A stretch of 64,000 bases of DNA from Candidatus Enterousia sp. GTDB lineage: Bacteria; Pseudomonadota; Alphaproteobacteria; Rs-D84. Where the stretch lies: the NCBI GenBank assembly GCA_045614665.1, contig JAZLDI010000005.1, positions 3,738-67,737 of the forward strand, in the 5' to 3' direction. Positions 1 through 64,000 of this stretch are shown one piece after another. Both the position numbers and the translations under genes were made by a program. Each line of letters opens with the position of its first letter. Within the stretch, counting starts at the first letter, position 1. Below the pieces are notes generated by a model. The model did not search any database. It was not told where the DNA came from and saw only the letters and a list, made by a program, of their open reading frames with translations.

Positions 1-441
1 GAGAATTTGATCGTTCAGAACATTATGGGTGTGTTTACGTATGGTACGTGGTCGTATATTTTTATATACACTGTGTTGATTGCGTTCTTTGCGTATTTCC
101 AGACGGCGGTTATCTTTAATTCCGAAGAGACCAGTAATAATTTGAAGAATGCGGGTGGTTATGTTCCGGGTGTTCGTCCAGGTGAACAGACAATCAAATA
201 TTTGGACGGTGTTGTGTCACGTACAACGGCGATAGGCGTTCTGTATTTGTTGGTAATCTGTGTGTTGCCAATCATCTTGAATACTCACTTGGGAATGCCG
301 GTTGCAATTGGTGGAACCAGTGTGTTAATCGTTGCCGGGGTTGTTCTGGATACAATGAATCAGGTACAATCATATTTGGTCGCAAAGCAGTACAGCGGTG
401 CAATCAAGAAGCCAACTAAAAAGGGACGTTTCCGCGGATAA
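1..441 (+). CDS. secY: Preprotein translocase SecY, C-terminal part (gene begins upstream of window)
   Basis: Frame open from nt 1. SecY C-terminal signatures NLKNAGGYVPGVRPGEQT and GGTSVLIVAGVVLDTMNQVQSYL. Followed by rpsM. Confidence 0.93.
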   Translation, partial: ENLIVQNIMGVFTYGTWSYIFIYTVLIAFFAYFQTAVIFNSEETSNNLKNAGGYVPGVRPGEQTIKYLDGVVSRTTAIGVLYLLVICVLPIILNTHLGMPVAIGGTSVLIVAGVVLDTMNQVQSYLVAKQYSGAIKKPTKKGRFRG

Positions 442-466
442 TTTAAACCGTGTGGGACAAAAGAAT

Positions 467-494
467 TTGACTTTTGTCGCATTTTATATAAAAT
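467..494 (+). promoter_or_regulatory. Putative sigma70 promoter for rpsM-rpsK (TTGACT-N16-TAAAAT)
   Basis: TTGACT at 467-472 and TAAAAT at 489-494, about 110 nt upstream of rpsM. Confidence 0.45.
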
Positions 495-605
495 AGTGCG
501 GCAGAATAGAATAACCGGATGTTTGTGTAATGTGAATATTCGGGGATAAATCCGGGATGCGGGTGGACGCATTCCGACCGTTAAACAAAACAAGGAAAAT
601 GAAAA

Positions 606-983
606 ATGGCACGTATAGCAGGTGTGAATATTCCGACAGAAAAGCGCATCGAAATCGCGTTGCAGTACATTCACGGTATTGGCCCGGCCAAATCCGCACA
701 AATCTGCAAGGCTTTGAAACTGAAAGATGGTTTGCGCGCAAAAGATCTGACGGACGAAGATGTTATTAAGATTTCTAAATACATCGAAGAAAACTTTAAA
801 GTAGAAGGTGATGTTCGTCGCGAAGTGGCAATGAACATCAAACGTTTGCAGGACTTGAAGGCGTATCGTGGTATCCGTCATCGTAACCGTTTGCCGGTTC
901 GTGGTCAGCGTACCCAGACAAATGCTCGTACACGTAAAGGTAAGCGTGTAGTAGTTGCAGGTTCCGCAACCAAAGGTAAGTAA
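606..983 (+). CDS. rpsM: 30S ribosomal protein S13
   Basis: [30 protein letters not shown]... is a typical S13 N-terminus. 125 aa. Confidence 0.97.
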
Positions 984-1148
984 AAATTAATCTAACGCCG
1001 CATCTATGCGCGTTGGGCTCTGGTCATGTAGCGTTTGTACACTCCCGTCGCCCAACACACATACCTGCAACGTTATCTTAATTTTTTTGAATAAGGTAGA
1101 GATTAACACCATAGTTAATTGAAGACATCTAAATAAGGAAAAATAAAA

Positions 1149-1532
1149 ATGGCAGTAACAAAAGCTAAAAAGAAAGTCGTAAAAAAAGTATCGCATGGGA
1201 TTGCGCATATTGTTGCGACGAATAACAATACTCGTATCACAATCACAGACCAGTCTGGTGCCGTATTAACGTGGGCAACCGCTGGGGCAAATAATTTTAA
1301 AGGCGCGAAAAAATCTACACCATATGCCGCGACAGTTGTTGCAGACGCGGTTGGTAAAAAGGTCGCCGAAATGGGTATGAAAACAGTAGATGTTTTGATG
1401 CGTGGTATTGGCCAGGGACGTGAATCAGCCGTTCGTGGTTTGGCAAATGCAGGCCTGATTGTACAATCGATTACAGACACAACACGTATTCCACACAACG
1501 GTTGTCGTCCAAAGAAAGTACGTAGAGTATAA
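1149..1532 (+). CDS. rpsK: 30S ribosomal protein S11
   Basis: GIAHIVATNNNTRITITDQSGAVLTWATAG...RIPHNGCRPKKVRRV is a typical S11. AGGAAAA SD upstream. Confidence 0.97.
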   Translation: MAVTKAKKKVVKKVSHGIAHIVATNNNTRITITDQSGAVLTWATAGANNFKGAKKSTPYAATVVADAVGKKVAEMGMKTVDVLMRGIGQGRESAVRGLANAGLIVQSITDTTRIPHNGCRPKKVRRV

Positions 1533-1533
1533 T

Positions 1534-1564
1534 AAAAAATCCCGCCAATTGGCGGGATTTTTTG
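1534..1564 (+). terminator. Rho-independent terminator after rpsK
   Basis: ATCCCGCC-aatt-GGCGGGAT hairpin followed by a T-run. Confidence 0.85.
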
Positions 1565-1789
1565 TAAATGGGCAAAAGCTACTTAAATAATTTATGATTT
1601 TTAGACAACTAAAAAATCGATTTTTGGATTTTCAAATTTGTTTGAAAAAAATAAAAATACTGACCAAATCAAAACGGTGATCTGAAGTCAGCAAAAAAAC
1701 GTGTTTTTTTTTGTGGGTAATTTTGATATACTGGTGCTGAATGCAAAAGAGGGTTTTCCTAGGGGGAATTCATCAAGATTTGAAGGGTT

Positions 1790-2731
1790 ATGAAAATGAA
1801 GAAATTTTTACCCATTTTATTGTTTGTTGGGGTTGTGCCTGCGTTTGCCAATGCGTTGACGTTGGATGATGCGCTACGTGCAACATATACCGCATGTGTT
1901 GGAATTGATGACGAATTGGCGGAATTAAAGCAAATGGCGGGTATAAATACCGCGATTACTGCGGTTGGTGCGGCGACGGGTGCCGGTGCAACGGTTGTTG
2001 GTGTGGTCAAAGCAGGTAAAGACCAAAAGGCAGAAGAGTTAGAGAAGATTTTGGAAGAAATTCGTGACCTATCTAAAAATCAATCTGAGATGACAGATGC
2101 TGAAATTTCGACATTTATGTCCGAATTTAATTTGGCATACGGTACCGCTGTTGCATCAGAGAAAGATGTGGAAACAGAATTAAATAAAACGACGAAACAA
2201 TCGAAAAATTTGGGTAACTGGCGTACGGGGTTGATGGCTGGATCTACGGCGACGAATCTGGCTGGTGCGATTATTGCCGGTAGCAATCAGGTAAAGGGTG
2301 ACCTGGAATCACAAATCAGTGCATGCAAGGATTCAATTAAAAATCTGCGCAATTCTATGATGCAGGCGCGTATGGATGGCACAGATATATCAGAGGCTCA
2401 GTCAATTGTTGATGCGTGTGGTGATTTTGAGTTTTCCGATTTGTCCAAGATTAACACACGTGGACGTGGTGCTGCGATATCGGCGGGCGTTGGTGCGGCG
2501 ACGGGACTTGCGGGTACAATAACATCTGCGGCATCGAATACGGATGCAACGCGAAATGATAATAGTGAATCTGGCAAGCAAAAAGAAAAGAATCTGAATA
2601 CAGCATCTAATATTTTGGCAGGGACGACGACTGCGGCATCTGTGACGGCGACTGTGTTTAATGCGACACAGATAAAGGCAATTAAACAGGTGGCTGAGGT
2701 AGCATCCAAATGCACAGGGGTACTGAAATGA
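1790..2731 (+). CDS. Exported protein of unknown function with Gly/Ala-rich glycine-zipper-like segments
   Basis: Signal peptide MKMKKFLPILLFVGVVPAFANA. Segments AVGAATGAGATVVGVV, GLMAGSTATNLAGAIIAGS and ISAGVGAATGLAGTITS. Stop overlaps the next start (ATGA). Confidence 0.75.
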   Translation: MKMKKFLPILLFVGVVPAFANALTLDDALRATYTACVGIDDELAELKQMAGINTAITAVGAATGAGATVVGVVKAGKDQKAEELEKILEEIRDLSKNQSEMTDAEISTFMSEFNLAYGTAVASEKDVETELNKTTKQSKNLGNWRTGLMAGSTATNLAGAIIAGSNQVKGDLESQISACKDSIKNLRNSMMQARMDGTDISEAQSIVDACGDFEFSDLSKINTRGRGAAISAGVGAATGLAGTITSAASNTDATRNDNSESGKQKEKNLNTASNILAGTTTAASVTATVFNATQIKAIKQVAEVASKCTGVLK

Positions 2732-5700
2732 TAAAGAAATTATTGGCGATATTTTTTGGGCTATTGATTGTTTGTCGTGCTGATGCGGCGGTGTATTTGC
2801 GTGTCAAAAATGGAAGTGCTTTAAAATCAGTTGTTGAAAAGCATTTTACGGATGTAGATGATCAAAAAGATGTTTTGGAGAAATATCGGGATTTGTTGGG
2901 TGATAACGGTGGTATGGGGTTAACCGCGGATGACTTGTGGACTGTTTGTAAGGCGGGTGGTCTGAAAATCAAAAATGATGACGGTAAACAAAAATGCCAG
3001 GCCTTTGTAAACGATTTAACGGCTTTGACCACAGTATATTATCAGGTTTGTGATGTAGATAAAGGTAAGTCGGGAATAACTGCACGTTGTATAGATACAG
3101 TGTTTGATGCGGCAACAGGTGATAAGCAAATAGAAGTTACGACGCGTGCAGCAATTAATTTGGCAAAAGCGCATGCAAAGAAAGCGTATAATGATACTGT
3201 TGAATGTCTGGATTTTGCGCGCACAAAATCAAATGATGATTTTATAGCCTGTAAATCTACGAAATCAAACAATACATATTATGAATATAGATTTTCTGAT
3301 GCCAAAGAATCGGGTGATTTAAAAGTGCAATATGGTGTAGAGGCGGGAATCTGTGCAATATATGGTTTGGACTATACAAGGGCAGGCTCGTCCAGTACGG
3401 GATCTGTTAGTGCGGGTATTGTAACTAGCACAGTATCGTGGCCGTCATATTGTCGTACCAAGGATGCCAACCTGTGTAAAAAGATAAATACGACAGCAAC
3501 AAGTTTTGGTTATAGTGTCAAATATAATAGTTCTTATGGTTGTGTTTTTGAAAGCAATGTGATTCGTGATGCCAAGGATATTAAAAATGACTATGGAAAT
3601 CCGCCAATTAATAATTGGGAGTTTTCAAACGGGGTTAAAAGTATTGAACTTTATGCAATGGGCAGTTTGGATGATACAATTAAAAAATATGTAAAAGCTA
3701 AGATTGCGCCAACACAAATAACCAATTTTAGTTGCGAAAAAAGCCATAAAAGATATGTTCGTGGCGGTTTTGAGGATTCAGAAGACGTTTTGACATGTTA
3801 TGTAAATGGAAAACGTGTTGATTTTGTGTTTGATGATTTGACACAGGCACGTACATGGATTGGGAACAAGAAAATTGCCGGTTCCAAACAGGCGCTGGAC
3901 TGCCTGACTGCAGATGGGGTTTTTGATGGTAAAAATTGTACCGCCGTTGGCAAAGATGTTTGTGATAAATTGCGTCTGTCAAATGATTCAAATTGTCCAG
4001 AGTGTAAAGATATTAAGTGGGATGCAGAACATAAAATGTGTGTTTTGGGTTCAGCTAAGAATGCTGCCAACTGGGGCAAGGCGATAAAAATTGGTACAGT
4101 GGCAGGTACCGCTGTTATTGCGGTTTTGGCAACCGTGTTCAGTGGTGGGACAGCTGCGCCGGGGGCATGGGGAATTGTTATGACGGTTGCAGATGTCGCG
4201 GTTGTTACTGGGGCCACCGTACAGGTCACATCAGAAGCCGTTATGACATTTGGTATTTTTGAACCGTTTGTTAAAAAGGCTAATTCATGTATTCAAAATA
4301 ATGATGTGGCTTGTGCCGAAGATGTTTTGATAAATGAATTAAATAAAATGCAGAGTTATTCTAAAGAATTTACGAGTCGAGAGGCGAGCGCCCTGGACGA
4401 AATATTTGTGAAATTGATTGGTATGTTGCCGGATGATTCAAGATTTTGGACAGATTTCTTTGGCAATCCAGATTTCTTTGATTGTACAGTTCCTAGCAAT
4501 CCGGAAACGTGTGTGGTAAAAGAAAATGCTCAATTTTGGCAGGTTGCCAGAACGGTTGGAAATGTGGCAATGATTGCAGGTGGTTTTTTGAAAATGTTTG
4601 CCACCGTGGGCAGTCAATTATCTAAAACACAAAATGCGGTTCGTGCACGGGTTGTCGATAATATGAGAAGTAAAAGTCCGCTGGCCAAAGTTGTAAATCC
4701 CGGTGGCAGTAATGGTGCATTAGTTTCAAATGATTTTATTAAAAACACGATGAAAATACCCGGTGTGGAAACAAACAGTGCGCTGGTGCGTTATCTGGGA
4801 CTAAAACCGGGAGATGTGTTCTGGCTGATGGACAATGGTCAGGTATTGCGGAATGTTTCTATGGTGCGAAATCTGTGGGGCTTGGTTCCAGTTACAGTTG
4901 GAACGGGTAATATCTTGTATCACAGCAATGATGATGCGGATTTCTTTGTGGTAAAGGGTGGTTATGAAAATACAACCCCAGGTGCTACAGGGCCTGAATC
5001 TCCGGTTGTGCCAGTGGATGATTCTGAAGAATCTGGCACAGGACCAGAAACCAACCCAGGTCCAGAAACAGGGCCAGAAACGGAACCAGAATTGCGGTTA
5101 GAACCAGGTGCCACACCGGTTGAAACTGGGTTGCAAAATCCGGAACGCAATATTAAACCATATGCGGTTGAAAAGCCAATGAACGTTGGTCTGATTGCAA
5201 CGGCGGCAGTTTTGGGCGCAGTTGGTTCAGGGGCTTTGATTGGAGGTTTAATATTAAACGATAAAGATGATGCAAAATTGGTTGATTTATCTGGTGCAAG
5301 AACCCAATTGGAGCGAGACTTGGAAACAGTATTGAATAATGCTAATGGATATTTCTTTGTTGGTGATGATACGCTGAAACTGCTGCCAATGCCGACGGAA
5401 AATAACACAAGTGCAAAAATTGTGAAAGTTGATAATAGTGTGGTTGTGGTTGTAGATTGGCGCGGTCACAATTTGCCTTTCTATATCAATGTGGATACTG
5501 GTTCGTGGGCGCCATTGTTGGGAATTGGAGAAAATGGTGGGTGGTTTAATGTATATCCGACTAAGGGGGCGCCAACGGTTATTGTTGAAATTCAAAATGT
5601 TTTGAATCAACAATTAAAACCGGCGACAGTTGTACAATTTGTTGGTGCAAATGTTTTGGGTTTACAATTTCCAAACATTGCCCCCGCGGCATATGAAATA

Positions 5701-5841
5701 ATCAATGCAGAATTCCCCAACGGAGTTGTAGAAACGTTTAACGGGGTATTTACTCCTGCTGATCAAATATTGTACAATAACAATTATCAACGAATTTTAA
5801 ATTTATTTAATACAGCCGCCCATCTGGGCGGTTTTTTATAG
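2728..5841 (+). CDS. Large exported/membrane protein of unknown function
   Basis: Start chosen at ATG 2728 (MIKKLLAIFFGLLIVCRADA signal), overlapping the upstream TGA. Cys-rich N-terminal half, hydrophobic Gly/Ala segments and a PETG-rich linker (GPETNPGPETGPETEPE). Confidence 0.8.
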   Translation: MIKKLLAIFFGLLIVCRADAAVYLRVKNGSALKSVVEKHFTDVDDQKDVLEKYRDLLGDNGGMGLTADDLWTVCKAGGLKIKNDDGKQKCQAFVNDLTALTTVYYQVCDVDKGKSGITARCIDTVFDAATGDKQIEVTTRAAINLAKAHAKKAYNDTVECLDFARTKSNDDFIACKSTKSNNTYYEYRFSDAKESGDLKVQYGVEAGICAIYGLDYTRAGSSSTGSVSAGIVTSTVSWPSYCRTKDANLCKKINTTATSFGYSVKYNSSYGCVFESNVIRDAKDIKNDYGNPPINNWEFSNGVKSIELYAMGSLDDTIKKYVKAKIAPTQITNFSCEKSHKRYVRGGFEDSEDVLTCYVNGKRVDFVFDDLTQARTWIGNKKIAGSKQALDCLTADGVFDGKNCTAVGKDVCDKLRLSNDSNCPECKDIKWDAEHKMCVLGSAKNAANWGKAIKIGTVAGTAVIAVLATVFSGGTAAPGAWGIVMTVADVAVVTGATVQVTSEAVMTFGIFEPFVKKANSCIQNNDVACAEDVLINELNKMQSYSKEFTSREASALDEIFVKLIGMLPDDSRFWTDFFGNPDFFDCTVPSNPETCVVKENAQFWQVARTVGNVAMIAGGFLKMFATVGSQLSKTQNAVRARVVDNMRSKSPLAKVVNPGGSNGALVSNDFIKNTMKIPGVETNSALVRYLGLKPGDVFWLMDNGQVLRNVSMVRNLWGLVPVTVGTGNILYHSNDDADFFVVKGGYENTTPGATGPESPVVPVDDSEESGTGPETNPGPETGPETEPELRLEPGATPVETGLQNPERNIKPYAVEKPMNVGLIATAAVLGAVGSGALIGGLILNDKDDAKLVDLSGARTQLERDLETVLNNANGYFFVGDDTLKLLPMPTENNTSAKIVKVDNSVVVVVDWRGHNLPFYINVDTGSWAPLLGIGENGGWFNVYPTKGAPTVIVEIQNVLNQQLKPATVVQFVGANVLGLQFPNIAPAAYEIINAEFPNGVVETFNGVFTPADQILYNNNYQRILNLFNTAAHLGGFL

Positions 5842-5911
5842 ACATCTGGGATTTGTATGATAATATCATTTTGCCAGCGGGGTGGGATGTGTAGTAGACT
5901 AAGGAATAAAT

Positions 5912-6238
5912 ATGAAAAAATTTTTATTTGCATCTTTTATGGGGATGGTAGTTTCTATGCCGGCTGTTGCGGATGGTCTGGTGACAGAAACGGAAACCGT
6001 TACAACTGTCGAGGTGGTTGAATATAATTATACCGTGCCACGCTATGTTTCATCGGCCCAGGTTGTTCCGCACAAGCGTCCGTGTGCAAAACGTGCCGAA
6101 CCGGTTCGTATAAAAACACACACAGAAGTTATTGATCATTATCAATTGTATCAGCCGGTAACGATTTATCAGCCGGTGGGACGTGTGTCAACGCGTCGTG
6201 TTATTCGTGCCCCCCAGGTGTGCAATAAATGTTATTAA
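5912..6238 (+). CDS. Small exported protein of unknown function
   Basis: Signal peptide MKKFLFASFMGMVVSMPAVADG. AGGAATAAATATG SD-like sequence. Confidence 0.65.
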   Translation: MKKFLFASFMGMVVSMPAVADGLVTETETVTTVEVVEYNYTVPRYVSSAQVVPHKRPCAKRAEPVRIKTHTEVIDHYQLYQPVTIYQPVGRVSTRRVIRAPQVCNKCY

Positions 6239-6876
6239 CGCTTCTAATAATAGTATTATCAATGAATCCGATGTTAAGATTAAAATTCTTGGAAAAACTG
6301 TTCGGTAAACGCGATGTTGTTATGCCAGAAAAATTAAGCGATGAACGTGCGCGTAAAATTTTGGGGGATTATATAAATCACGTTGTGATGTATAACTTTG
6401 ATACACGCAAATGGAATTGTAATTACTATCTGGGGCACTGTGTTATGACGACGGGTGTTGATTGTGCACGTATGAAACGCGAAATTGAACGTACTCATCC
6501 AAATATTGAATTGGTGGCGGTGGTTGGTATGGCGATTGAAAAGCCGCAGTTAGAATTGTTTACATATATGCCAACGCCCGCCACGCACAGTAATCCGGCA
6601 CCTATGGCGTATGCAACATTTATTACCCGCGATAAGAAATCTGGAAAATTAAATGAATTGCCACAAAAATGGGTGCGTTTGTCAGAATGCACGCATCCTA
6701 ATTTTGTATGTGAGGCAATGCCACAATTGTTGTCCAGTATAGGATATTCTTCGACACCAATGTGGCATATAGATTGGTGTCTGGATGGTCAAAAGATAAC
6801 ACAGCCATTGGTTTCTGTAAAAGAATATACTAAACAAGTTCGTAATTATCTGACTGATTTGCAAAAAAAGAGATAG
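6229..6876 (+). CDS. Hypothetical protein (true start may be ATG 6262)
   Basis: 215-aa ORF with no recognisable motif. Same strand as its neighbours. Confidence 0.55.
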   Translation: MLLTLLIIVLSMNPMLRLKFLEKLFGKRDVVMPEKLSDERARKILGDYINHVVMYNFDTRKWNCNYYLGHCVMTTGVDCARMKREIERTHPNIELVAVVGMAIEKPQLELFTYMPTPATHSNPAPMAYATFITRDKKSGKLNELPQKWVRLSECTHPNFVCEAMPQLLSSIGYSSTPMWHIDWCLDGQKITQPLVSVKEYTKQVRNYLTDLQKKR

Positions 6877-6884
6877 AGGGTAAG

Positions 6885-7073
6885 TTGGGACGGCCACCTA
6901 AGCTTTTGTCAAATGACCAGATTGACACAATTTCCTGTGATTTAGAATTTTCAAAACAAATGATAAAAACACGGAATTTAACGGTTCATGATTTAACCGT
7001 TGTGCTGCGTCATATTGATGTGGTGCGTGATGATTTGATGGCAGCGATAAATGCCCGACAAAAACAAAAATAG
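6885..7073 (+). CDS. Hypothetical small protein (TTG start)
   Basis: GAGGG SD 4 nt before the TTG. N-terminal GRPPKLLSNDQI resembles small HTH proteins (weak). Confidence 0.35.
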   Translation: MGRPPKLLSNDQIDTISCDLEFSKQMIKTRNLTVHDLTVVLRHIDVVRDDLMAAINARQKQK

Positions 7074-7086
7074 CATGAATATTCAA

Positions 7087-7115
7087 TTGACTTTTGTGTG
7101 TTCCTGCTATAAAAT
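7087..7115 (+). promoter_or_regulatory. Putative dedicated promoter for rpoA (TTGACT-N17-TAAAAT)
   Basis: TTGACTTTTGT at 7087 repeats the -35 region seen upstream of rpsM (467). TAAAAT at 7110-7115. Confidence 0.45.
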
Positions 7116-7183
7116 ACGCGGGCGCGAACATAAATGCGCAGCCATTTGGCGAAAATGATAAACTAAGCTAAAAGGAAAAATGT

Positions 7184-8212
7184 ATGATTGAAAAGAACTG
7201 GATGACGTTGATTAAGCCAAAAAAATTGACAATCAACACAGATGAACATAATCCAAACATTGCAACATTGGTTGCCGAACCATTGGAAAAAGGTTTCGGT
7301 TTGACATTGGGTACGGCATTGCGTCGTGTTCTGTTGTCTTCGTTGCAGGGGTGTGCGCCAATCTATATCAAAATTGATGGTGTGCAACACGAATTTTCCA
7401 GCATTTCTGGTGTTCGCGAAGATGTGACTGATATTATCTTGAATTTAAAGGGTGTATATTTCAAAGCCTTGAATGAAGGTCAGCATAAAGCGTATTTGAA
7501 AGTTAAGGGCCCTGCCGTTGTTACAGCCGGTATGATTGAAACAACAGGTGGTGTCGAAGTTATGAACAAAGATGTCGAAATCTGCACATTGGATAAAGGT
7601 GCGAATTTAGATATGGAAATTACATTGGGAACGGGACGTGGCTATGTTCCAGCGTCCGCACATGCAGATGGTTTGCCATTGGGTGTGATTCCGGTGGATT
7701 CTATCTTCTCGCCAATTTTAAATGTCGCAACAGAGGTTTTGCCAACACGTGTTGGTCAGTCGACAGACTTTGATAAATTGGAATTGACAGTTAAAACAAA
7801 TGGTTCGGTATCGCCCGAAGATGCAATTGCATTTGCTGCGCGTATCTTGACAGATCAATTGGTTGTCTTTATCAACTTTGAAGATCCAGCTCAAATCAGT
7901 GCGCCAAGCGAGGATGAAAAAGTTAAAGACGCATTGCCATTTGATCCAAAGTTATTAAAGCATGTTGATGAACTGGAATTGTCGGTTCGTGCAAATAACT
8001 GCTTGAAGAACGATAAAATCAACTGGTTGGGTGAATTGGTTCAGAAAACCGAAGCAGACATGTTGAAAACACCAAACTTTGGCCGCAAATCTTTAAATGA
8101 AATTAAAGTTCAATTAGAAGCTATGGGCTTAGGTTTAGGTATGGAGGTTCCGGGTTGGCCACCAGAAAATATTGCAGAGTTGGCCAAAAAATACGAGGAC
8201 CCCTACAAATAA
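7184..8212 (+). CDS. rpoA: DNA-directed RNA polymerase subunit alpha
   Basis: [14 protein letters not shown]...[30 protein letters not shown]...[14 protein letters not shown]-terminal domain [12 protein letters not shown]. 342 aa. Confidence 0.97.
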
Positions 8213-8235
8213 ATTAAAATATATGGATTCTTGTT

Positions 8236-8285
8236 GTGTTTGTCGGTTCTTATGTAGGTTAACTACACTGCGAACCGTCAAACAC
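8236..8285 (+). other. Long stem-loop 24 nt after the rpoA stop (13 of 14 bp outer stem plus inner GTAG/CTAC stem)
   Basis: GTGTTTGTCGGTTC (8236-8249) pairs with GAACCGTCAAACAC (8272-8285) with one T-T mismatch. No U-run follows. Confidence 0.5.
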
Positions 8286-8381
8286 TTCCAATAATCTCAT
8301 ATCTTTTAATTTCTTGCTTGGCAAGGAGAGGGTGGTTTTTCCTTGCAAAATGTGGAAAATATGATATAAAAGGTACGCAAA

Positions 8382-8501
8382 ATGGCAACAGAAACAAAGA
8401 AAGTTAAAAACAAAAAGCAAAAGTTTTTACAGGGACAGAGTGTTTTTGCACAGATGTTTCGTATGATTTTCTTTGGTAAAGATGGGGCCAGGGTACAGTA
8501 A
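8382..8501 (+). CDS. Possible 39-aa ORF in the rpoA-rplQ spacer (MATETKKVKNKKQKFLQGQSVFAQMFRMIFFGKDGARVQ)
   Basis: ATG preceded by a TTGCAA...TATAAA promoter-like sequence and a weak AAGG. Below the 60-aa cutoff of the ORF track. Confidence 0.25.
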   Translation: MATETKKVKNKKQKFLQGQSVFAQMFRMIFFGKDGARVQ

Positions 8502-8592
8502 TTTTTAATCCCGTGGTTCTGGTGTGAATCAGGTTACGGACGTCTCAAAAAAATCCCATCGGACGGTGGGCAGAAACCAAAAGGAGTAATCG

Positions 8593-9030
8593 ATGAGACA
8601 TATGAAAGCAGGTCGTACATTCAATCGCGACACAAATGCACGCAAGGCCTTGTTTGTTGGTCTGGCAAAAAACTTGATTGAAAAAGAACAAATCAAAACA
8701 ACATTACCAAAAGCCAAAGATTTGCGCAGTGTCGTTGAAAAACTGATTACTCGTGCAAAGAATGATACGGTTGCTAATCGTCGTTTGACGGCATCTGAAT
8801 TAGGTAATAACAGTGCAGCAACGGTTAAGAAACTGTTTGATGTTTTGGGTAAACGTTATGCAAATCGTCCAGGTGGCTATACGCGCGTATTAAAGGCAGG
8901 TTTCCGCTATGGTGATGCGGCGCCTATGGCAATCATCGAATTGGTTGATCGTGACGAAAATGCAAAAAAAGCACCTGTTGTTGCAGAGCCAGTTGTCGAA
9001 GATAAGGCAGCAGAAACAGTTGCTGAATAA
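8593..9030 (+). CDS. rplQ: 50S ribosomal protein L17
   Basis: [45 protein letters not shown]... is a typical L17. AAGGAG SD. Confidence 0.96.
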
Positions 9031-9045
9031 TGTGACAATAATAAA

Positions 9046-9079
9046 ATAAAAATCCCGGCATCGCCGGGATTTTTATTTT
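9046..9079. terminator. Bidirectional terminator between rplQ and the convergent gene
   Basis: AAAAATCCCGGC-atc-GCCGGGATTTTT hairpin flanked by an A-run and a T-run. Confidence 0.85.
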
Positions 9080-9848
9080 ATCGTGTACGTTGAAGAGATA
9101 TGACTTGTGGTCCAAAAGGCTCGCTGGCGGACACTAGTTTGCCTTCGTATTCGAATTTTATGCCGCTTTTTGAATCTTCATGTTTGATTATTTCATAGTT
9201 GTATTGGTTTGCTTGGGCAATGTATAGGAAGCGGCCTCCAACACTTAAGTGAGGTAACAGGCTTGACATAATTTTTAGTTGGTCTTGCCATTTGACCATA
9301 TCGAATATGTTTGATGTGTTGATGATGTCGTATTGTCCTGATATTTGTTCGTGTAAATTGCTTAATGGACTATGGATAAAATTAAAAGGTTGTGTAATTT
9401 GGGATTGCATACGTGTGTATTCGTCGTGTGTTGGCAGGTGTTCAGGGTACATCATACCGCGGTTGAAACTTGCGTATTGGCCATATTTGCGTAAGATTTC
9501 GGCGCTGTCGTGTGGCAGGTGTGGTAATACGCGTTTAATATGTTTGGTGTCAGTGTATGTGCCGCATGGTTTAGTGTTTATATTTTCGATTAATTCGCAA
9601 AATTCGCTATGGTTTAGTATTTTTAATGCGGTTGTTTTAATGTCTTGGATAACATGTGCAAATAATGCGATGTCGTATGTATCGACATGTGTGGCGCCGT
9701 TGATTGCATAAAACATTGCTTGGTCGCCACTGCCGGCAACGGTTAGTATGCGTTTTGCGTCCTGGAAACGAGAGGTTATCCAGCGTTGGTTTTCGTTTGA
9801 TATGGCGTATGCCGGAATTAAGTCTAGGTTCATAATATTATTCTCCAT
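9078..9848 (-). CDS. SAM-dependent methyltransferase-fold protein, DUF3419/BtaA-like
   Basis: Start at ATG 9848 (MENNIMN). ILTVAGSGDQAMFYAINGATHVDTYD (motif I-like) and NIFDMVKWQDQLKIMSSLLPHLSVGGRFLY resemble DUF3419 from memory. Confidence 0.5.
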   Translation of the reverse strand: MENNIMNLDLIPAYAISNENQRWITSRFQDAKRILTVAGSGDQAMFYAINGATHVDTYDIALFAHVIQDIKTTALKILNHSEFCELIENINTKPCGTYTDTKHIKRVLPHLPHDSAEILRKYGQYASFNRGMMYPEHLPTHDEYTRMQSQITQPFNFIHSPLSNLHEQISGQYDIINTSNIFDMVKWQDQLKIMSSLLPHLSVGGRFLYIAQANQYNYEIIKHEDSKSGIKFEYEGKLVSASEPFGPQVISLQRTR

Positions 9849-9977
9849 AACATATGATAATATAGTACAAAAATATAAAATGTCAACAAATATATAAAGT
9901 GTCAAAAGTATATAAATTTTGCGCTTTTAATAAATTCCTTTGGGTGATATAATGAAAAAGATAGAAGGGAAATATCT

Positions 9978-12815
9978 ATGAGAAAAATTGCAATTTTATC
10001 TATGTTAATCGCGGGTTTTATGTCGACATCTGATGCGGCAACGCCGACGCAGCGTCGCGGACGTACAACGGGCGCCACCACAACTAATGCGACCACCACA
10101 TCGGCAAAACCGGTCGCGGCGCGTGCGGCGACGGGTGCGCGAACGGCACCACGTGCGGCGGCACAGGCGACGACGTCAACATCGGCATCGAATACGGTGG
10201 TGCGTGGACGTTCGGCAACGCCAACCGCCACAACGGCCAAGCCCGTTGCGGCACGTGCCGGTACAACACAAAAAGTTATTGGTACCGGAACCAAAGTTTC
10301 GACTGCGGCCAAGAATGTCGTGGTAAGCGAGGAATGTCGCGCCAAGTATGAGGGCTGTATGGACGCGTTCTGTATGCTGGATAATGAAACCGGTGGCAGA
10401 TGTATTTGCAGTGATAAAAATGCTGAGTTTGATGCAATTTTGGCCGAAATTGAAAAATTAGATGAACAGTCTTATAAAATGGCGACCGTCGGTGTAGAAC
10501 GCCTGGAAATGGGTGATGATGCAGAGGCGGCGATGAGTATGGCAAAATCTGTGGCGGATTCTTTGACTGAAGATTCGAGCAAAGCCAATGTGTCAAAACG
10601 TCGTTCGCTGGATTTGTCTATGTGGGATACGGCGGTTGATTTCGACGAAGAAGTGGAAGTGTTTGGTGGTAATGAAGATTCGATTGAGGGGAAAGAGGGT
10701 GATGCTCTTTACGCGGCAGCGGCAAAGCTATGTGCAGCTCAGATTCCGGAATGTGGTGCAGAATTGACCCTAATGAAAACGTTGTATGGTCAAAAAATTC
10801 GTTCGGATTGTGCGGCGTATGAAAATACATTAAAACAACAGAAAAACGCATCGGCTAAGAAGTTGGCTGCTGCTGAGCAGGCGTTGCGCCAGACGGCACT
10901 GGACCAGTATCGCAGTGCGAATAAATATGATCTGGGGCAATGCACGGTAGAATTTAAAAAGTGTATGCAAAGTACTGGTGGCTGTGGTGAAGATTTTGCG
11001 GGGTGTGCATCTGTATCGGCGATGGACTCAACTAATACTCGCAAAAGTACTACACGTGGTGCAAAGGCGTATCAAATCAAGGGTGCATCAACAACTATTG
11101 AGATTTCTGCATCAACATATGACGCATTAGTTGCAAAAAAACCGTTGTGCGAATCGGTTACAAAGTCGTGTGTGAATGTTGCTGGTCAGGTTTGGGATAC
11201 CTTTTTGCGTGAGGTTGCGCCACAGTTAAAGTCAGCAGAACTTATTGCAGAGGATAATGCACGTCAAAATTGTATTGGAACAATTTCTGATTGTTTCCAG
11301 AAAGCGTGTAAAGATACAATCGATCCAAATGATCCGGATGGGTCGTATGATATGTGTTTGTCTCGTCCGGCAACGATGTTGAATTTGTGCAAGGTGCCAT
11401 TGAATGCATGTGGAATTGATGCGACAAATGAAACAACCGCCCAGGCATCTCAGATTTGGGATTTTGTGGTGGCACGTTTGGCGTCTATGCGTGTTGATGC
11501 TTGTACGACCCAGGTCAAGGAATGTATGCAATCCGAAGACAGATGTGGCGCGGATTACGCGGGCTGCGTGGGATTGGATACAGATGCCATTATTCGTATG
11601 TGTCCATATGATAAGTTGACCGGTTGTCAGCAGGTTTATGGTGAAAAAAATATTACCGGTGAACAGGTTTATGACAATATTGCTAATATGATTCAGGGGC
11701 TGATGCTGAATATAGACAATAGTTTGTATTCTGTGTGTCAGAATGCAGTTAATACGGCAATTATTAGTGTTTGTGGCAGTGCCGAAGAATGTAACGCGAT
11801 AAAGGTTGATTCAAACCTGGGGGCGCGTACGTTGAAATTAGAAATCTGTACGGCGGATGGTGAATGTTTTGAAAATATTGATATGATTCCATCTGAATAT
11901 TTGGGCAGTGGTGAAAATAAAGAAAAGAAGTTCAAAAGTAATATTGCGGGAATGTTGCCGTGGAATGATATTGATTTGGTTACGGAAACTGTTGACGATT
12001 CGACTGGTGCGGTTTTGCCAAATGAAAAACAAGACAACGGTATGACTTATTTGTCTTATACTGGGGATGGTGTGTCGAATGATCAATTGGCTGAAATTGC
12101 TAATATTGACAAAGTTATTGCCACGATGGTTTCGCAACTGGAATCAGACGAGAAAGTTAAACAGTGTATCAAGGGGCGCACGGTTCAGGGTATGGTTGTA
12201 AATGATTCCAGAGAAGACCTGAAGGGTGGGGCGCGTTTCCCGCAATTGGCAATGTCTGGGCGTTCTATGATTGCGAATGCGGTATTTGCCGCCGCACGTC
12301 AGAATTATTACAGTCAGTATGATAAACTGGTTGGGCAGGGGTTAAAGGAATTGTCAAAGGTTGCGGCAAAAATTGCTGAGTATGATGCGGTTGATGCTGC
12401 GCATAGCCAGGCCATGGAAGATCAGAAATATGCCGCTGAATCCCAAATTGCTGCTGCAGAGGCACAGAAAGAGGTTGTTGCTGCGGAGATGGAAGCCGAA
12501 AGGGTTAAAAACGAGGCAAAGGAAAAGGCGAACAAGATTAACAAGGATAATTGCTTGGATTCTGTTGGTGATAATCCGACGAAATCTGGGAATACGTCCA
12601 AGCAGGAGTTTTCTGTTAATAAGAAAGGTACGGTTTATGAAGAATGGGTGGAGGCGACATGGAATCCATCGACTAATACCTGTTCGCTTCTTAGAAGACA
12701 TCGTGATTGCAAGGATATCAAGTGTAATAGTGAGTCGTTCTTGTGTAAGCCAAGACGTTGTAAAGATGGTAAATGGGGTGAATGGGTCGAGACGCCTCAG
12801 GAAATCGTATTCTAA
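9978..12815 (+). CDS. Exported Cys-rich protein, paralog family member A (945 aa)
   Basis: Signal peptide, Thr/Ala/Arg-rich tract, CRAKYEGCMDAFCMLDNETGGRCICS module, and motifs GGCGEDFAGC and DRCGADYAGC. Clearly alignable with the 46495 protein. Confidence 0.85.
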   Translation: MRKIAILSMLIAGFMSTSDAATPTQRRGRTTGATTTNATTTSAKPVAARAATGARTAPRAAAQATTSTSASNTVVRGRSATPTATTAKPVAARAGTTQKVIGTGTKVSTAAKNVVVSEECRAKYEGCMDAFCMLDNETGGRCICSDKNAEFDAILAEIEKLDEQSYKMATVGVERLEMGDDAEAAMSMAKSVADSLTEDSSKANVSKRRSLDLSMWDTAVDFDEEVEVFGGNEDSIEGKEGDALYAAAAKLCAAQIPECGAELTLMKTLYGQKIRSDCAAYENTLKQQKNASAKKLAAAEQALRQTALDQYRSANKYDLGQCTVEFKKCMQSTGGCGEDFAGCASVSAMDSTNTRKSTTRGAKAYQIKGASTTIEISASTYDALVAKKPLCESVTKSCVNVAGQVWDTFLREVAPQLKSAELIAEDNARQNCIGTISDCFQKACKDTIDPNDPDGSYDMCLSRPATMLNLCKVPLNACGIDATNETTAQASQIWDFVVARLASMRVDACTTQVKECMQSEDRCGADYAGCVGLDTDAIIRMCPYDKLTGCQQVYGEKNITGEQVYDNIANMIQGLMLNIDNSLYSVCQNAVNTAIISVCGSAEECNAIKVDSNLGARTLKLEICTADGECFENIDMIPSEYLGSGENKEKKFKSNIAGMLPWNDIDLVTETVDDSTGAVLPNEKQDNGMTYLSYTGDGVSNDQLAEIANIDKVIATMVSQLESDEKVKQCIKGRTVQGMVVNDSREDLKGGARFPQLAMSGRSMIANAVFAAARQNYYSQYDKLVGQGLKELSKVAAKIAEYDAVDAAHSQAMEDQKYAAESQIAAAEAQKEVVAAEMEAERVKNEAKEKANKINKDNCLDSVGDNPTKSGNTSKQEFSVNKKGTVYEEWVEATWNPSTNTCSLLRRHRDCKDIKCNSESFLCKPRRCKDGKWGEWVETPQEIVF

Positions 12816-12816
12816 A

Positions 12817-12846
12817 CAAATCCCGCCGAATGGCGGGATTTTTTCT
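12817..12846. terminator. Bidirectional terminator
   Basis: AAATCCCGCC-gaat-GGCGGGATTTTTT. Confidence 0.85.
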
Positions 12847-12848
12847 GA

Positions 12849-13847
12849 TTATTCTGGGATTTCATTTGGGGTTGTAATTATTGTGATTCCCATTGTTTTC
12901 CATTCTTCTCGCATTGTGTCCAGATCCATTATATTTTCAGCGCCCAGATATAATATCGGGGCAAGTTTTCTTTCTTGTGCAATATCTATTAACTGCTTTG
13001 TTGGTGATGTGATTTGTTTGCCGGTTGCAAACCAGAATTCGTCGTCACATACCCAAAAGTCATCGTCAATGTGTGTAGCAATTGCGTGTTTGTCTGTGAT
13101 TATTATGCTGTCTATGATTTCAAATTCTTTGCCTGTGGAATTCAGGTAGTCTGATATGGGGTTCTTGTCTGGTGTGGTAGGGGGATCAAATGTAATGTCT
13201 GTGAATGTGGGGGCGGTTAATTGTTCAAAATCCGGGGTGGTGTAATTGTCATCATTTGTTAGTGTGATGTCAAAGTCCGATGGTAATGGAATTTCGGATA
13301 TTTCGGGTGTGGTTGCGACCTGGGTGATTAAATCGGGTGTTTGAATTACTGGTTGGTTAAATGCAGAGCGTTGTTCCGGGGTAATGTTCATTCGTGCGCG
13401 AATGTACGCCGTGCGTAATTCGGATGGTAGTTCGTCGGGAAAAGTGTCGTTTTCTGATTTGTCGGATGTGGCGGATTTTTCTTCGTCTTTTTCTGTATCG
13501 TTCTGTGGTGGATTGATTAGTGTTGGTTGCATATTATCCCAGATGCTTTTGATAAATGCGGGAATTGGAATGGAAAGAAGCGGCTTCTTGGTGCGTATAA
13601 TTAATGTAGTGCTGGCGATATATAATGGCAATGCCGCCAATACTAATATTCCAAATACAAAACCGGGAAAACCGTGTAGTTCGGCGCGCATCAGGTGTCG
13701 CCAATGCGCAATAGAAAACATATCAAAATCGAACAGGAATCTTAATGTTATCCACATTGTTGCTGTATAGCATAGTGTCCATATAGTGGCGTATTTGTGT
13801 GTCTTTAAAATTTCAAGTATTTTTTTCATTAAATTTATTATAGACAA
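12849..13847 (-). CDS. Membrane protein of unknown function
   Basis: Two N-terminal hydrophobic helices, an acidic/Pro-Thr linker, and a conserved-looking C-terminal domain (FWVCDDEFWFATGKQ...). Confidence 0.65.
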   Translation of the reverse strand: MSIINLMKKILEILKTHKYATIWTLCYTATMWITLRFLFDFDMFSIAHWRHLMRAELHGFPGFVFGILVLAALPLYIASTTLIIRTKKPLLSIPIPAFIKSIWDNMQPTLINPPQNDTEKDEEKSATSDKSENDTFPDELPSELRTAYIRARMNITPEQRSAFNQPVIQTPDLITQVATTPEISEIPLPSDFDITLTNDDNYTTPDFEQLTAPTFTDITFDPPTTPDKNPISDYLNSTGKEFEIIDSIIITDKHAIATHIDDDFWVCDDEFWFATGKQITSPTKQLIDIAQERKLAPILYLGAENIMDLDTMREEWKTMGITIITTPNEIPE

Positions 13848-13945
13848 TGCCGACGATTTGTCAAATGTAATTTTGTCAAAAAGAGCTTTTTTTATGTTGT
13901 TTTTAATGGTATAATTAGAGAGTTAAAATTAACGGGGGGACGGTT

Positions 13946-16051
13946 ATGCGTTGTTTAAATTTAAAGAAGTTTTTTGGTGTATCAGTTGTTGGTGTTGGTA
14001 TTTTTACGTTCGTTGGGATGTGTTATGCGGCATCTAATCCGGGGCGTGCTGCATATGGTCGTGTGTCGGGTGCAACAACTGCGCGTATGCCGTCGATGCC
14101 AACATTGCCGGGTATGGCGGTTGGAAATACAACCCAGAATGTTCCGAGTGTGCCCAGTGTTCCTTCTGTCCCAAATGTTCCAGATACGCCGGATGTCCCA
14201 GATGTGCCAGATACACCAGATGTTCCAGATACGCCGGCCCCAGAATGTCCAGATGGTGGTGTGAAAAACTCAACTTATTCGGTTGAAAATTGTATGAATG
14301 ATGTTTTGCGTTGCGTAAATGGTGGTGCGTTACCGGGTGGTTTGAACGATTTGTTTAACGAAGATTTTCGCAATGCGATTGAAAATGGAATGGGTATTTG
14401 TTCGCTGGCGGTTGATAAGTGTATAAGTGATGTTCGAAAAGATTGTCGTAATGTTTATCGTTCAGCGGCGGATGTATGGATTGACTTTAACTCGCGTCGT
14501 GTTCAGCCTGAATATTACAGTTATGTCCTGCGTAAAACTGGGTTGACGCCGAATCAGGCTGAAAATACATGTCGCTTGTTGGACAAGAATACATATGGTT
14601 CGTCCTTTACGGCGGTGTCGAATGCTGGTAATGTGACCGCAGAATATAATAAAACGGTTGGTGCGTATAATGGTCAGCATGGAAATATCTTGGTTAAAAA
14701 TCAGCCTATGGGTGTAATGGTTAATGATGGTAATCCAGGGGTTGATGGTGCGCGTGGTCATTATGCGCGTTGGGATGCGGCATCGGCGACCTGTTTAGTG
14801 CGTGTGGCGGCATATAATAAAAACGAGCAGATTAAAAACAGTTGGTTGTTTGGTGCGGTTGGTAATGATCAGCCAGCTGAGGTTTGGCAGCCTGTTGGTG
14901 AAACTTTTACCTGTAACAAGGATTTATTTGGTTTTTCTCTTATGAATGATACTAATACCGTTGCAGTTGTTGGCGTTGGTGGTGGAACGTTGTTGGGAGC
15001 GGGGATTGGCGCGGTTGCTGGTCATGGCGATCAACGTTTTGATTGTGCTAATGAAAAACATCGTCAATTATTAGCAGATGAGTTACGTGCTGGGGCAAAT
15101 TCTGGGATACTGGGTGAATATATGTCCGCATCCAATAGAATTTCGGTGGTTGATAAAACTTTTACCGTGGCTCAATGCGAAGATGTTGTAAAACTTTATG
15201 ATACATATCGTCAGCTTAAAACAGCTGTTGATGGGTGTACTGGTCCGCGTACCCAGGTTCAGGTTCAACGTGAATTGTATGCTGTATGTCAAATTGATGC
15301 ATCGGCTGATAAATCAGATGAAGAAGTTTTAAAGGAATGCTTCCAGGGACTGGCAGCGCAGAATTCTGACTTTGAAATGTGCATAAACAATAATGCGACA
15401 TCTGTTGATGCGTGTGTGAAAATGGTTTTGGATTATCAGACGAAAAATGCATCGGCAAATCAGGAACGTTGTACAAAATTCCGTGCGATTAATCAGGCTA
15501 AATTGATGGGCGAAGGGATTTATTGTAATGAAAGTGAAGAATGTCATAGTTATCAGGATTTGGCCGGGGAATTGGCGCGTTTGGGGAATGTCTTTACAGA
15601 TGATATAAGTGATATGATTGAAAAGGGTATCGATGGAAATCGTGGTAAAACAACGGCGATTGGTGCCGCGTCTGGTGCGGCAGCGGGCGGTTTGGCCACG
15701 GCAATCACGGCATTTGTAGAAAAGAATAATATCAGTTGTCGTGTTGGTGATGGACTGGATACGATTGCGTACGGTAAATCGTATTCGTTGGGGAATTTGC
15801 GCGATTTTTATATCAAATGGAATTTGCAATTGCCGGATACGGTTGCGCCTACTGCGCATGTTACAGACTGTCAGTCTTGGAAGGATATGTGTGCGGCGTA
15901 TACGGATTTGAATTTGTGTAAAATGGCTCAATTCAATTATAAGCCGGCGGGTGCGCCGACTATAACGGCAATACCGTCTGCGTGCATCGTGTCGGGCAGT
16001 GTTTGTATCGAGAATTATCCAGTGGCAAAGTCATACGGTGCGTGTGAATAA
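13946..16051 (+). CDS. Exported Cys-rich protein with Pro-rich repeat and glycine-zipper segments (701 aa)
   Basis: Signal peptide. SVPSVPSVPNVPDTPDVPDVPDTPDVPDTP repeat. Segments VGVGGGTLLGAGIGAVAG and IGAASGAAAGGLATAI. Many paired Cys. Confidence 0.8.
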   Translation: MRCLNLKKFFGVSVVGVGIFTFVGMCYAASNPGRAAYGRVSGATTARMPSMPTLPGMAVGNTTQNVPSVPSVPSVPNVPDTPDVPDVPDTPDVPDTPAPECPDGGVKNSTYSVENCMNDVLRCVNGGALPGGLNDLFNEDFRNAIENGMGICSLAVDKCISDVRKDCRNVYRSAADVWIDFNSRRVQPEYYSYVLRKTGLTPNQAENTCRLLDKNTYGSSFTAVSNAGNVTAEYNKTVGAYNGQHGNILVKNQPMGVMVNDGNPGVDGARGHYARWDAASATCLVRVAAYNKNEQIKNSWLFGAVGNDQPAEVWQPVGETFTCNKDLFGFSLMNDTNTVAVVGVGGGTLLGAGIGAVAGHGDQRFDCANEKHRQLLADELRAGANSGILGEYMSASNRISVVDKTFTVAQCEDVVKLYDTYRQLKTAVDGCTGPRTQVQVQRELYAVCQIDASADKSDEEVLKECFQGLAAQNSDFEMCINNNATSVDACVKMVLDYQTKNASANQERCTKFRAINQAKLMGEGIYCNESEECHSYQDLAGELARLGNVFTDDISDMIEKGIDGNRGKTTAIGAASGAAAGGLATAITAFVEKNNISCRVGDGLDTIAYGKSYSLGNLRDFYIKWNLQLPDTVAPTAHVTDCQSWKDMCAAYTDLNLCKMAQFNYKPAGAPTITAIPSACIVSGSVCIENYPVAKSYGACE
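14138..14241 (+). repeat. Coding tandem repeat (9/18-nt periodicity) encoding (S/N/D)(V/T)P units
   Basis: ccagatacgccggatgtc / ccagatgtg / ccagatacaccagatgtt / ccagatacgccg units are visible in the DNA. Confidence 0.8.
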
Positions 16052-16057
16052 GGTGTC

Positions 16058-16088
16058 AAAAAAAACCGGCGTTGCCGGTTTTTTATTT
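16058..16088. terminator. Bidirectional terminator
   Basis: AAAAAACCGGC-gtt-GCCGGTTTTTT. Confidence 0.85.
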
Positions 16089-16637
16089 TGTATATGTATA
16101 TTCTATCTGAGCGTGGCCAGACATTATACGGCGTGTGGTTTTAACCTGGGCCAATGTGTCTAGGACGACGCTGGTACAACCATTGATTACAACGTTGTTT
16201 ACTGTGTTGCTGTTGCCAATTACAACCGTGTTATTGCCCGCGTTGTTGTTGTCGATCTTAACCTGAGTTGATGCAGGTTGTGCAACAGTGGCTTTAGCCG
16301 GTGTTGGTGCGGCTGGTGCCGGTTTAACCGGGGTTGTTGGTTTCTTTTTGACTGGTTGTCTTGTGTTGCATGGGCATCTTTTGTTGCGTGTGGCGTTGCA
16401 TTCGTCCAGGCGTTCATTTACCACATCCAGAGAATCTGTTAATTTGCTATTTTCTTGTAATAAGCTGTCGATTATGTGTGCACTATCGTCAATAATTGTA
16501 ATTTGGATAAGTTTGCTGTCCGCAGAGTTTTCTGTTGAACTGTTTGAATCTTTGCAGCTGGTCAGCATAAGTGCTGCTGTGGCGATTGGCAATGTCAGAC
16601 GTGTTAAAAACCATTTGTTTGATGGCTTGGTTGTCAT
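16083..16637 (-). CDS. Lipoprotein of unknown function
   Basis: Lipobox LTSC after a hydrophobic signal (LPIATAALMLTSC). Pro/Lys-rich tract PVKKKPTTPVKPAPAAPTPAK. Confidence 0.7.
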   Translation of the reverse strand: MTTKPSNKWFLTRLTLPIATAALMLTSCKDSNSSTENSADSKLIQITIIDDSAHIIDSLLQENSKLTDSLDVVNERLDECNATRNKRCPCNTRQPVKKKPTTPVKPAPAAPTPAKATVAQPASTQVKIDNNNAGNNTVVIGNSNTVNNVVINGCTSVVLDTLAQVKTTRRIMSGHAQIEYTYTK

Positions 16638-16726
16638 GATTTTTCCTTTTTTTGTGTTATTGTTTAATGTATAGACAAAAATCTCAACTTTGTCAAGCTA
16701 AAAATGAGATTTGTGTTTTTTTCACT

Positions 16727-16755
16727 TTGCAGGCATATATCTTTTTTGTTATAAT
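16727..16755 (+). promoter_or_regulatory. Strong sigma70-type promoter (TTGCAG-N17-TATAAT with TG extension)
   Basis: TTGCAG at 16727-16732, TGt at 16747-16749 and TATAAT at 16750-16755, 18 nt upstream of ATG 16773. Confidence 0.6.
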
Positions 16756-16772
16756 TTCTTATCAGAGAGAAG

Positions 16773-17639
16773 ATGAGAAAATATATATTATTTTTATTTG
16801 GTGCGATTGTGTTGGTGCCGGCGACTGGGGTTGCGGCATCCTCGTGTTCGCGGGCTAATCTGACACGGTGTTTAGATTCTGTGTGTGCGATAAATGTTTC
16901 GTCTAATCCGGCTGCCCGGTGTCAGTATTGTGGCACGGCCAGTGCGGGCGAAGCGCCGGCGGTTGGTATGCGCAGTGTGTCGGTTGGTGCGTCGGCTAAA
17001 TACAATATTTCGGACAAGGATTTGAAAAAAGCGCCAAAGGATCCGTCTAAGCGGTATTCTTGGGCGGCCGAACAGTGTTTGAAAAAGGTGGCGGGATGCA
17101 CGACCGATGATGTTGCTGATGTGTATGATGTTCTTATAGAGCAATCGTGCAAAGCGGCGGGGATTGCGGCCGAAATGAAGTCTCTTGCGGCGGATGCGGC
17201 GGTGGCGCGTACGTTGTCGTCTTGCTTGTCGGATGTTAAAGTTTGTGTTTTGTCAGATAAACGTTGTGGCGCGGATTTTTCAAATTGTAAATCAGATTCA
17301 GATTTTAATAAATATTTTGCGTCCTGTGGGGTTGATGCGACCGGTTGTGATGAATTTTTGTCGGATATTCGCGGTGATTTAATTGCGTCACGTGATAGTA
17401 TGATTGAGAATGCGGATGCGCTGGTTGATCGAATTGTTGTTGCATATCAAAATGCACGTGAAAAATTATTAGCAGGTGTCAAAGCGCAATGTGCGGATGG
17501 TGGGGCGCGTGATGCGTGTATTGAGACGGTTTGTGCAACAAATATGGTGAACAAGTGTGCGGTTGGATTCGATTCTGAACGTGCGTTGGCAACGCAAATG
17601 TGCAAGTTCTATGATGTTGCGTGTGATACATTGAAATAA
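16773..17639 (+). CDS. Exported Cys-rich protein, small family member (288 aa)
   Basis: Signal peptide. CSRANLTRCLDSVC module and DKRCGADFSNC motif. Confidence 0.8.
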   Translation: MRKYILFLFGAIVLVPATGVAASSCSRANLTRCLDSVCAINVSSNPAARCQYCGTASAGEAPAVGMRSVSVGASAKYNISDKDLKKAPKDPSKRYSWAAEQCLKKVAGCTTDDVADVYDVLIEQSCKAAGIAAEMKSLAADAAVARTLSSCLSDVKVCVLSDKRCGADFSNCKSDSDFNKYFASCGVDATGCDEFLSDIRGDLIASRDSMIENADALVDRIVVAYQNAREKLLAGVKAQCADGGARDACIETVCATNMVNKCAVGFDSERALATQMCKFYDVACDTLK

Positions 17640-17655
17640 AGGCGGGCGGGGCACG

Positions 17656-18915
17656 ATGATAAAGTGTTTAGATTTTTTTAAATATTTTGTTCCGGTGGCA
17701 ATGGTGTTTGTGGGTATTAATGCGGATGCGGCGGTGGCAAAGCGTGGAACGGTGTCCCGTGCCAAGGTGACTGCGGCGGCGCGTGCGCCAGTTGTTGCCA
17801 CGACGGCCACCGTGACACAGGTAACGTCAGAACCGGAAGCTGTTGAAGAAGTTGCGGTACCTGAAGAAACTTTTGAGTTTGAGGATAGAACGGGGCAATT
17901 TGATGATGCGATTGGTGCCACAAAGATGTCGGGTGGGGTGGATGATGATGAACTGACAGAGATGATACGTCGCCAACGTGCGGCGGCGGATGCGTCTGAT
18001 GCAACAGAAACAGTGGCGCGTGCGGCCAACGCGATGTCTGTGTCGGGACAAAATGCGTGCGATATGGGGTTGCGTAAATGCATGCAGGCGAAATGTGGTG
18101 CAGATTTTGCAAAGTGTGCTGGTGATACGGATACGGTCTGGGGCGACAAAATGGATGCGTGTCGCCGTGATTTAAAATGCAGTGGTGTGGAATATGCGGC
18201 GTTTGCACCAGAAATTAAGGCAGATCGTGATGCAAATGCAGAATTGGTAAATTACAATGCGATTATAAGCTGTGGAAATAAGTATAATTCGTGTATTTTG
18301 ACAGAATGTGGTGCGACGTTTTCAAAGTGTTTGGGGAAATCTTATGGTGATGCGGCAATTGCCAAATGTAAAAAAATTCAAAATGAATGTATGGGTTTGG
18401 ATAATGGTTTGGCGTCGCGTATGATGAATGTTTTTGCCGGTGTTCGCCAAGATGCAGAAAAGCAGGTTCAGCGTGATGAACAGCGTCTTTATGATTTGCG
18501 TGATGAAATGGAAAAAGTGTGTCTTTCAATGGGTGCGATGTTCGATCAGCGTTCGCTGGATTGTGTTTATACTGTTAATTTCTTTGCGAATAATTCAACC
18601 ACACCATATGCGTCGAAAAAGGCGTATGCGGGTGGTGTGTTCAGTTGCGATCCGGGCTGGTTTGGTATAGATGTTACAACGTTCAAAGAAAATGCGTATC
18701 GTTTGACACGTGAACAAAAATCTGCGTCGTCGGCAATGTTGGGGTCGGGTATTGGTATGGCGGCCGGTGTGATTACATCAGGTGCGATTGATCGGGCACT
18801 GGGGACACAAAAAGCGAAGAAAGAGTTGGACCAGGCCAAGGCGGATGATGAAAAATGGTATGGTGGTGCTGTCGTCACTGATGAGCAAGAATCACAGGAA
18901 GAAGTTTCAGAATAA
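17656..18915 (+). CDS. Exported Cys-rich protein, small family member with C-terminal glycine-zipper segment (419 aa)
   Basis: Signal peptide. Basic AVAKRGTVSRAKVTAAARAP tract. Motifs RKCMQAKCGADFAKC and LTECGATFSKC. Segment LGSGIGMAAGVITSGAI. Confidence 0.8.
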   Translation: MIKCLDFFKYFVPVAMVFVGINADAAVAKRGTVSRAKVTAAARAPVVATTATVTQVTSEPEAVEEVAVPEETFEFEDRTGQFDDAIGATKMSGGVDDDELTEMIRRQRAAADASDATETVARAANAMSVSGQNACDMGLRKCMQAKCGADFAKCAGDTDTVWGDKMDACRRDLKCSGVEYAAFAPEIKADRDANAELVNYNAIISCGNKYNSCILTECGATFSKCLGKSYGDAAIAKCKKIQNECMGLDNGLASRMMNVFAGVRQDAEKQVQRDEQRLYDLRDEMEKVCLSMGAMFDQRSLDCVYTVNFFANNSTTPYASKKAYAGGVFSCDPGWFGIDVTTFKENAYRLTREQKSASSAMLGSGIGMAAGVITSGAIDRALGTQKAKKELDQAKADDEKWYGGAVVTDEQESQEEVSE

Positions 18916-18938
18916 AAACAACGGGTAAGTATATAGAT

Positions 18939-21900
18939 ATGAAAAAGATATTATTTGGTATTTTTGCAGTTGTATTTTCAATGCCAGCGATGGGGCTAGA
19001 TGTTTCAGGGACGGTGGTTGATGAAACTGGTGCGCCGATAACGGGTGCGACGGTGTATGCGCCAGGTACAACCAAAGGGTTTACGATTTATAAAAGCGAT
19101 GGTAGTTTTAAGGAAACGATTGATGTTGAAGCAGATACGTATTTAGAGATTTCTTTTACTGGTTGTGCCGAACAAAATTTCAAGGCGTCAGAATTAAACG
19201 GTAAAAGAATTCAATTAAATTGTGCCGAAGAAATAGAAAAGGTTGTAACTGTTGGTAACTTTAAAACCCGTGATTGTACATCAGATGAATTAGATAAGGC
19301 AAATGCCACCAGTGGGCGTTGGGTCTTGCCCGATGATGGGGGGCGGGCATATTGCAAACCGTCTAAATGTAAGACAGGATTTAAAGATAATGGTACCATG
19401 TGTGTGTCCCGTAATGGTGATGCTTGTACGGGAAAAGAACTGAACAAATGGGCCAAGAAAGCGACGTCTGGAATCTATATGTATGTAGATGGCGTGGAAC
19501 GTTGTGATGCGACCGCGTGTCATGATGGATTCAAGTTGTCTGGTGCCCAATGTATACCGGAATGTGATGCCGATGTTAATAATGGTATTGCGGAACAAAT
19601 GCCGATTGGTGGAAAATGTTATCCAACCGTATGTGTGGAACCGCGTTGGATGTTGAATGGCACCGGTACGCGTGCTAAGTGTGTTGAGCAAAAGTGCTCT
19701 ATTGAGAATGGTAAAGGTGCGTGGAAAAAGAACACAAATAATATCTGGGAATGTGCAGTTGTTTCTTGTAATAAAAATTTTGAAGAAGTGGACGGTCAAT
19801 GTGTGTCCAATAAGTGTGGTTGTGGCCAGGTTTTTGTGCCATCAACTGGTCTGTGTCGCGATAAAACAGCGACAGAGAAAAAATGTACGCGCGATACAAA
19901 GCCCCAGTTGCCATCTAATGCAAAAACGGCGGAAATGGTTTGTGATGCCAATGGGCGTGAATATTGCAAGATTGCAACAAATGGATGTGTCGATAATTAT
20001 TATTTGATTGAATCTGAAAATAAATGTAAGCCAAAGGAAGGTACCCCCTGTGTTATTGTTGGATTCGAAGGTGAATTGATTGGACGCCCCCAGACTGAAT
20101 ATGAATTTGTTGATGGTGCGTTAAAGTGCGTGGTAAAAAAATGTAATGACAGGGACTATGAACCTAACCGGGAAAGGACGGCGTGTGTTCAGACGTCTGG
20201 AGATTGTGATACAGAAGATGAAAATGCGCTGGGGCGTGGCAAGTTGAAGAATGGTATATGTGTTATTCAAAAATGTAAAACAGGTTTTAAAATTCAAGAT
20301 AATAGTTGTGTGACACGTAGTGGTGATGTCTGTACACGTGATGAATTAAAGAAATATCCCAATGCCACATCTGGGTATTATGATTATTCAAATGGTACAG
20401 AGCGTTGTATTAATTTGAAATGCAAAGAAGGATTTAAGCCCAATGAAGATGCCACGGAATGTATTGCAAAATTGAAAAAATGCACCTCAGAACAGCAGCA
20501 GGCATTAACAAATGCAAAGTCGTGGGGATTGCAGGATGGAACTGAAAAATGTGTCGCATTGGAATGTAAATGTGGGTATGTCTTGGAAAATGGTCAGTGC
20601 CGTGCAAAAACGGCGGCAGAGAAGAATTGTACGCGTGATACTAAACCCCAATTGCCAGACAATGCAACGGTGGCAGAAATGGTTTGTGATGCCAATGGGC
20701 GTGAATATTGCAAGATTGCAAAAGATGGCTGTAATGATGGTTTTACCCGTAATGAGGCGAAAAATACTTGTGACAGCAAGGTTGGCCAACGTTGTATCGA
20801 TACAGAGTTCAATGGTGAATTGATTGGAAATCCGAACAAGGAATATGAATATGTGGGTGGTGTTTTAAAGTGTGTTGTGACAAAATGTAATGACAAGGAT
20901 TATAAGCCAAGTGAAGACAGAAAGACTTGTGTAAAAGTTTCGGGTGCATGTACAACCGATGATCCATATGCAGATGAATCCAAGGCAGGGACATTGAAAA
21001 AGGGCAAGTGTGTGCCAAATGCATGTCAAAATGGATATCGTGTCAAAGATAATAAATGTACATTAACTAAATGTAAGTGCGGTTATCGTGAAGATGGAAA
21101 TGATTGCGTAAAACGTGAAGCCGACGAACAATGTACATCACAGACGTCGCCGGTGGCACCAGCACACGCAAAATATGGAAAGTATTCATGTCCGAATGGT
21201 GAAAATGGCAAAGAAGTTTGTCAGATTTCAGAAGACTCTTGCGAGGATGGATATCGTGCAGATTTAACCAAAAATCGTTGCCTTAGTTTGGATGGATTCG
21301 ATTGTGGTGATGTTGCAGACAAGCCTGTGGATGAAAATGCGCTGAAGTGGTCGTATGCGGTGTCGGCGGGAAAAACTGAATGTCGTATCAGTCTGTGTAA
21401 AGACGATTGGGAACCGCGTGAAAATGGTACAAAGTGTGTCAAGGTCTCGGGGGCGTGTCTGGCAGCTGATTTGCAGTTGATTGATAAAGCTAGCGCTGGT
21501 GAAATTCGAAATGGGAAATGTTTTGCCACAGATTGTGAAGATAATTATAGTCCAAACAAACAGGGAATTTGTGAACGTAACCTGTGTCCGTGTGGTCAAA
21601 AGTTGGGCGAAGATGATGTCTGTGTTGATAAAACAGAGGAAGACAAGGTTTGTACTATTGCCAATGCAACCAAGGCAGCATTGACGTGCGAGAAGGATAA
21701 AGAGGTTTGCCGTGTTGTTGAATGTGCCAAAGATTATAAAACAAATTCTAAGAAAAATCGTTGTGAATCCGTGAAAAATGATCAGTGTGCTTTTGACGGG
21801 GATACCAAAGAGTTTGTTAAAACGGCACGCTGGCGTGAACGGAATAAAGAAATGGAATGTGTTATAACAGCCTGTACGGATGGGTATACGGTTGATACGG

Positions 21901-23705
21901 CTAAAAATATTTGTATCGTAAGCGAAGGACCATGTTCAGAAGCACAGGTAAAACAGATTGAAAATGCAACCAAGGGTGAGTTGAAAAAGGGCAAATGTTT
22001 TGTTACAGAATGTGTTCCTGGGATGGAACCCGTTGATAACAAGTGTGTTAAAATTGCGGGTGATTGTAAAAATATGCCGGAAAATGCCAAGTCCGCACAT
22101 CGCGAATTTGTGGCGGAATCTAATGAAGAGATTTGTATCATTGACGCCTGTGACAAGGAATACAAGGTCAGTGATGATAAACAATCGTGTATAATTGTTC
22201 CGGGGCTGTCACGTGAAGAATCCAAGCAACGTATAGAAGAGGCACAGCAAAAATATGATGCAGCCAAGGCCAATGAACAATCCTTGGGGAACCGTATGTT
22301 GGGGGCGGCGACAATGGGCTCTATGGGAATTGGTGGTATGATGGTTGCGTCGTCGTTGGCGGAACAAAACGCCGATGCGGATGCCGAATTGGATATGGCG
22401 GCATATCTGGCAACATTTAAATGTGACTATGGTGCGGGACTGAATATCCGTGGCGGTCAGGTTAATGTAGAACTGCCCGGGGCATCGGAATTAATACCAC
22501 TTTATTCCGAATATGTTACTTTGGCAAATGACGTTAAGGCGCGTAAAAAACAATTAGGATTAAAGACTGGAATTGAATCCGAGAAGATTTTGGATTCTGC
22601 GACAACGGGTCTGTACGATGATGTTGGTATTGGTATTTCATCGGGTGCGTATGCATCATTGGCGCGTGCATTACAAGACCCAAATGGTACGGATGCCAAG
22701 ATGTGGGCCGAACAGAAAGAAAAAACCGCCCAGAACCTGAAAACGGGGGCCATAACCGCCGGTGTTGGTGCCGCGGTGGGTCTGGTCGGGAATATCATCA
22801 GTTCAGAAGTGTTTAAAAATAAAATGAAAAATTTGAAATCGGTGTCTATCTTGCAAGAAAAGGTAGATGCAATACCTGAAACACATGTGGCGCAAAGGCA
22901 ATCGTGTCCGTCGAACAGCCAGGGGACATATCCAGATTGTGACTGTGGGCCAAATGCGATATATAATGGGAGCACGAATAAATGTGACACGTGTCCAGAA
23001 AATCAAAAGGCACAAGATAACCAATGTGGTTGTTGGACCGCGCCAAATACTGTAAAGGATGGTGATAAATGCGTCGAGCCAAAACAAGAGTGTAAGTATG
23101 AATGTGAAGAACCGACCGCAGAGAATAATTTGGTGCGTAACCCAAATTGTACCTGTGGTTGCAAAGATGGGTTTGACTATAAGGATAAAAAATGTCAGCC
23201 ACAGACACCACCGCAAGACTCGATAACTGTTACCGTTGTAGAAGAAGTAAGAAGAGAAACTGCATTGAACGAGGCGACTTTAAAAGAAGCGATCTTTGAT
23301 TTTGGAAAAAGTACATTGACCAGTGTTGCAAAAACAGCGTTGGATGATTTTGCAAAAAATCTGAAAGAAATCGATAAAGTTACAAAATGTGATATAGAGG
23401 TTTCTGGATTTACAGACAGGGCCGGAAATTCTGATTATAATATGACACTGTCACTGGAGCGTGCTACTAGTGTAAAAAACCACTTGGCTTCGGCTTTGAA
23501 TAAGAATGGTATAACAAATACAATGAAGACCAATGGGTATGGCGAAACAAAATGTTTTTGTGTCGCGGGCAGTTTAAGTGGCTGGAAAGCATGTAACGGT
23601 AAAAAGGCGGGTGATGTCGCAAGGGGATATGGTTATCCGCCATGTCGTGTTGTTACAATAAAGGCACTGTGTGAAACAGAACAGCAAGTTGAGACCCCAC
23701 AATAA
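18939..23705 (+). CDS. Giant exported Cys-repeat protein with CarboxypepD_reg-like N-terminal domain and OmpA-like C-terminal domain (1588 aa)
   Basis: N-terminus VSGTVVDETGAPITGATVYAPGTTKGFTIYKSDGSF. About 1000 aa of C-x-C/GFK-type repeats. Hydrophobic Gly-rich segments. C-terminus FDFGKSTL...IEVSGFTDRAGNSDYNMTLSLERATSV is an OmpA_C-type peptidoglycan-binding motif. Confidence 0.85.
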   Translation: MKKILFGIFAVVFSMPAMGLDVSGTVVDETGAPITGATVYAPGTTKGFTIYKSDGSFKETIDVEADTYLEISFTGCAEQNFKASELNGKRIQLNCAEEIEKVVTVGNFKTRDCTSDELDKANATSGRWVLPDDGGRAYCKPSKCKTGFKDNGTMCVSRNGDACTGKELNKWAKKATSGIYMYVDGVERCDATACHDGFKLSGAQCIPECDADVNNGIAEQMPIGGKCYPTVCVEPRWMLNGTGTRAKCVEQKCSIENGKGAWKKNTNNIWECAVVSCNKNFEEVDGQCVSNKCGCGQVFVPSTGLCRDKTATEKKCTRDTKPQLPSNAKTAEMVCDANGREYCKIATNGCVDNYYLIESENKCKPKEGTPCVIVGFEGELIGRPQTEYEFVDGALKCVVKKCNDRDYEPNRERTACVQTSGDCDTEDENALGRGKLKNGICVIQKCKTGFKIQDNSCVTRSGDVCTRDELKKYPNATSGYYDYSNGTERCINLKCKEGFKPNEDATECIAKLKKCTSEQQQALTNAKSWGLQDGTEKCVALECKCGYVLENGQCRAKTAAEKNCTRDTKPQLPDNATVAEMVCDANGREYCKIAKDGCNDGFTRNEAKNTCDSKVGQRCIDTEFNGELIGNPNKEYEYVGGVLKCVVTKCNDKDYKPSEDRKTCVKVSGACTTDDPYADESKAGTLKKGKCVPNACQNGYRVKDNKCTLTKCKCGYREDGNDCVKREADEQCTSQTSPVAPAHAKYGKYSCPNGENGKEVCQISEDSCEDGYRADLTKNRCLSLDGFDCGDVADKPVDENALKWSYAVSAGKTECRISLCKDDWEPRENGTKCVKVSGACLAADLQLIDKASAGEIRNGKCFATDCEDNYSPNKQGICERNLCPCGQKLGEDDVCVDKTEEDKVCTIANATKAALTCEKDKEVCRVVECAKDYKTNSKKNRCESVKNDQCAFDGDTKEFVKTARWRERNKEMECVITACTDGYTVDTAKNICIVSEGPCSEAQVKQIENATKGELKKGKCFVTECVPGMEPVDNKCVKIAGDCKNMPENAKSAHREFVAESNEEICIIDACDKEYKVSDDKQSCIIVPGLSREESKQRIEEAQQKYDAAKANEQSLGNRMLGAATMGSMGIGGMMVASSLAEQNADADAELDMAAYLATFKCDYGAGLNIRGGQVNVELPGASELIPLYSEYVTLANDVKARKKQLGLKTGIESEKILDSATTGLYDDVGIGISSGAYASLARALQDPNGTDAKMWAEQKEKTAQNLKTGAITAGVGAAVGLVGNIISSEVFKNKMKNLKSVSILQEKVDAIPETHVAQRQSCPSNSQGTYPDCDCGPNAIYNGSTNKCDTCPENQKAQDNQCGCWTAPNTVKDGDKCVEPKQECKYECEEPTAENNLVRNPNCTCGCKDGFDYKDKKCQPQTPPQDSITVTVVEEVRRETALNEATLKEAIFDFGKSTLTSVAKTALDDFAKNLKEIDKVTKCDIEVSGFTDRAGNSDYNMTLSLERATSVKNHLASALNKNGITNTMKTNGYGETKCFCVAGSLSGWKACNGKKAGDVARGYGYPPCRVVTIKALCETEQQVETPQ
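19932..19977 (+). repeat. Internal duplication core, copy 1 (46 nt identical to 20676-20721)
   Basis: gaaatggtttgtgatgccaatgggcgtgaatattgcaagattgcaa. Offset of 744 nt, equal to a 248-aa repeat unit. Confidence 0.9.
20676..20721 (+). repeat. Internal duplication core, copy 2
   Basis: Identical 46-mer. Flanking protein sequence is also repeated (EKxCTRDTKPQLPxNA..AEMVCDANGREYCKIA). Confidence 0.9.
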
Positions 23706-23770
23706 TGGTTTTTACACTGGACAGGTTTGCTGATTATATGCTAAACTGAACTAAGTCAGAGAGAATAGTT

Positions 23771-26700
23771 ATGAAATATATCAGAATTTTGTTTCTTGCA
23801 TTGTTTGTTTTTCCGTTCGGGGCGCATGCCGCTGGTGGGCAAAATGAATTTATGGTGGCGGCACAATTGTTGGCGGCGGCGCGTAATGCCGATATCAATC
23901 AGGTGCAAATTCTGGTAAACAATGGCGCAGATATTAACTATGTCGATGCGACAGGATTGTCGTTGGTATGTACGGCGTTGATGAATAATGATACGCGTGC
24001 TGCCCAGATTTTACAGATGTATGGTGCGGATGCATCCCAATGTGATCGCCAAATAAAAAAATACAATAATCGAACCAAGCCAAAGCCCACGGGGGGGCTG
24101 TTCAGTGGACTGTCATCCGTCCAGAGTATGACATTAGCGGCGGCGGGTGCCGCCGTTGTCGTAGGGGGGCTGTTGTTATTAACAGATGTATTGGACCCGG
24201 GTAACGATAATGATAATGGTGTTGTGTCGGGTGGGGATCGTCCAGGTTCGGGCGGTAACACGGGTGGGGGTAATGCAACCGATGTCTTGACCATACCATA
24301 CAGTCCGGCTTATTTGGGTATAAATGGGTACATAAACACCAGTAATGAAAAATATTTGGCGAATTTGAAGACCTGGAATCCGACCGAGGGCGGTATTCGC
24401 CAGGCCGATTTTAATTATTTCAGACCATCCGTTGCGCCGGGGATAAGTAATTTCAAGAATGATGGAATTTTGTTGCCGGTGCAAAACTACTTGCTTATGA
24501 TGCACGGGTATTCTGCGTTCGCAAATGGCTATTTGGGACAACTTATATTCCGCAGTACATCCAATAACTATAATCCATTGCCAATGGAAAATTCTGCGTC
24601 GGGTGGTGAACCGGTGACGGTTGGTATGATAACCGCAAACGGTCTTAATCCAACGGGGGCTGCCGCGCGTACAAGTGCCGATACGGTCGGTATTTTGGTG
24701 GCGTCGGGTGCGGGCGCGGGTGCGGCCACTATGACAAAAGATAAATATTTAAACTATAACAATCCCACGGATGGAGTTCTGGGGACAGAAAAGACGGGCT
24801 TTGATTTGTCTGGTACTGGGACGGCGATGAATCCATTCGCAAGTGCTTATGATGGCGCATTGATTAAAATTGTCGCGGGTTGGACCGGGGAACGTGGTGC
24901 GTATGAATATGATGAACAGGATTTTATTGCGGGTGATTTTTGGGGATTTGTTCCAAATGGACGTGTGGGGGTTTTCAAAACCGGTAATGGTCAGGCCTTT
25001 GTGAATATCGATACACCGACAGATGGTGCGGTCTTGGGGACCAGCAGTGGTGAAAATTCAATTGGCGTGGGTGATACGGTTGTATTAAATGGCGTTACAT
25101 ACACGATGTCTTTGGCGGCAGATGCGGCACTTACCAATCCAACGATAACGGTCAATGGCACAACGTACAAGTTGCCGGCGGAAAGTACTATGTTGCGTGG
25201 CGTTTGCACCAGTGATGTTGCCGGCGCGTGTGATGATATTTCAGATATCGCGATTTATAAGGGAACAGATGGGTATTTTTATGTTAATACAACCGGCGGA
25301 ACCGGACCGGATGCGGTATGGGTGGTGAATAACAATAATATTTATGCCCAGAAAGAATTGCAAGATGTTGACTTTAAAAATTTTGAGGCGCTGTATGCGG
25401 CTAAATCAGACAGTAATGTGTTGGCTAATGTATCTGTTATTCAATCGTCGCGTGGTTTAGATTATGTTAAAATGTCGGATATGCCACAACTGATTGATGT
25501 GCTGAATGCCAATCCGGTGGATGTATATGTTGGTTTGGTTAATGATATCTATGATAGGGATGATACACAAAATACCAGCCAGGGTATTTATGCGAATCAG
25601 TTGCTGGGGGGATATAACGCAAATTCACCAATCTTGGTTATGCCGGCGGGGGAATTTGCATATGGATATGGTGCGGGCAAATCTTTGTCTGTGTTGGATG
25701 CGACATTTGAAAATTATGCACCGGTGATATATCCGAATCTGGAACATCTGTTTATGACGGTTGTTGCGGTTCAACATAAAACGGGAACAGATGCAGCAAC
25801 GTCTATTGAAAATTATGGCAATGGCACAGGTAGCAGTTTTGGTCCATTGACATTGTCTTCTTGGACGGATGCAGATGGAACGGTTTATAAGTCGCGTAAA
25901 TGTGGTATTGCGGGAATGGGACTGAATGGAATTGACCCGTGGTGTTTTGCAGCGGCGGGCGCAACCGCGGAAATGGCAGCTGCGTCGGCGGCGGGAGCGG
26001 TTGCATCGGTAAAGGCCGCATTTGCAGATGCAGATATGTCAAATGCAGAATTGTTTACATTGTTGGCGTTGACGGCGGATGGTGCATATCTGGGGGCTGA
26101 TGATGACGGAAACAGGTTTTCAACGGAAACATTGGCAAATTATTTGCGTGGAATGTATGAATTGCCACCGGAATATTATGAAGATACTTTGGATGCCGAT
26201 GCATATCTGGCCGCGTTCAAGGAAGTATATGGCTATGGATTAATCAATCTGGAACGTGCAATGACACCCAATAAAAAATTGTATTTCTTTGATGGAAATA
26301 AAATTGTGTCGGGTGACAAGAATGCATATTGGGGGGCGGCGACGAATACATCTGTGCGGGCGTCAAGTGTGCTGAACTTATCGGGTGCGCGGGTCAGTAC
26401 GGCGGTGTTTGATGTGCTGGAAAGTGTGGATGGACAAATGCGCCTGCCTCGTGTGTGGGAAAATGAATTTGCGTTGGGCAATACGACCAAACGTGGTTTG
26501 TATATGGGGGATGTGTTGGGTGAATTTAGCACCCGTCGTGTAGCGCCATCGGCGACAAAGATTGGTGATATGTCGCTGTCTATGGCGGTGTCGGAACGTG
26601 AATATAATGACTATATGGGTGGATTGGATAATCTGACGTTGGCGTATTCATGTGATAACTGGAATATTAACGCGTCATATCAGCACCATTTCACAGATGG

Positions 26701-27502
26701 TGAATCCCGGTTCAACGGTATGGCAAATCCGATTTTAAATTTGGCGTCTAATGTTATGACAACGGGGGCGGAATATAAATTTGGAAATTGGTCGTTTGGT
26801 GGTCGTGGTTATTCGGGGCTGATTACGGATGAAAGTTTGCTGGAAAATGATCCGACGATTTCGGCACAATTTATGCCGGGGCAATTGGGACGTGTTGCGG
26901 GTGCGGAAAGTCATATTGCATACAACATGGATAAATTTGGATTTTCAGCGTCTATTGGTGCGGCACGTGAAAGTGATACATTGCTGGGGGCGGTGACGGA
27001 TGGTTTATTGGATTTGGGTGCGGGTGACACGACTTATGTTGATGTTGTATCGCATTATAATTTGTCTGATACAATTGGTTTCACCGCACGTGCAACATTT
27101 GCACGCACGGCATCGGATGCATCGGGTGCAATGGTGTTGGGGTTGACGGATATTGAATCAAATTCGTTTGCATTTGGTGCAAATATTGGAAACTTTGAAT
27201 TTACAGTGGCAAGGCCCCTGGCAATTACAGACGGTGCGTTGCAATACGCACACGCCGAATATGATGTAGTAGAGGTTGCCAAAGGGCAATATGACCTGGT
27301 GGTGCGTGATGCGCATGTTGCCGATTTGTCGTTGCATCCGGATGAACGTGAGGTTCGTTTTACCGCAACATATCGGCAAAAACTGGGTGAATTTACCGAT
27401 GGTGCGCTGGGGATGATTTATCGCGTAAATCCAAATCACACCGATGATTTTGGGAATGAATCTATATTTATGATGAAGTTGTCGCATCGTTTGGGTATAT
27501 AA
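23771..27502 (+). CDS. Exported ankyrin-repeat protein with large passenger and C-terminal beta-barrel-like domain (1243 aa)
   Basis: Signal peptide. Ankyrin-like LLAAARNADINQVQILVNNGADINYVDATGLSLVCTAL. Subtilase-like remnants (GATAEMAAASAAGAVAS, YGYGLINLERAM). About the last 350 aa show an alternating beta-strand pattern. Confidence 0.8.
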   Translation: MKYIRILFLALFVFPFGAHAAGGQNEFMVAAQLLAAARNADINQVQILVNNGADINYVDATGLSLVCTALMNNDTRAAQILQMYGADASQCDRQIKKYNNRTKPKPTGGLFSGLSSVQSMTLAAAGAAVVVGGLLLLTDVLDPGNDNDNGVVSGGDRPGSGGNTGGGNATDVLTIPYSPAYLGINGYINTSNEKYLANLKTWNPTEGGIRQADFNYFRPSVAPGISNFKNDGILLPVQNYLLMMHGYSAFANGYLGQLIFRSTSNNYNPLPMENSASGGEPVTVGMITANGLNPTGAAARTSADTVGILVASGAGAGAATMTKDKYLNYNNPTDGVLGTEKTGFDLSGTGTAMNPFASAYDGALIKIVAGWTGERGAYEYDEQDFIAGDFWGFVPNGRVGVFKTGNGQAFVNIDTPTDGAVLGTSSGENSIGVGDTVVLNGVTYTMSLAADAALTNPTITVNGTTYKLPAESTMLRGVCTSDVAGACDDISDIAIYKGTDGYFYVNTTGGTGPDAVWVVNNNNIYAQKELQDVDFKNFEALYAAKSDSNVLANVSVIQSSRGLDYVKMSDMPQLIDVLNANPVDVYVGLVNDIYDRDDTQNTSQGIYANQLLGGYNANSPILVMPAGEFAYGYGAGKSLSVLDATFENYAPVIYPNLEHLFMTVVAVQHKTGTDAATSIENYGNGTGSSFGPLTLSSWTDADGTVYKSRKCGIAGMGLNGIDPWCFAAAGATAEMAAASAAGAVASVKAAFADADMSNAELFTLLALTADGAYLGADDDGNRFSTETLANYLRGMYELPPEYYEDTLDADAYLAAFKEVYGYGLINLERAMTPNKKLYFFDGNKIVSGDKNAYWGAATNTSVRASSVLNLSGARVSTAVFDVLESVDGQMRLPRVWENEFALGNTTKRGLYMGDVLGEFSTRRVAPSATKIGDMSLSMAVSEREYNDYMGGLDNLTLAYSCDNWNINASYQHHFTDGESRFNGMANPILNLASNVMTTGAEYKFGNWSFGGRGYSGLITDESLLENDPTISAQFMPGQLGRVAGAESHIAYNMDKFGFSASIGAARESDTLLGAVTDGLLDLGAGDTTYVDVVSHYNLSDTIGFTARATFARTASDASGAMVLGLTDIESNSFAFGANIGNFEFTVARPLAITDGALQYAHAEYDVVEVAKGQYDLVVRDAHVADLSLHPDEREVRFTATYRQKLGEFTDGALGMIYRVNPNHTDDFGNESIFMMKLSHRLGI

Positions 27503-27576
27503 ACGTTTAATTGCTTGACAGTAGTGGCTTTTTGTGTCACTCTTGGTGCCTCAAATTATATATGGAGTAGATTGTT

Positions 27577-28014
27577 ATGCATACATATAATGTTACGGCA
27601 AAATTGAAAGATACTTTTTATGGGGTTCCGATGATTTTAGGTGGTACACGTGGTCAAGATGCGCGTGCCCTGGGTGCGATGTCTGTGGGGATGGTGCGTA
27701 TGCGTGCGACCAATGGTCGTCATTATTGGTATTATTTTCTGAAAGATATTAAAAATCGTGACGTGGTAAGATTTTTAATGCGTCGTAATGGATTGAGTCC
27801 TGAATTCCATATGTCTAAATATTATGACCATGATAACAAGCAGCCAGCGTTTCGTGTTCGTGCACAGGATTTGATATCATACGATGATCTGATGCGTTTT
27901 ACCAATGATATCAAAGATGCCTTTGAGTCTGGAGATAAAGCAACTGTGGATATGTTGCGTTATATAGATACGATTAATAAAAGATTAAGTGATCGCAAGC
28001 AGAAATCGAAATAA
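27577..28014 (+). CDS. Hypothetical protein (145 aa)
   Basis: GGAG SD. No signal peptide and no recognised motif. Last gene before the terminator. Confidence 0.6.
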   Translation: MHTYNVTAKLKDTFYGVPMILGGTRGQDARALGAMSVGMVRMRATNGRHYWYYFLKDIKNRDVVRFLMRRNGLSPEFHMSKYYDHDNKQPAFRVRAQDLISYDDLMRFTNDIKDAFESGDKATVDMLRYIDTINKRLSDRKQKSK

Positions 28015-28044
28015 AAAATCCCCGTTTCGGGGGATTTTTATTTT
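28013..28044. terminator. Bidirectional terminator
   Basis: AAAAAATCCCCG-tttc-GGGGGATTTTTATTTT. Confidence 0.85.
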
Positions 28045-28535
28045 GCAACGACAACCATTGCTGTTCGTAAGATAGTGTCACCAAACATATATCCTGTTTG
28101 CATTTCATCGACGATGGTATTCGTTTCCGCATCGGGGGATTCAACAACCTGAATCGCGTTGTGAAACATTGGATTTAATTTTTCGCCAATTGATTCGATT
28201 TTTGTAATGCCGATTTGTGCAAATGCAGATTCCAAAGCGCGTGCCATTGATTGAATGCCCGCATCATCAGGGCTGTGCTTTAACGCTGCGTCAACCGCAT
28301 CCATTACCGGCAGAATTTTTTCAGCCACACCCATCGCACGATTGCGGGCACGCGATTCCGCATCCAATGCCGCGCGACGACGGGTGTTTTCCAATTCCGC
28401 CGCCAGGCGCAGGTATTTATCGTTCATTTGTGCCAAATCATCTTGTAATTTTGCGACATCGATATTTTCATTGGCCGGTGCATCGTTAATCGATACAGAT
28501 TCTATTTCTACTTCTTTGTTTTCGTCTTTGTGCAT
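28038..28535 (-). CDS. grpE: Nucleotide exchange factor GrpE
   Basis: YLRLAAELENTRRRA...ILPVMDAVDAAL...HNAIQVVES...VDEMQTGYMFGDTILRTAMVVVAK. Confidence 0.93.
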   Translation of the reverse strand: MHKDENKEVEIESVSINDAPANENIDVAKLQDDLAQMNDKYLRLAAELENTRRRAALDAESRARNRAMGVAEKILPVMDAVDAALKHSPDDAGIQSMARALESAFAQIGITKIESIGEKLNPMFHNAIQVVESPDAETNTIVDEMQTGYMFGDTILRTAMVVVAK

Positions 28536-28564
28536 TTCAATTCCATTTTGTTACAAGTATAGAA

Positions 28565-29269
28565 TTATTTAACACTGGTTATTATAGGTATGAAATCGTC
28601 ACATTTCAAGGATGCGCCACCAACCAAAACGCCATCTACGTTCGGTATCGACATAATTTCGGCCGCGTTTGAACCCTTGACCGAGGCACCATATAATATC
28701 GGTGTGCCCGCCAACCCCATTTCACGCAATGTTTTCGCAATCAGGGCGTGGGCCTCGGCTATTTCTGCCTCTGTTGGTGTCAGCCCCGCGCCAATTGCCC
28801 AGCGTGGTTCGTATGCGATTATAATCGGTGTGTTTACATCAGATGGAACGGATTCACGAACGCCTGATTCAATAACCGCCATTGTTTTGCCAGCTTGCTT
28901 TTCATCCATTGTTTCGCCAACGCAAATAATTGGAATCAGACCATTTGCCAATGCTTGGGTCGCTTTGTCACGGACGATGCTGTTGTTTTCCTCGTGATAT
29001 TGGCGACGTTCGCTGTGGCCGACGATTACATATTTTGCACCCGTATCTGCAATCATTTGGGCGGAAACTTCGCCGGTGTATGCGCCGTGTGTGTGGGTGC
29101 TTACGTCTTGTGCTCCCAAGGAAACACGACCCGTTGTCAGTCCCAACATAGTGTAAGGAACGCATAAAATAACAGTGTTGTTTGTTTCAATGTTTTGTAA
29201 TTCTGCAACCATTTCCGTTAATGCTGCGCGCGAACCATTCATTTTCCAGTTGCCTGCAATAATTTTCAT
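28565..29269 (-). CDS. tpiA: Triosephosphate isomerase
   Basis: AGNWKMNGS, VGHSERR, ICVGE, IAYEPRWAIGAG, YGASVK. Confidence 0.96.
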   Translation of the reverse strand: MKIIAGNWKMNGSRAALTEMVAELQNIETNNTVILCVPYTMLGLTTGRVSLGAQDVSTHTHGAYTGEVSAQMIADTGAKYVIVGHSERRQYHEENNSIVRDKATQALANGLIPIICVGETMDEKQAGKTMAVIESGVRESVPSDVNTPIIIAYEPRWAIGAGLTPTEAEIAEAHALIAKTLREMGLAGTPILYGASVKGSNAAEIMSIPNVDGVLVGGASLKCDDFIPIITSVK

Positions 29270-29336
29270 TGATTTTCCCCTTTTTTCGTTGCTTTTTATT
29301 AATTTGTTTTGCTATGGTAACGCAAAAGGGGATAAA

Positions 29337-30749
29337 ATGCTAGAATATTTACGTAATGCAGCGGAAAAACCGTTGGCGAAATTTTTAATCACTTTGTTGG
29401 CGTTCTCGTTCGTGGGATGGGGTGTTGCCGAATGGATTTTTGGTAATGTTGTCGGCGATAATACATTGATTCGTGTTGGAAATGGTGAAATTACATATCA
29501 ACAATTTTCAATGGAACGAAATCGTGAAATGGCCGCGATGAGTCGCGAAGAGCAACGTGCTGTGTATACTGACCCAATTGTCGCGGATCAGTTGGCAACG
29601 CGTGTATTATCAAATCTGACGACGCAAAGAATGGCGGAAAATCGTGCAGATGATTTGGGCTTTGTGGTATCTGATGCACGAATCGCACGGGAAATTCGCG
29701 CGTTCCCTGAATTTCAGGAAAATGGTCAATTTTCGGCATATTTGTTTGATTATGTGCTGAATAATTCGGGCTATACCGAATCGCAATTTGCGGCGATTCT
29801 GCGCTCTCAGGTTTTGCGTTCAATGGTGCTGGGGGCGGTTGCAGCACCCGTTAATGTGCCGGCGTTTGCAACGCGTGCAATGTATAATGCCCGCTATGCT
29901 ACGCGTGATATTGAATACGCAACAGTAAAGTATGATGATTTCAAGGTCGCAAATCCATCTGATGATGATTTGCGTGGCTTTTATGCCCAGAATCCACGCA
30001 CTGTGCCAGAATTTAGAACCATTTCATATGTTTTGGTTCCGGCGGATATGTCAAAACCAGATGAATATGATGCGGCATATGAAACCGCGATTAAGGTCGA
30101 AGATGATATTATCGCTGGTGAAACCTTTGCGGATGTTGCCAAAAAGCATAAGGCAAAATATGTGTCTTTGAAACCATTTAGTGCGGATAAGCGTCCGGTG
30201 GATGAAATACTGACGGACAAGGTTATTGCAAATCTGTTTGATATGGACGAGGGAATGGAATCAGAAATGATTGAAACGAAAAAAGGGTTTGTAATTGCGC
30301 GGGTTGATAAAATTGCGCCCGCACATACCCAAGAATTCGAATCGGTAAAAAAAGATTTGGTTGCCGATTGGAAACGCGGGGAACAGAAAAAGAAAGCCTA
30401 TGTTCGTGCAAATGAAATGTTGGTTGATTTGAACAAAGATGGTAAATTGAACGGTAAAAAGTCTGTGAATGTTTCACGTACATCGGGGGCGCCGGTTGAT
30501 GTTTTGAACGCGGCATTTAATAGCCCGGTTGAAACGAATACCATTGTTCCAGGGGCGAATGCGTTCTATGTCTTGCGTGTTGTGGATGAAAAAATGCCGA
30601 TGGTTGACACCAAGAAGATGGATGCGCTGAACAAAGAATTAAAGACATCGTCCGAACGTGTGTTGATGGATGATTATAATTCGTTCCTGATACGTGAATA
30701 TCCGGTGCGTGTAAACGAAAAAGTTTATAAACGTGTATTTGCAAAATAA
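29337..30749 (+). CDS. PpiD-like periplasmic chaperone (SurA-N / PPIase-fold family)
   Basis: Start at ATG 29337 (the 29175 extension would overlap tpiA). N-terminal membrane anchor LAKFLITLLAFSFVGWGV, then PpiD-like architecture. Confidence 0.7.
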   Translation: MLEYLRNAAEKPLAKFLITLLAFSFVGWGVAEWIFGNVVGDNTLIRVGNGEITYQQFSMERNREMAAMSREEQRAVYTDPIVADQLATRVLSNLTTQRMAENRADDLGFVVSDARIAREIRAFPEFQENGQFSAYLFDYVLNNSGYTESQFAAILRSQVLRSMVLGAVAAPVNVPAFATRAMYNARYATRDIEYATVKYDDFKVANPSDDDLRGFYAQNPRTVPEFRTISYVLVPADMSKPDEYDAAYETAIKVEDDIIAGETFADVAKKHKAKYVSLKPFSADKRPVDEILTDKVIANLFDMDEGMESEMIETKKGFVIARVDKIAPAHTQEFESVKKDLVADWKRGEQKKKAYVRANEMLVDLNKDGKLNGKKSVNVSRTSGAPVDVLNAAFNSPVETNTIVPGANAFYVLRVVDEKMPMVDTKKMDALNKELKTSSERVLMDDYNSFLIREYPVRVNEKVYKRVFAK

Positions 30750-30777
30750 AAAATCCCGCCGATGGCGGGGTTTTTTA
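30748..30777 (+). terminator. Rho-independent terminator
   Basis: AAAAAATCCCGCC-gat-GGCGGGGTTTTTT. Confidence 0.85.
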
Positions 30778-30864
30778 GTGATTAGTGTAAGTGGTTAGTG
30801 AATGCACTATGATGTGCGGCATTCGCCGCACACAAACACTATCCACTAGCACTAACCACTAAAC
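30774..30864. repeat. Imperfect 90-nt palindrome built from TAGTG / CACTA heptad arrays
   Basis: 11-bp outer stem (30790-30800 with 30850-30860) and 7-bp inner stem GTGCGGC-attc-GCCGCAC (30814-30831). TAGTG occurs 3-4 times on the left arm and CACTA 4 times on the right, at 6-7 nt spacing. Confidence 0.75.
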
Positions 30865-30986
30865 TTTTATTTAGCGAAGTAGTTACGTATACTATATCAC
30901 AACCCTGGCTTATGCTGTTTCGTCTACGGTGTGTATTGGATTTGTCAATAAGTTAACGCCCCAGGTGGGGCGTTGTTGTTATGGGA

Positions 30987-32225
30987 TTATGATAATTTGT
31001 GTATTACCAAACCACTGCGCAGTTTTGGTTCAAACCACGTTGTTTTTGGTGGCATAATATTGCCCGTGTCTGCAATATCTATAATTTGACGCATTGTAAC
31101 CGGATACAGTGCAAAGGCCGCAACCATTTCGCCACTGTCGACGCGTTTTTGCAATTCGCCCAGGCCACGAATACCACCAACAAAATCGATGCGGGTGCTG
31201 GTGCGTAAATCCCCCAGGTTTAATATCTTGTCAAATACCATGTTGGATAATACCGTCACGTCCAGTACGCCAATTGGATCGTTGTCGTTGTATGTGCCGG
31301 CCTTGGCGGTCATTGAATACCATTTCCCATCCAGATACATCCCGAAATTGTGCAAGGCGTTTGGCGTGTAAATTTCAGTACCCATTTCAACCACATCAAA
31401 TGATTCTGATACGCGTGCCAAAAATTCGGACGGTGTCAATCCGTTCAAATCACGTACAACACGGTTATAGTCGATGATGTTTAATTGACTTTCTGGGAAT
31501 ATCACCGCCAGGAAGAAATTATATTCTTCGTCGCCGGTGTGGTTTGGATTTGCCGCACGTTTTTCCGCACCAACACGTGCCGCCGCCGCCGTGCGATGAT
31601 GGCCATCTGCAACGTACAGGGCAGGGATATTTGCAAAGATTTCAGTAATGCGTGCATTGGTCGCAGCATCGCGAATTACCCAAAACGTGTGACCAAAACC
31701 GTCGGGTGCAACAAAGTCGTATTCGGGGGCTTGGTCTTTTACAATTTTTGCAACGATTTCGTTCATTTCAGCAACGTCTGGGTATGCAAAGAATACCGGT
31801 TCAATATTCGCATCCTGGATACGTACGTGAATCATACGGTCGTCTTCTTTGTCGCGGCGGGTCAGTTCGTGTTTCTTGATTTTTCCCGTCATATAATCGT
31901 CTACGTTTGCGGCCGCAACCAGACCGTATTGTGTTTTACCGTTCATTGTCTGGGCATAGATATAGTACAGTTCGGCGTCATCTTGGACCAGCCAGCCACG
32001 ATCCTGCCACAGTTTGAAGTTCTCGACGGCTTTGTCATAGACGGGTTGACTGTGTTCATCGGCGATTGGGTCAAAATCAATTTCTGGCTTGATGATGTGC
32101 AGTAATGATTTTTCGCCGGCTTCGGCCTGGGCTTCGGCTGAATTTAATACGTCATATGGACGTGATGCAACGTCCGCGGCGATTTCACGTGGTGGACGAA
32201 CACCGGCAAATGGTTTGATTTTCAT
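30987..32225 (-). CDS. DUF1015 family protein
   Basis: MKIKPFAGVRPP...ASRPYDVLNSAEA is a characteristic DUF1015 N-terminus. ADGHHR motif. Confidence 0.85.
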   Translation of the reverse strand: MKIKPFAGVRPPREIAADVASRPYDVLNSAEAQAEAGEKSLLHIIKPEIDFDPIADEHSQPVYDKAVENFKLWQDRGWLVQDDAELYYIYAQTMNGKTQYGLVAAANVDDYMTGKIKKHELTRRDKEDDRMIHVRIQDANIEPVFFAYPDVAEMNEIVAKIVKDQAPEYDFVAPDGFGHTFWVIRDAATNARITEIFANIPALYVADGHHRTAAAARVGAEKRAANPNHTGDEEYNFFLAVIFPESQLNIIDYNRVVRDLNGLTPSEFLARVSESFDVVEMGTEIYTPNALHNFGMYLDGKWYSMTAKAGTYNDNDPIGVLDVTVLSNMVFDKILNLGDLRTSTRIDFVGGIRGLGELQKRVDSGEMVAAFALYPVTMRQIIDIADTGNIMPPKTTWFEPKLRSGLVIHKLS

Positions 32226-32269
32226 AATTACTCCTTTGATACCTGTGGGGGAATTATATCGTAAAATTA

Positions 32270-32300
32270 TAAAATATCAAATGCCCCGTATGGGGCATTT
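32270..32300 (-). terminator. Terminator downstream of the hydrolase gene (minus strand)
   Basis: ATGCCCC-gtat-GGGGCAT hairpin (32281-32298) with a T-rich tail on the minus strand. Confidence 0.6.
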
Positions 32301-32303
32301 TGT

Positions 32304-33383
32304 TTAATCGATTTTCACGGATGTGATTGTTTCGCGTTTTATTTCATCCAGTGGGTGATACTGAAATTCCACATTGGCAAAGTCAATCTTGTCCATTTCT
32401 ATTTTCCGAATCGAACGATTATACATTGTGTGATAGTAAATTGTTCGATTAGTCAGGTCTGTTGCAACCGTCCACTGGGTCGCAGATGGCATATTGTTTG
32501 GTGCTTTGCCGACGGCGAACTGAACACCCAATGGCACATCAAAGTTGTTCAAGATATGAAATGCCTGCATTACGGTGTTGTATGCGTTGTCTTGCTGTAA
32601 AGAATATGTTTTCAAGAATGATGCACGAACAAAGCGTGATGGCGGGGTAAAGTCCCCAGGCAGCCCCAAGAATCCCGCGCCCGAACCAAATGCGCGCAAT
32701 TCAATTGGTCCAAATTCGGTTGGACCCGCGCCACCCGGTTTCAGGTTTACATAATTGTCCAGGTTTGTCATATGCCATTGGAATCCTGGGGAATTAGTAA
32801 GGACGCCGACTTCGTTCTCGTAAAAGTTGGGAACGCCATTTACGATTTCAAGGACGACCTGGCGGCCGGTGACATCGGTTATGCGCCAATGTACGGTTGA
32901 TGCAGATGGGTCTATGTTAATAATGCGAATATCGTTGATGGCAGCTTTGACTTGGTCGATGGTGGCAAATCGTGACAGTATCCAAGATACGACCTGAAAA
33001 TCAGCCAGGGATATGTCTTTGTTTTCTTCGTTATATGGTTCGTATTCACCATAGTTTGGAAAATAGAACAGTGCGGCCGACAGTCCCGCTTCGTTTGTGC
33101 CGTCAACGACAAATTCGGGCTGTTCAACCGCCATACCAACATATCCATACAGTGCGGAAAATTCCAGACCGCCAGATTTGCCATTGGGTAATAATGATTG
33201 TTGAGTATGGCCACGGGGCACAACGGTATAGATATTATTCATTTCTGTTCCCGACCAATCAATGGTTCGGGCAACAACGACGGATTTATCTTTGGCCTTT
33301 AATGTGATGCCGGTACAGGCATCAGCCACATTTATTAACGCCAGGCACGCCAATAATGTTGCACAGAATTGTATTTTTTGCAT
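32304..33383 (-). CDS. Secreted choloylglycine hydrolase family enzyme (Ntn linear-amide C-N hydrolase; bile-salt hydrolase / penicillin V acylase type)
   Basis: Signal peptide ending ...NVADA, then the nucleophile Cys in CTGITLKAKD...ARTIDW. 359 aa. Confidence 0.85.
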   Translation of the reverse strand: MQKIQFCATLLACLALINVADACTGITLKAKDKSVVVARTIDWSGTEMNNIYTVVPRGHTQQSLLPNGKSGGLEFSALYGYVGMAVEQPEFVVDGTNEAGLSAALFYFPNYGEYEPYNEENKDISLADFQVVSWILSRFATIDQVKAAINDIRIINIDPSASTVHWRITDVTGRQVVLEIVNGVPNFYENEVGVLTNSPGFQWHMTNLDNYVNLKPGGAGPTEFGPIELRAFGSGAGFLGLPGDFTPPSRFVRASFLKTYSLQQDNAYNTVMQAFHILNNFDVPLGVQFAVGKAPNNMPSATQWTVATDLTNRTIYYHTMYNRSIRKIEMDKIDFANVEFQYHPLDEIKRETITSVKID

Positions 33384-33456
33384 AAAATCCCCCTTTGGTT
33401 TATATAAATAAATTATTTATATTAAAGGGACTTAAAACCACAGGAACCTATGACTA

Positions 33457-33990
33457 TTAGTCCGTCAGTAATGGGCGCCATATAGCCATTACGTCGTCAA
33501 AGTTTGCATACATTGCCAAAAAATCTATCGTTTCATCAATTATTTCCAACTGGTGTGGTGACCATTTCAGGTCGTCACGATTGCGTAATTCGCAATCGAA
33601 ATAATCACGAACAGATGATGCGCCATCTTCGTGCGTCACATGATTTTGTTCGAAATTCGCACTGTGCCAATCGCAAATCATTTCAATCAATATTATGTCA
33701 GATACAGCACCTATATTATCATAGTGTTCGATATGGTGGGGTTGCATTCGATGATGTTCGGCGTGCATTTCAGACCATAAATCGTGGCGTGCAGCACTTA
33801 GTGTAAATTCTGGATGATATTTTGCATAATTCATATATGCGTACGCGGTCTGCATAGTGCCCGAATTTTTATCGTTATCGTGTTCTGGAAAATGATACCC
33901 CAGCAGTCCCGCAAAATAATTCAGGCAATCAATGTGTGCCGTAGTGCGCCGATGATGAAATTCCATAATTGTGCTAAGTCTTATATTCAT
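33457..33990 (-). CDS. Hypothetical protein, HD-like / DUF5662-like
   Basis: Start at ATG 33990 (the longer ORF would overlap tRNA-Gln). Motifs FPEHDNDK, HAEHHRMQPHHIEHY and LIEMICDW. Confidence 0.55.
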   Translation of the reverse strand: MNIRLSTIMEFHHRRTTAHIDCLNYFAGLLGYHFPEHDNDKNSGTMQTAYAYMNYAKYHPEFTLSAARHDLWSEMHAEHHRMQPHHIEHYDNIGAVSDIILIEMICDWHSANFEQNHVTHEDGASSVRDYFDCELRNRDDLKWSPHQLEIIDETIDFLAMYANFDDVMAIWRPLLTD

Positions 33991-34026
33991 AATGGGAATT
34001 GTATCATAATCGTGTAAAAATTTTAA

Positions 34027-34055
34027 TTGCAAAGTGATTTTAATCGTTATATAAT
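34027..34055 (+). promoter_or_regulatory. Promoter of tRNA-Gln (TTGCAA-N17-TATAAT)
   Basis: TTGCAA at 34027-34032 and TATAAT at 34050-34055. The tRNA starts at 34067. Confidence 0.6.
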
Positions 34056-34066
34056 CTGCGTCGCAT

Positions 34067-34140
34067 TGGGGCATAGTTTAATGGTAGAACTCCGGACTCT
34101 GACTCCGTCAGTGTTGGTTCGAATCCAGCTGCCCCAACCA
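34067..34140 (+). tRNA. tRNA-Gln (anticodon CUG)
   Basis: 7-bp acceptor stem TGGGGCA/TGCCCCA (U1-A72 as in bacterial tRNA-Gln), anticodon loop CT-CTG-AC, T-arm GGTTCGAATCC, encoded CCA. Confidence 0.9.
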
Positions 34141-34148
34141 AGATAAAC

Positions 34149-34178
34149 AAACCCGCCAATAAAGGCGGGTTTTATTTT
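34149..34178 (+). terminator. Terminator after tRNA-Gln
   Basis: AAACCCGCC-aataaa-GGCGGGTTTTATTTT. Confidence 0.8.
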
Positions 34179-34233
34179 GTTTTCCAATATTTCTAACAAG
34201 TTCGAATATTGACAAATCAAAAATCATTGTTTT

Positions 34234-34262
34234 TTGAACTTTCGAATACACTATGCTATAAT
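34234..34262 (+). promoter_or_regulatory. Promoter TTGAAC-N17-TATAAT placed 7 nt before ATG 34270
   Basis: TTGAAC at 34234-34239 and TATAAT at 34257-34262. No SD between the -10 element and the ATG. Confidence 0.5.
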
Positions 34263-34269
34263 GTTGGGT

Positions 34270-34950
34270 ATGATTAAGAATATAAAAGACAAAACTAAAT
34301 ACATATTATGGCGATTGGGGCTGCGTAAAACTATTCCCGCATCTATAATTAACAATATACCAATCAAAGAAAATAACGAAGAATTGGTTGATATTATGGG
34401 GGATAAAACGCTACATTTTTCATCGGATTTAAAACAGCGCAAAAATGTCTATCTGCGAAAAACAGTATATGATAAAATTAAACAAGCACAAAAGATATTA
34501 CCTGATAATTATTTTTTTAAAATATATTCTGCATTCCGCTCCCATGATGAACAGGTTCAATTATGGAATATAAATTATCAAAAAATAAAAATTGCCAACC
34601 CTGATTTATCAGAACAAGAAATTATAATTAAAACCAAGGCGTTTTGTGCTGATCCACGATTTGGTTTTGGTGGTCATCAAACGGGTGGTGCCATAGATAT
34701 TTCTTTGTGCGATAAAAATGGGAAAGATTACGATATGGGCACGAACTATCTGGAAACAAATAATAAAACTTTTACTAATTCAAAAAACTTAACCGCAAAA
34801 CAAAAATACAATAGAAAAATTTTAAGAACGGTTTTGGAAAATGTGGGCTTCAAGAACTATCCTGGCGAATGGTGGCATTTCTGTTATGGGGACAGAATGT
34901 GGGCCGCATATTCAAAAAAACATATTGCGTTATATGGTATGCCAAAATAA
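34270..34950 (+). CDS. D-alanyl-D-alanine dipeptidase (VanX/DdpX, peptidase M15D)
   Basis: SAFRSHDEQVQLW, GGHQTGGAIDISL, GEWWHF. Start uncertain (34261 or 34270). Confidence 0.85.
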   Translation: MIKNIKDKTKYILWRLGLRKTIPASIINNIPIKENNEELVDIMGDKTLHFSSDLKQRKNVYLRKTVYDKIKQAQKILPDNYFFKIYSAFRSHDEQVQLWNINYQKIKIANPDLSEQEIIIKTKAFCADPRFGFGGHQTGGAIDISLCDKNGKDYDMGTNYLETNNKTFTNSKNLTAKQKYNRKILRTVLENVGFKNYPGEWWHFCYGDRMWAAYSKKHIALYGMPK

Positions 34951-35045
34951 TTTACAATTCTAATTTCTCTTTTACCTTATCAATCTTTCGCCCAATCTCT
35001 GCCAACTCGGCTCGCAAATTGCACAGACAGCACAACCAAGATTCA

Positions 35046-35072
35046 AACGTCCCATGTGGGCGTTTTATTTTT
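35046..35072 (+). terminator. Terminator about 100 nt after the dipeptidase gene
   Basis: AACG(T)CCC-atgt-GGGCGTT followed by TTTATTTTT. Confidence 0.6.
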
Positions 35073-35170
35073 GTTTTATAAATTAAAAACGATGTTTTTT
35101 TATGTTGAATATTCAGAATAATTTGCTATGAATATATCCATACAGATTTAATAAGAGAAGGAGACCCCAT

Positions 35171-38100
35171 ATGTCCAATACCAAATATTTTGCGGACCTG
35201 ATTAAAGTCTGCAGTGTCTTGCCAGTTTTCGCGGTTATGCCCGCAATGGCAGAAGTGCCAGACGGCTATACAGAAACGACAGAGCAATCAATTAAATTGC
35301 CTACTAATATTGTTGGTGGGGTATATGAGAAGAACTATGTTCGTTCTGCAGAGAATACGCCTGTATCAGATCAGAATTTAACATATTTATATTTCTCGCA
35401 TGGCTTGAAAACTACGACAATTGATAGCTCATTGTTTAAAAACAATGATACAGAAGTTGGTGGGGGGTTGGCAGTTGCTGGTGGTGGCAGTCCATATTGG
35501 CCAGAAAGATTGGGCGGTAATCAAACTCAGCTGAGTGTAAAAAACTCTAAATTTATTGGTAATAGGGCATTGTATGATGCGGGGGCGATTGGAAACTATG
35601 GGTTTTTGACAATTGGTGAAGGCGTAGTATTTGAAAACAATATCAGTGTAAACGGTATTGAAACCGTTGACTATATGGGTGGGGGCGCATTGGGACTGGG
35701 GTCTTTGTCCACAACGGTTATTGATGATGATACAAGATTTATTAGAAATTACTCGGGGACATACGGTGGTGCAATTGCAACACGTCGGTCTGAAAATGGT
35801 AATAACAGCATTGCAAAATTGGATGTACAGGGATACTTTGAAGAAAACGGTGCTAAATATCGTGGTGGTGCAATTTATAACACGTTTTATAACGGTTTGA
35901 AAGATGGTACAGGTGTGACTGTGGATGCGGATTTTGTCCGTAATCACGCAGATGAACTTGGTGGTGCGATTTATAATGATGGCACAATTGATAAATCTAC
36001 AGCTGGCAGTGGTGCGGTTATGACCATTCGTGATTCAGACTTCAAATACAATACAGCAGGTATTAGTGGCGGTGCGATTTATAACACTGGTGCACTGACA
36101 GTTGTGGAGTCGGATTTCTCATATAATACCGCAGACAAGACGGGTGGTGCGATTTATAGCTCTGGCACTTTGAACTTGTATGATGTAGAATTTATTTCTA
36201 ATTCTGCGTTGGGGGTAGACGGCGGCGCTCTATTAATTACAGGTGGAAATGAAAACAGCATTTATAATTCGAAATTTGTTTCAAATCATGCGGATAGCGA
36301 TTCGGGTGGTGCAATACTGTTGCAAAATGGTGTGCTGAATATAGATAATACTTACTTTGAGGGCAATACTGCGAAACAAAGTGGTGCAATCTTTACATAT
36401 TCAACCCAAGAAAATACATTGAATATCACAAAATCTGTATTTGATAACAACAAAGCTTTGGGTGTTGGTGCGGTTCAGGCGATGTATCGTGCAAATATTT
36501 CAGATACCGTATTTAAAAACAACGTCGCAACAACTGATACGGATGGTGCCGGCGCATTGTTCATTGGTGCTGTTGGTAAAGCGATGTTGAATCATGTGAC
36601 GTTTGAAAACAATGAGGCAGATTATCGTGGTGGGGCAATTTCAACCCGCAGTGCAGACTTGGGTAATAACAAAGATGCCAAGTTAGACGTTTTGAACTCT
36701 ACATTTATTGGGAACAAAGCGGGCACAACAGGTGGTGCGTTTGATAACTATTTGTACAGCAGTGTCACAGATGACATAGCGGTATATTTTGAAAATGTGA
36801 TGTTTGACACAAACAAGGCAGCGTTGGGTGGTGCGGTTTATAATCACGGTGCCGAAGATCGTGCTGGGAATACGGCCTCGACGCATATCAATGGTGCGAC
36901 GTTCATTGGTAATATTGCGACCTATGCCGGTGGTGCAATTTATAACGAAGAAAATGGTGCCTTGATGTTGTCTGGTAATAACACATTTACTGGCAATACG
37001 GCAAAAGGTGCGGCGAACGATATCTATAACGATGGTACTTTGACCATTGCATCGGGAACAACATCAATTGATGGTGGTATCGATGGGGCGGGTGCGCTGG
37101 ATATTCAATCGGATGCGACACTGAATATGAACTATGCATCGATTACGCAGGGTACAATCAATATCGATGGTACATTGATGGCGTCGTTGCGTGATGCAAA
37201 TGATACGGTTGATATTGCGGGTACTTTGTCGGGAACGGGTAATGTTCTGTTAAGTGCGGGGGGCGTCGGAACTTATGACGTGTCTTTGTTCACAGATGCA
37301 AACCTGAATGTTGATTTTGGTAAAACGTACCAGACAACCATTGAAGATGGTATGGCAATCCTTGGTGTAAAAGATGTGGCAACAATCGCAGCAGACACGG
37401 GTATTACCGGTGGGGCGGCGGGTGCTGTGTCTGCGCTGGCGGTATCATCAGATGCGAATTTGCAAAAGGTGTCCCTGGCAATCCAAGAGGCTTTGAACAA
37501 TGGCGATACGGCATTGGTTGAAAAAGAAATGGCCAAGGTAAATCCTGATACTAAACCGGTTGGTCAATCGGTTGCGGCATCTGTCCAGGGCCAGGTTGTG
37601 TCGGTCGCTGCGGGTCGTATGTCCACCGTTGGTGGGGCAACGGGTCGCGCCGGTGGTGATGTGACGGGTGCGGGGGTCTGGGCCCAGGGATTGGTTAACA
37701 AATCCAAGATGGGCGGTACATTTGAAGGTCGTACGACCGGATTTGCACTGGGTGGTGATACGTTGATTGATGATGTGTTCACGTTGGGTGGCGGTTTCGC
37801 ATTCAGTAATACAGATGTCGAGGCCGACGGTCGTGACACGAACGTGGAAAGTAATTCTGTGTTTGCGTATGCTCAGTACAAGCCATCCGCATGGTATGCA
37901 AATGCCACGGTCAGCTATACTATGTCTGATTACGAAGAAGATGCCCAGATTATTGGTGGGGTTATGTTGAATAATAACTATGATACCAAGGCGTTCGGTG
38001 TTCAGACTATGTTTGGTTATGATTTTGCGTCTGGTGTCACGCCAGAGGCCGGGGTGCGCTATCTGTACGTGTCCCAGGATGAACATCGTAATGGTATTGG

Positions 38101-38440
38101 CAATATTGTATCAGAAATGGATTATGGGTTCTGGACCGGGGTTGCGGGTCTGAAATATGCGTTCGCAATCGAATCGGATACAGATGTTAAGTTCAGCCCA
38201 TCTTTGCGTGCGGCAATGACATATGATTTCACGACACCGGATACGGTTGCAAAAATTGTTGTTCCGGGGGCATCGGCATACTATGTTGATATTGAAAGTC
38301 TGAGCCGCATGGGTGGTGAATTTGGTATTGGATTGACCGCAGAATATCGTGGGCTGGAATTATCACTGAATTACGAACTGGATTTGCACAAAGACTATAC
38401 GTCGCAAACAGGTTTGTTAAAATTCAGATATAATTTCTAG
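35171..38440 (+). CDS. Autotransporter with polymorphic-outer-membrane-protein (Pmp) repeats
   Basis: At least 12 GGA[ILV] motifs (GGAIYN...) alternating with FxxN motifs. C-terminal beta-domain ending LKFRYNF. GAAGGAG SD. Confidence 0.9.
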   Translation: MSNTKYFADLIKVCSVLPVFAVMPAMAEVPDGYTETTEQSIKLPTNIVGGVYEKNYVRSAENTPVSDQNLTYLYFSHGLKTTTIDSSLFKNNDTEVGGGLAVAGGGSPYWPERLGGNQTQLSVKNSKFIGNRALYDAGAIGNYGFLTIGEGVVFENNISVNGIETVDYMGGGALGLGSLSTTVIDDDTRFIRNYSGTYGGAIATRRSENGNNSIAKLDVQGYFEENGAKYRGGAIYNTFYNGLKDGTGVTVDADFVRNHADELGGAIYNDGTIDKSTAGSGAVMTIRDSDFKYNTAGISGGAIYNTGALTVVESDFSYNTADKTGGAIYSSGTLNLYDVEFISNSALGVDGGALLITGGNENSIYNSKFVSNHADSDSGGAILLQNGVLNIDNTYFEGNTAKQSGAIFTYSTQENTLNITKSVFDNNKALGVGAVQAMYRANISDTVFKNNVATTDTDGAGALFIGAVGKAMLNHVTFENNEADYRGGAISTRSADLGNNKDAKLDVLNSTFIGNKAGTTGGAFDNYLYSSVTDDIAVYFENVMFDTNKAALGGAVYNHGAEDRAGNTASTHINGATFIGNIATYAGGAIYNEENGALMLSGNNTFTGNTAKGAANDIYNDGTLTIASGTTSIDGGIDGAGALDIQSDATLNMNYASITQGTINIDGTLMASLRDANDTVDIAGTLSGTGNVLLSAGGVGTYDVSLFTDANLNVDFGKTYQTTIEDGMAILGVKDVATIAADTGITGGAAGAVSALAVSSDANLQKVSLAIQEALNNGDTALVEKEMAKVNPDTKPVGQSVAASVQGQVVSVAAGRMSTVGGATGRAGGDVTGAGVWAQGLVNKSKMGGTFEGRTTGFALGGDTLIDDVFTLGGGFAFSNTDVEADGRDTNVESNSVFAYAQYKPSAWYANATVSYTMSDYEEDAQIIGGVMLNNNYDTKAFGVQTMFGYDFASGVTPEAGVRYLYVSQDEHRNGIGNIVSEMDYGFWTGVAGLKYAFAIESDTDVKFSPSLRAAMTYDFTTPDTVAKIVVPGASAYYVDIESLSRMGGEFGIGLTAEYRGLELSLNYELDLHKDYTSQTGLLKFRYNF

Positions 38441-38447
38441 TTTTGGT

Positions 38448-38476
38448 AAAAACCGCCCAGGTGGGCGGTTTTTTAA
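38448..38476 (+). terminator. Rho-independent terminator
   Basis: AAAAACCGCCC-aggt-GGGCGGTTTTTT. Confidence 0.85.
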
Positions 38477-38581
38477 TGGTTTGACTTGAAAAAACGCAAA
38501 AACGCTATATATATATTGTAAAATTCGCGAATCGGGTTTTTCTGTGATATACTGTAACTTGTGAACAAAAGGAAATTGGTT

Positions 38582-39163
38582 ATGGCATTGATACCAATGG
38601 TTATCGAAGAGTCACCACGTGGTGAACGTTCGTTTGATATTTATTCACGCTTGTTGCGTGATCGTATTGTAATGGTAAATGGCGCGATTGAACCCACAAT
38701 GGCAAACAGTATTGTGGCACAGTTGCTGTTCTTGGAATCTGAAAATCCAAATGCAGAAATCTCAATGTATATAAATTCGCCGGGTGGTGATGTTTCCGCC
38801 GGATGGGCAATTATGGATACTATGCAATATATCAAGGCACCCGTTTCAACAATTGGTATGGGGCTGGTTGCGTCTATGGGATCTGTCTTGTTGGCGGCGG
38901 GTGAAAAGGGAAAACGTTTTGTTTTGCCAAATACGCAAATTATGATTCATCAGCCACTGGCCGGGGCCGAGGGCCAAATTACAGATATGGAAATTCGTCT
39001 GACCCAGTATCAGAAAAATAAAAAGACATTGATTAAACAGATGTCTGAATTTACGGGCAAGAAAGAAAAAGAATTGTTCGAGGCGATGGAACGTGATAAT
39101 TGGATGTGCCCGCAAGAGGCCAAAGATTTCGGTTTAATCGACGGTGTTTTGGAACGTAAATAA
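38582..39163 (+). CDS. clpP: ATP-dependent Clp protease proteolytic subunit
   Basis: Start at ATG 38582 after [29 protein letters not shown]...INSPGG...MGLVASMGS...MIHQP. Confidence 0.96.
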
Positions 39164-39177
39164 TTGGATTTAGTACG

Positions 39178-40449
39178 ATGAGTGACGAAAAAACAACATC
39201 TTCGCCAGTACAGGCAGAAAATAATAATCAGTTCTGCAGTTTTTGTGGCAAGGCTGTGTATGAGGTTAAAAAACTGGTCAGTGGGCGCAACGTTTGTATC
39301 TGTGACGAGTGTATTAATCTGTGCAATGATATTATGGCCGATGATGTGAAAAATGAAATTGGTCGTGATGCCGCCAAATTGCCAACACCACGTCAGATTT
39401 ATAATTTCTTGAATGATTATATTATCGGCCAGGACGAGGCAAAACGTACCCTGGCGGTGGCGGTATATAACCACTATAAACGTCACAGTGTGGCAACCAC
39501 ATCAAATGTTGAAATTCAAAAATCTAATGTTTTATTAGTTGGTTCAACGGGTACCGGTAAAACATTATTTGCCCAGACATTGGCGCGTATTTTGGATGTG
39601 CCATTCGCAATTGCTGATGCTACCACATTGACCGAGGCTGGATATGTTGGCGATGACGTTGAAAGTGTTCTGACACGTTTGTTGCAAAATGCGAATTTTG
39701 ATGTAGAACGTGCGTCACGTGGTATTATCTATATCGACGAAATTGATAAAATTTCACGTAAATCAGAAAATCCATCCCTGACCCGTGATGTTTCGGGTGA
39801 GGGTGTACAGCAAGCCTTGTTAAAGTTAATCGAAGGGACCGTTGCAAATGTTCCCGCCGGTGGTGCAGGGCGTAAACACCCAGGCGAGGCAACCGTACAA
39901 CTGGATACCAGCAAGATTTTGTTTATTTGTGGTGGGGCTTTTGATGGCCTGAACAAGATTATCGCAAATCGTTCATCGGCGCGTCGTGGTATTGGATTTG
40001 GCGCAAATATAGAATCCAAAGAAGAACGTGAATCAAAAAGTTATATCTGTGATGTTCAACCCGAAGATTTGGTGAAATTCGGTATTATCCCAGAATTGGT
40101 TGGGCGTTTGCCGGTAATTACAACCTTGCGTGAATTGGACGAAGATGCATTGGTTAAGATTTTAACAGAACCAAAGAATGCGGTTGTAAAGCAGTTCTCG
40201 GCAATGTTGGAAATGGACGATGTTAAATTGACAATAACGGATGATGGATTGCGTGAGATTGCAAAAATGGCGGTTGCACGCAAGACGGGCGCACGTGGTT
40301 TGCGTGGGATTTTGGAACGGGTCTTGATGCAACCTATGTTTGACGCGCCGGATAAAGAAGACCTGGTAGAAATTGTGATTGATGCAGATGTTGTAAATGG
40401 TAAAAAGACACCTGTGGAAATCCTGGCAGATGCCAAAAAAGCGGCATAA
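39178..40449 (+). CDS. clpX: ATP-dependent Clp protease ATP-binding subunit ClpX
   Basis: Zinc finger CSFCGK...CICDECI. Walker [18 protein letters not shown]. Confidence 0.97.
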
Positions 40450-40472
40450 AGCCGATATGTCGCGTTGGCTGT

Positions 40473-40507
40473 AAAAATCCCCCCCATTCCTTCCTGGGGG
40501 GATTTTT
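40473..40507 (+). terminator. Terminator after clpX
   Basis: AAAAATCCCCCC-attccttcct-GGGGGGATTTTT. Confidence 0.75.
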
Positions 40508-40513
40508 CTTGTT

Positions 40514-40541
40514 AAAAAAATCCCCAGATGGGGATTTTTAT
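40514..40541. terminator. Second hairpin, serving the convergent minus-strand operon
   Basis: AAAAAAATCCCC-agat-GGGGATTTTTA. Confidence 0.75.
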
Positions 40542-41242
40542 TCGCGTAATTTTTTTGCAAGTTCTATCATTTCTTGAAATTTTTCTTCGGCCACGTCGGG
40601 TGTGTGGGGATTGTTGCCCATTGGTTCCTGGTAATCTGCACCGTTTAATATAATTAGGCGGGCATCGCTATCACCACCACGTGAACAATCAATGTAATAT
40701 TCGGATTCAGAATAACGCTTGCCATAGCAACGTCCATTTTTTACACGTGCATACCCATATTCCGCCAGATCGATACATTTTGGCTGGGTCGCGCGTGTCA
40801 GAATTGAACCCGTTTCAACGTTTTCAATGAAATTGTAATCATAAATGTTTTCCAATATGCCGGGACAGTATACGTCAACCGGTTTATCGTTATATATTGC
40901 CTGTAATCCGTTTGATATTGTTTGGCGTACCCCAAAACAATCACCATTTAAAATATCGATATTAAAATCGGGATTTATGCCATTCATACCACGTATATCT
41001 AATTTAGATAAAGCCCAGTTTTCATCAGATGTTGGTTTTAATGCTGCGCCACAAATAATTTTTTTTCCACGACATTCGGAATCATTGTCCCAGGCTTCAA
41101 CATCAAATCCGGTGCCCATTGTGCTATAACACTTAGATGGGTTAATGCGACATACGGTTTCCTGTTCCCACCAATTGATGGCCGCGTTTGATTCCATCGT
41201 AAATGGCATAATCAGTAATGATAATAAAAATGCTTTTTTCAT
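40538..41242 (-). CDS. Exported protein of unknown function (234 aa)
   Basis: Signal peptide MKKAFLLSLLIMPFTMESNAA. 10 Cys. Directly downstream of family member B. Confidence 0.7.
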   Translation of the reverse strand: MKKAFLLSLLIMPFTMESNAAINWWEQETVCRINPSKCYSTMGTGFDVEAWDNDSECRGKKIICGAALKPTSDENWALSKLDIRGMNGINPDFNIDILNGDCFGVRQTISNGLQAIYNDKPVDVYCPGILENIYDYNFIENVETGSILTRATQPKCIDLAEYGYARVKNGRCYGKRYSESEYYIDCSRGGDSDARLIILNGADYQEPMGNNPHTPDVAEEKFQEMIELAKKLRE

Positions 41243-41299
41243 ATTCGTTTTCCCGGTATATTTTTATTTTATCACTTTTTGTTGTTTCGTGCAATTGGG

Positions 41300-43861
41300 T
41301 TATTCGGTTATTGTGTCGGATATTGGTGCAGTTCCTGGCTTGCAATATCCCCACGATGTATTTGCACCTGTTTCGTTATAGAATTGTGTGAATAATGTGT
41401 CGCCCGTGACATCATGTTTGTCGTCACCTGATTCTGTTTGTGTACCGTCGGGGGCGTCCGTTGTTTTACCTTTTGTATCGACCCACGTTGTATCAACCCA
41501 AATCCCTCCCAGGCGTTCGCACTCTTTTGCCAGTGCAACCCCCATATCAACACGAATAGAATCCATAACAATATTTACGTCCGCTAAAACGCTGGCTGAT
41601 ATAGAATATTCCGAATTGTTTGCGTTGGATGGACGTACACAGGTTTGAATTGCGTAACGGACCAGGCGCTGGTACAAGCTGCCTGCATAATCACCGCAAT
41701 TGTGACTGGTTTTTAAACTGTCAGTAATAGTGTCGTCGGTTTCTGTTTTGGGCTTTTGTGGTCCGGCTGTGCCACCTGGACAGATATATCCTGTTGGGCA
41801 TGGGGTGCAACTGTTGCCATCGATGGCGTTGCCGTTATATGTAATAACACCATCTTTGATTGTGGTCATATAATACCCAGTACCTGGGATATAATCGCCG
41901 TTTCCATCGGTGTCTGATGCGGTACAGGATGTATACTTTCTTATTGCGGGACATATATATCCGTATGCGCCCGGTGACGTGGTGTTGCCGCCAGGATTTT
42001 CAAATTCAGGTTGTGAAAAGTCTGTTTCAACTTCTGTCTTGATATTGCTTTGCCACAATTGCTGATTACAGGCGTAAATTTGTGCATATTTCTGTTCGCC
42101 GGGGGCATATACACGACAAGCATATGGATAGCCGTGTAATGTGTCGTTGCTGGGGACGGCGCAAATGTCGCGTGCAAAATCTTGCAGGGTGACGCGACAT
42201 TCTTTGGCGATTTTGGAATCGGTTAAATCGTGCATTGCATTGGCAAGTTCTTTCAGACCGTCCGGTCCGCCACCATAAAGGTTTGAACAGGCGTTTAATT
42301 TTTCACGACATAATTCTTCGGATAGTTCCAATCGTTGCCCCAGTAACAATTGTTCTTTGACGTTACTAAAATCTTTCAGGGATTGGCTTTGTTCATCGTA
42401 ACAGGCATTTACAACATCCAGACATTCATTCTTTACGTCGCGGATTCGTGATTGCTGGCCCTGGTATATTTCGGTTATTGCCTGGCGAACAAATTCATCC
42501 CAGACATCGTCGGCCACGTCACGACAGGTGTCAAGGCTGGATTCGGCAAAAATACGCATACGGTTCAGTTCAGCCACAATCATACGATTTGTTTGATTGG
42601 TCAGGATATTGCCGGACAAAGATATTTGGCTATCCAACTGATAAAAATTAGATGTGTAAATTGGTTCGCCAGTTTCGCGGTTTAAATAACGCCCCGTAAC
42701 ATCCAAACAGTGCACATAATCAGTGCCGCACGCGGTTTCGGATGTCAAATCTTTGCGGACGTTGGCAATGCAATCGTTGATGGATGTTGAATTGTGTGCG
42801 TTATAATTTTCAAGGCGCGCGGTATGCATTTCACGTTCTGTTTCGCGGACTGAGCCCTTGGCCGCGGTGGTTTTGGAATCCAGACTGTTTGACAGGGTTG
42901 TACAATCGTTTTCAATATACATTCCGTATGCGGATACAACCATATTTAATGTGGATTTGGATTCACAGGTTTCAGCAACCATTTGACTGCATTGTGCATG
43001 GACGGCATTGTATAATGATTCACCGGTTAGATTGGCGATATTTGCGCCGTCTGCCAGGTCGGTGGTTCTCCATATTTGTTTTATATCACCACCAATGTCC
43101 AATGTACCCGATGTGGAAAGAGATTGTGACTTGGCCTGGGCCAATATGGATCCGATATTTGCCAATTGTTGGGCGGATGCAGATGTATCTTTTGTTGATG
43201 AGGCAATTTTTTCGCCAGCGGATGTGGAAATCATGGCATTAACTTCTGCTGTGGATTTGTCAATCATGCTAAGGTTAAAATCTTTGAAGTCCTGTAATTG
43301 ATTTGCCGTATCAGATAACAAATTTTCCCTAGATTTAATTTGATTTAATCGGGACGAGCACGCACAACGACGATATGTTTCATTTTGGGTTGCGCAAAAT
43401 TGATCCATACATGTAAAATATGCGTCACGGCATGCGTTGTATCCGGCACCAAAAGTGTTGGATTGAATTGTAGTAGTTGCTGCACGTGCAGGGCGAGATA
43501 TGCTGGTTGTGGCGCGTGTGGTCGTTAGGTTGCTGGCACTACGCGTGGCGGATTTTGTTGCAGGTCTCAGCGATGTCGTTGATGTGGCGCGTGCGCCTGT
43601 GATGGATTGCGAAATACGTGCGGGCGAACCGGTGCGCACACGTTGTGTAGTGCGTGCGGTTTTGTTTTGTGTCGCGCGTGATGCAGTTGCACGGGATGAA
43701 ATCGACTGTGTTCCAGATGTGCGAGGGGTAACGTTTGTATGTGAAATATTGTGGGGTATTGTGGATTGCCCCCTGGATATAGCGGCACCATCACGAACAG
43801 CAGCGTTGGCAATGCCAACACTGACGATATACGCCATAATAAGAAGCCAGGTCCTTTTCAT
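41300..43861 (-). CDS. Exported Cys-rich protein, paralog family member B (853 aa)
   Basis: Signal peptide. Thr/Ser/Arg/Ala-rich tract. CRDAYFTCMDQFCATQNETYRRCACS module and ACGTDYVHC motif. Confidence 0.85.
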   Translation of the reverse strand: MKRTWLLIMAYIVSVGIANAAVRDGAAISRGQSTIPHNISHTNVTPRTSGTQSISSRATASRATQNKTARTTQRVRTGSPARISQSITGARATSTTSLRPATKSATRSASNLTTTRATTSISRPARAATTTIQSNTFGAGYNACRDAYFTCMDQFCATQNETYRRCACSSRLNQIKSRENLLSDTANQLQDFKDFNLSMIDKSTAEVNAMISTSAGEKIASSTKDTSASAQQLANIGSILAQAKSQSLSTSGTLDIGGDIKQIWRTTDLADGANIANLTGESLYNAVHAQCSQMVAETCESKSTLNMVVSAYGMYIENDCTTLSNSLDSKTTAAKGSVRETEREMHTARLENYNAHNSTSINDCIANVRKDLTSETACGTDYVHCLDVTGRYLNRETGEPIYTSNFYQLDSQISLSGNILTNQTNRMIVAELNRMRIFAESSLDTCRDVADDVWDEFVRQAITEIYQGQQSRIRDVKNECLDVVNACYDEQSQSLKDFSNVKEQLLLGQRLELSEELCREKLNACSNLYGGGPDGLKELANAMHDLTDSKIAKECRVTLQDFARDICAVPSNDTLHGYPYACRVYAPGEQKYAQIYACNQQLWQSNIKTEVETDFSQPEFENPGGNTTSPGAYGYICPAIRKYTSCTASDTDGNGDYIPGTGYYMTTIKDGVITYNGNAIDGNSCTPCPTGYICPGGTAGPQKPKTETDDTITDSLKTSHNCGDYAGSLYQRLVRYAIQTCVRPSNANNSEYSISASVLADVNIVMDSIRVDMGVALAKECERLGGIWVDTTWVDTKGKTTDAPDGTQTESGDDKHDVTGDTLFTQFYNETGANTSWGYCKPGTAPISDTITE

Positions 43862-43911
43862 TCCTTAATATACTGATAGTATCTTATCAAATTTTGTAAA
43901 AAAATACTAAT

Positions 43912-43940
43912 AAAAAATCCCGCTGTGTGCGGGATTTTTG
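43912..43940 (-). terminator. Terminator after infA
   Basis: AAAAAATCCCGC-tgtgt-GCGGGATTTTT (symmetric). Confidence 0.8.
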
Positions 43941-43943
43941 TAT

Positions 43944-44189
43944 TTAATTTGCAGTCTCATTTGCAGGGCGGTTGCGTTCTACAAATGTGATGCGTCCCTT
44001 GTCCAAATCGTAAGGAGTCATTTCAACACGAACGCGTTCACCAACATTGACCCAAATACGGGCCTTGCGCATTTTGCCACAGACCGTCGCCAAAATTTCA
44101 TGCCCGTTTTCCAGTTTTACACGGAACATGGTATTGGGCAGTTTGTCTTCGACGGTACCACTAAAAACAATTACATCATCTTTTGCCAT
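43944..44189 (-). CDS. infA: Translation initiation factor IF-1
   Basis: [42 protein letters not shown]...[13 protein letters not shown]. Confidence 0.96.
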
Positions 44190-44321
44190 ATATAATCCCT
44201 TGATATTTTTCTGAAATCAATGATATTGCGTGGTTGATAAAATTGCAAGAATTTTTTATTTCACTTGTGCAAGTCTTAAATGTTTGATAAAATATTTATA
44301 AATTTTGTAGTGGGGATGCTT

Positions 44322-46478
44322 ATGAATATAAGAATATTTGCAGCGTTATTGTGTTTGGTGCCAGGGATTTCTTTTGCCGCGTCGCGGGCGGATTCTGCAC
44401 GTGTCGGGGTTGGTCGTGTGTCTAATGCGGCGGCGCGTATGCCGACGCTGACAGCGTATGCAAATGGCAATGCGTCGACGGAAGTTGCAACCGATGGTGG
44501 TGCGGATATAAAACCAGGGCAGGGGACAACAGATATTCCATCGGAAGAATTGCCAAAAGAAGATGGGGCTGAAACGCCTGCGTCTGGAAATGGCGCCAAT
44601 TGTCGTGAGGCGTATCGCGCGTGTATGGATGATTTTTGTCTGTTGGACGAGTCTGAAGGGTATCGTTGTGCGTGTTCGTCAAATATTGAAAAATCCAAAA
44701 GTTTAATCCAGGAAATTCAGTCTATTCAAGAAGAGGCAGATAGACTTTATACAGAGGGGGTAGAGCGTGAACAACTGGGGGCCAAGGCAAAATTGGTTTT
44801 TGGTGAAAGCGATGCGGCCAAGAAGAATTCTGTTCTGACGGGATTTGATTTCTCGGCATGGGCGACCAGTGGTGCCGGTGATGAAGAAGATGAGGGGCTG
44901 GATGCGGATTTTGAAATTGGTGACGCGCTTTATGAAATGGCAGCAGAACAATGTGCTGCGGAATTAGAGGCGTGTGGTTCCAAAGCAGAAATGGAAGAAT
45001 TGCTTTATTCTCGCCAAATTACGGCTGATTGCAAATCGTATAATACGTATCTAAATGAACAAAAAATTAATGCCCAGGCGAATAAGCGCACCGCAGAAGC
45101 TGCCGTTCGCAAGGCGCGCTTGGAAATGCTGGATACGACGAACAAGTATAATCAGGGTGAATGCTTGTTGGCGTACAAGGCGTGTGTTGCGGACAAGGGG
45201 GGGTGTGGTTCTAATTTTGAGAACTGTTTAGATGCAGATTTGTTGGGACGGCGTGCGAATGCGTGCGAAGGGGTTCTGGATCAATGTATGGCGGTTCGCG
45301 ATTATGTTTTAAAGGACTGGAAAGCAGAATCCCAGGCTATATTGCTTGATGCCGAAAAATATGCTGATAAATATCGTCGGCAGACGTGTTTGGCCCAGAT
45401 TCAAGTATGTTTGGAAGATGGGTGTTCAACATCGACAAATTCGGCGTGTTTGTCTGATGTTAATGTTGCGGCTGGTGTTTGCCCAATCATCGATGAATGT
45501 AATGAAATGATTCCTGGGTTAAAAAGTGTCGTAAATGATAAGCTGTTTTATTTACGGACCCAGTTCTGCCAGAATGATATTGATGCTTGTTTGCGGGATA
45601 AGTGTGGTGAAAACTTTGCTGCGCCTGAATGTGTCGGGAAAAGGGCAAAAGACATTGCAAAGTTGTGTCCCCAGGATATGTTCCCGTCGTGTAAAAACGA
45701 AAGTCAGTTTGATATTATTGTCCAGGCAGCGTTATTGCAGATGGATTATCAGTTGATGCAGGGTTGTGTAAACCACTTTGATGAACAATTGGGCAAGGTT
45801 TGTGGAACCGATATGGCGTGTTTGCCAAATGATGCAACGGTCGAAGGGTTGATGGCCCTGCCAAAGAATGAGGCAGGGTTTGCGGCGTTGCGTGCGACGG
45901 TGCGTGATAATTCCGCCACCGCGGTTGAGGAATTCTTTGCACAGTTTGAAAAGGATATGACAGTTTCTGCCTGCCTGGACAGCGAAAAGCCAAAGGGTAA
46001 AAAGAGTTTGGCTGATACTGTGTTTAATTCGGCAAAAATGATTGCGAAAATTGGTGCTGAAAATCGTGCGTTGCGTGCGTTGGAAACTAAAATTGCAGAA
46101 CTGTCACGTCAGCAAGACTTGGCCGAGGCTGAGAAAAACTGTTACAATACCTACAAGGTTGAAAAGCCAGATGAGTCTGATAAAAATTATAGTTATATCC
46201 GCAGTGTAACATTTGAACCAGATTTGCGTAATTGTCACGTTTGTCGTATGCAACAAGTTTGTGAAACTGGTGGCGAATCCAAGGCATCATCGGCGTTAAA
46301 GGCGGCAGCGGGCGGTTTGTCGGCGGGTGCGGCGGCCGGAACGATGATTAATGCCGGTTGGGGGACCGCGATTGGCGGAATCGTTGGTGCGGTCGGTGCT
46401 GGTATTGGTGGTGCTTTGTCGGGTGGTAAACAAGATTTTTGTCAGGAAATTGAATCCTGTGAAGACATTAATATGTAA
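44322..46478 (+). CDS. Exported Cys-rich protein, paralog family member C, with C-terminal glycine-zipper anchor
   Basis: Start at ATG 44322 (44316 is also possible). Signal MNIRIFAALLCLVPGISFA. CREAYRACMDDFCLLDESEGYRCACS module. Motifs GGCGSNFENC and DKCGENFAAPEC. C-terminus AAGGLSAGAAAGTMINAGWGTAIGGIVGAVGAGIGGALSGG. Confidence 0.85.
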   Translation: MNIRIFAALLCLVPGISFAASRADSARVGVGRVSNAAARMPTLTAYANGNASTEVATDGGADIKPGQGTTDIPSEELPKEDGAETPASGNGANCREAYRACMDDFCLLDESEGYRCACSSNIEKSKSLIQEIQSIQEEADRLYTEGVEREQLGAKAKLVFGESDAAKKNSVLTGFDFSAWATSGAGDEEDEGLDADFEIGDALYEMAAEQCAAELEACGSKAEMEELLYSRQITADCKSYNTYLNEQKINAQANKRTAEAAVRKARLEMLDTTNKYNQGECLLAYKACVADKGGCGSNFENCLDADLLGRRANACEGVLDQCMAVRDYVLKDWKAESQAILLDAEKYADKYRRQTCLAQIQVCLEDGCSTSTNSACLSDVNVAAGVCPIIDECNEMIPGLKSVVNDKLFYLRTQFCQNDIDACLRDKCGENFAAPECVGKRAKDIAKLCPQDMFPSCKNESQFDIIVQAALLQMDYQLMQGCVNHFDEQLGKVCGTDMACLPNDATVEGLMALPKNEAGFAALRATVRDNSATAVEEFFAQFEKDMTVSACLDSEKPKGKKSLADTVFNSAKMIAKIGAENRALRALETKIAELSRQQDLAEAEKNCYNTYKVEKPDESDKNYSYIRSVTFEPDLRNCHVCRMQQVCETGGESKASSALKAAAGGLSAGAAAGTMINAGWGTAIGGIVGAVGAGIGGALSGGKQDFCQEIESCEDINM

Positions 46479-46494
46479 GAAAAAGAGAGAGACT

Positions 46495-48972
46495 ATGAAA
46501 AAATTAGGTACATTTTGTAGTGTGTTGGCGGCGTTATCTGTGATGACATCGGCGGATGTGATGGCTGCAACTAAGAAGACATCGACAACAAAACAATCCA
46601 CCATACAAAAGGGAACATCTGTTCGTGCCAAGGTGACGGCAACGGGGCTTTATGATCAGGAATGTTACGATGCGTTTTATGGGTGTATGGATCAATTCTG
46701 TATTTCCGATACATCAAATGGGGGCAGTTGCGCGTGCAGTGATGCATCATTTGAGTATGAAAATAAATTCAAGGCAATCCAAGATAAAATGATAGAGGCC
46801 GAACGTATTGCCACCGAAGAGGTTGAAAAGGTTCAGGCCGGTGCTGATGCAGACATCATTTTCACGGGTAAACGTGAATACAATGATGATGGTTCAATCG
46901 TTGATTTGGGTGAAGAAAAACAGACCAAGGAACAGAAACGGGCCGATTTGTTGGCAATGTTTGAAACAGATTTGTATGATGACGAAGAAGAAGAAGAATA
47001 TGTTGATATTTCTGATTTGACGGGAGATGCATTGTTTGAAGCCGCCGAAGAACTGTGTCTGGAACAGATTCCAGAATCGTGCGAGGCAAAAGATATCGCG
47101 TTATTGCGCCAAATGTATTCACGTCAGATTGTTTCCGATTGCAAGGCGTTTGAAAATACAATCGCATCCAAATCCGTTGACGCAGACAAGGCAATGGCTG
47201 CCGCCGAAGGCGCGGTGCGTGCCGCATTGAAAGAAAGTTTTGACAGTGCGAACAAGTATGATTTGGGAACCTGTATGGTTGAATTCAAGAAGTGTATGCG
47301 TACCGAGGACGCCTGTGGATCGAATTGGGATAACTGTGTATCAACGATTGCGTCTGAAAATATGCAAAATGAAAAGGCCAAGAATGTTGCCGGCACGACC
47401 GTAGAAACCGTGAATGTCTATGACATTACGGCATCGACGATGGAAATATTGGATTCAAAACGTATAATTTGTGAACGTGTTCTGGACAGTTGCGTTGCCG
47501 TTCGTGATAACGTTTGGCCGGCTTTCCTGCGCGAGGCGGCACCAACAATTAAACTGGCCGAGGGGCGTGCAGAGTCCAAAATGCGTCAGTCCTGTTTGAC
47601 CAATATTTCAAGCTGTATCCAAAAGGCATGTAAAGATGATATTGTCGGCAAGGGGGTTGATTCTATGGATGCGTGTTTATCGCGCCCAGATATGGCACGT
47701 TCATTCTGCAAGGTGGAAATTGACCCATGTGAACGTATGGAACCGTTAATCTGGGGATATGTCGTAGATAAATTGGCGGCGATGCGTGTTGATGCCTGTA
47801 CACAAGAAGTCAAAGATTGCTTTACCGCGGATACACGTTGTGGTGAAAACTTTGAAAATTGTATTGGTATGGATTATGACTATATCCACGATATTTGCCC
47901 AATAGACAGCTTGGTTGTGTGCAAGGCGAATAATCCAAAATTCTCAATGGATGATTTGGATTCTATGTTGATGGGGCTGTATTTAAATATTGATAATTCT
48001 GCCCTGGATACGTGCCAGAATCTGGTTGATGAAAAGATGATGGAAATTTGTGGTTCCACCACAGATTGTAGCAGTTTTGCCGCAGACGATGTCATTGGGA
48101 CAGGCAGTTTATTCTCGCAAAAACTGGATGATGTGTATCGTGTGACGGGTATGATATCATTTGGTTCAATAAAGATGGGGGCGGCATCTGTGGTTTCTGA
48201 TGACGAAGAGATATTAAAACCCGGTGAAATTGGTGTAAAAGACTATATCAGTCAGATACGTGCCAAAAATGTCAATGTAAAAGATTCAGCGGCGATAATA
48301 TCATCGATTGAAAGCGAATTGGAAAATATTGCGGGAACAATTAATCGTACCATTGAAATGATAGAATTGGATCCAGAAATTCAGTATTGTATAAACGGTC
48401 GTGATTTGTCCCAGATTACTGGTCAAAAGGGCGCTAAAACCACGGGGCGTTTCCCGAATCTGTTGAATCAGTTAAAGGTTCAAATTGCGACGGCGGCTTT
48501 GCGTAAGGCACAGGATAATTATAACGAGAAGTTCCAGGACCTGGTTGCGGATGCGACCAAAGATGCAGATACGGATTTGGCCCAGTATATGTGTCAGAAG
48601 ATGGCCGAAACAGGTGCAATGACATTAACCAGTCCAAGTACCGAAATAATGCCACCATATGCAATTTCGTATGATGTTGGTGTGGGGCTGACGGCGGCAG
48701 ATTTGTCCCAGGGGGGCAAAGGCGTGGCGTCGCTGGGCGGTGTAACATTCAAGAACAATGGATATCTGGGTAAATCAAATACAGATATGAATGCAGGCAC
48801 CAAAGAAACAACCGCGATATTTAATCGCGAAACCCGTACGTGTAGCGTTTGTACAACGGTTGTTACCCAGGATTGTAAGACCTCTGGCTCCAAGTCCTGG
48901 TTCCATAATAACCGTAATATAGAATGCAAGGCGGGTGAACCGGTTGAAAAGTGTGAAAATATCCAGATGTAA
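46495..48972 (+). CDS. Exported Cys-rich protein, paralog family member D (825 aa)
   Basis: Start at ATG 46495 (MKKLGTFCSVLAALSVMTSADVMA). CYDAFYGCMDQFCISDTSNGGSCACS module. Motifs DACGSNWDNC and TRCGENFENC. Collinear with member A. Confidence 0.85.
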   Translation: MKKLGTFCSVLAALSVMTSADVMAATKKTSTTKQSTIQKGTSVRAKVTATGLYDQECYDAFYGCMDQFCISDTSNGGSCACSDASFEYENKFKAIQDKMIEAERIATEEVEKVQAGADADIIFTGKREYNDDGSIVDLGEEKQTKEQKRADLLAMFETDLYDDEEEEEYVDISDLTGDALFEAAEELCLEQIPESCEAKDIALLRQMYSRQIVSDCKAFENTIASKSVDADKAMAAAEGAVRAALKESFDSANKYDLGTCMVEFKKCMRTEDACGSNWDNCVSTIASENMQNEKAKNVAGTTVETVNVYDITASTMEILDSKRIICERVLDSCVAVRDNVWPAFLREAAPTIKLAEGRAESKMRQSCLTNISSCIQKACKDDIVGKGVDSMDACLSRPDMARSFCKVEIDPCERMEPLIWGYVVDKLAAMRVDACTQEVKDCFTADTRCGENFENCIGMDYDYIHDICPIDSLVVCKANNPKFSMDDLDSMLMGLYLNIDNSALDTCQNLVDEKMMEICGSTTDCSSFAADDVIGTGSLFSQKLDDVYRVTGMISFGSIKMGAASVVSDDEEILKPGEIGVKDYISQIRAKNVNVKDSAAIISSIESELENIAGTINRTIEMIELDPEIQYCINGRDLSQITGQKGAKTTGRFPNLLNQLKVQIATAALRKAQDNYNEKFQDLVADATKDADTDLAQYMCQKMAETGAMTLTSPSTEIMPPYAISYDVGVGLTAADLSQGGKGVASLGGVTFKNNGYLGKSNTDMNAGTKETTAIFNRETRTCSVCTTVVTQDCKTSGSKSWFHNNRNIECKAGEPVEKCENIQM

Positions 48973-48975
48973 GAT

Positions 48976-49004
48976 AAAAATCCCCCAAGTGGGGGATTTT
49001 TTAT
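48976..49004 (+). terminator. Rho-independent terminator
   Basis: AAAAATCCCCC-aagt-GGGGGATTTTTT. Confidence 0.85.
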
Positions 49005-49020
49005 TTGTGGTTCATAGATA

Positions 49021-49048
49021 TTAAAACACCCCGTTTGGGGTGTTTTAT
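49021..49048. terminator. Hairpin terminator for the convergent nrd operon
   Basis: AAAACACCCC-gttt-GGGGTGTTTTA. Confidence 0.75.
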
Positions 49049-49050
49049 GA

Positions 49051-49752
49051 TTATTCCCGCCATATGACAGATTTGAACATAGAATTTATTTTTTCGCGTA
49101 GGGGAATGTCATTAAAAAACTGTTCCCGGGATGCTGAATCTGTTTTATGGGCGTCATCTTCAAAGTGTGGGATATATTTTTGAATCGCAATATTGGCAAC
49201 GTTGCGTGCGTGCAAAATATCCACAATTTCCAGCAAGTCAGGTTTTGTGATAAAGCGTGGGTCGGTGGTTATGCGAACCTCAAATTCTTTGCCAGTGTTG
49301 CGCCATATATCCAGTGATTTTATCATATTATCATATGCAATATGTTGCCCCGTCAGGTCTGGGTATTTTTCGCGTGTTGCCTTGAAATCCAGGCCAATCC
49401 AATCAACCACTTCTGTCGCACGGCGTAATGTTTCTGGATAGAATCCGTTGGTGTGTAATCCGATTTTAAATCCCAATTCGCGTACACGTCGCATATATTC
49501 AATGGCTGTGTCGCCTTGCATCAATGCTTCGCCCCCTGAAAACACGACAGATTCCAGTTTGCCAACACGCGATTTCAACCATTCAAATACCCGTTCTGGG
49601 TCATATTCGCCATCGTGTGGGGTTAATAAATGGGGATTGGAACAATATGCACACCGCAATGGACATCCAACCAAGAACAGCACAGCTGCCAATTTCCCTG
49701 GATAATCAATTGTGGTGAATGAAACCAATCCCCCGATTTGTACAGTTCTCAT
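49051..49752 (-). CDS. nrdG: Anaerobic ribonucleoside-triphosphate reductase activating protein (radical SAM)
   Basis: GCPLRCAYCSNPHL (CxxxCxxC). VVFSGGE. Immediately downstream of the nrdD parts. Confidence 0.9.
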   Translation of the reverse strand: MRTVQIGGLVSFTTIDYPGKLAAVLFLVGCPLRCAYCSNPHLLTPHDGEYDPERVFEWLKSRVGKLESVVFSGGEALMQGDTAIEYMRRVRELGFKIGLHTNGFYPETLRRATEVVDWIGLDFKATREKYPDLTGQHIAYDNMIKSLDIWRNTGKEFEVRITTDPRFITKPDLLEIVDILHARNVANIAIQKYIPHFEDDAHKTDSASREQFFNDIPLREKINSMFKSVIWRE

Positions 49753-49762
49753 AATGATAAAC

Positions 49763-49942
49763 TTATGCTGCTTTCTTTAACAGTTCAGCGTGACGGCAGC
49801 CCGTAGTTAAACAGTTTGATTCTGTAAATGTTTTGCGTTCGCAAAATTCAGAATATTTGCCAATGTTAAAGTTCGATACCGGGCGAATAAAACCCATAGA
49901 GCGTGAAAATACTTCGCAACGTGTTCTTTGGCAATTAGTCAT
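49763..49942 (-). CDS. 59-aa ORF carrying the NrdD glycyl-radical loop (MTNCQRTRCEVFSRSMGFIRPVSNFNIGKYSEFCERKTF...)
   Basis: My own translation (below the ORF-track cutoff). GGGAGGA SD 7 nt before the ATG. RSMGF...FNIGK..EF..RK matches the RxxG[YF]...N.GK..E...R C-terminal motif of class III RNRs. Confidence 0.7.
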   Translation of the reverse strand: MTNCQRTRCEVFSRSMGFIRPVSNFNIGKYSEFCERKTFTESNCLTTGCRHAELLKKAA

Positions 49943-49991
49943 AATGTGTTCCTCCCTTTCTTTTATGCTGACTGTTAATAGTTGTTTATTG

Positions 49992-52016
49992 TTATGCCTG
50001 ATTTGCGCCGTTTTCTGCGTCGCATTTCGGACAGAATTCGTGTTTGCCCGGTAAATATCCGTGTTTTGGACAAATCGAAAATGTTGGTGTTAATGTCATA
50101 TATGGCACCTTGTAATTTTCGAAGATTGTGCGGACAATTTTTTGTGCGGCATCGCCACTGGATACTGGTTCACCCATATACAGGTGTAACATCGTTCCAC
50201 CGGTGTATTTACGCTGTAACTCTTCCTGGTGTTCCAGGGCGACGAACGGGTCATCGGTAAAGTTCACAGGTAACTGGGTTGAATTTGTGTAATATGGTGC
50301 GTCCTTGGTGCCTGCAGTGATGATGTCTGGGAAATTCTTGACGTCTGTTTTTGCGAAGCGATATGAACATCCCTCGGCTGGGGTAGCTTCCAGATTATAC
50401 AGGTTTCCGGTTTGTTCCTGGAAATTGGCCAGGTTTTCACGGATAAAGTCCATAACGTCCAGAACCATTTTTTTACCAAATACGGTCGCAATGTTTTCAG
50501 CACCGTTGGTAAAGTTTAATACCATTTCATTTGCGCCATTTACACCAATGGTAGAGAAGTGGTGACTCCAATCGCCCAGATAACGGCGGGTAAACGGATA
50601 CAGACCGCGTTCCATATTCTTGGTGATAATTTTGCGTTTGATTTCCAGGCTGTCACGGCCCAAATCCAATAGACGTTTCAGCTCGCGGAACAGGCCATCA
50701 CGGTCACCCTTGTGTATATATCCCAAGCGCGCCAGATTGATTGTTACAACGCCGATGGAACCCGTCTTTTCAGCAGAACCAAACAGACCGCCACCGCGCT
50801 TTAACAATTCGCGTACGTCCAGACGCAGACGGCAACACATAGAACGAACATCTGTTGGATTCAAGTCAGAATTCAGGAAGTTCTGGAAATTTGGAATCCC
50901 GTACTTTGCCGCCAATTCAAACAATGGTTTTACATTTGGGTGTTCCCATGGGAAATCCGGTGTAATGTTATATGTGGGAATTGGGAATGTGAACGGACGG
51001 CCCAGGGCATCACCTTCGGTCATAACTTCTATAAATGCCTTGTTAATCATATCCATTTCTGTTTGCAGGTCGCCATAGGTAAAGTCAACTTGTTTGCGAC
51101 CGACAAATGGACGTTGTGGTTTCAAATCCGTTGGACAGGTCCAATCAAATGTAAAATTGATGAATGGTGTCTGGGTTCCCCAACGGCATGGTACACCACA
51201 GTTGAATACCAATGTCTGCATCGCATTCTTTACATCTTCATATGACAGGTTGTCAATGCGAACGTATGGTGCCAGATATGTGTCAACCGATGAAAATGCC
51301 TGGGCGCCTGCGAATTCATTTTGCAATGTACCAAGGAAGTTTACCATGTGCGATATAGCCGTCGCCATGTGTTTTGCAGGCTCGCAATGTAAATAACCTG
51401 GGACGCCGTTAAACCCCTCGTACAATAATTCACGCAGGGACCAACCTGCACAATATCCCGTCAGCCAACCCAAATCGTGTACGTGAATGGCAGCGTTTTT
51501 GTGTGCCTCTGCCACGGCGCGTGGGTACAGATTCAACCAATATTCAGCAGTTACACGTTCAGATGTACGCAAAATCAAACCACCAATAGAATAGCCAACA
51601 TTTGCGTTTTCTTTGATACGCCAATTAGAACCACCGACATATCCCTCTATAACATCAACAGCATCTACCATCGATTCGCGGATTTCAGTGCGTTTCTGGC
51701 GATAGATGATATATGATTCGGCCGTTTTATATGCGCCATTATCCATCAGTTTGCGAATCACAGTATCCTGGATTGTTTCAACCGATGGTGCGCGTTGAAT
51801 GTATTCAGCCGCCAATGTATCCAAGACAGATTGTGTGATTGTCGCAATTTGTTCATTACTTAGTTCGGTTGTAACATCGACTGCACGTTTAATTGCGTTG
51901 TATATTTTGATAGCATTAAAGGGTACAGTTTCACCACCACGTTTTTGAACCGCAACCAGGGTAGTTGTGAAATTTGGTGTAAATTCAATTTTTGTTTCAA
52001 TCTGTGTTTCTGACAT
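49992..52016 (-). CDS. nrdD: Anaerobic ribonucleoside-triphosphate reductase large part (ATP-cone plus catalytic barrel), lacking the glycyl-radical loop
   Basis: ATP-cone VQKRGGETVPFNAIKIYNAI. NrdD core. Ends at FSICPKHGYLPGKHEFCPKCDAENGANQA-stop, just before the position where RxxGY normally follows. Confidence 0.92.
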   Translation of the reverse strand: MSETQIETKIEFTPNFTTTLVAVQKRGGETVPFNAIKIYNAIKRAVDVTTELSNEQIATITQSVLDTLAAEYIQRAPSVETIQDTVIRKLMDNGAYKTAESYIIYRQKRTEIRESMVDAVDVIEGYVGGSNWRIKENANVGYSIGGLILRTSERVTAEYWLNLYPRAVAEAHKNAAIHVHDLGWLTGYCAGWSLRELLYEGFNGVPGYLHCEPAKHMATAISHMVNFLGTLQNEFAGAQAFSSVDTYLAPYVRIDNLSYEDVKNAMQTLVFNCGVPCRWGTQTPFINFTFDWTCPTDLKPQRPFVGRKQVDFTYGDLQTEMDMINKAFIEVMTEGDALGRPFTFPIPTYNITPDFPWEHPNVKPLFELAAKYGIPNFQNFLNSDLNPTDVRSMCCRLRLDVRELLKRGGGLFGSAEKTGSIGVVTINLARLGYIHKGDRDGLFRELKRLLDLGRDSLEIKRKIITKNMERGLYPFTRRYLGDWSHHFSTIGVNGANEMVLNFTNGAENIATVFGKKMVLDVMDFIRENLANFQEQTGNLYNLEATPAEGCSYRFAKTDVKNFPDIITAGTKDAPYYTNSTQLPVNFTDDPFVALEHQEELQRKYTGGTMLHLYMGEPVSSGDAAQKIVRTIFENYKVPYMTLTPTFSICPKHGYLPGKHEFCPKCDAENGANQA

Positions 52017-52040
52017 TTTATAACTCCGATACTACTAAAA

Positions 52041-52056
52041 ACACAACATATAGTGA
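52041..52056. promoter_or_regulatory. NrdR-box-like palindrome 1 (ACACAACATATAGTGA)
   Basis: Matches the acaCwAtATaTwGtgt consensus at most positions. 25 nt upstream of the nrdD ATG. Confidence 0.55.
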
Positions 52057-52073
52057 TTGTTTATTTGATTTGA

Positions 52074-52089
52074 TATCAATATATAGTTT
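52074..52089. promoter_or_regulatory. NrdR-box-like palindrome 2 (TATCAATATATAGTTT)
   Basis: Core CaAtATaTaG matches. Centre-to-centre distance to box 1 is 33 bp. Overlaps a candidate -10 element (TATATT) on the minus strand. Confidence 0.5.
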
Positions 52090-52444
52090 TTAGGCCTGGT
52101 AAACAATCTATAAAACATAATTTTTTTTGTATTTTTTGCTTTACTTTTCAAAAGGCGTATTTTCCGCCTGTTTGCGCGTAGAAACAGAATCGGTTGTCTG
52201 ATACGAAATAATGTTTTGTGCCAAGGTTTTGTGTTTTTTTGCCTGGGAAATGATTCGTTTTTTAAATAAAAATACAAAATATTGATTAAAAATTGAGAAT
52301 CAGACACTATATCTTGACAAGATGAAAGTCTTTATTTGTCTAAAATAGGTTGTGTTTCCTACAAAAAACGGGTACATTATGATTATGCCCGGTGGCAATG
52401 GTGCCCGGGGCAACCTTAACATAAAAAATAAAAAGAGCATTATT

Positions 52445-54034
52445 ATGATTAAAAACATATATGAAATGCTGCAGCAGGCGTGCGAACAGAACAAAGACCG
52501 TATTTTCTTTGTCCGCGAAAAAGAAACCTATGCAGATTTGTTAAGAAAGGTAAAGCAACGTGCCGTCTTATTGGCAAAACGCTTTGGTATTAAAAAGGGT
52601 GATACGGTTGCGATTCTGTCGGGTAATACACCGGACTTCGTTCGTTCATACTTTGCCATTGCGTCCCAGGGGGCACGTGTTTTGATGTTGGATACCGGTT
52701 TGCAGACGAACGAGCATATCAATATGATAAAGCGTACGGATTGTAAGTTGGTTTTGGCGCAAAAGCATTATTTTATTGATGATGCGTCGGCTGAAATGTT
52801 CGATATCGAAAATATTGATGACACAGATGAAAAAGATTTTGTTATGGCTGATGTGGAACGTAGCGACGTTGCACAACTGTCCTTTACATCGGGGTCGACC
52901 GGCAATCCAAAGGTTGTTGGATTGACACATAATAATTTGTTGGGTTTGGTGGATGGTGCGCAATTTTACAAAGATGTGATCTTACCAGAATATACATTTT
53001 ATGGATTCCTGCCGTTGTATCATATATACGGTGTGGTAATTAATATTATTGTGCCGGTATGCCTGCACGGGAAATTGTTATTACAGCCTGTATTAAAACC
53101 ACAAGAATTCTTAAAAGACTTTAAACAGTATAAGCCAGAGGTTATTCCCGCCGTTCCACGTATTTGGGAGGTTTTCTATAAGAAAATTGTAGATGCAGCG
53201 CGTGCAAAACACGCCTGGACACTGATTCGCGTGGTTGTGTCGTTGCGTCATGTGTTGCGTGCAATTGGTTTGGGCGGTGTTGTGAAAAAGGTTACAAAAC
53301 CAATACACGACCTGTTTGGGGGTAACACCAAAGTATTGGTTTCGGCCGGTGCAACATTAAAACCATCGATTCGTAAATTTTATGAAAAATTAGGCTTTGT
53401 GGTTGGGGATTGCTATGGCTTGACCGAGACAACGGGGCCGGGCAACTTTAACTTTGCTTTCCGTCGTGCGAATGGAAAAATGTACTATGCGGGCCCATTG
53501 TTGGGTAATGAATTAAAGATTCATAATCCGAACAAAGAAGGGATTGGTGAAATCTGGATCCGTGGCAATATGGTTATGCCGGGATATATCGACAATGATG
53601 CCGCCAATGCCGAAGCGTTTGAAGATGACTGGTTCAAGACCGGTGATATTGGAATGCTGGACAAGAAAGGGCGCCTGATTGTAAAGGGACGCCAAAAGCA
53701 GGTTATCGTTCTGGACAGTGGTAAAAACGTGTATCCAGATGAACTGGAAGATCTTTATATGCAGAACGAAGAAATCCTGGCGGCGGCGGTGTTTGAATAC
53801 GTAATAAAGGGAAAAACGGTCCCATATGGTGTATTCCAGGTAAAGCCGGGTACAACCGTTGAACGTGTTGATTTCTTGATCAAGAAATCTAATTTGGCAA
53901 TTGCCCAATATAAATGGGTGCGCGATTTCGCAATTACAGAGGAAGAATTGCCACAAACATCCGCCAAGAAAATCAAGCATTTTGCGGTACGTGAACTGCT
54001 TGATAATGGCGCATTTATTCGTGCCACGAAATAG
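52445..54034 (+). CDS. AMP-dependent acyl-CoA synthetase (long-chain fatty-acid-CoA ligase type)
   Basis: Start at ATG 52445. FTSGSTGNPKVVGLTHNNL. GDIGMLDKKGRLIVKGRQKQ. Confidence 0.88.
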   Translation: MIKNIYEMLQQACEQNKDRIFFVREKETYADLLRKVKQRAVLLAKRFGIKKGDTVAILSGNTPDFVRSYFAIASQGARVLMLDTGLQTNEHINMIKRTDCKLVLAQKHYFIDDASAEMFDIENIDDTDEKDFVMADVERSDVAQLSFTSGSTGNPKVVGLTHNNLLGLVDGAQFYKDVILPEYTFYGFLPLYHIYGVVINIIVPVCLHGKLLLQPVLKPQEFLKDFKQYKPEVIPAVPRIWEVFYKKIVDAARAKHAWTLIRVVVSLRHVLRAIGLGGVVKKVTKPIHDLFGGNTKVLVSAGATLKPSIRKFYEKLGFVVGDCYGLTETTGPGNFNFAFRRANGKMYYAGPLLGNELKIHNPNKEGIGEIWIRGNMVMPGYIDNDAANAEAFEDDWFKTGDIGMLDKKGRLIVKGRQKQVIVLDSGKNVYPDELEDLYMQNEEILAAAVFEYVIKGKTVPYGVFQVKPGTTVERVDFLIKKSNLAIAQYKWVRDFAITEEELPQTSAKKIKHFAVRELLDNGAFIRATK

Positions 54035-54046
54035 TGTGTCCATAAT

Positions 54047-54083
54047 AAAAGACCGAGCCATAGAAAATGGCTCGGTTTTCTTT
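54047..54083 (+). terminator. Rho-independent terminator
   Basis: ACCGAGCCA-tagaaaa-TGGCTCGGT followed by TTTCTTT. Confidence 0.75.
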
Positions 54084-54088
54084 GTATC

Positions 54089-54117
54089 TTGACAAAAAGC
54101 GATTTGTGTACTATATA
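54089..54117 (+). promoter_or_regulatory. Promoter TTGACA-N17-TATATA
   Basis: TTGACA at 54089-54094 and TATATA at 54112-54117. Confidence 0.55.
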
Positions 54118-54142
54118 AATAGTGTTGGACGTGGAGGATGAA

Positions 54143-54685
54143 ATGGCAAGACGTGTAAATATGGGTGTTTTTGATGTTTTGAAATCTATTGTGGATTTCA
54201 AGGTGTCGGTGGCAAAACCATTGGCCGCTCGTGCAGCCCAGGCGGAAGCTGATTTGCCGGGGTTGGGGTCGCATCTGCAAAGTTTACGAGATTGGGAACG
54301 CAGTATTTCCCGGTACGAAACCCCGCGTTATGAGGATGGTGAAGATACGCCCGCAGATTTAGAGAGTAAGATAAACATGGCGCAACAAGATATTGCGCGT
54401 GGTGCATCCGCCATTCAGGATTTAAAATTTGCAGATAAATTTTATATCACATATAAATTAGCTATGTTGGAACCGCAAATGGAAACTTTTCGTGCTGATT
54501 TACGTGATGCAGAGGCTTGGGTGGAACACTGGAGATGTATGCGCAGTGGTATGTCTTTGGATGATTATGAAGACGCCGATGATATGGAGCGAGAGCGTGC
54601 ATATTATACGTGCGAGTACGAGCGTGCGGTAAAAAATGTTCGTGATTTAAAATCCAAGTTAATCGAATTGCAAAATATAAGATAA
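54143..54685 (+). CDS. Hypothetical coiled-coil-like protein (180 aa)
   Basis: GGAGGA SD 5 nt before ATG 54143. Own promoter and terminator. No recognised motif. Confidence 0.65.
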   Translation: MARRVNMGVFDVLKSIVDFKVSVAKPLAARAAQAEADLPGLGSHLQSLRDWERSISRYETPRYEDGEDTPADLESKINMAQQDIARGASAIQDLKFADKFYITYKLAMLEPQMETFRADLRDAEAWVEHWRCMRSGMSLDDYEDADDMERERAYYTCEYERAVKNVRDLKSKLIELQNIR

Positions 54686-54689
54686 AAAT

Positions 54690-54722
54690 GTTATCCGCCG
54701 GTGGTTCGGCGGATTATTTATT
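54690..54722 (+). terminator. Rho-independent terminator
   Basis: ATCCGCCG-gtggtt-CGGCGGAT followed by TATTTATT. Confidence 0.7.
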
Positions 54723-54737
54723 AAAAATAAATTTATC

Positions 54738-54765
54738 TTGACAAAATAAATAATTGTATTATATT
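54738..54765 (+). promoter_or_regulatory. Promoter TTGACA-N16-TATATT
   Basis: TTGACA at 54738-54743 and TATATT at 54760-54765. Confidence 0.5.
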
Positions 54766-54800
54766 TGTCGTCGACGAAATACTAAAACAAAGGATTTATT

Positions 54801-55040
54801 ATGTATATCGAAAGTGAAGTTTTTGAACAGGGGACACCAAAAATTTCCCCGAAGGTTTGGGTTGAAAATGGCAAAAGCGTTGTTGTAGAGGCCGCAGACA
54901 TTAAACCTGTGTTTGATGATGCGATTATTACGGCCCCGGCCGAGATTCGCACACCATCATCGTCCTGTATGATTTGTGCGTCATACGATAAAATGCTGGG
55001 TTGTGTCAGTCAGTTCATGTGCCCATACATGGCCCGATAA
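54801..55040 (+). CDS. Hypothetical small protein (79 aa)
   Basis: AAAGGA SD. Own promoter and terminator. C-terminal Cys cluster SSSCMICASYDKMLGCVSQFMCPYM. Confidence 0.55.
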   Translation: MYIESEVFEQGTPKISPKVWVENGKSVVVEAADIKPVFDDAIITAPAEIRTPSSSCMICASYDKMLGCVSQFMCPYMAR

Positions 55041-55051
55041 GGCATGTAGAG

Positions 55052-55080
55052 AAGAACGGGGGAAATCCCCCGTTTTTTAA
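55052..55080. terminator. Bidirectional terminator
   Basis: AACGGGGG-aaat-CCCCCGTTTTTT. Confidence 0.8.
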
Positions 55081-55691
55081 TCGCTAATTTTGCATCCAGA
55101 TTTTATTTGTTCGGCTGATACGGTATTCGATTGATTGGTTAAATAAGGTACGCACTGCTTAAATGCGTATTGTCCCGGGCACTGCCAGCATTTACGCATT
55201 GCATCCTTGCTGGTTGATGTAAGGGCGATGCTTGTTGTGTTGTCGGAATTTACTACTACGGTTTCATCTTTTTCATTTGTTGAAATTGATTCTTTTGGTG
55301 TGGTCTTTGGAATTTCTTTTAATTTGCATTCCATATCTTCTTTGTCCAGAATTTCCGTAGATTTGCATTTTTTGCATACCTTGTCGTATCCGGTTCCGAT
55401 GATTGCCTGGAGTTCGGTTTCGGCGCATGGGATGCATCTGTTTGATGTTTCGCTTTCAAATACAAAGCCGTCGTCGCAGGGTGGAACGCATACATCATTG
55501 CGTTTTACAATGCCGCGCGCGCATTCGGTTGCCTCGGTACAGGGTTTATCTTCTACAATATTGCCGCATATGTCAACCTTGCGCGTGTAAGTACAGGTGC
55601 CATTGGTTACATCAACTGTGATTTGTTCTTCTGTTGTAAATGAGGGGGCGCGTTTTATTTCGCCCGATGAAAATTTTTGTGCGTATAAAAA
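55077..55691 (-). pseudogene. Cys-rich reading frame open for 204 codons but with its only ATG at 55334; possibly a 5'-truncated remnant
   Basis: My own translation upstream of the 85-aa ORF: ...TCTYTRKVDICGNIVEDKPCTEATECARGIVKRNDVCVPPCDDGFVFESETSNRCIPCAE...KVCKKCKSTEILDKEDMECKL. No ATG, GTG or TTG and no signal peptide between the stop at 55692 and 55334. Confidence 0.35.
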
Positions 55692-55701
55692 TTATTTTTT
55701 C

Positions 55702-55729
55702 TTGCATTTGGAATAAAATGATATAAAAT
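55702..55729 (+). promoter_or_regulatory. Putative promoter of tRNA-Arg (TTGCAT-N16-TAAAAT)
   Basis: TTGCAT at 55702-55707 and TAAAAT at 55724-55729. The tRNA starts at 55741. Confidence 0.45.
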
Positions 55730-55740
55730 AACAATCCGTT

Positions 55741-55817
55741 GCATCCATAGCTTAACTGGATAAAGCATCTGACTACGGATCAGAAGACTGAGGGTTCGAA
55801 TCCTTCTGGATGCGCCA
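55741..55817 (+). tRNA. tRNA-Arg (anticodon ACG)
   Basis: Acceptor stem GCATCCA/TGGATGC, anticodon stem-loop TCTGA-CT-ACG-GA-TCAGA, T-arm GAGGGTTCGAATCCTTC, encoded CCA. Confidence 0.9.
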
Positions 55818-55827
55818 CGAATTCAAA
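55799..55827 (+). repeat. 29-nt direct repeat, copy 1 (last 19 nt of tRNA-Arg plus 10 nt downstream)
   Basis: aatccttctggatgcgccacgaattcaaa. Confidence 0.9.
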
Positions 55828-55850
55828 ACCGACCGAATGGTCGGTTTTTA
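55824..55850 (+). terminator. Terminator after tRNA-Arg
   Basis: AACCGACC-gaat-GGTCGGTTTTT. Confidence 0.8.
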
Positions 55851-55934
55851 ATTTGTGTTGCAAATCCCAGGATTTGAACCCTCGGGTTCGAGCCATAGGC
55901 GAAAGGGGCCCAGCACGTTAGTGATGGGAATTAC

Positions 55935-55963
55935 AATCCTTCTGGATGCGCCACGAATTCAAA
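55935..55963 (+). repeat. 29-nt direct repeat, copy 2 (orphan tRNA-Arg 3' end)
   Basis: Identical 29-mer 136 nt downstream of copy 1. No 5' tRNA half precedes it. Confidence 0.9.
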
Positions 55964-55990
55964 CACCGCCAATCGGCGGTGTTTTGTTGT
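55960..55990. terminator. Hairpin after the orphan tRNA end
   Basis: ACACCGCC-aatc-GGCGGTGT followed by TTTGTTG. Confidence 0.65.
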
Positions 55991-56000
55991 TGTGTGTTTG

Positions 56001-56582
56001 CTATTTAGTTTTTTGACCGATACCGTGGTACAGCATATTGAAATGCTCACGACATACGGATTTATAATTAGAATCCCCCAGGGCGAATTGGTCGCCCGCA
56101 CGGATAACGCGGCCGTCTTTGCCAAACCGCAAGTGGTGCGTTGCCAATTCCATACAACCGTTTATCTGACAATTCGATTCGTGCAGGTGTAATTCGGCGC
56201 CGACCTCTATTAATCGTTTGGATGCGGGGAACATTTGTTCGTTACTGTCACTCATTAAACCATAACACATAACAGGGATATTCATGTCGTCTGCGATGCG
56301 TACCAGTTTATCAATATCGGATGGTGAAAAAAATTGAACCTCGTCAACCAGTAATACCCGTGTGTCTGGGGCGGGAGTGAAGTTTTTTAGATTCGGCATC
56401 GCCAGGGCCGGTGTTTCAATCCCAATGCGCGATTTTACCGTGTCAGATGAAAAGCGTGTGTCAAATGATGGCTTGATAACCTGGGTTTTTACGCCGTTTT
56501 GATTATAGTTATATGCGTTGATAATCAGCCGAGCAGATTTAGAACTGCTCATAACGCCATAGTGAAAGTGTAGTGTCGCCAT
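56001..56582 (-). CDS. tdk: Thymidine kinase
   Basis: Start at ATG 56582. MATLHFHYGVMSSSKSARLI...LLVDEVQFF...VMCYGL...SVCREHF is collinear with E. coli Tdk. Confidence 0.9.
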   Translation of the reverse strand: MATLHFHYGVMSSSKSARLIINAYNYNQNGVKTQVIKPSFDTRFSSDTVKSRIGIETPALAMPNLKNFTPAPDTRVLLVDEVQFFSPSDIDKLVRIADDMNIPVMCYGLMSDSNEQMFPASKRLIEVGAELHLHESNCQINGCMELATHHLRFGKDGRVIRAGDQFALGDSNYKSVCREHFNMLYHGIGQKTK

Positions 56583-56650
56583 GTGCCTTATCCCTTTGTT
56601 TTTTGTCGTTGGGATTATTAGCATAAAAAAGACAGAAAAAAATATATTTT

Positions 56651-57025
56651 TTATTCTTTTGGTGATTTTTTAAATTTGACCGCAAAACTGCCGTTGTTAA
56701 TTGGGGAAAAAGATATAATATATGGGCTCAGGATGCTGTTGGTTGCCCACTGGGGAAATTTTTGTCGTAAAATGCCACTGGCACCGGTGATTATATTGGC
56801 GGTGCGTGTGCCCGATGTGGCCAATGTCATTATCGCGTCCCAAGCTTGTTCTTCGGTATATTGATGCAGGTCCAGTGTCGCGTGATTTGGTGCTGCTGGT
56901 GCATCGTGCGGAATGCGACGTGACAGGTGTAATTCAGATCGTACGCTTTTGCGGGTGTCTGTATCATCGGGTGAAAATTCATCCCCAATCATTTCGACAA
57001 TATCGCGTTCGGTTAACTGTTTCAT
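56651..57025 (-). CDS. Smr domain protein
   Basis: LDLHQYTEEQAWDAI...RTANIITGASGILRQKFPQW is the Smr pattern (LDLHG.T..EA...IIHGKG). Confidence 0.75.
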   Translation of the reverse strand: MKQLTERDIVEMIGDEFSPDDTDTRKSVRSELHLSRRIPHDAPAAPNHATLDLHQYTEEQAWDAIMTLATSGTRTANIITGASGILRQKFPQWATNSILSPYIISFSPINNGSFAVKFKKSPKE

Positions 57026-57064
57026 GGTGTTAATAATACAGTGTGCGTACTGAAAAATAAATTA

Positions 57065-57988
57065 TTATTTTGAAAACTGGCGTTCGATATCCAAAATTGC
57101 GGCGATTTGGGCGCGCATAAATTCAACTTTGTTTTTGTTGTTTTCAACGCCCTTTGGTCCGGATGGATTTGTGCGCAGGTCATCAGATGCCTTTATAAAG
57201 CGACGTAACATTGCGCCCATAACACGGTATTTCATTATCTGGCGCAGGTTTTCATTGCGGATACCCGGCATAGAATAAATCGAATCGTTATGAATGCGGC
57301 AATATGTTTCATACACTGGTCTGAAAATGTTTAATTCGATTTGCAGTGGTGCAAAAATATCACGATATATGAAATTGTAGTTTGCCTCAGCAAAATCAAT
57401 AAATGACAGGGTGCTGGTTTTTGGGTCGTATAAGACATTGCCAGAATTCAAATCACAATGTGACCATGCTGGGCGTGTGTCGTATTCAAATGTGCCGATA
57501 TTGTCGCGAATACGGGACATAAACTGTATTTCGTCTTCGTTGAACCAGGTGGACATTTTTGTTTCGATGAATTTGTCCAAGCGATCAAATTTAATTTCGG
57601 ATGCGATTTTATGGCGCTGAACATCCTGGATTGGTTTTAATTCGTTCATATCAACCAAAAAAGCGGCGATTCCGTCAATGATTTCATAGCGTTGGCGGCG
57701 GGACAGCGTGTGAAACAGTTCCGCGGTCAGGTGTTCGCCCGGTGCGCGTTCTTCAAGTAATTGATATTCATCATCTTTGATAAAACTCATACGTGGAATA
57801 TGATAGCGCGGATTGCCAACGGCATGGATTTCATCAATGGCTTCTTTTGTACGGTGTTGTTTTTCTAGCCATTCATTGCGCGCCACATCCCCCAACGTCG
57901 GCAGGGGACGTTTCATAACAAAGTCCGGACCGAAATCGGCAATATATGTCTCGCGACCGTGAATAAGATTTTTCAAATTGTTGTTCAT
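57065..57988 (-). CDS. Aminoglycoside-phosphotransferase-fold kinase (APH/choline-kinase family)
   Basis: Start at ATG 57988. Brenner motif HCDLNSGNVLYD and SFIDFAEA. Confidence 0.75.
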   Translation of the reverse strand: MNNNLKNLIHGRETYIADFGPDFVMKRPLPTLGDVARNEWLEKQHRTKEAIDEIHAVGNPRYHIPRMSFIKDDEYQLLEERAPGEHLTAELFHTLSRRQRYEIIDGIAAFLVDMNELKPIQDVQRHKIASEIKFDRLDKFIETKMSTWFNEDEIQFMSRIRDNIGTFEYDTRPAWSHCDLNSGNVLYDPKTSTLSFIDFAEANYNFIYRDIFAPLQIELNIFRPVYETYCRIHNDSIYSMPGIRNENLRQIMKYRVMGAMLRRFIKASDDLRTNPSGPKGVENNKNKVEFMRAQIAAILDIERQFSK

Positions 57989-57993
57989 TTTAT

Positions 57994-58716
57994 TTACAGT
58001 ATCCTTGAATCGCGTAAATGTTTTAAAATGCCTTTTTGGGTGCGTAATTGGCATTTTGCCATATATTCAGTGTATGCGCGCTTGTCACCATTCGCACGAT
58101 TACATATTGCATCAATATAGTCTTTTTTATCTTCGCGTTTGTTGAATGCAATTGGACGATATCCATTTTGCAATAATACCCAATTCATAATTAGGCGAGC
58201 TGTGCGCTTGTTAAAGTCGTCAAATGGCTGTAACATAATTAAATCGTAATGTATATCATATGCGCGTGTGAAAATGTCGCGTTTTGAATGGTTTAAATTA
58301 TATACAATCTGGCGCAGATTGTATTCAATCATAGAGCTGTCGGGGGCGTGATATGGGATGCTGTTAACGCTTATTTGCATTCTGGCAGTTGCGGTGCGGA
58401 AATTATATCCGTCGATATGTGTGTCTTTGCATAATATATAGTGAATGTTTCGGATTTCTTCGAATGTGATTTCTTTGTTGACGTTTGCAATTATATAATC
58501 GTATGCAACCGCGATATTTGCCATACTGGTATCGTCCAGGTCTTTCTTGTTTACGGGGCACAGAACTTTGGGTTCTTCTACGGCAATTTGGCGCCGTAAC
58601 CAGTATAAATTACGTGTGCGTTTAGTGGACGAAAAACTGTCAAAACATTCGTCCAGTTCATGGCGCCTTTGAATAATTTGTTCTTTTATCGTTTGTTTTG
58701 GTTTACGTGGTGACAT
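57994..58716 (-). CDS. Fic/DOC-fold protein with degenerate active-site motif
   Basis: LIMLQPFDDFNKRTARLIMNWVLLQNGYRP aligns to HPFx[DE]GNGRxxR with His to Gln, Gly to Phe and Gly to Lys. Confidence 0.7.
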   Translation of the reverse strand: MSPRKPKQTIKEQIIQRRHELDECFDSFSSTKRTRNLYWLRRQIAVEEPKVLCPVNKKDLDDTSMANIAVAYDYIIANVNKEITFEEIRNIHYILCKDTHIDGYNFRTATARMQISVNSIPYHAPDSSMIEYNLRQIVYNLNHSKRDIFTRAYDIHYDLIMLQPFDDFNKRTARLIMNWVLLQNGYRPIAFNKREDKKDYIDAICNRANGDKRAYTEYMAKCQLRTQKGILKHLRDSRIL

Positions 58717-58861
58717 AATTGCCCCCTTTGGTTATTGTTATTATAAATATAGCCCTTAAATATAATTTGTCAAGTTTTTTGTTGTTTTTTATAAAATCGG
58801 GTTGAATGCGTGGCAGATTTGGAGTATGCTGTGTTCTGATAAAAATGAAAGGATGTATTAT

Positions 58862-60265
58862 ATGTTGAAAAAACTGATTATTTTGTCTATTTTGGCGTTC
58901 CCGATGGTGGCTGATTCTGCACCTAAAAATAAGAAGAAAGAGGAGCCAGTTGTACATCTGACGGATGAACAGATTTATCAAGAATTGAAAAAATTAGCCA
59001 TGGTGTTTGAGGTCGCGCGTGATAACTTTGTCGAAGAGGCTGATGAAAAAAAGATGTTAGAGGCTGCAATGAATGGTATGTTGGGTGCGCTGGATCCGCA
59101 TTCTTCGTATTTATCGGCCGATGATTTCAAGGAGTTTAATGATAAATCCCAGGGGGCTTTTGGGGGACTGGGGATTCAGATTACCAGTGATCGTGGTGCG
59201 GTGCGCGTCATTTCCCCAATCGACGATACGCCCGCTGACAAAGCCGGGATTAAGGCCGGTGACTATATCACCCATATCGATGGCGAACAGGTCTTTGATT
59301 TAACGTTAAATCAGGCGGTGAAAAAGATGAAAGGGCGCCCCGGAACCAAGGTAAAACTGACCATTATTTCCGATGGCGAAGAAAAAACACTGACCCTGAA
59401 ACGTGCTATTATCAAGGTGGAATCGGTCAAGCATGATGTAAAAACAATGGCGGATGCCGACCCAGATGATAAAGAAACGCCAAAAATTGGATATATCAGA
59501 ATTTCTGATTTTGGGGTGACGACTGCGCGTGATTTAAAAAATGCGCTAAAAGAATTAGAAAAGAAAAACGTGGTTGGTTATGTCTTGGACGTACGTAATA
59601 ATCCGGGGGGGTATTTAACGGCGGCGATCGATGTGTCGGATGCGTTTCTGGACGGGGGGGAAATAGTTTCAACACGCGGCAAAGACAAGACGGATATAGA
59701 GCGTAATTTTGCAACACCAGGTGATTTAGCAAATGGCAAGCCCGTTGTTGTGCTTATTAACCATGGATCTGCGTCCGCATCGGAAATTGTGGCTGGCGCT
59801 TTACAGGATAATGGGCGTGGCTTGGTTATGGGCTCTCAATCGTTTGGTAAGGGCAGTGTGCAACAACAAAAGCCATTAGGTGATGGAACGGCGATTCATA
59901 TTACGATTGCGCGGTATTATACACCGTCGGGACGCTCGATTCAGAACGAGGGAATAACCCCTGATGTAGAGGTTTTACATTCTAAAGTAGAGGTTCTGGA
60001 AAAGAAAGAAAGTTCTTATTCAGAGGCATCATTTAAAAATTCACTGAAAAATGAACAAGCTGAAAAGAAAGACAAAAAGAAAGATAAAGATACAGATTTA
60101 GACGAAGAGGATAAAGAGTTAACAGATGAAGAAAAAGATGCATTGGATTATCAACTGCAACGTGCGATGGATATGGTAATTGCGATGTCAAAAATGCAGG
60201 CGCGCGCCAAGGTCGGTCCCACGGATGTATTGTCAATAGCAGAAGAAAAGTCTGATAAAAAGTAA
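58862..60265 (+). CDS. ctpA: Carboxy-terminal processing protease (S41)
   Basis: Start at ATG 58862 (signal MLKKLIILSILAFPMVADSA). PDZ segment GLGIQI...GDYITHIDG. GSASASEIVAGALQD. Confidence 0.9.
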   Translation: MLKKLIILSILAFPMVADSAPKNKKKEEPVVHLTDEQIYQELKKLAMVFEVARDNFVEEADEKKMLEAAMNGMLGALDPHSSYLSADDFKEFNDKSQGAFGGLGIQITSDRGAVRVISPIDDTPADKAGIKAGDYITHIDGEQVFDLTLNQAVKKMKGRPGTKVKLTIISDGEEKTLTLKRAIIKVESVKHDVKTMADADPDDKETPKIGYIRISDFGVTTARDLKNALKELEKKNVVGYVLDVRNNPGGYLTAAIDVSDAFLDGGEIVSTRGKDKTDIERNFATPGDLANGKPVVVLINHGSASASEIVAGALQDNGRGLVMGSQSFGKGSVQQQKPLGDGTAIHITIARYYTPSGRSIQNEGITPDVEVLHSKVEVLEKKESSYSEASFKNSLKNEQAEKKDKKKDKDTDLDEEDKELTDEEKDALDYQLQRAMDMVIAMSKMQARAKVGPTDVLSIAEEKSDKK

Positions 60266-60291
60266 AAGACGGGGAAGAACCCCGTTTTTTA
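60266..60291. terminator. Bidirectional terminator
   Basis: ACGGGG-aagaa-CCCCGTTTTTT. Confidence 0.8.
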
Positions 60292-60660
60292 ATGTTGTTT
60301 TGTATATTTACGAAATGGGCTGTTTTGTGGCGTTGGCATTTTTGCCACGTCCACGATTGATTCCAGAACGCGAACATATGTGGAATTGGGTGTGCCGGCA
60401 TTTTGAATGTTTAATTTTATACCAGATTTTACAGCATCATAAAGTTCCGTTAAGGTTGGCTGAAAACGTTCGTCGATAACGTCATCCGGACAGTCGACAT
60501 ATATTGTTAAAGTTTGTGTTGCAGATTTTTTTGTCTCTGTAATCGCGTCCGTGATTGCAGCACGTAATTTGTTGATTTCTATAATGTCTTGTTTGTGTAT
60601 AGAATCAAACAGGTAAACATTTGTTCCGGCTGTGTGAAGGTTTGCGTAATTTTTTTGCAT
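60289..60660 (-). CDS. Hypothetical protein (123 aa)
   Basis: Start at ATG 60660 with a GGGGA SD. No recognised motif. Confidence 0.55.
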   Translation of the reverse strand: MQKNYANLHTAGTNVYLFDSIHKQDIIEINKLRAAITDAITETKKSATQTLTIYVDCPDDVIDERFQPTLTELYDAVKSGIKLNIQNAGTPNSTYVRVLESIVDVAKMPTPQNSPFRKYTKQH

Positions 60661-60724
60661 TGAATTTTCCCCGTGCTTTGTTATAAACAATATAGTACAA
60701 AAAAACCAATTGTCAATATATAAG

Positions 60725-63115
60725 TTATTTTACTACACTAAAATCAACAGATGTACCTGTGCCGTCTTCGGTTGCAATGCGGACGGTATGGTTGCCGATA
60801 GCAACGCTGTGGACCAATTTTTCACCGGATTTTGTTGTCCCCAGGGTTTTATTATCTAAAAACCAAAATATCTTCGCAGATGGGGTGGTGGATACGGCCA
60901 TAAATGATATTGGCGTGGTATCTTGGTCAGATGTTATAACAACCTGGGTTGCGGGGGCCGGGGATATGATAACAGGGGTGTGTGCGCTATGTGATATAGT
61001 GTCCAGGTCGCACCCCGGCATAAAAGGTGGTGGTGTGTTGCGTTCAATTCCCGCGCGACGAAACATATCCAAGAATTCTGCATCCCAAAATTCATAAACC
61101 GCCATATGGGTTGTATCGGGATTGTTGGTACAGGCGCGACGACCACTGGCATTATCAATGGCAACGGCGCGGTATATCGGGGATGTGTCGATTGGTGATA
61201 CGCCTGGAATAAAATATGCCGGGATGGATTTGGGACAGTGTGGGCCCGCGATTCCGCCGACGCGGTCACACATATCAATTTGTGTTATGTTTAAATCGTC
61301 ACGTAAAAAATTATTGTTTGTAACTGTGGTCCCGTGTGACTGGCTGTATGCGATGACAGAATCGGCCAGCGCAAAATATATTGGTGCGGCGGTGCGGGCA
61401 CCACTGAACGCATTGTTGGGTGTTCCGTCAAAGTTTCCTACCCATACGATTAAGACATAGTCGCCAAATATTCCCGCCGTCCAGGCATCACGAAATGATG
61501 ACGATGTGCCTGTTTTCCAATAATGTTTAATGTTATCGTTGTCGGTATGGCGGGTGTATGGTATATGTGTGGTGTTTGTGCGCTGGCGCCCCAGCATATC
61601 AAGCGTTATAAAGAATGCCTCCGGTGATAAAAGGCTATTGATTTCTTTATTGGGCACATCTGCGCGTGTGCGAATTTTACGACGCACCCCCAGGTTTGCC
61701 ATTGTTGCATAAATGTCGGCTAATTCGAACATTGAAACCTCGGCCCCGCCCAGGGCGATTGATATTCCATAATGCGATGGAGGGTTAAGATTGCCGACCC
61801 CAGAATCTGCAAGTAAATTATAGAATTTATTTATGCCAACTTTTTGAACCAAATTGATTGCTGGGATGTTTCGCGAATGTGTCAATGCGTCACGTGCCAA
61901 GACCGGTCCGTAAAATCCTCCATCTGAATTTTCAGGTGCATATACACCAAAGTTTATTGGGGCATCACGCAACAATGTCATAGAATGAATATATCCCGCA
62001 TCTGTGGCGGCGGCATAAATTAGCGGCTTTAATGTGGATCCGGGACTGCGCCGGGCGTGGACACCATCATTTTGGCCGTATATAGATGCATCAAAGAAAT
62101 CAATAGATCCAATATGTGCCAATACGTCCATTGTTTTATAATTCAGCAATATGGCCGCGGCATTTTTTATGCCTTTGTCACGTTTGGATGCGATTTGTGT
62201 CACAAGGGTACGTTCCAGGCGTTGCTGTAATTCTAAATCCATGGTTGTTTTTATATGTGATGGTGATGTCCAACTGGAATCATCATGCGCGATTTCGTGA
62301 TTGATAAAATGCGGAGCATAAAACGGCAGGTCGCGCAAGCCATACACATTTAATGGCATTTGTGACAGTGTAATTAAGTCGCCGTCGTCACCATATTTTT
62401 GCCGCCAACGTTTCACCAGGTGTTGTCGCATATGCCACATAGTGTTCAATCCGTCTGCCGTGTTCAGGCCGCGATTGCGCGGATTTTGCGGAATGGTTGA
62501 TAATGTAATCGATTCGATTGTGGATATATCTGATGGTGCATGGTGAAAGTAAATAAGTGATGCGGCGGCAACCCCTTCGATATTACCACCGTACGGTGCC
62601 AGGTTTAAATACGCTTCGATAATTTCAGATTTGGAATAAAACGCATCCAAATAAATTGCCGTGGCAATTTGTACCAATTTTCCGCGCAATGTTTTGGTAT
62701 CAAGATTATATTTTAGACGTGCAACCTGCATCGTGATTGTTGATGCGCCGGCCGTGTCGGTATTTCCACTAATATAATGTTGTGCTGCACGAATAAGAGG
62801 GATTGGATTTATGCCAGGATGCCAATAGAAGTATTTATCTTCGTACAAAATGGTGGCGCGAATTATATCTGGATTTATTTCAGACAGGGGCGTAAATACC
62901 CGATATTTTTCATCCGACGACAGGGTCAGGCGCATCAGTTGACCGTGTCTGTCGTAATATGCACGCGAAAAATCTATGTCCGAGAGTAGGGGGGGGGTAA
63001 AGAATATTCTTATACCAAGGTACATCGTCAACAAGGCACACATAAAAACACTCAGTTTTTTGTGATGATAATAAAAGTGTTTTATGTGTGTGAAAAACTT
63101 AGTCATTGGTTGCAT
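60725..63115 (-). CDS. pbpC: Penicillin-binding protein 1C (bifunctional transglycosylase / transpeptidase-like)
   Basis: GT51 motifs RATILYEDKYFYWHPGINP and GASTITMQ. SxxK SPGSTLKP. C-terminal PBP1C-type domain. Start overlaps the upstream A2M gene. Confidence 0.92.
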   Translation of the reverse strand: MQPMTKFFTHIKHFYYHHKKLSVFMCALLTMYLGIRIFFTPPLLSDIDFSRAYYDRHGQLMRLTLSSDEKYRVFTPLSEINPDIIRATILYEDKYFYWHPGINPIPLIRAAQHYISGNTDTAGASTITMQVARLKYNLDTKTLRGKLVQIATAIYLDAFYSKSEIIEAYLNLAPYGGNIEGVAAASLIYFHHAPSDISTIESITLSTIPQNPRNRGLNTADGLNTMWHMRQHLVKRWRQKYGDDGDLITLSQMPLNVYGLRDLPFYAPHFINHEIAHDDSSWTSPSHIKTTMDLELQQRLERTLVTQIASKRDKGIKNAAAILLNYKTMDVLAHIGSIDFFDASIYGQNDGVHARRSPGSTLKPLIYAAATDAGYIHSMTLLRDAPINFGVYAPENSDGGFYGPVLARDALTHSRNIPAINLVQKVGINKFYNLLADSGVGNLNPPSHYGISIALGGAEVSMFELADIYATMANLGVRRKIRTRADVPNKEINSLLSPEAFFITLDMLGRQRTNTTHIPYTRHTDNDNIKHYWKTGTSSSFRDAWTAGIFGDYVLIVWVGNFDGTPNNAFSGARTAAPIYFALADSVIAYSQSHGTTVTNNNFLRDDLNITQIDMCDRVGGIAGPHCPKSIPAYFIPGVSPIDTSPIYRAVAIDNASGRRACTNNPDTTHMAVYEFWDAEFLDMFRRAGIERNTPPPFMPGCDLDTISHSAHTPVIISPAPATQVVITSDQDTTPISFMAVSTTPSAKIFWFLDNKTLGTTKSGEKLVHSVAIGNHTVRIATEDGTGTSVDFSVVK

Positions 63116-64000
63116 TGATTACGTGAAATGCGGGTGCGTTGTTGGTATCTGTACCAAATATGCCGGCGTTATAAAGTGACATTGCGCGAATCGGGGGAAC
63201 CGCAAATGTGCCACCCGCCGTCAGTTGTGCACGATAAGTAAATGTTTTTTCATAACGATTCAAATCTGTATAAATAACAACTCGATCTTCGCGAATTTCA
63301 GAAAATGTTGCATCGCCCGATATATCTTCGGCAACAAAGCCCCCAGGTAACAGGTCCACAATCGCGACATTCGGCAAGTGATTTGTACCACGCGCACGTG
63401 CGGTGATTTTTACATTGACAATATCTCCCAGATTGGCGTGTGTAATCTGATTCCCGTCTATATCCAGGTATTCACGAACAATTTCAATGCCGTTTGATTT
63501 GTTAACCGCGTGGCGTGCAAATCCAGACTGAACAATTGCATAATAAAGTGGTTTGTCCATGCACGATGTACATGTTATTTTTATTTTATTTATATCGCTG
63601 GGCAATTCGGCGGATAATGTTCCCGCGATTTCAGTTGGCTTAATAATGTCTTGTTCGGATGCGATTGTGATGTCATTAGACGAAACTGTGCCGTTTGTTA
63701 TGCCACCCAGGGCCATTATAATGCGTGCAGATGTGTACGCATCATAGTTTCCAGAATTTATGTAACCGTTTATAGCGTTGCCCAAATCGTTGATTGGTTC
63801 GTTGAAAAAGCGATTCGATATATGAATATACATTGCATCATCAGATACATTATTTTCGTATGTTGTGTTGTATTTGAACTTGCTGGATTTAGACATACGA
63901 TATTTGTCAATTAAATCGGTTGCGGATGTGGATTGTTTCATCATTTCAAGTGATGCAGCAATATATGCCCCGGATATGGTCGTATCCCAATTTCGCATAT
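63099..64000 (-). CDS. Alpha-2-macroglobulin family protein, C-terminal part (gene continues beyond the window)
   Basis: Frame open to nt 64000. C-terminus LLPGGFVAEDISGD...REDRVVIYTDL...YRAQLTAGGTFAVPPIRAMSLY is typical of bacterial A2M. Paired with pbpC. Confidence 0.85.
   Translation of the reverse strand, partial: MRNWDTTISGAYIAASLEMMKQSTSATDLIDKYRMSKSSKFKYNTTYENNVSDDAMYIHISNRFFNEPINDLGNAINGYINSGNYDAYTSARIIMALGGITNGTVSSNDITIASEQDIIKPTEIAGTLSAELPSDINKIKITCTSCMDKPLYYAIVQSGFARHAVNKSNGIEIVREYLDIDGNQITHANLGDIVNVKITARARGTNHLPNVAIVDLLPGGFVAEDISGDATFSEIREDRVVIYTDLNRYEKTFTYRAQLTAGGTFAVPPIRAMSLYNAGIFGTDTNNAPAFHVINATND

Follow-up and report, generated by a model that had tools for sequence, protein, structure and literature searches.

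A lineage-restricted set of cysteine-rich, putatively exported and predicted all-helical proteins encoded by Candidatus Enterousia (order Rs-D84)

The window, i.e., the whole stretch of 64,000 nucleotides analysed here, contains six open reading frames for cysteine-rich proteins, whose positions and strands agree with those of the preliminary description and which add up to 12,162 nt, or 19.0% of the window. Four of them encode long proteins: A (9978-12815, plus strand; 945 aa, 38 Cys), the prototype of the long family; D (41300-43861, minus strand; 853 aa, 29 Cys), the long paralog that has diverged most; E (44322-46478, plus strand; 718 aa); and F (46495-48972, plus strand; 825 aa), which is collinear with A and starts 16 nt past E. 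The other two are B (16773-17639, plus strand; 288 aa, 20 Cys) and C (17656-18915, plus strand; 419 aa). These are real genes, as supported by the terminator-like hairpins after the stop codons of A and F and by the conservation of their orthologues in a fixed order. The hairpin with a 10-bp stem and a T-run at 12818-12841 (plus strand) lies directly 3' of the A stop codon, and two more follow F (48976-49001 and 49022-49047, plus strand). Moreover, the internal starts picked for E and F, at 44322 and 46495, agree with the N-termini of their orthologues. A further hairpin between D and E (43913-43939) was considered as an intergenic regulatory element and rejected, as it terminates infA, a small minus-strand gene.

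Export of these proteins, as well as their richness in cysteine, is supported by the sequences themselves, and all six begin with what appears by eye to be a Sec-type signal peptide (K/R, a hydrophobic core, and an A-x-A-like site). There is no lipobox in C and E, nor in the neighbouring proteins G and O described below, which are thus not lipoproteins. The motif R...R.G...A.RMPT is shared after the signal peptide (ARMPTL at nt 44433-44450, plus strand, in E), the signal peptide of C is likewise followed by a basic N-terminal motif, and a second motif, ...ESCEDINM, is conserved at the extreme C-terminus. The basic Ser/Thr/Ala/Arg tract, previously taken to be common to all members, does not extend to B, whose Cys-rich domain directly follows the signal peptide. 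In A, encoded throughout on the plus strand, the signal peptide (aa 1-20) precedes a disordered, basic T/A/R tract (aa 21-114). The predicted structure continues with an all-alpha core that would be Cys-stapled (aa 115-610) and a mixed region, after which aa 757-863 fold as a long helical hairpin and aa 865-945 as a small beta domain.

Two cysteine modules recur in the long proteins. The N-terminal 5-Cys module of A, CRAKYEGCMDAFCMLDNETGGRCICS (10335-10412, plus strand), carries the signature [YF]x[GAT]CMD[QAD]FC, which is better conserved than any other in the long family, and its counterparts lie at nt 43355-43432 (minus strand) in D, nt 44601-44678 (plus strand) in E, and nt 46663-46740 (plus strand) in F. 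The module C-x-x-AY-x-x-CMD-x-FC, earlier attributed to all six proteins, is present in four and missing from B and C. The 4-Cys module, C-x6-C-x6-CG-x5-C, is an internal repeat in A (hhalign 93%, E 3e-7, between copies), with copy 1 at 10941-11006 (aa 322-343) and copy 2 at 11502-11567 (aa 509-530), both on the plus strand, the latter in the region matching B and C; two variant 4-Cys modules occur in C (aa 135-154 and 206-225, plus strand). Near the C-terminus, conserved glycine-zipper segments are found in C (aa 358-382, nt 18727-18801, plus strand) and, conserved in its orthologues, in E (nt 46302-46427, plus strand), which ends in the conserved ...CQEIESCEDINM (plus strand).

Other Cys-rich genes accompany the six. 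Protein G (13946-16051, plus strand; 701 aa, 28 Cys) is always encoded two genes downstream of A and has an N-terminal ARMP motif (nt 14081-14092, plus strand); it was considered as a seventh long-family paralog and rejected, given an hhalign probability of 1-2% against A, and lies outside that family, being weakly linked to C via FxC..FG and the glycine-zipper segment that both have in common (58-80%). The giant protein O (18939-23705, plus strand; 1588 aa, 113 Cys) always follows B and C; it begins with a CarboxypepD_reg-like domain, contains Cys-rich repeats as well as glycine-rich segments, and ends in a peptidoglycan-binding OmpA domain. The gene for the exported protein H (40538-41242, minus strand; 234 aa, 9 Cys) invariably comes directly 3' of D, in the same orientation. 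Besides the OmpA-domain protein O, a probable beta-barrel protein is encoded downstream of the B-C pair, and a nearby gene encodes a Pmp-repeat autotransporter.

The six had been described as paralogs of one another, which is clear for A, D, E, and F (BLASTP 1e-14 to 1e-100; hhalign 99.9-100%) and, for B and C, extends to a probable remote relationship. A and F are the collinear pair (32% identity across 752 aa, E 1e-100); the collinearity marked by ANKYDLG.C.VEFKKCM and MRVDACT..VK.C had been assigned in error to D, the fourth member listed. The long family proposed for Rs-D84 is delimited by a signal peptide, the signature in the form [YF]x[GAT]CMD[QAD]FC-x(7-9)-C-x-CS, and an all-alpha core with about 15 invariant cysteines, including those of C-x6-C-x6-CG-x5-C; this combination is found in A, D, E, and F, and the CMD module is what B and C lack. 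A proposed wider superfamily that adds B and C would be defined by one or more copies, aligned in register, of the Cys repeat unit C-x6-C ... C ... C-x6-C-x(4-6)-CG-x5-C; this unit spans about 100 aa with 7 Cys and occurs once in B. B and C, missed by the long-family HMM at E<=10, are joined to it through this cysteine module of about 100-130 aa alone, in profile-profile alignments of 64-77% over 63-116 columns with the cysteines in register, below the usual bar of 90-95%. In these comparisons, B aligns to residues 428-562 of A (77%, E 2e-5; 9 Cys in register), C aligns to B at 64-76% (E 2e-5 to 7e-5; about 11 Cys in register), and C to A at 47-75%. Both the silence of the HMM and the modest profile-profile probabilities, 47-77% overall, would be expected if the likeness were convergent, the short Cys motif having arisen independently or spread by shuffling among two or three unrelated families. 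However, this seems unlikely when up to 9-11 cysteines stay in register over 104-116 columns, the CG-x-D-F-x-x-C core is common to both groups, and both are predicted to be all-alpha with an identical lineage restriction.

The repeated CG motifs are real and far beyond chance, as CG-x-[DNT]-[FYW]-x-x-C occurs nine times among the 38 open reading frames of the window, always in the six, against a mean of 0.012 and a maximum of 1 in shuffled sequences; the peptide strings quoted earlier were all found verbatim. In a hand count from the cysteine positions, A has 12 C-x6-C pairs against an expectation of about 1.5; F has 10, E has 8, D has 4, B has 6, and C has 5. Cysteine column frequencies were obtained over 418 aligned relatives; in A, 35 of the 38 cysteines are at least 90% conserved in 90 homologues at a mean column identity of 43%, and all 20 cysteines of B are invariant in 80 orthologues. 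Heptad-spaced C-x6-C pairs on long predicted helices, with nearly all cysteines invariant, are the hallmark of these proteins. CxxC and CxxCH are nearly absent (one CxxC in B, zero in the A core) and no His is conserved next to Cys; the near absence of CxxC argues against metal clusters. A by-eye comparison shows that D is without the equivalents of A cysteines C329 and C391, and of C444 and C460, yet retains C322 and C398, a paired loss that fits antiparallel pairing of 322 with 398 and of 329 with 391; it is confined to clade D and counts as a single evolutionary event. The number of cysteines in the mature proteins is even in A, B, E, and F and odd in C and D, a mixed parity that counts against the reading favoured below.

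These proteins form a genuine, undescribed family, which agrees with the earlier view that it was unrecognised. No meaningful family was returned when the six proteins, the proteins encoded around them, 80 orthologues of B, and 10 diverse relatives were compared with Pfam and NCBIfam, PDB profile searches with the alignments A2, A3, and A4 gave nothing below E 0.3, and a literature search found no paper describing these proteins. Two AlphaFold models, of A and B (pLDDT 71 and 79), are nearly all-alpha, the Cys-rich core being modelled as long helices (pLDDT 70-90). Foldseek identified no significant match for them (A against PDB and BFVD, B against PDB): the lowest E was 0.035, and long alignments had a TM below 0.1. 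Some short PP7-coat-like matches, which fell on the C-terminal beta domain, were rejected as non-significant.

Searched exhaustively with HMMER, a set of 1.84 billion representatives yielded only 876 clusters, and all matches with a source name are hypothetical proteins from alphaproteobacterial or proteobacterial gut MAGs. Each of the six proteins is a conserved orthologue group with a fixed gene order across the order in many MAGs, copy number is stable, orthology is one-to-one order-wide, and no cassette-like variation was seen. The family is not expanded in the sense of a recent burst, as the four long proteins are ancient syntenic orthologue groups, although one genome holds the A-type gene in three tandem copies. 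Orthologues of A are 40-60% identical where RpoA is 86-92% identical; the proteins as a group evolve about 4-5 times faster than RpoA, ClpP, and ClpX, leaving the cysteine scaffold in place, and the orthologues of C bear long variable C-terminal extensions. Relatives on IMG/VR viral contigs were not found and a phage or mobile origin was rejected on this basis.

Candidatus Enterousia and the order Rs-D84 are uncultured, apparently incapable of living alone, and widespread in the guts of ruminants, horses, chickens, mice, termites, and humans, with genomes below 1 Mb, of 0.75-1.0 Mb and about 850-900 genes (PMC12306168 for sizes and habits). With these sizes, the six genes take up about 1.2-1.6% of the genome, and their 19% share of the window arises because they are clustered locally. 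The lineage is reported to live by strict fermentation and to have no respiratory chains, and its members are inferred to depend, as obligate symbionts or parasites, on cell contact.

We tentatively favour the reading that these proteins are a lineage-specific Rs-D84 superfamily of Sec-exported, nearly all-helical, disulfide-stapled modular proteins that would serve, as rods, as structural parts of the envelope or surface. After cleavage of the signal peptide, a flexible basic N-terminal tail with the R...R.G...A.RMPT motif would precede a rigid core of long helices, in which C-x6-C pairs on neighbouring antiparallel helices could form intrachain disulfide staples, and the variable C-terminal end would be a membrane-associating glycine-zipper segment in C and E, whereas A and F would end in a small beta domain. 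All six, the long paralogs as well as the two short proteins that share a module with them, could then be non-redundant structural parts of the envelope or surface layer, cooperating with the co-located OmpA-domain protein O. A role in the envelope, in a coat, or in adhesion, together with disulfide cross-linking, was proposed earlier and is plausible; it would fit the signal peptides, the heptad spacing and invariance of the cysteines, the glycine-zipper tails, and the presence of an OmpA-domain protein next to them.

Several known systems offer partial parallels. In Chlamydia, OmcB has a basic N-terminal region ahead of its Cys-rich part, and OmcB and OmcA are thought to stiffen the envelope via disulfides. 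The proteins described here are likewise Cys-rich and, by prediction, exported, they belong to an obligately host-dependent bacterium with a reduced genome, their basic N-terminal region also comes before the Cys-rich part, and a Pmp-repeat autotransporter is again encoded nearby. However, there is no sequence relation, Chlam_OMP6 and Chlam_OMP3 being absent from the Pfam scans (E<=1 for the six proteins, E<=0.01 for 10 relatives), the predicted structure is all-alpha with C-x6-C heptads, and the organism, an alphaproteobacterium, has retained genes for peptidoglycan synthesis. Helicobacter Hcp proteins are secreted or periplasmic helical repeats in which a disulfide staples the paired helices of each repeat, as proposed here, but no Sel1/TPR-type match (Pfam, NCBIfam) and no Foldseek likeness to the solved Hcp structures were found, and the repeat unit of about 100 aa with 7 Cys differs from the Sel1 unit of about 36 aa with 2 Cys. 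The twin-Cx3C and twin-Cx9C (CHCH) proteins, by analogy only, place Cys pairs spaced by helical turns on two antiparallel helices joined by two staple disulfides, whereas here the spacing is C-x6-C, many hairpins would be concatenated in proteins of 288-945 aa, and the proteins are bacterial and predicted to be exported rather than mitochondrial, with no Pfam CHCH match. Finally, the conserved G-x3-G-rich, near-C-terminal segments of C, E, G, and O recall the glycine zippers through which proteins of the Rickettsia 17-kDa antigen, YiaD, and SlyB type associate with the outer membrane, but they occur without a lipobox and make up only a small portion of each protein; no glycine-zipper profile scored above its cut-off, protein E reaching E 0.16 and 11.6 bits against its best NCBIfam model, YiaD_Gzip_OmpA (cut-off 175), and having no glycine-zipper match in Pfam.

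Function as surface adhesins or partner-cell interaction proteins, with a basic tail that binds polyanions and Cys-stapled rods that project binding ends for attachment to a microbe, a protist, or the host mucosa, is possible, if on balance rather doubtful. The inferred dependence on cell contact, the tandem triplication of the A-type gene, the variable extensions of C, and the Pmp-repeat autotransporter all speak for such a role, and the fast divergence of the orthologues around a stable Cys scaffold also fits host- or partner-interaction proteins. Nevertheless, the stable copy number and one-to-one orthology, free of cassette-like variation, argue against it, and no known adhesin domain was detected by Pfam, NCBIfam, or Foldseek. 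The adhesin and envelope-structure explanations overlap and do not exclude each other.

A bolder, improbable extension would be a previously unrecognised envelope or attachment apparatus with which the bacterium grips and exploits another cell, made of the Cys-stapled proteins, O (OmpA-anchored, 113 Cys), G, and the glycine-zipper proteins, with R...R.G...A.RMPT and ...ESCEDINM as new sorting or assembly signals and with unconventional oxidative folding in the absence of respiration. Very unlikely, in turn, is that these are secreted effectors or toxins that are either shed into the medium or injected into a partner: many effectors of parasites are secreted and rich in cysteine, the signal peptides, large size, and lack of known domains would suit them, and ...ESCEDINM could be a recognition signal, but both the glycine-zipper segments and the OmpA-domain protein encoded nearby suggest that the proteins are retained in the envelope, Foldseek found no toxin-like fold, no dedicated secretion-system genes are adjacent to the six genes, and this old set of genes keeps its synteny throughout the order. 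Least probable of all is that the cysteines stay reduced in the anoxic gut as ligands of metals or sulfur species or as a redox buffer, since their invariance and a fermentative metabolism that does not guarantee oxidative folding are outweighed by the C-x6-C helical spacing, the scarcity of CxxC and CxxCH, the lack of a conserved His beside Cys, and the absence of matches to any Fe-S, zinc-finger, cytochrome, or other metal-binding family in Pfam and NCBIfam.

A biochemical puzzle that counts against the favoured structural reading is how exported proteins, each with 20-38 invariant cysteines, would fold oxidatively in a strict fermenter; as respiratory chains are reported to be absent, the usual DsbB-quinone route for periplasmic disulfides may be missing. 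Any function is putative, and MAGs commonly hold lineage-specific hypothetical families; nonetheless, at least six large, strictly conserved, putatively exported proteins with no known structural relatives represent a major investment in a genome of about 850-900 genes and are prime candidates for making the envelope or partner contact work. They could be used as targets in metaproteomics, for antibodies or FISH-coupled sorting, and in cryo-ET. Moreover, [YF]x[GAT]CMD[QAD]FC provides a specific sequence marker for the lineage, having by itself retrieved at least 576 confirmed relatives from GTDB species genomes.

The six open reading frames of the preliminary description, A (9978-12815), B (16773-17639), C (17656-18915), E (44322-46478), and F (46495-48972) on the plus strand and D (41300-43861) on the minus strand, are all present and together span 12,162 nt, or 19.0% of the window, and every peptide string cited for them is found in the six proteins. 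All begin with a Sec-type signal peptide, as assessed by eye; the basic tract attributed to every member is missing from B. The Cys module C-x-x-[AK]-[FY]-x-x-CMD-x-FC-x(7-9)-C-x-CS, described as common to all six, occurs in A, D, E, and F but not in B and C. A scan of 38 ORFs of the window for CG-x-[DNT]-[FYW]-x-x-C gave nine occurrences, all confined to the six, versus a mean of 0.012 in shuffled proteins.

The proposal of six paralogs stands for A, D, E, and F, which by sequence comparison form a long family of four members (BLASTP: A-F 1e-100, E-F 1e-50, A-E 1e-48, A-D 1e-22; hhalign: D-A and E-A 99.9-100%). The collinear pair consists of A with F (752 aa aligned at 32% identity), not A and D as had been reported. 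For B and C the term paralog is too strong: they are linked by profile-profile matches of 47-77% probability, and neither matched at E<=10 an HMM built from A orthologues and the long paralogs. Residues 98-202 of B align with 428-562 of A (77%, E 2e-5) with nine Cys in register, C aligns with B over up to 116 columns (64-76%) with about 11 Cys in register, and C-A comparisons give 47-75%. A four-Cys module is duplicated internally in A, E, and F (hhalign 93%, E 3e-7), and its first copy also aligns with B, Cys in register. A wider superfamily including B and C is moderately supported by these alignments; its unit would be C-x6-C ... C ... C-x6-C-x(4-6)-CG-x5-C, present once in B, twice each in A, E, and F, and as variant copies in C.

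The designation as an unrecognised family was borne out, since Pfam and NCBIfam gave no family, PDB sequence-profile searches no relative, Foldseek no significant match in PDB or BFVD, and the literature searched no paper on the six proteins. The nearest parallels, by analogy and not by membership, are chlamydial OmcB/OmcA (envelope proteins that are Cys-rich and basic at the N-terminus), the Hcp proteins of Helicobacter, and CHCH-type twin-Cys helix hairpins. This is a real, previously undescribed, lineage-restricted family whose predicted fold is unmatched and whose Cys signature is clear. Clustering at 90% identity gives 1099 homologue clusters for A, 727 for B, and 966 for C, and every one with a source name is a "hypothetical protein" of Alphaproteobacteria MAGs. 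Searched exhaustively with HMMER, 1.84 billion representatives yielded 876 clusters matching the four-paralog core (438 at E<=1e-30), the low-ranking matches sampled again being hypotheticals of Rickettsiales or Proteobacteria MAGs. The GTDB species genomes scanned gave at least 576 confirmed matches, and the 79 loci retained come from gut MAGs whose titles give Candidatus Enterousia, Alphaproteobacteria, proteobacterium, or Rickettsiales, with the exception of two loci on a single Muribaculaceae-titled contig; no relatives were found in the viral contigs searched. The surrounding genes (rpoA, grpE, tpiA, a SurA/PpiD-like gene, clpPX, nrdDG, PBP1, and a Pmp-repeat autotransporter) indicate the chromosome of a diderm anaerobe, and RpoA shares 99% identity with its counterpart in Enterousia MAGs. 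In keeping with a gut habitat, a gene of the choloylglycine (bile-salt) hydrolase family lies at 32304-33383 (minus strand). Enterousia/Rs-D84 are described as uncultured gut bacteria that have genomes below 1 Mb, do not respire, lack a complete glycolysis, and presumably depend on a partner; their "hypothetical membrane-bound proteins" were named without being analysed (PMC12306168).

Three gene arrangements recur in divergent MAGs: rpoA ... A, a membrane protein on the other strand, and then the exported protein G (13946-16051, plus strand); B-C followed by the exported protein O (18939-23705, plus strand) and a 1243-aa ankyrin/probable beta-barrel protein; and, adjoining clpPX, exported protein H (40538-41242, minus strand) with D, facing E-F on the opposite strand. 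The second block remains intact even where moved or inverted, and B and C always precede O in related genomes. Gaps of 16 nt separate both B from C and E from F, and A, G, and F each have a terminator-like hairpin 3' of the gene. Orthologues are 40-70% identical, compared with 86-99% for RpoA, ClpP, and ClpX, which points to ancient, non-redundant, fast-evolving components and against the recent expansion that had been implied. One rumen MAG, RUG653, carries three divergent tandem A-type genes (locus L040, 4133-12613), 31-40% identical to A, downstream of rpoA. GC skew is positive in all 2-kb windows (up to 0.33, near zero at minus-strand gene blocks) and large genes lie mainly on the plus strand, consistent with the leading strand of one replichore.

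The most conserved feature of these proteins is their cysteines: 35 of 38 in A are at least 90% conserved, at a mean column identity of 43%, and all 20 in B are invariant. Counted from Cys positions, C-x6-C pairs number 12 in A (about 1.5 expected), 10 in F, eight in E, four in D, six in B, and five in C, and CxxC is nearly absent. AlphaFold (pLDDT 71 for A, 79 for B) predicts B as all-alpha and A as a disordered basic tail (residues 13-113), a nearly all-alpha core of very long helices, and then a mixed region, a hairpin of helices (757-863), and finally a small beta domain. The counterparts of C329 and C391 have been lost jointly in D, as have those of C444 and C460, while those of C322 and C398 are retained, a single-clade hint that antiparallel helices might be stapled 322-398 and 329-391.

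As to function, which can only be inferred, the likeliest reading, held tentatively, is that A-F are Sec-exported, disulfide-stapled helical rods of the envelope or surface, which would be anchored or organised via glycine zippers and an OmpA-domain partner. Redox is the main weakness of this reading, as it is not obvious how a strictly fermenting organism that lacks quinone-linked respiration would oxidise so many Cys. An adhesin or partner-contact role, somewhat less probable, overlaps with envelope rods and has rapid divergence and the inferred lifestyle in its favour. Metal-binding or reduced cysteines, and secreted effectors, are less likely. The family is of interest chiefly because it offers the best starting point for studying the cell surface of a gut lineage that is abundant but unknown.

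Glycine-zipper segments are conserved in C and E. Just past the signal peptide, orthologues of E, G, and C, otherwise different exported families, share R...R.G...A.RMP[ST][LM] (its ARMPTL part at 44433-44450 in E, its ARMP part at 14081-14092 in G), whose R and P are at least 90% conserved in 50 orthologues of C and whose R47-M48-P49 is invariant in G (7/7 aligned orthologues). This possible signal for sorting, tethering, or assembly has no described equivalent known to us. The extreme C-termini of E and F types (...C.EIESCEDINM, ...VEKCENIQM, ...SESCTDIQM; 46428-46475 in E) are also conserved and may be a recognition motif, A types ending in ...QF or IVF instead. A tandem repeat at 9867-9917 (period 18-19, about 2.8 copies, ACAAATATATAAAATGTCA), which ends some 60 nt before the start codon of A and overlaps strong promoter-like hexamers for the divergent gene, is a possible regulatory site.

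A large share of the window codes for envelope proteins without a known family. O (1588 aa, exported, 113 Cys, 7.1%) has a CarboxypepD_reg-like N-terminus, glycine-rich segments, a C-terminal OmpA peptidoglycan-binding domain, and many C..C..G[FY]......C-type repeats that match no Pfam family. The exported 1243-aa protein conserved downstream of O (23771-27502, plus strand) matches no family beyond a weak N-terminal ankyrin hit, and over the last ~300 aa it resembles an autotransporter or beta-barrel, with alternating hydrophobic strands. Exported hypotheticals of 313 and 1043 aa (1790-2731 and 2710-5841, plus strand), with glycine/alanine-rich zipper-like or transmembrane segments, match no family. 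The autotransporter with Chlamydia-type Pmp repeats (35171-38440, plus strand) has one Cys only, so Cys-richness marks particular exported families and not the proteome as a whole. Between D and E lies a small unlisted gene, infA (translation initiation factor IF-1; ~43948-44190, minus strand), followed by a bidirectional terminator hairpin at 43913-43939 (11-bp stem). At 60725-63998 (minus strand), a PBP1c-type penicillin-binding protein adjoins a fragment of a bacterial alpha-2-macroglobulin (bMG10 domain), which extends past the window end.

Follow-up and report, generated by a model that had tools for sequence, protein, structure and literature searches.

In ordinary NrdD proteins, the glycyl-radical loop forms the final ~40 residues of a single chain. 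The nrdD gene present on the 64,000-nucleotide stretch of Candidatus Enterousia DNA that we analyzed (the window) stops before this loop, which is encoded by a separate small open reading frame (ORF). This arrangement raises the question whether the locus specifies a genuine enzyme built from two polypeptides or the remnants of a damaged gene. We consider it highly probable that the operon comprising nrdD-large, the small ORF and nrdG encodes a class III (anaerobic) glycyl-radical ribonucleotide reductase (RNR) of two polypeptides, and the best reading of our data is that the radical is carried by a small subunit which the enzyme cannot do without. The features of the locus, whose genes are arranged on the minus strand in the order nrdD-large, small ORF, nrdG, are the following:

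49992..52016, minus strand: nrdD-large, 674 amino acids (aa), class III RNR catalytic chain; TAA stop codon at 49994-49992
51684..51950, minus strand: ATP-cone (large chain residues 23-111; Pfam PF03477, E 4e-20)
50829..50843, minus strand: finger-loop motif S392-M-C394-C395-R396, matching the SCCR motif of Thermotoga NrdD
50022..50072, minus strand: zinc-ribbon knuckles C649-P-K-H652 ... C662-P-K-C665, a conserved motif with predicted zinc binding
49943..49991, minus strand: intercistronic spacer of 49 nt, carrying the block TTAACAGTCAGCA and the SD sequence GGGAGGA (49950-49956)
49763..49942, minus strand: small-subunit gene, 59 aa, with the glycyl-radical loop (Pfam NRDD positions 526-562)
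49916..49918, minus strand: codon of Cys9 of the small subunit, singled out by its conservation in alignments
49892..49894, minus strand: codon of Gly17, the predicted radical glycine, from profile alignments (Pfam, NCBIfam, Thermotoga NrdD)
49051..49752, minus strand: nrdG, 233 aa, radical-SAM activase (TIGR02495, Pfam Radical_SAM)
48976..49047, no strand given: two terminator-like hairpins directly downstream of nrdG, by consensus match only
52041..52089, no strand given: NrdR-box-like palindromes upstream of nrdD-large, as a lead only

A sequence-only reading of this DNA had placed the nrdD stop codon at 49992-49994, the ATG of the small ORF 49 nt downstream at 49942 with an SD sequence ahead of it, and nrdG 10 nt further on. 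The coordinates bear this out: the TAA occupies 49994-49992, GGGAGGA (49956-49950) lies 7 nt upstream of the ATG, and nrdG follows at 49752..49051. NrdG scores 187 bits with TIGR02495 (NrdG2; cut-off 131) and carries the CxxxCxxC motif as C30-x3-C34-x2-C37. No obvious SD precedes its gene, and in most Enterousia loci the gap between the small ORF and nrdG measures 1-11 nt. We detected no terminator-like hairpin in the spacer between nrdD-large and the small ORF and no terminator between any of the cistrons of the three-gene operon, the end of which is likely marked by the two hairpins at 48976..49047. The better of the two NrdR-box-like palindromes (52041-52056) has two mismatches; the weaker one (52074-52089), which starts 33 bp away, has four when judged by eye. 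Across the window, the count of such matches is no higher than expected by chance. Promoter-like sites were likewise not in excess over chance, and Rfam revealed neither a riboswitch nor any other RNA family at the locus.

Curated profiles place the large chain in the class III NrdD family. It covers positions 1-530 of the 562 positions of Pfam NRDD (PF13597; E 7e-169) and positions 4-650 of the 684 positions of NCBIfam NF006126, where it scores 1020.6 bits (cut-off 548); with TIGR02487 it reaches 465 bits (cut-off 326). An adjoining nrdG, which is a further trait of class III NrdD, is present, while a glycyl-radical loop on the same polypeptide is not: the chain ends with ...FSICPKHGYLPGKHEFCPKCDAENGANQA, followed by TAA, ahead of the loop, which the 59-aa ORF encodes separately. 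None of 96 split loci has the loop on its large chain, and the close homologues of the chain studied here all terminate at the same point. The finger-loop motif S392-M-C-C-R396 is invariant in 20 of 20 aligned large chains, from Enterousia through Ralstonia and Paracoccus, and an SCCR motif has been described for Thermotoga NrdD (PMC4493059). By this correspondence, the finger loop is presumed to be the thiyl-radical cysteine site that would take the radical from the small subunit. Conservation of the large chain ends with its putative zinc knuckles. These had been taken for a half-site in the sequence-only reading, which we correct here: both knuckles (C649-x2-H652 ... C662-x2-C665) reside on the large chain, where they align to CxxC...CPKC of the Prevotella copri NrdD (8p23). 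All 96 split loci show the pattern CPxHG[YH]...CPxC, as do the two unsplit relatives that we describe below. In the C-terminal zinc ribbon of T4 NrdD there are four Cys, whereas the second zinc-ligand position is occupied by His in every split and unsplit member of the present subfamily. Past CPKC, the large chain continues for just 9-34 variable residues.

The small ORF matches the same profiles as the large chain, at positions 526-562 of Pfam NRDD (E 8e-6) and 646-682 of NF006126, so that the two pieces are homologous, one after the other, to unsplit enzymes. Its radical loop reads R14-S-M-G17-F, followed by the RPVSNFNIGKYSEF-ERK motif. The Pfam and NCBIfam alignments agree in predicting Gly17 as the radical glycine of the small subunit. 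In a broader profile of the small proteins, wtRvMGY aligns to Y616-M-R-I-V-G621-Y of the Thermotoga NrdD, a weak PDB match (E 0.6) that we used for the position of the glycine alone; G621 is the radical site of that enzyme (PMC4493059). The profile built from the Enterousia small proteins gave no match to PDB sequences at E up to 1. An alignment of the Enterousia clade contains 31 invariant columns. Small chains have a leader of just 8-25 variable residues. The C-terminus is formed by a clade-specific tail of 20 aa (...G48-x-R50-H51-x-x-L54-x-K56-x-x-A59); that tails ending in -AA might serve as ssrA-like degrons was considered. The extra Cys pairs to which the sequence-only reading had drawn attention turned out to be lineage noise, with C4, C45 and C50 varying among relatives. 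Of the cysteines, only Cys9 shows no variation in the alignment of the Enterousia clade, and C34 (C35 in the sequence-only reading) is invariant or nearly so. In a broader set of stand-alone small proteins Cys9 is at least 90% conserved, and Actinomyces and Acidithiobacillus have it in their unsplit enzymes too, as ...xCEVWTRVMGY. Since the large chain already possesses a Cys3His set, the idea that Cys9 might complete a zinc site between the subunits stays a speculation. AlphaFold2, run on the concatenated large and small chains with an unpaired and shallow large-chain alignment (all rows at least 78% identical), returned a mean pLDDT of 51 and a pTM of 0.43, values too low for a structural interpretation.

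Could the small ORF simply be the leftover of a continuous nrdD that was interrupted by a sequencing or assembly indel, or by recent inactivation of the gene? In the window, the frame of the small ORF is open upstream to about position 50090, so that one indel could indeed fuse the two frames. However, the small ORF is widespread among gut bacteria, being found in 227 GTDB species-level genomes of Candidatus Enterousia and its relatives, representing many independent assemblies, and the identical three-gene layout recurs on independent contigs, one of them 958 kb in size. Homologues of the small protein fall into 255 clusters with 76-100% identity, every one of them 57-90 aa in length. The gene is under purifying selection (median dN/dS of 0.064 for 84 distinct sequences). 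The stop codon after the large ORF is present in 96/96 split loci, the ATG is always retained with an SD 6-9 nt ahead of it, and the small ORF occupies relative frame 0, +1 and +2 in 36, 37 and 23 of these loci, respectively. At some loci, a stop codon is located directly upstream of the start of the small ORF in its own frame. This conservation of the split led us to reject an indel or a decaying gene, which would be an extremely improbable source of such a pattern, and together with the same architecture in cultured bacteria it upholds the view of the sequence-only reading that a genuine two-polypeptide enzyme is encoded. The comparison with related genomes proposed there likewise found the split, the SD and the start to be conserved.

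The same data bear on whether recoding, by a programmed frameshift, stop read-through or translational bypass, might join the ORFs into one NrdD. A short spacer with the conserved block TTAACAGTCAGCA would fit such an event. Against it, the three frames are about equally common, the spacer ranges from -41 to +63 nt across the 96 split loci with some ORFs overlapping, two in-frame stops are present past the large ORF of the window, and conservation extends to a strong SD and an ATG. Near-identical relatives have spacers of 45-51 nt that differ by indels which are not multiples of three, while stop codon, block and SD all persist; closest relatives with identical proteins even sit in different relative frames. 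We therefore judge recoding to be very unlikely. Post-translational ligation of the two chains, for instance by trans-splicing of a split intein, would also remake a single NrdD. Inteins and homing endonucleases often target the genes of RNRs, and there are known cases of fragmented RNRs (PMC3045599, PMC2677866). Yet the tail of the large chain and the leader of the small one are far too short for intein halves, and our Pfam search found no intein-type domains, which leaves ligation with a negligible probability.

The split is not confined to the Enterousia clade. The order large chain, small ORF, nrdG also exists in Cupriavidus necator H16 (plasmid pHG1; proteins WP_011154155, WP_011154154 and WP_011154153), Ralstonia GMI1000, Paracoccus, Sulfuricurvum, Turicimonas and two further lineages, so that the split architecture spans cultured Proteobacteria and Campylobacterota. 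With at least 7,953 clusters matching the small-protein profile, stand-alone small homologues number in the thousands; in a search of 1.84 billion representative proteins, the best 150 of 2,766 matches were all 47-118 aa long. According to PMC2864759 (citing Siedow 1999), nrdDG of pHG1 is reportedly essential for anaerobic, denitrifying growth; the pHG1 locus is of the split type, which would speak for function in vivo. Unsplit relatives were found in Actinomyces oris and Acidithiobacillus. They are 55-58% similar to the enzyme of the window, the same as other split ones, and the break point corresponds in them to a linker of 10-12 residues between the zinc knuckle and CEVWTRVMGY. Split and unsplit forms occur together in similar ecological settings. 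Prophages carry the small gene as an orphan, without a large chain, one example being a paralogue in Turicimonas muris; among the cultured-phage genomes of INPHARED, there was just one weak match to the phage-type small protein.

How does this enzyme compare with known systems? Its closest known counterpart is the single-chain NrdD of the NF006126/PRK08270 type (Thermotoga maritima, 4COI; phage T4, 1H79; Prevotella copri, 8P23), with which it has in common the ATP-cone, the catalytic barrel, the finger-loop CC motif, the putative zinc knuckles, the adjacent radical-SAM activase and the radical loop R-x-M/V-G-[YF]-x-R-P-V..FN.GK..E. The two differ in that the loop belongs here to a second polypeptide of 59 aa that has its own start and SD, the break lying in the linker past the zinc ribbon; in that the second zinc ligand is His instead of Cys; and in that the Enterousia small chain adds its conserved 20-aa tail. 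A C-terminal functional module that is separately encoded and acts as a second polypeptide is also a feature of the split class II RNR NrdJa/NrdJb of Pseudomonas aeruginosa, where it resides on an adjacent gene (PMC9669993, PMC5704485). That enzyme belongs to the B12-dependent class, however, and its detached module is a Cys-rich zinc finger for re-reduction, not the radical-bearing element. NrdJ-type models stayed far under their cut-offs with our proteins, matching the ATP-cone only, and the two pieces belong by their profile matches to class III alone. In the class I NrdA of Aeromonas phage Aeh1, the catalytic subunit consists of two reassembling polypeptides (PMC3045599). There, insertion of a homing-endonuclease gene has split the protein inside its catalytic core, whereas no mobile element lies between the pieces of the NrdD studied here, an old split with a wide distribution.

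The sequence-only reading had likened the small protein to GrcA/YfiD, and this analogy holds in part. As in that system, a small protein (here of 59 aa, with an SD and ATG to itself) stands alone with a radical-glycine motif (RSMGF), activation by the cognate activase is presumed, and phage-borne copies exist, of which phage T4 vs.6 is the GrcA/YfiD example (PMC1524935). The analogy fails for the large chain, which has no radical domain here, while the partner of GrcA keeps its own. GrcA is a homologue of the C-terminus of pyruvate formate-lyase (Pfam Gly_radical) and a spare for an enzyme with its own radical domain; the small protein studied here is homologous to the C-terminus of NrdD and would be an obligate subunit. 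We also weighed whether it might nevertheless be an optional rescue module of the GrcA type, the large chain either working without it by means of another radical source or being inactive. Small stand-alone radical-domain proteins are known for pyruvate formate-lyase (PMC13450708), and orphan small genes in prophages are what one would expect of an exchangeable module. With no loop in any of the 96 large chains there is nothing to rescue, however, and the small protein is the operon's only source of a radical glycine. Moreover, it matches the NrdD profile, and at E up to 1 only PF13597 (NRDD) and no Gly_radical domain (PF01228) was found in the small ORF. An optional spare is accordingly improbable, and with no radical domain on the large chain, the enzyme must depend on the small protein as an obligate subunit.

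We envisage that the two-chain enzyme would operate as follows. The three genes would be co-transcribed and each translated as its own cistron, the small ORF from its strong SD, with nrdG maybe translationally coupled to it across the 10 nt that separate them. The large chain would contribute the ATP-cone, the zinc ribbon and a catalytic barrel in which the finger-loop cysteines reside, and the 59-aa protein the glycyl-radical loop. NrdG would take a hydrogen from Gly17, using SAM, and the loop of the small subunit would then dock inside the large-chain barrel, the two chains probably assembling non-covalently. From there, the radical could move to the finger-loop cysteine, and nucleotide reduction would ensue. 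The small subunit might be exchangeable. A more far-reaching version, to which we attach only tentative weight, is that it serves as a diffusible and consumable radical carrier that NrdG activates off the enzyme, that is swapped in after cleavage by O2 and whose supply limits anaerobic dNTP synthesis, and that temperate phages exploit this through an orphan copy beside their lysis/integrase region.

Class III RNRs have been described as pairing an activase with one kind of catalytic chain, which forms an α2 homodimer (PMC5704485), and a 2026 review of glycyl-radical enzymes names the formate lyases as the only class with small autonomous radical proteins (PMC13450708). Our full-text literature searches found, within the limits of the literature covered, no account of a split NrdD, in agreement with the sequence-only reading. 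The annotation of such genes would have to change, as the small ORF is often labeled hypothetical or missed and the large ORF resembles a complete NrdD. Tractable organisms with the same layout are at hand in Cupriavidus necator H16, Ralstonia, Paracoccus and Bradyrhizobium. A two-chain NrdD alters the picture of activation, as no domain flip would be needed for the small carrier to meet the activase; damage by oxygen, which cleaves at the glycyl radical, could be repaired by swapping just a cheaply replaced piece of 6-7 kDa. Both properties may provide the rationale for the split. The orphan copies in prophages suggest an unrecognized route by which phages influence the anaerobic DNA-precursor supply of their hosts. 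If the small protein truly is a diffusible radical carrier, DNA-precursor synthesis would have its first glycyl-radical "cofactor protein" system, and the phage-borne form (phrog_4132) would constitute a new class of phage auxiliary genes.

Reading of the minus strand of the window confirmed all coordinates that had been given for the split on sequence alone and places the genes for the catalytic chain, the glycyl-radical loop and the radical-SAM activase in the following order:

52016..49992, minus strand: nrdD-large, 674 aa, C-terminus ...FSICPKHGYLPGKHEFCPKCDAENGANQA
49942 (ATG) to 49763 (end), minus strand: small ORF, 59 aa, MTNCQRTRCEVFSRSMGFIRPVSNFNIGKYSEFCERKTFTESNCLTTGCRHAELLKKAA
49752 (start), minus strand: nrdG, 233 aa, cluster motif CPLRCAYC, 10 nt after the small ORF

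The nrdD-large frame closes with TAA (49994-49992), with a second in-frame TAA two codons on, and a spacer of 49 nt leads to the small ORF, whose ATG at 49942 has the sequence GGGAGGA 7 nt on its 5' side. No terminator-like hairpins were found between the three cistrons; two are present 3' of nrdG, which has no Shine-Dalgarno (SD) sequence of its own in the window. Family matches divide cleanly between the two pieces: the large chain covers positions 1-530 and the small ORF positions 526-562 of Pfam NRDD (562 positions), and the same holds for NF006126 (684 positions), with 4-650 in the large chain (1020 bits against a cut-off of 548) and 646-682 in the small ORF. Pfam also matched an ATP-cone in the large chain, and NrdG corresponds to NCBIfam TIGR02495. 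The enzyme is a class III ribonucleotide reductase (RNR) by every test but one: its radical loop lies off the catalytic polypeptide. Two NrdR-box-like palindromes with starts 33 bp apart occur at 52041-52089, 25-73 nt upstream of the nrdD start; the better one has two mismatches to the consensus, and the window contains no more such matches than expected by chance.

Upstream of nrdD, a divergent AMP-binding (acyl-CoA-ligase-like) gene occupies 52352-54034 (plus strand). Turicimonas and loci of the L091 type (among the homologous loci L088-L093) likewise have such genes upstream, encoded on the other strand, and several other Enterousia loci have none; their position next to nrdD may be a coincidence. 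For the large ORFs adjoining the operon at 41300-43861 (minus), 44280-46478 (plus) and 46351-48972 (plus), of 853, 732 and 873 aa, respectively, no Pfam family was matched; the 873-aa product is Cys-rich, and its N-terminal hydrophobic stretch may be a signal sequence. A thymidine kinase gene (56001-56624, minus strand; Pfam TK, E 4e-31), 4 kb from the RNR operon, shows that this reduced genome also has a route for deoxynucleoside salvage.

Since the small-ORF frame is open upstream in the window, an indel could not be excluded from this sequence alone. Homologues of the small ORF formed 255 clusters (76-100% identity), all of 57-90 aa, the longer ones being start-codon miscalls that run through the SD region; in an alignment of 20 homologues, 31 columns are invariant, among them R14, M16, G17, R20-P21-V22 and N24-F25-N26. 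When each GTDB species was represented by one genome, a scan placed the small ORF in 227 genomes, which carry the titles Candidatus Enterousia or uncultured Alphaproteobacteria and come from the guts of humans, ruminants, horses and chickens; that of L008 (Ca. Enterousia sp.) is 100% identical to the window's. Enterousia, of the order Rs-D84, has reduced genomes (<1 Mb) and lives by fermentation (PMC12306168). The three genes keep their order on independent contigs, one of them of 958 kb. Close large-chain homologues have 676-688 aa, or 713 aa in entries with an N-terminal extension, and ended in ...CPKHGYLPGxxEFCPKCDAE plus a short variable tail in all six that were read and likewise in 96 loci.

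At every one of these 96 loci a stop codon, in most cases TAA, closes the large ORF, and an SD (GGGAGGA or AAGGAG) stands 6-9 nt 5' of the small-ORF ATG. The spacer ranges from -41 to +63 nt (median 40), and relative frames 0, +1 and +2 of the small ORF occur at 36, 37 and 23 loci, respectively. Relatives with identical or near-identical proteins have spacers of 45-51 nt that differ by indels not in multiples of three; despite these, the stop codon, the TTAACAGTCAGCA block and the SD are all retained. Pairwise dN/dS of the small ORF had a median of 0.064 (84 distinct nucleotide sequences). Taken together, these findings rule out an assembly indel, a pseudogene and any conserved frameshift or read-through. 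The sequence-only reading had proposed a genuine two-polypeptide enzyme rather than a decaying gene, with conservation of split, SD and start in relatives as the check, and on both points it held. The 13-nt block TTAACAGTCAGCA lies in the spacer (49943-49991) and is conserved in the closest relatives (L008-L015).

The split layout is not limited to Enterousia, and many other organisms share the three-gene arrangement. A small-protein profile gave 2,766 matches among 1.84 billion representative proteins; the best 150 were all of 47-118 aa, and the best matches share the motif ER[TQ]xCE[VI]WTRVMGYxRPVxxFNxGKxxExxxRxxFxE between variable leaders and tails. A second search gave at least 7,953 clusters, the best 120 all of 53-83 aa. 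For the small ORF only, tblastn gave further matches, located on plasmids or chromids of Bradyrhizobium, Azospira, Cereibacter, Allochromatium, Acidiphilium and Thiothrix.

Split enzymes outside Enterousia (large chain; small chain)
Turicimonas muris: 676 aa; 57 aa
Loci L091-L093: 694 aa as called; 58 aa, small ORF overlapping the large-ORF end
Loci L094-L096: 687 aa; 62 aa
Ralstonia pseudosolanacearum GMI1000 megaplasmid: 687 aa; about 58 aa
Paracoccus: 581 aa, apparently without ATP-cone; 60 aa, annotated 'hypothetical protein'
Cupriavidus necator H16 pHG1: 676 aa; 66 aa, RefSeq name nrdD
Sulfuricurvum kujiense: 704 aa; 58 aa

In L091-L093 (4986-5026) the small ORF starts 41 nt inside the large-ORF end by script and 26 nt by the called genes, and in Ralstonia (L097:4694-4731) nrdG starts 38 nt inside the small-ORF end. 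PMC2864759 reports nrdDG of pHG1 as essential for anaerobic growth by denitrification, so that a split-type enzyme evidently works in vivo; the same paper gives C. metallidurans nrdDG as Rmet_5137 and Rmet_5139, with one locus tag skipped.

A plasmid search yielded two unsplit relatives, from Actinomyces oris (L181; 659 aa, ...CPVHGYLVGEHLTCDKCAELHPEAEPVECEVWTRVMGYFRPV...) and Acidithiobacillus ferrooxidans (L182; 627 aa, ...CPVHGYLPGAHHHCPRCAAEEPATIPRVCEVWTRVMGYHRPV...), both with 55-58% similarity to the window enzyme, the same as other split enzymes. Comparison with them places the break in a 10-12-residue linker from the second predicted zinc knuckle to the radical loop; split forms have in its place a tail of 9-34 aa, a stop codon, the spacer and a leader of 8-25 aa. 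Two features, CxxH as the first knuckle and the Cys that precedes EVW (Cys9 in the window), are ancestral to the subfamily. The extra Cys pairs had been taken for gains, a view that did not stand: Cys9 is such an ancestral residue, and C4, C45 and C50 vary even within Enterousia. Because the small-protein profile aligns MG[YF] with I-V-G621-Y of Thermotoga NrdD, in which G621 is the known radical glycine (PMC4493059), Gly17 is predicted to carry the radical. The unsplit pair nests among split sequences in a small neighbour-joining tree (paired in only 12 of 200 bootstrap replicates), which hints at more than one fission or fusion, or at transfer, in a sample far too small for certainty. Small-subunit tails past the canonical NrdD end (window 49763-49825; homologous proteins P0001-P0120 and P0391-P0507) are lineage-specific yet recurrent: ...GxRHxELxKKAA in Enterousia, and ...AAE or the Cys-rich ...KCGCSK / ...KKCCCRK in other groups. 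By their residues, the -AA endings resemble ssrA-type degrons and the Cys pairs resemble the tails that serve re-reduction in class I and II RNRs.

Constraint acts on both pieces, each matches the corresponding part of the unsplit enzyme, and the invariant finger-loop SMCCR is retained in the large chain. The simplest reading of these features would be non-covalent assembly of the two chains, with the small one putting its Gly loop into the barrel like the C-terminal domain of single-chain NrdD. The small ORF is linked more tightly to nrdG (gap 1-11 nt, overlapping in some lineages) than to the large ORF (about 40 nt), which fits a small chain that is the substrate of the activase. Glycyl radicals are lost to oxygen through backbone cleavage (PMC5704485). 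The split may have been kept since replacing a separate 6-7-kDa carrier would cost less than replacing a 75-kDa enzyme, and such a carrier could reach the activase with no need for a domain to move out. Many of the organisms with the split form live as facultative denitrifiers or microaerophiles, which is compatible with this idea and no proof of it.

An IMG/VR scan gave 517 stretches related to the small protein. In all of the best 80 (L100-L179) the gene is a short stand-alone ORF, with nrdD-large upstream in one and nrdG downstream in none of these 80 loci. It typically follows the lysis cassette, near the integrase or prophage end; in L112 (3989-4171) it lies between a holin/endolysin/Rz-spanin cassette and the integrase and matches phrog_4132, listed as 'unknown function'. 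The prophage and viral loci also include L184-L186 (5001-5177). In Turicimonas muris, where the split nrdD operon encodes a small subunit of its own, a further small paralogue (P0488) lies at a prophage end, after holin and peptidase M15 genes and adjoining host genes. It thus appears that phages of split-enzyme hosts carry only the radical subunit, as expected if it were exchangeable and limiting. These orphan copies are the main support for a small protein that acts as a diffusible, consumable radical carrier, swapped into the large chain after oxygen cleavage, a tentative reading that we regard as somewhat doubtful.

The proposed analogy to GrcA/YfiD survives only in part: both are small autonomous radical proteins, but the window protein has no homology to the PFL domain, nor does it serve as a spare for a complete enzyme. 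In class II NrdJa/NrdJb (PMC9669993, PMC5704485) and in a split phage class I RNR (PMC3045599), another module is detached, not the radical loop. A June 2026 review names formate lyases as the only glycyl-radical enzyme class with small spare-part proteins (PMC13450708). A large RNR phylogeny dropped all sequences of <400 residues, by which small chains would have been hidden. In agreement with the suggestion that such a split had not been described for NrdD, no description was found in the full-text literature, where subscription papers are thinly covered and an earlier mention is possible. RefSeq annotates both pieces in several genomes, so that the data are already public; their interpretation as a split NrdD appears not to be, and the finding should greatly interest those who work on RNRs and glycyl radicals.
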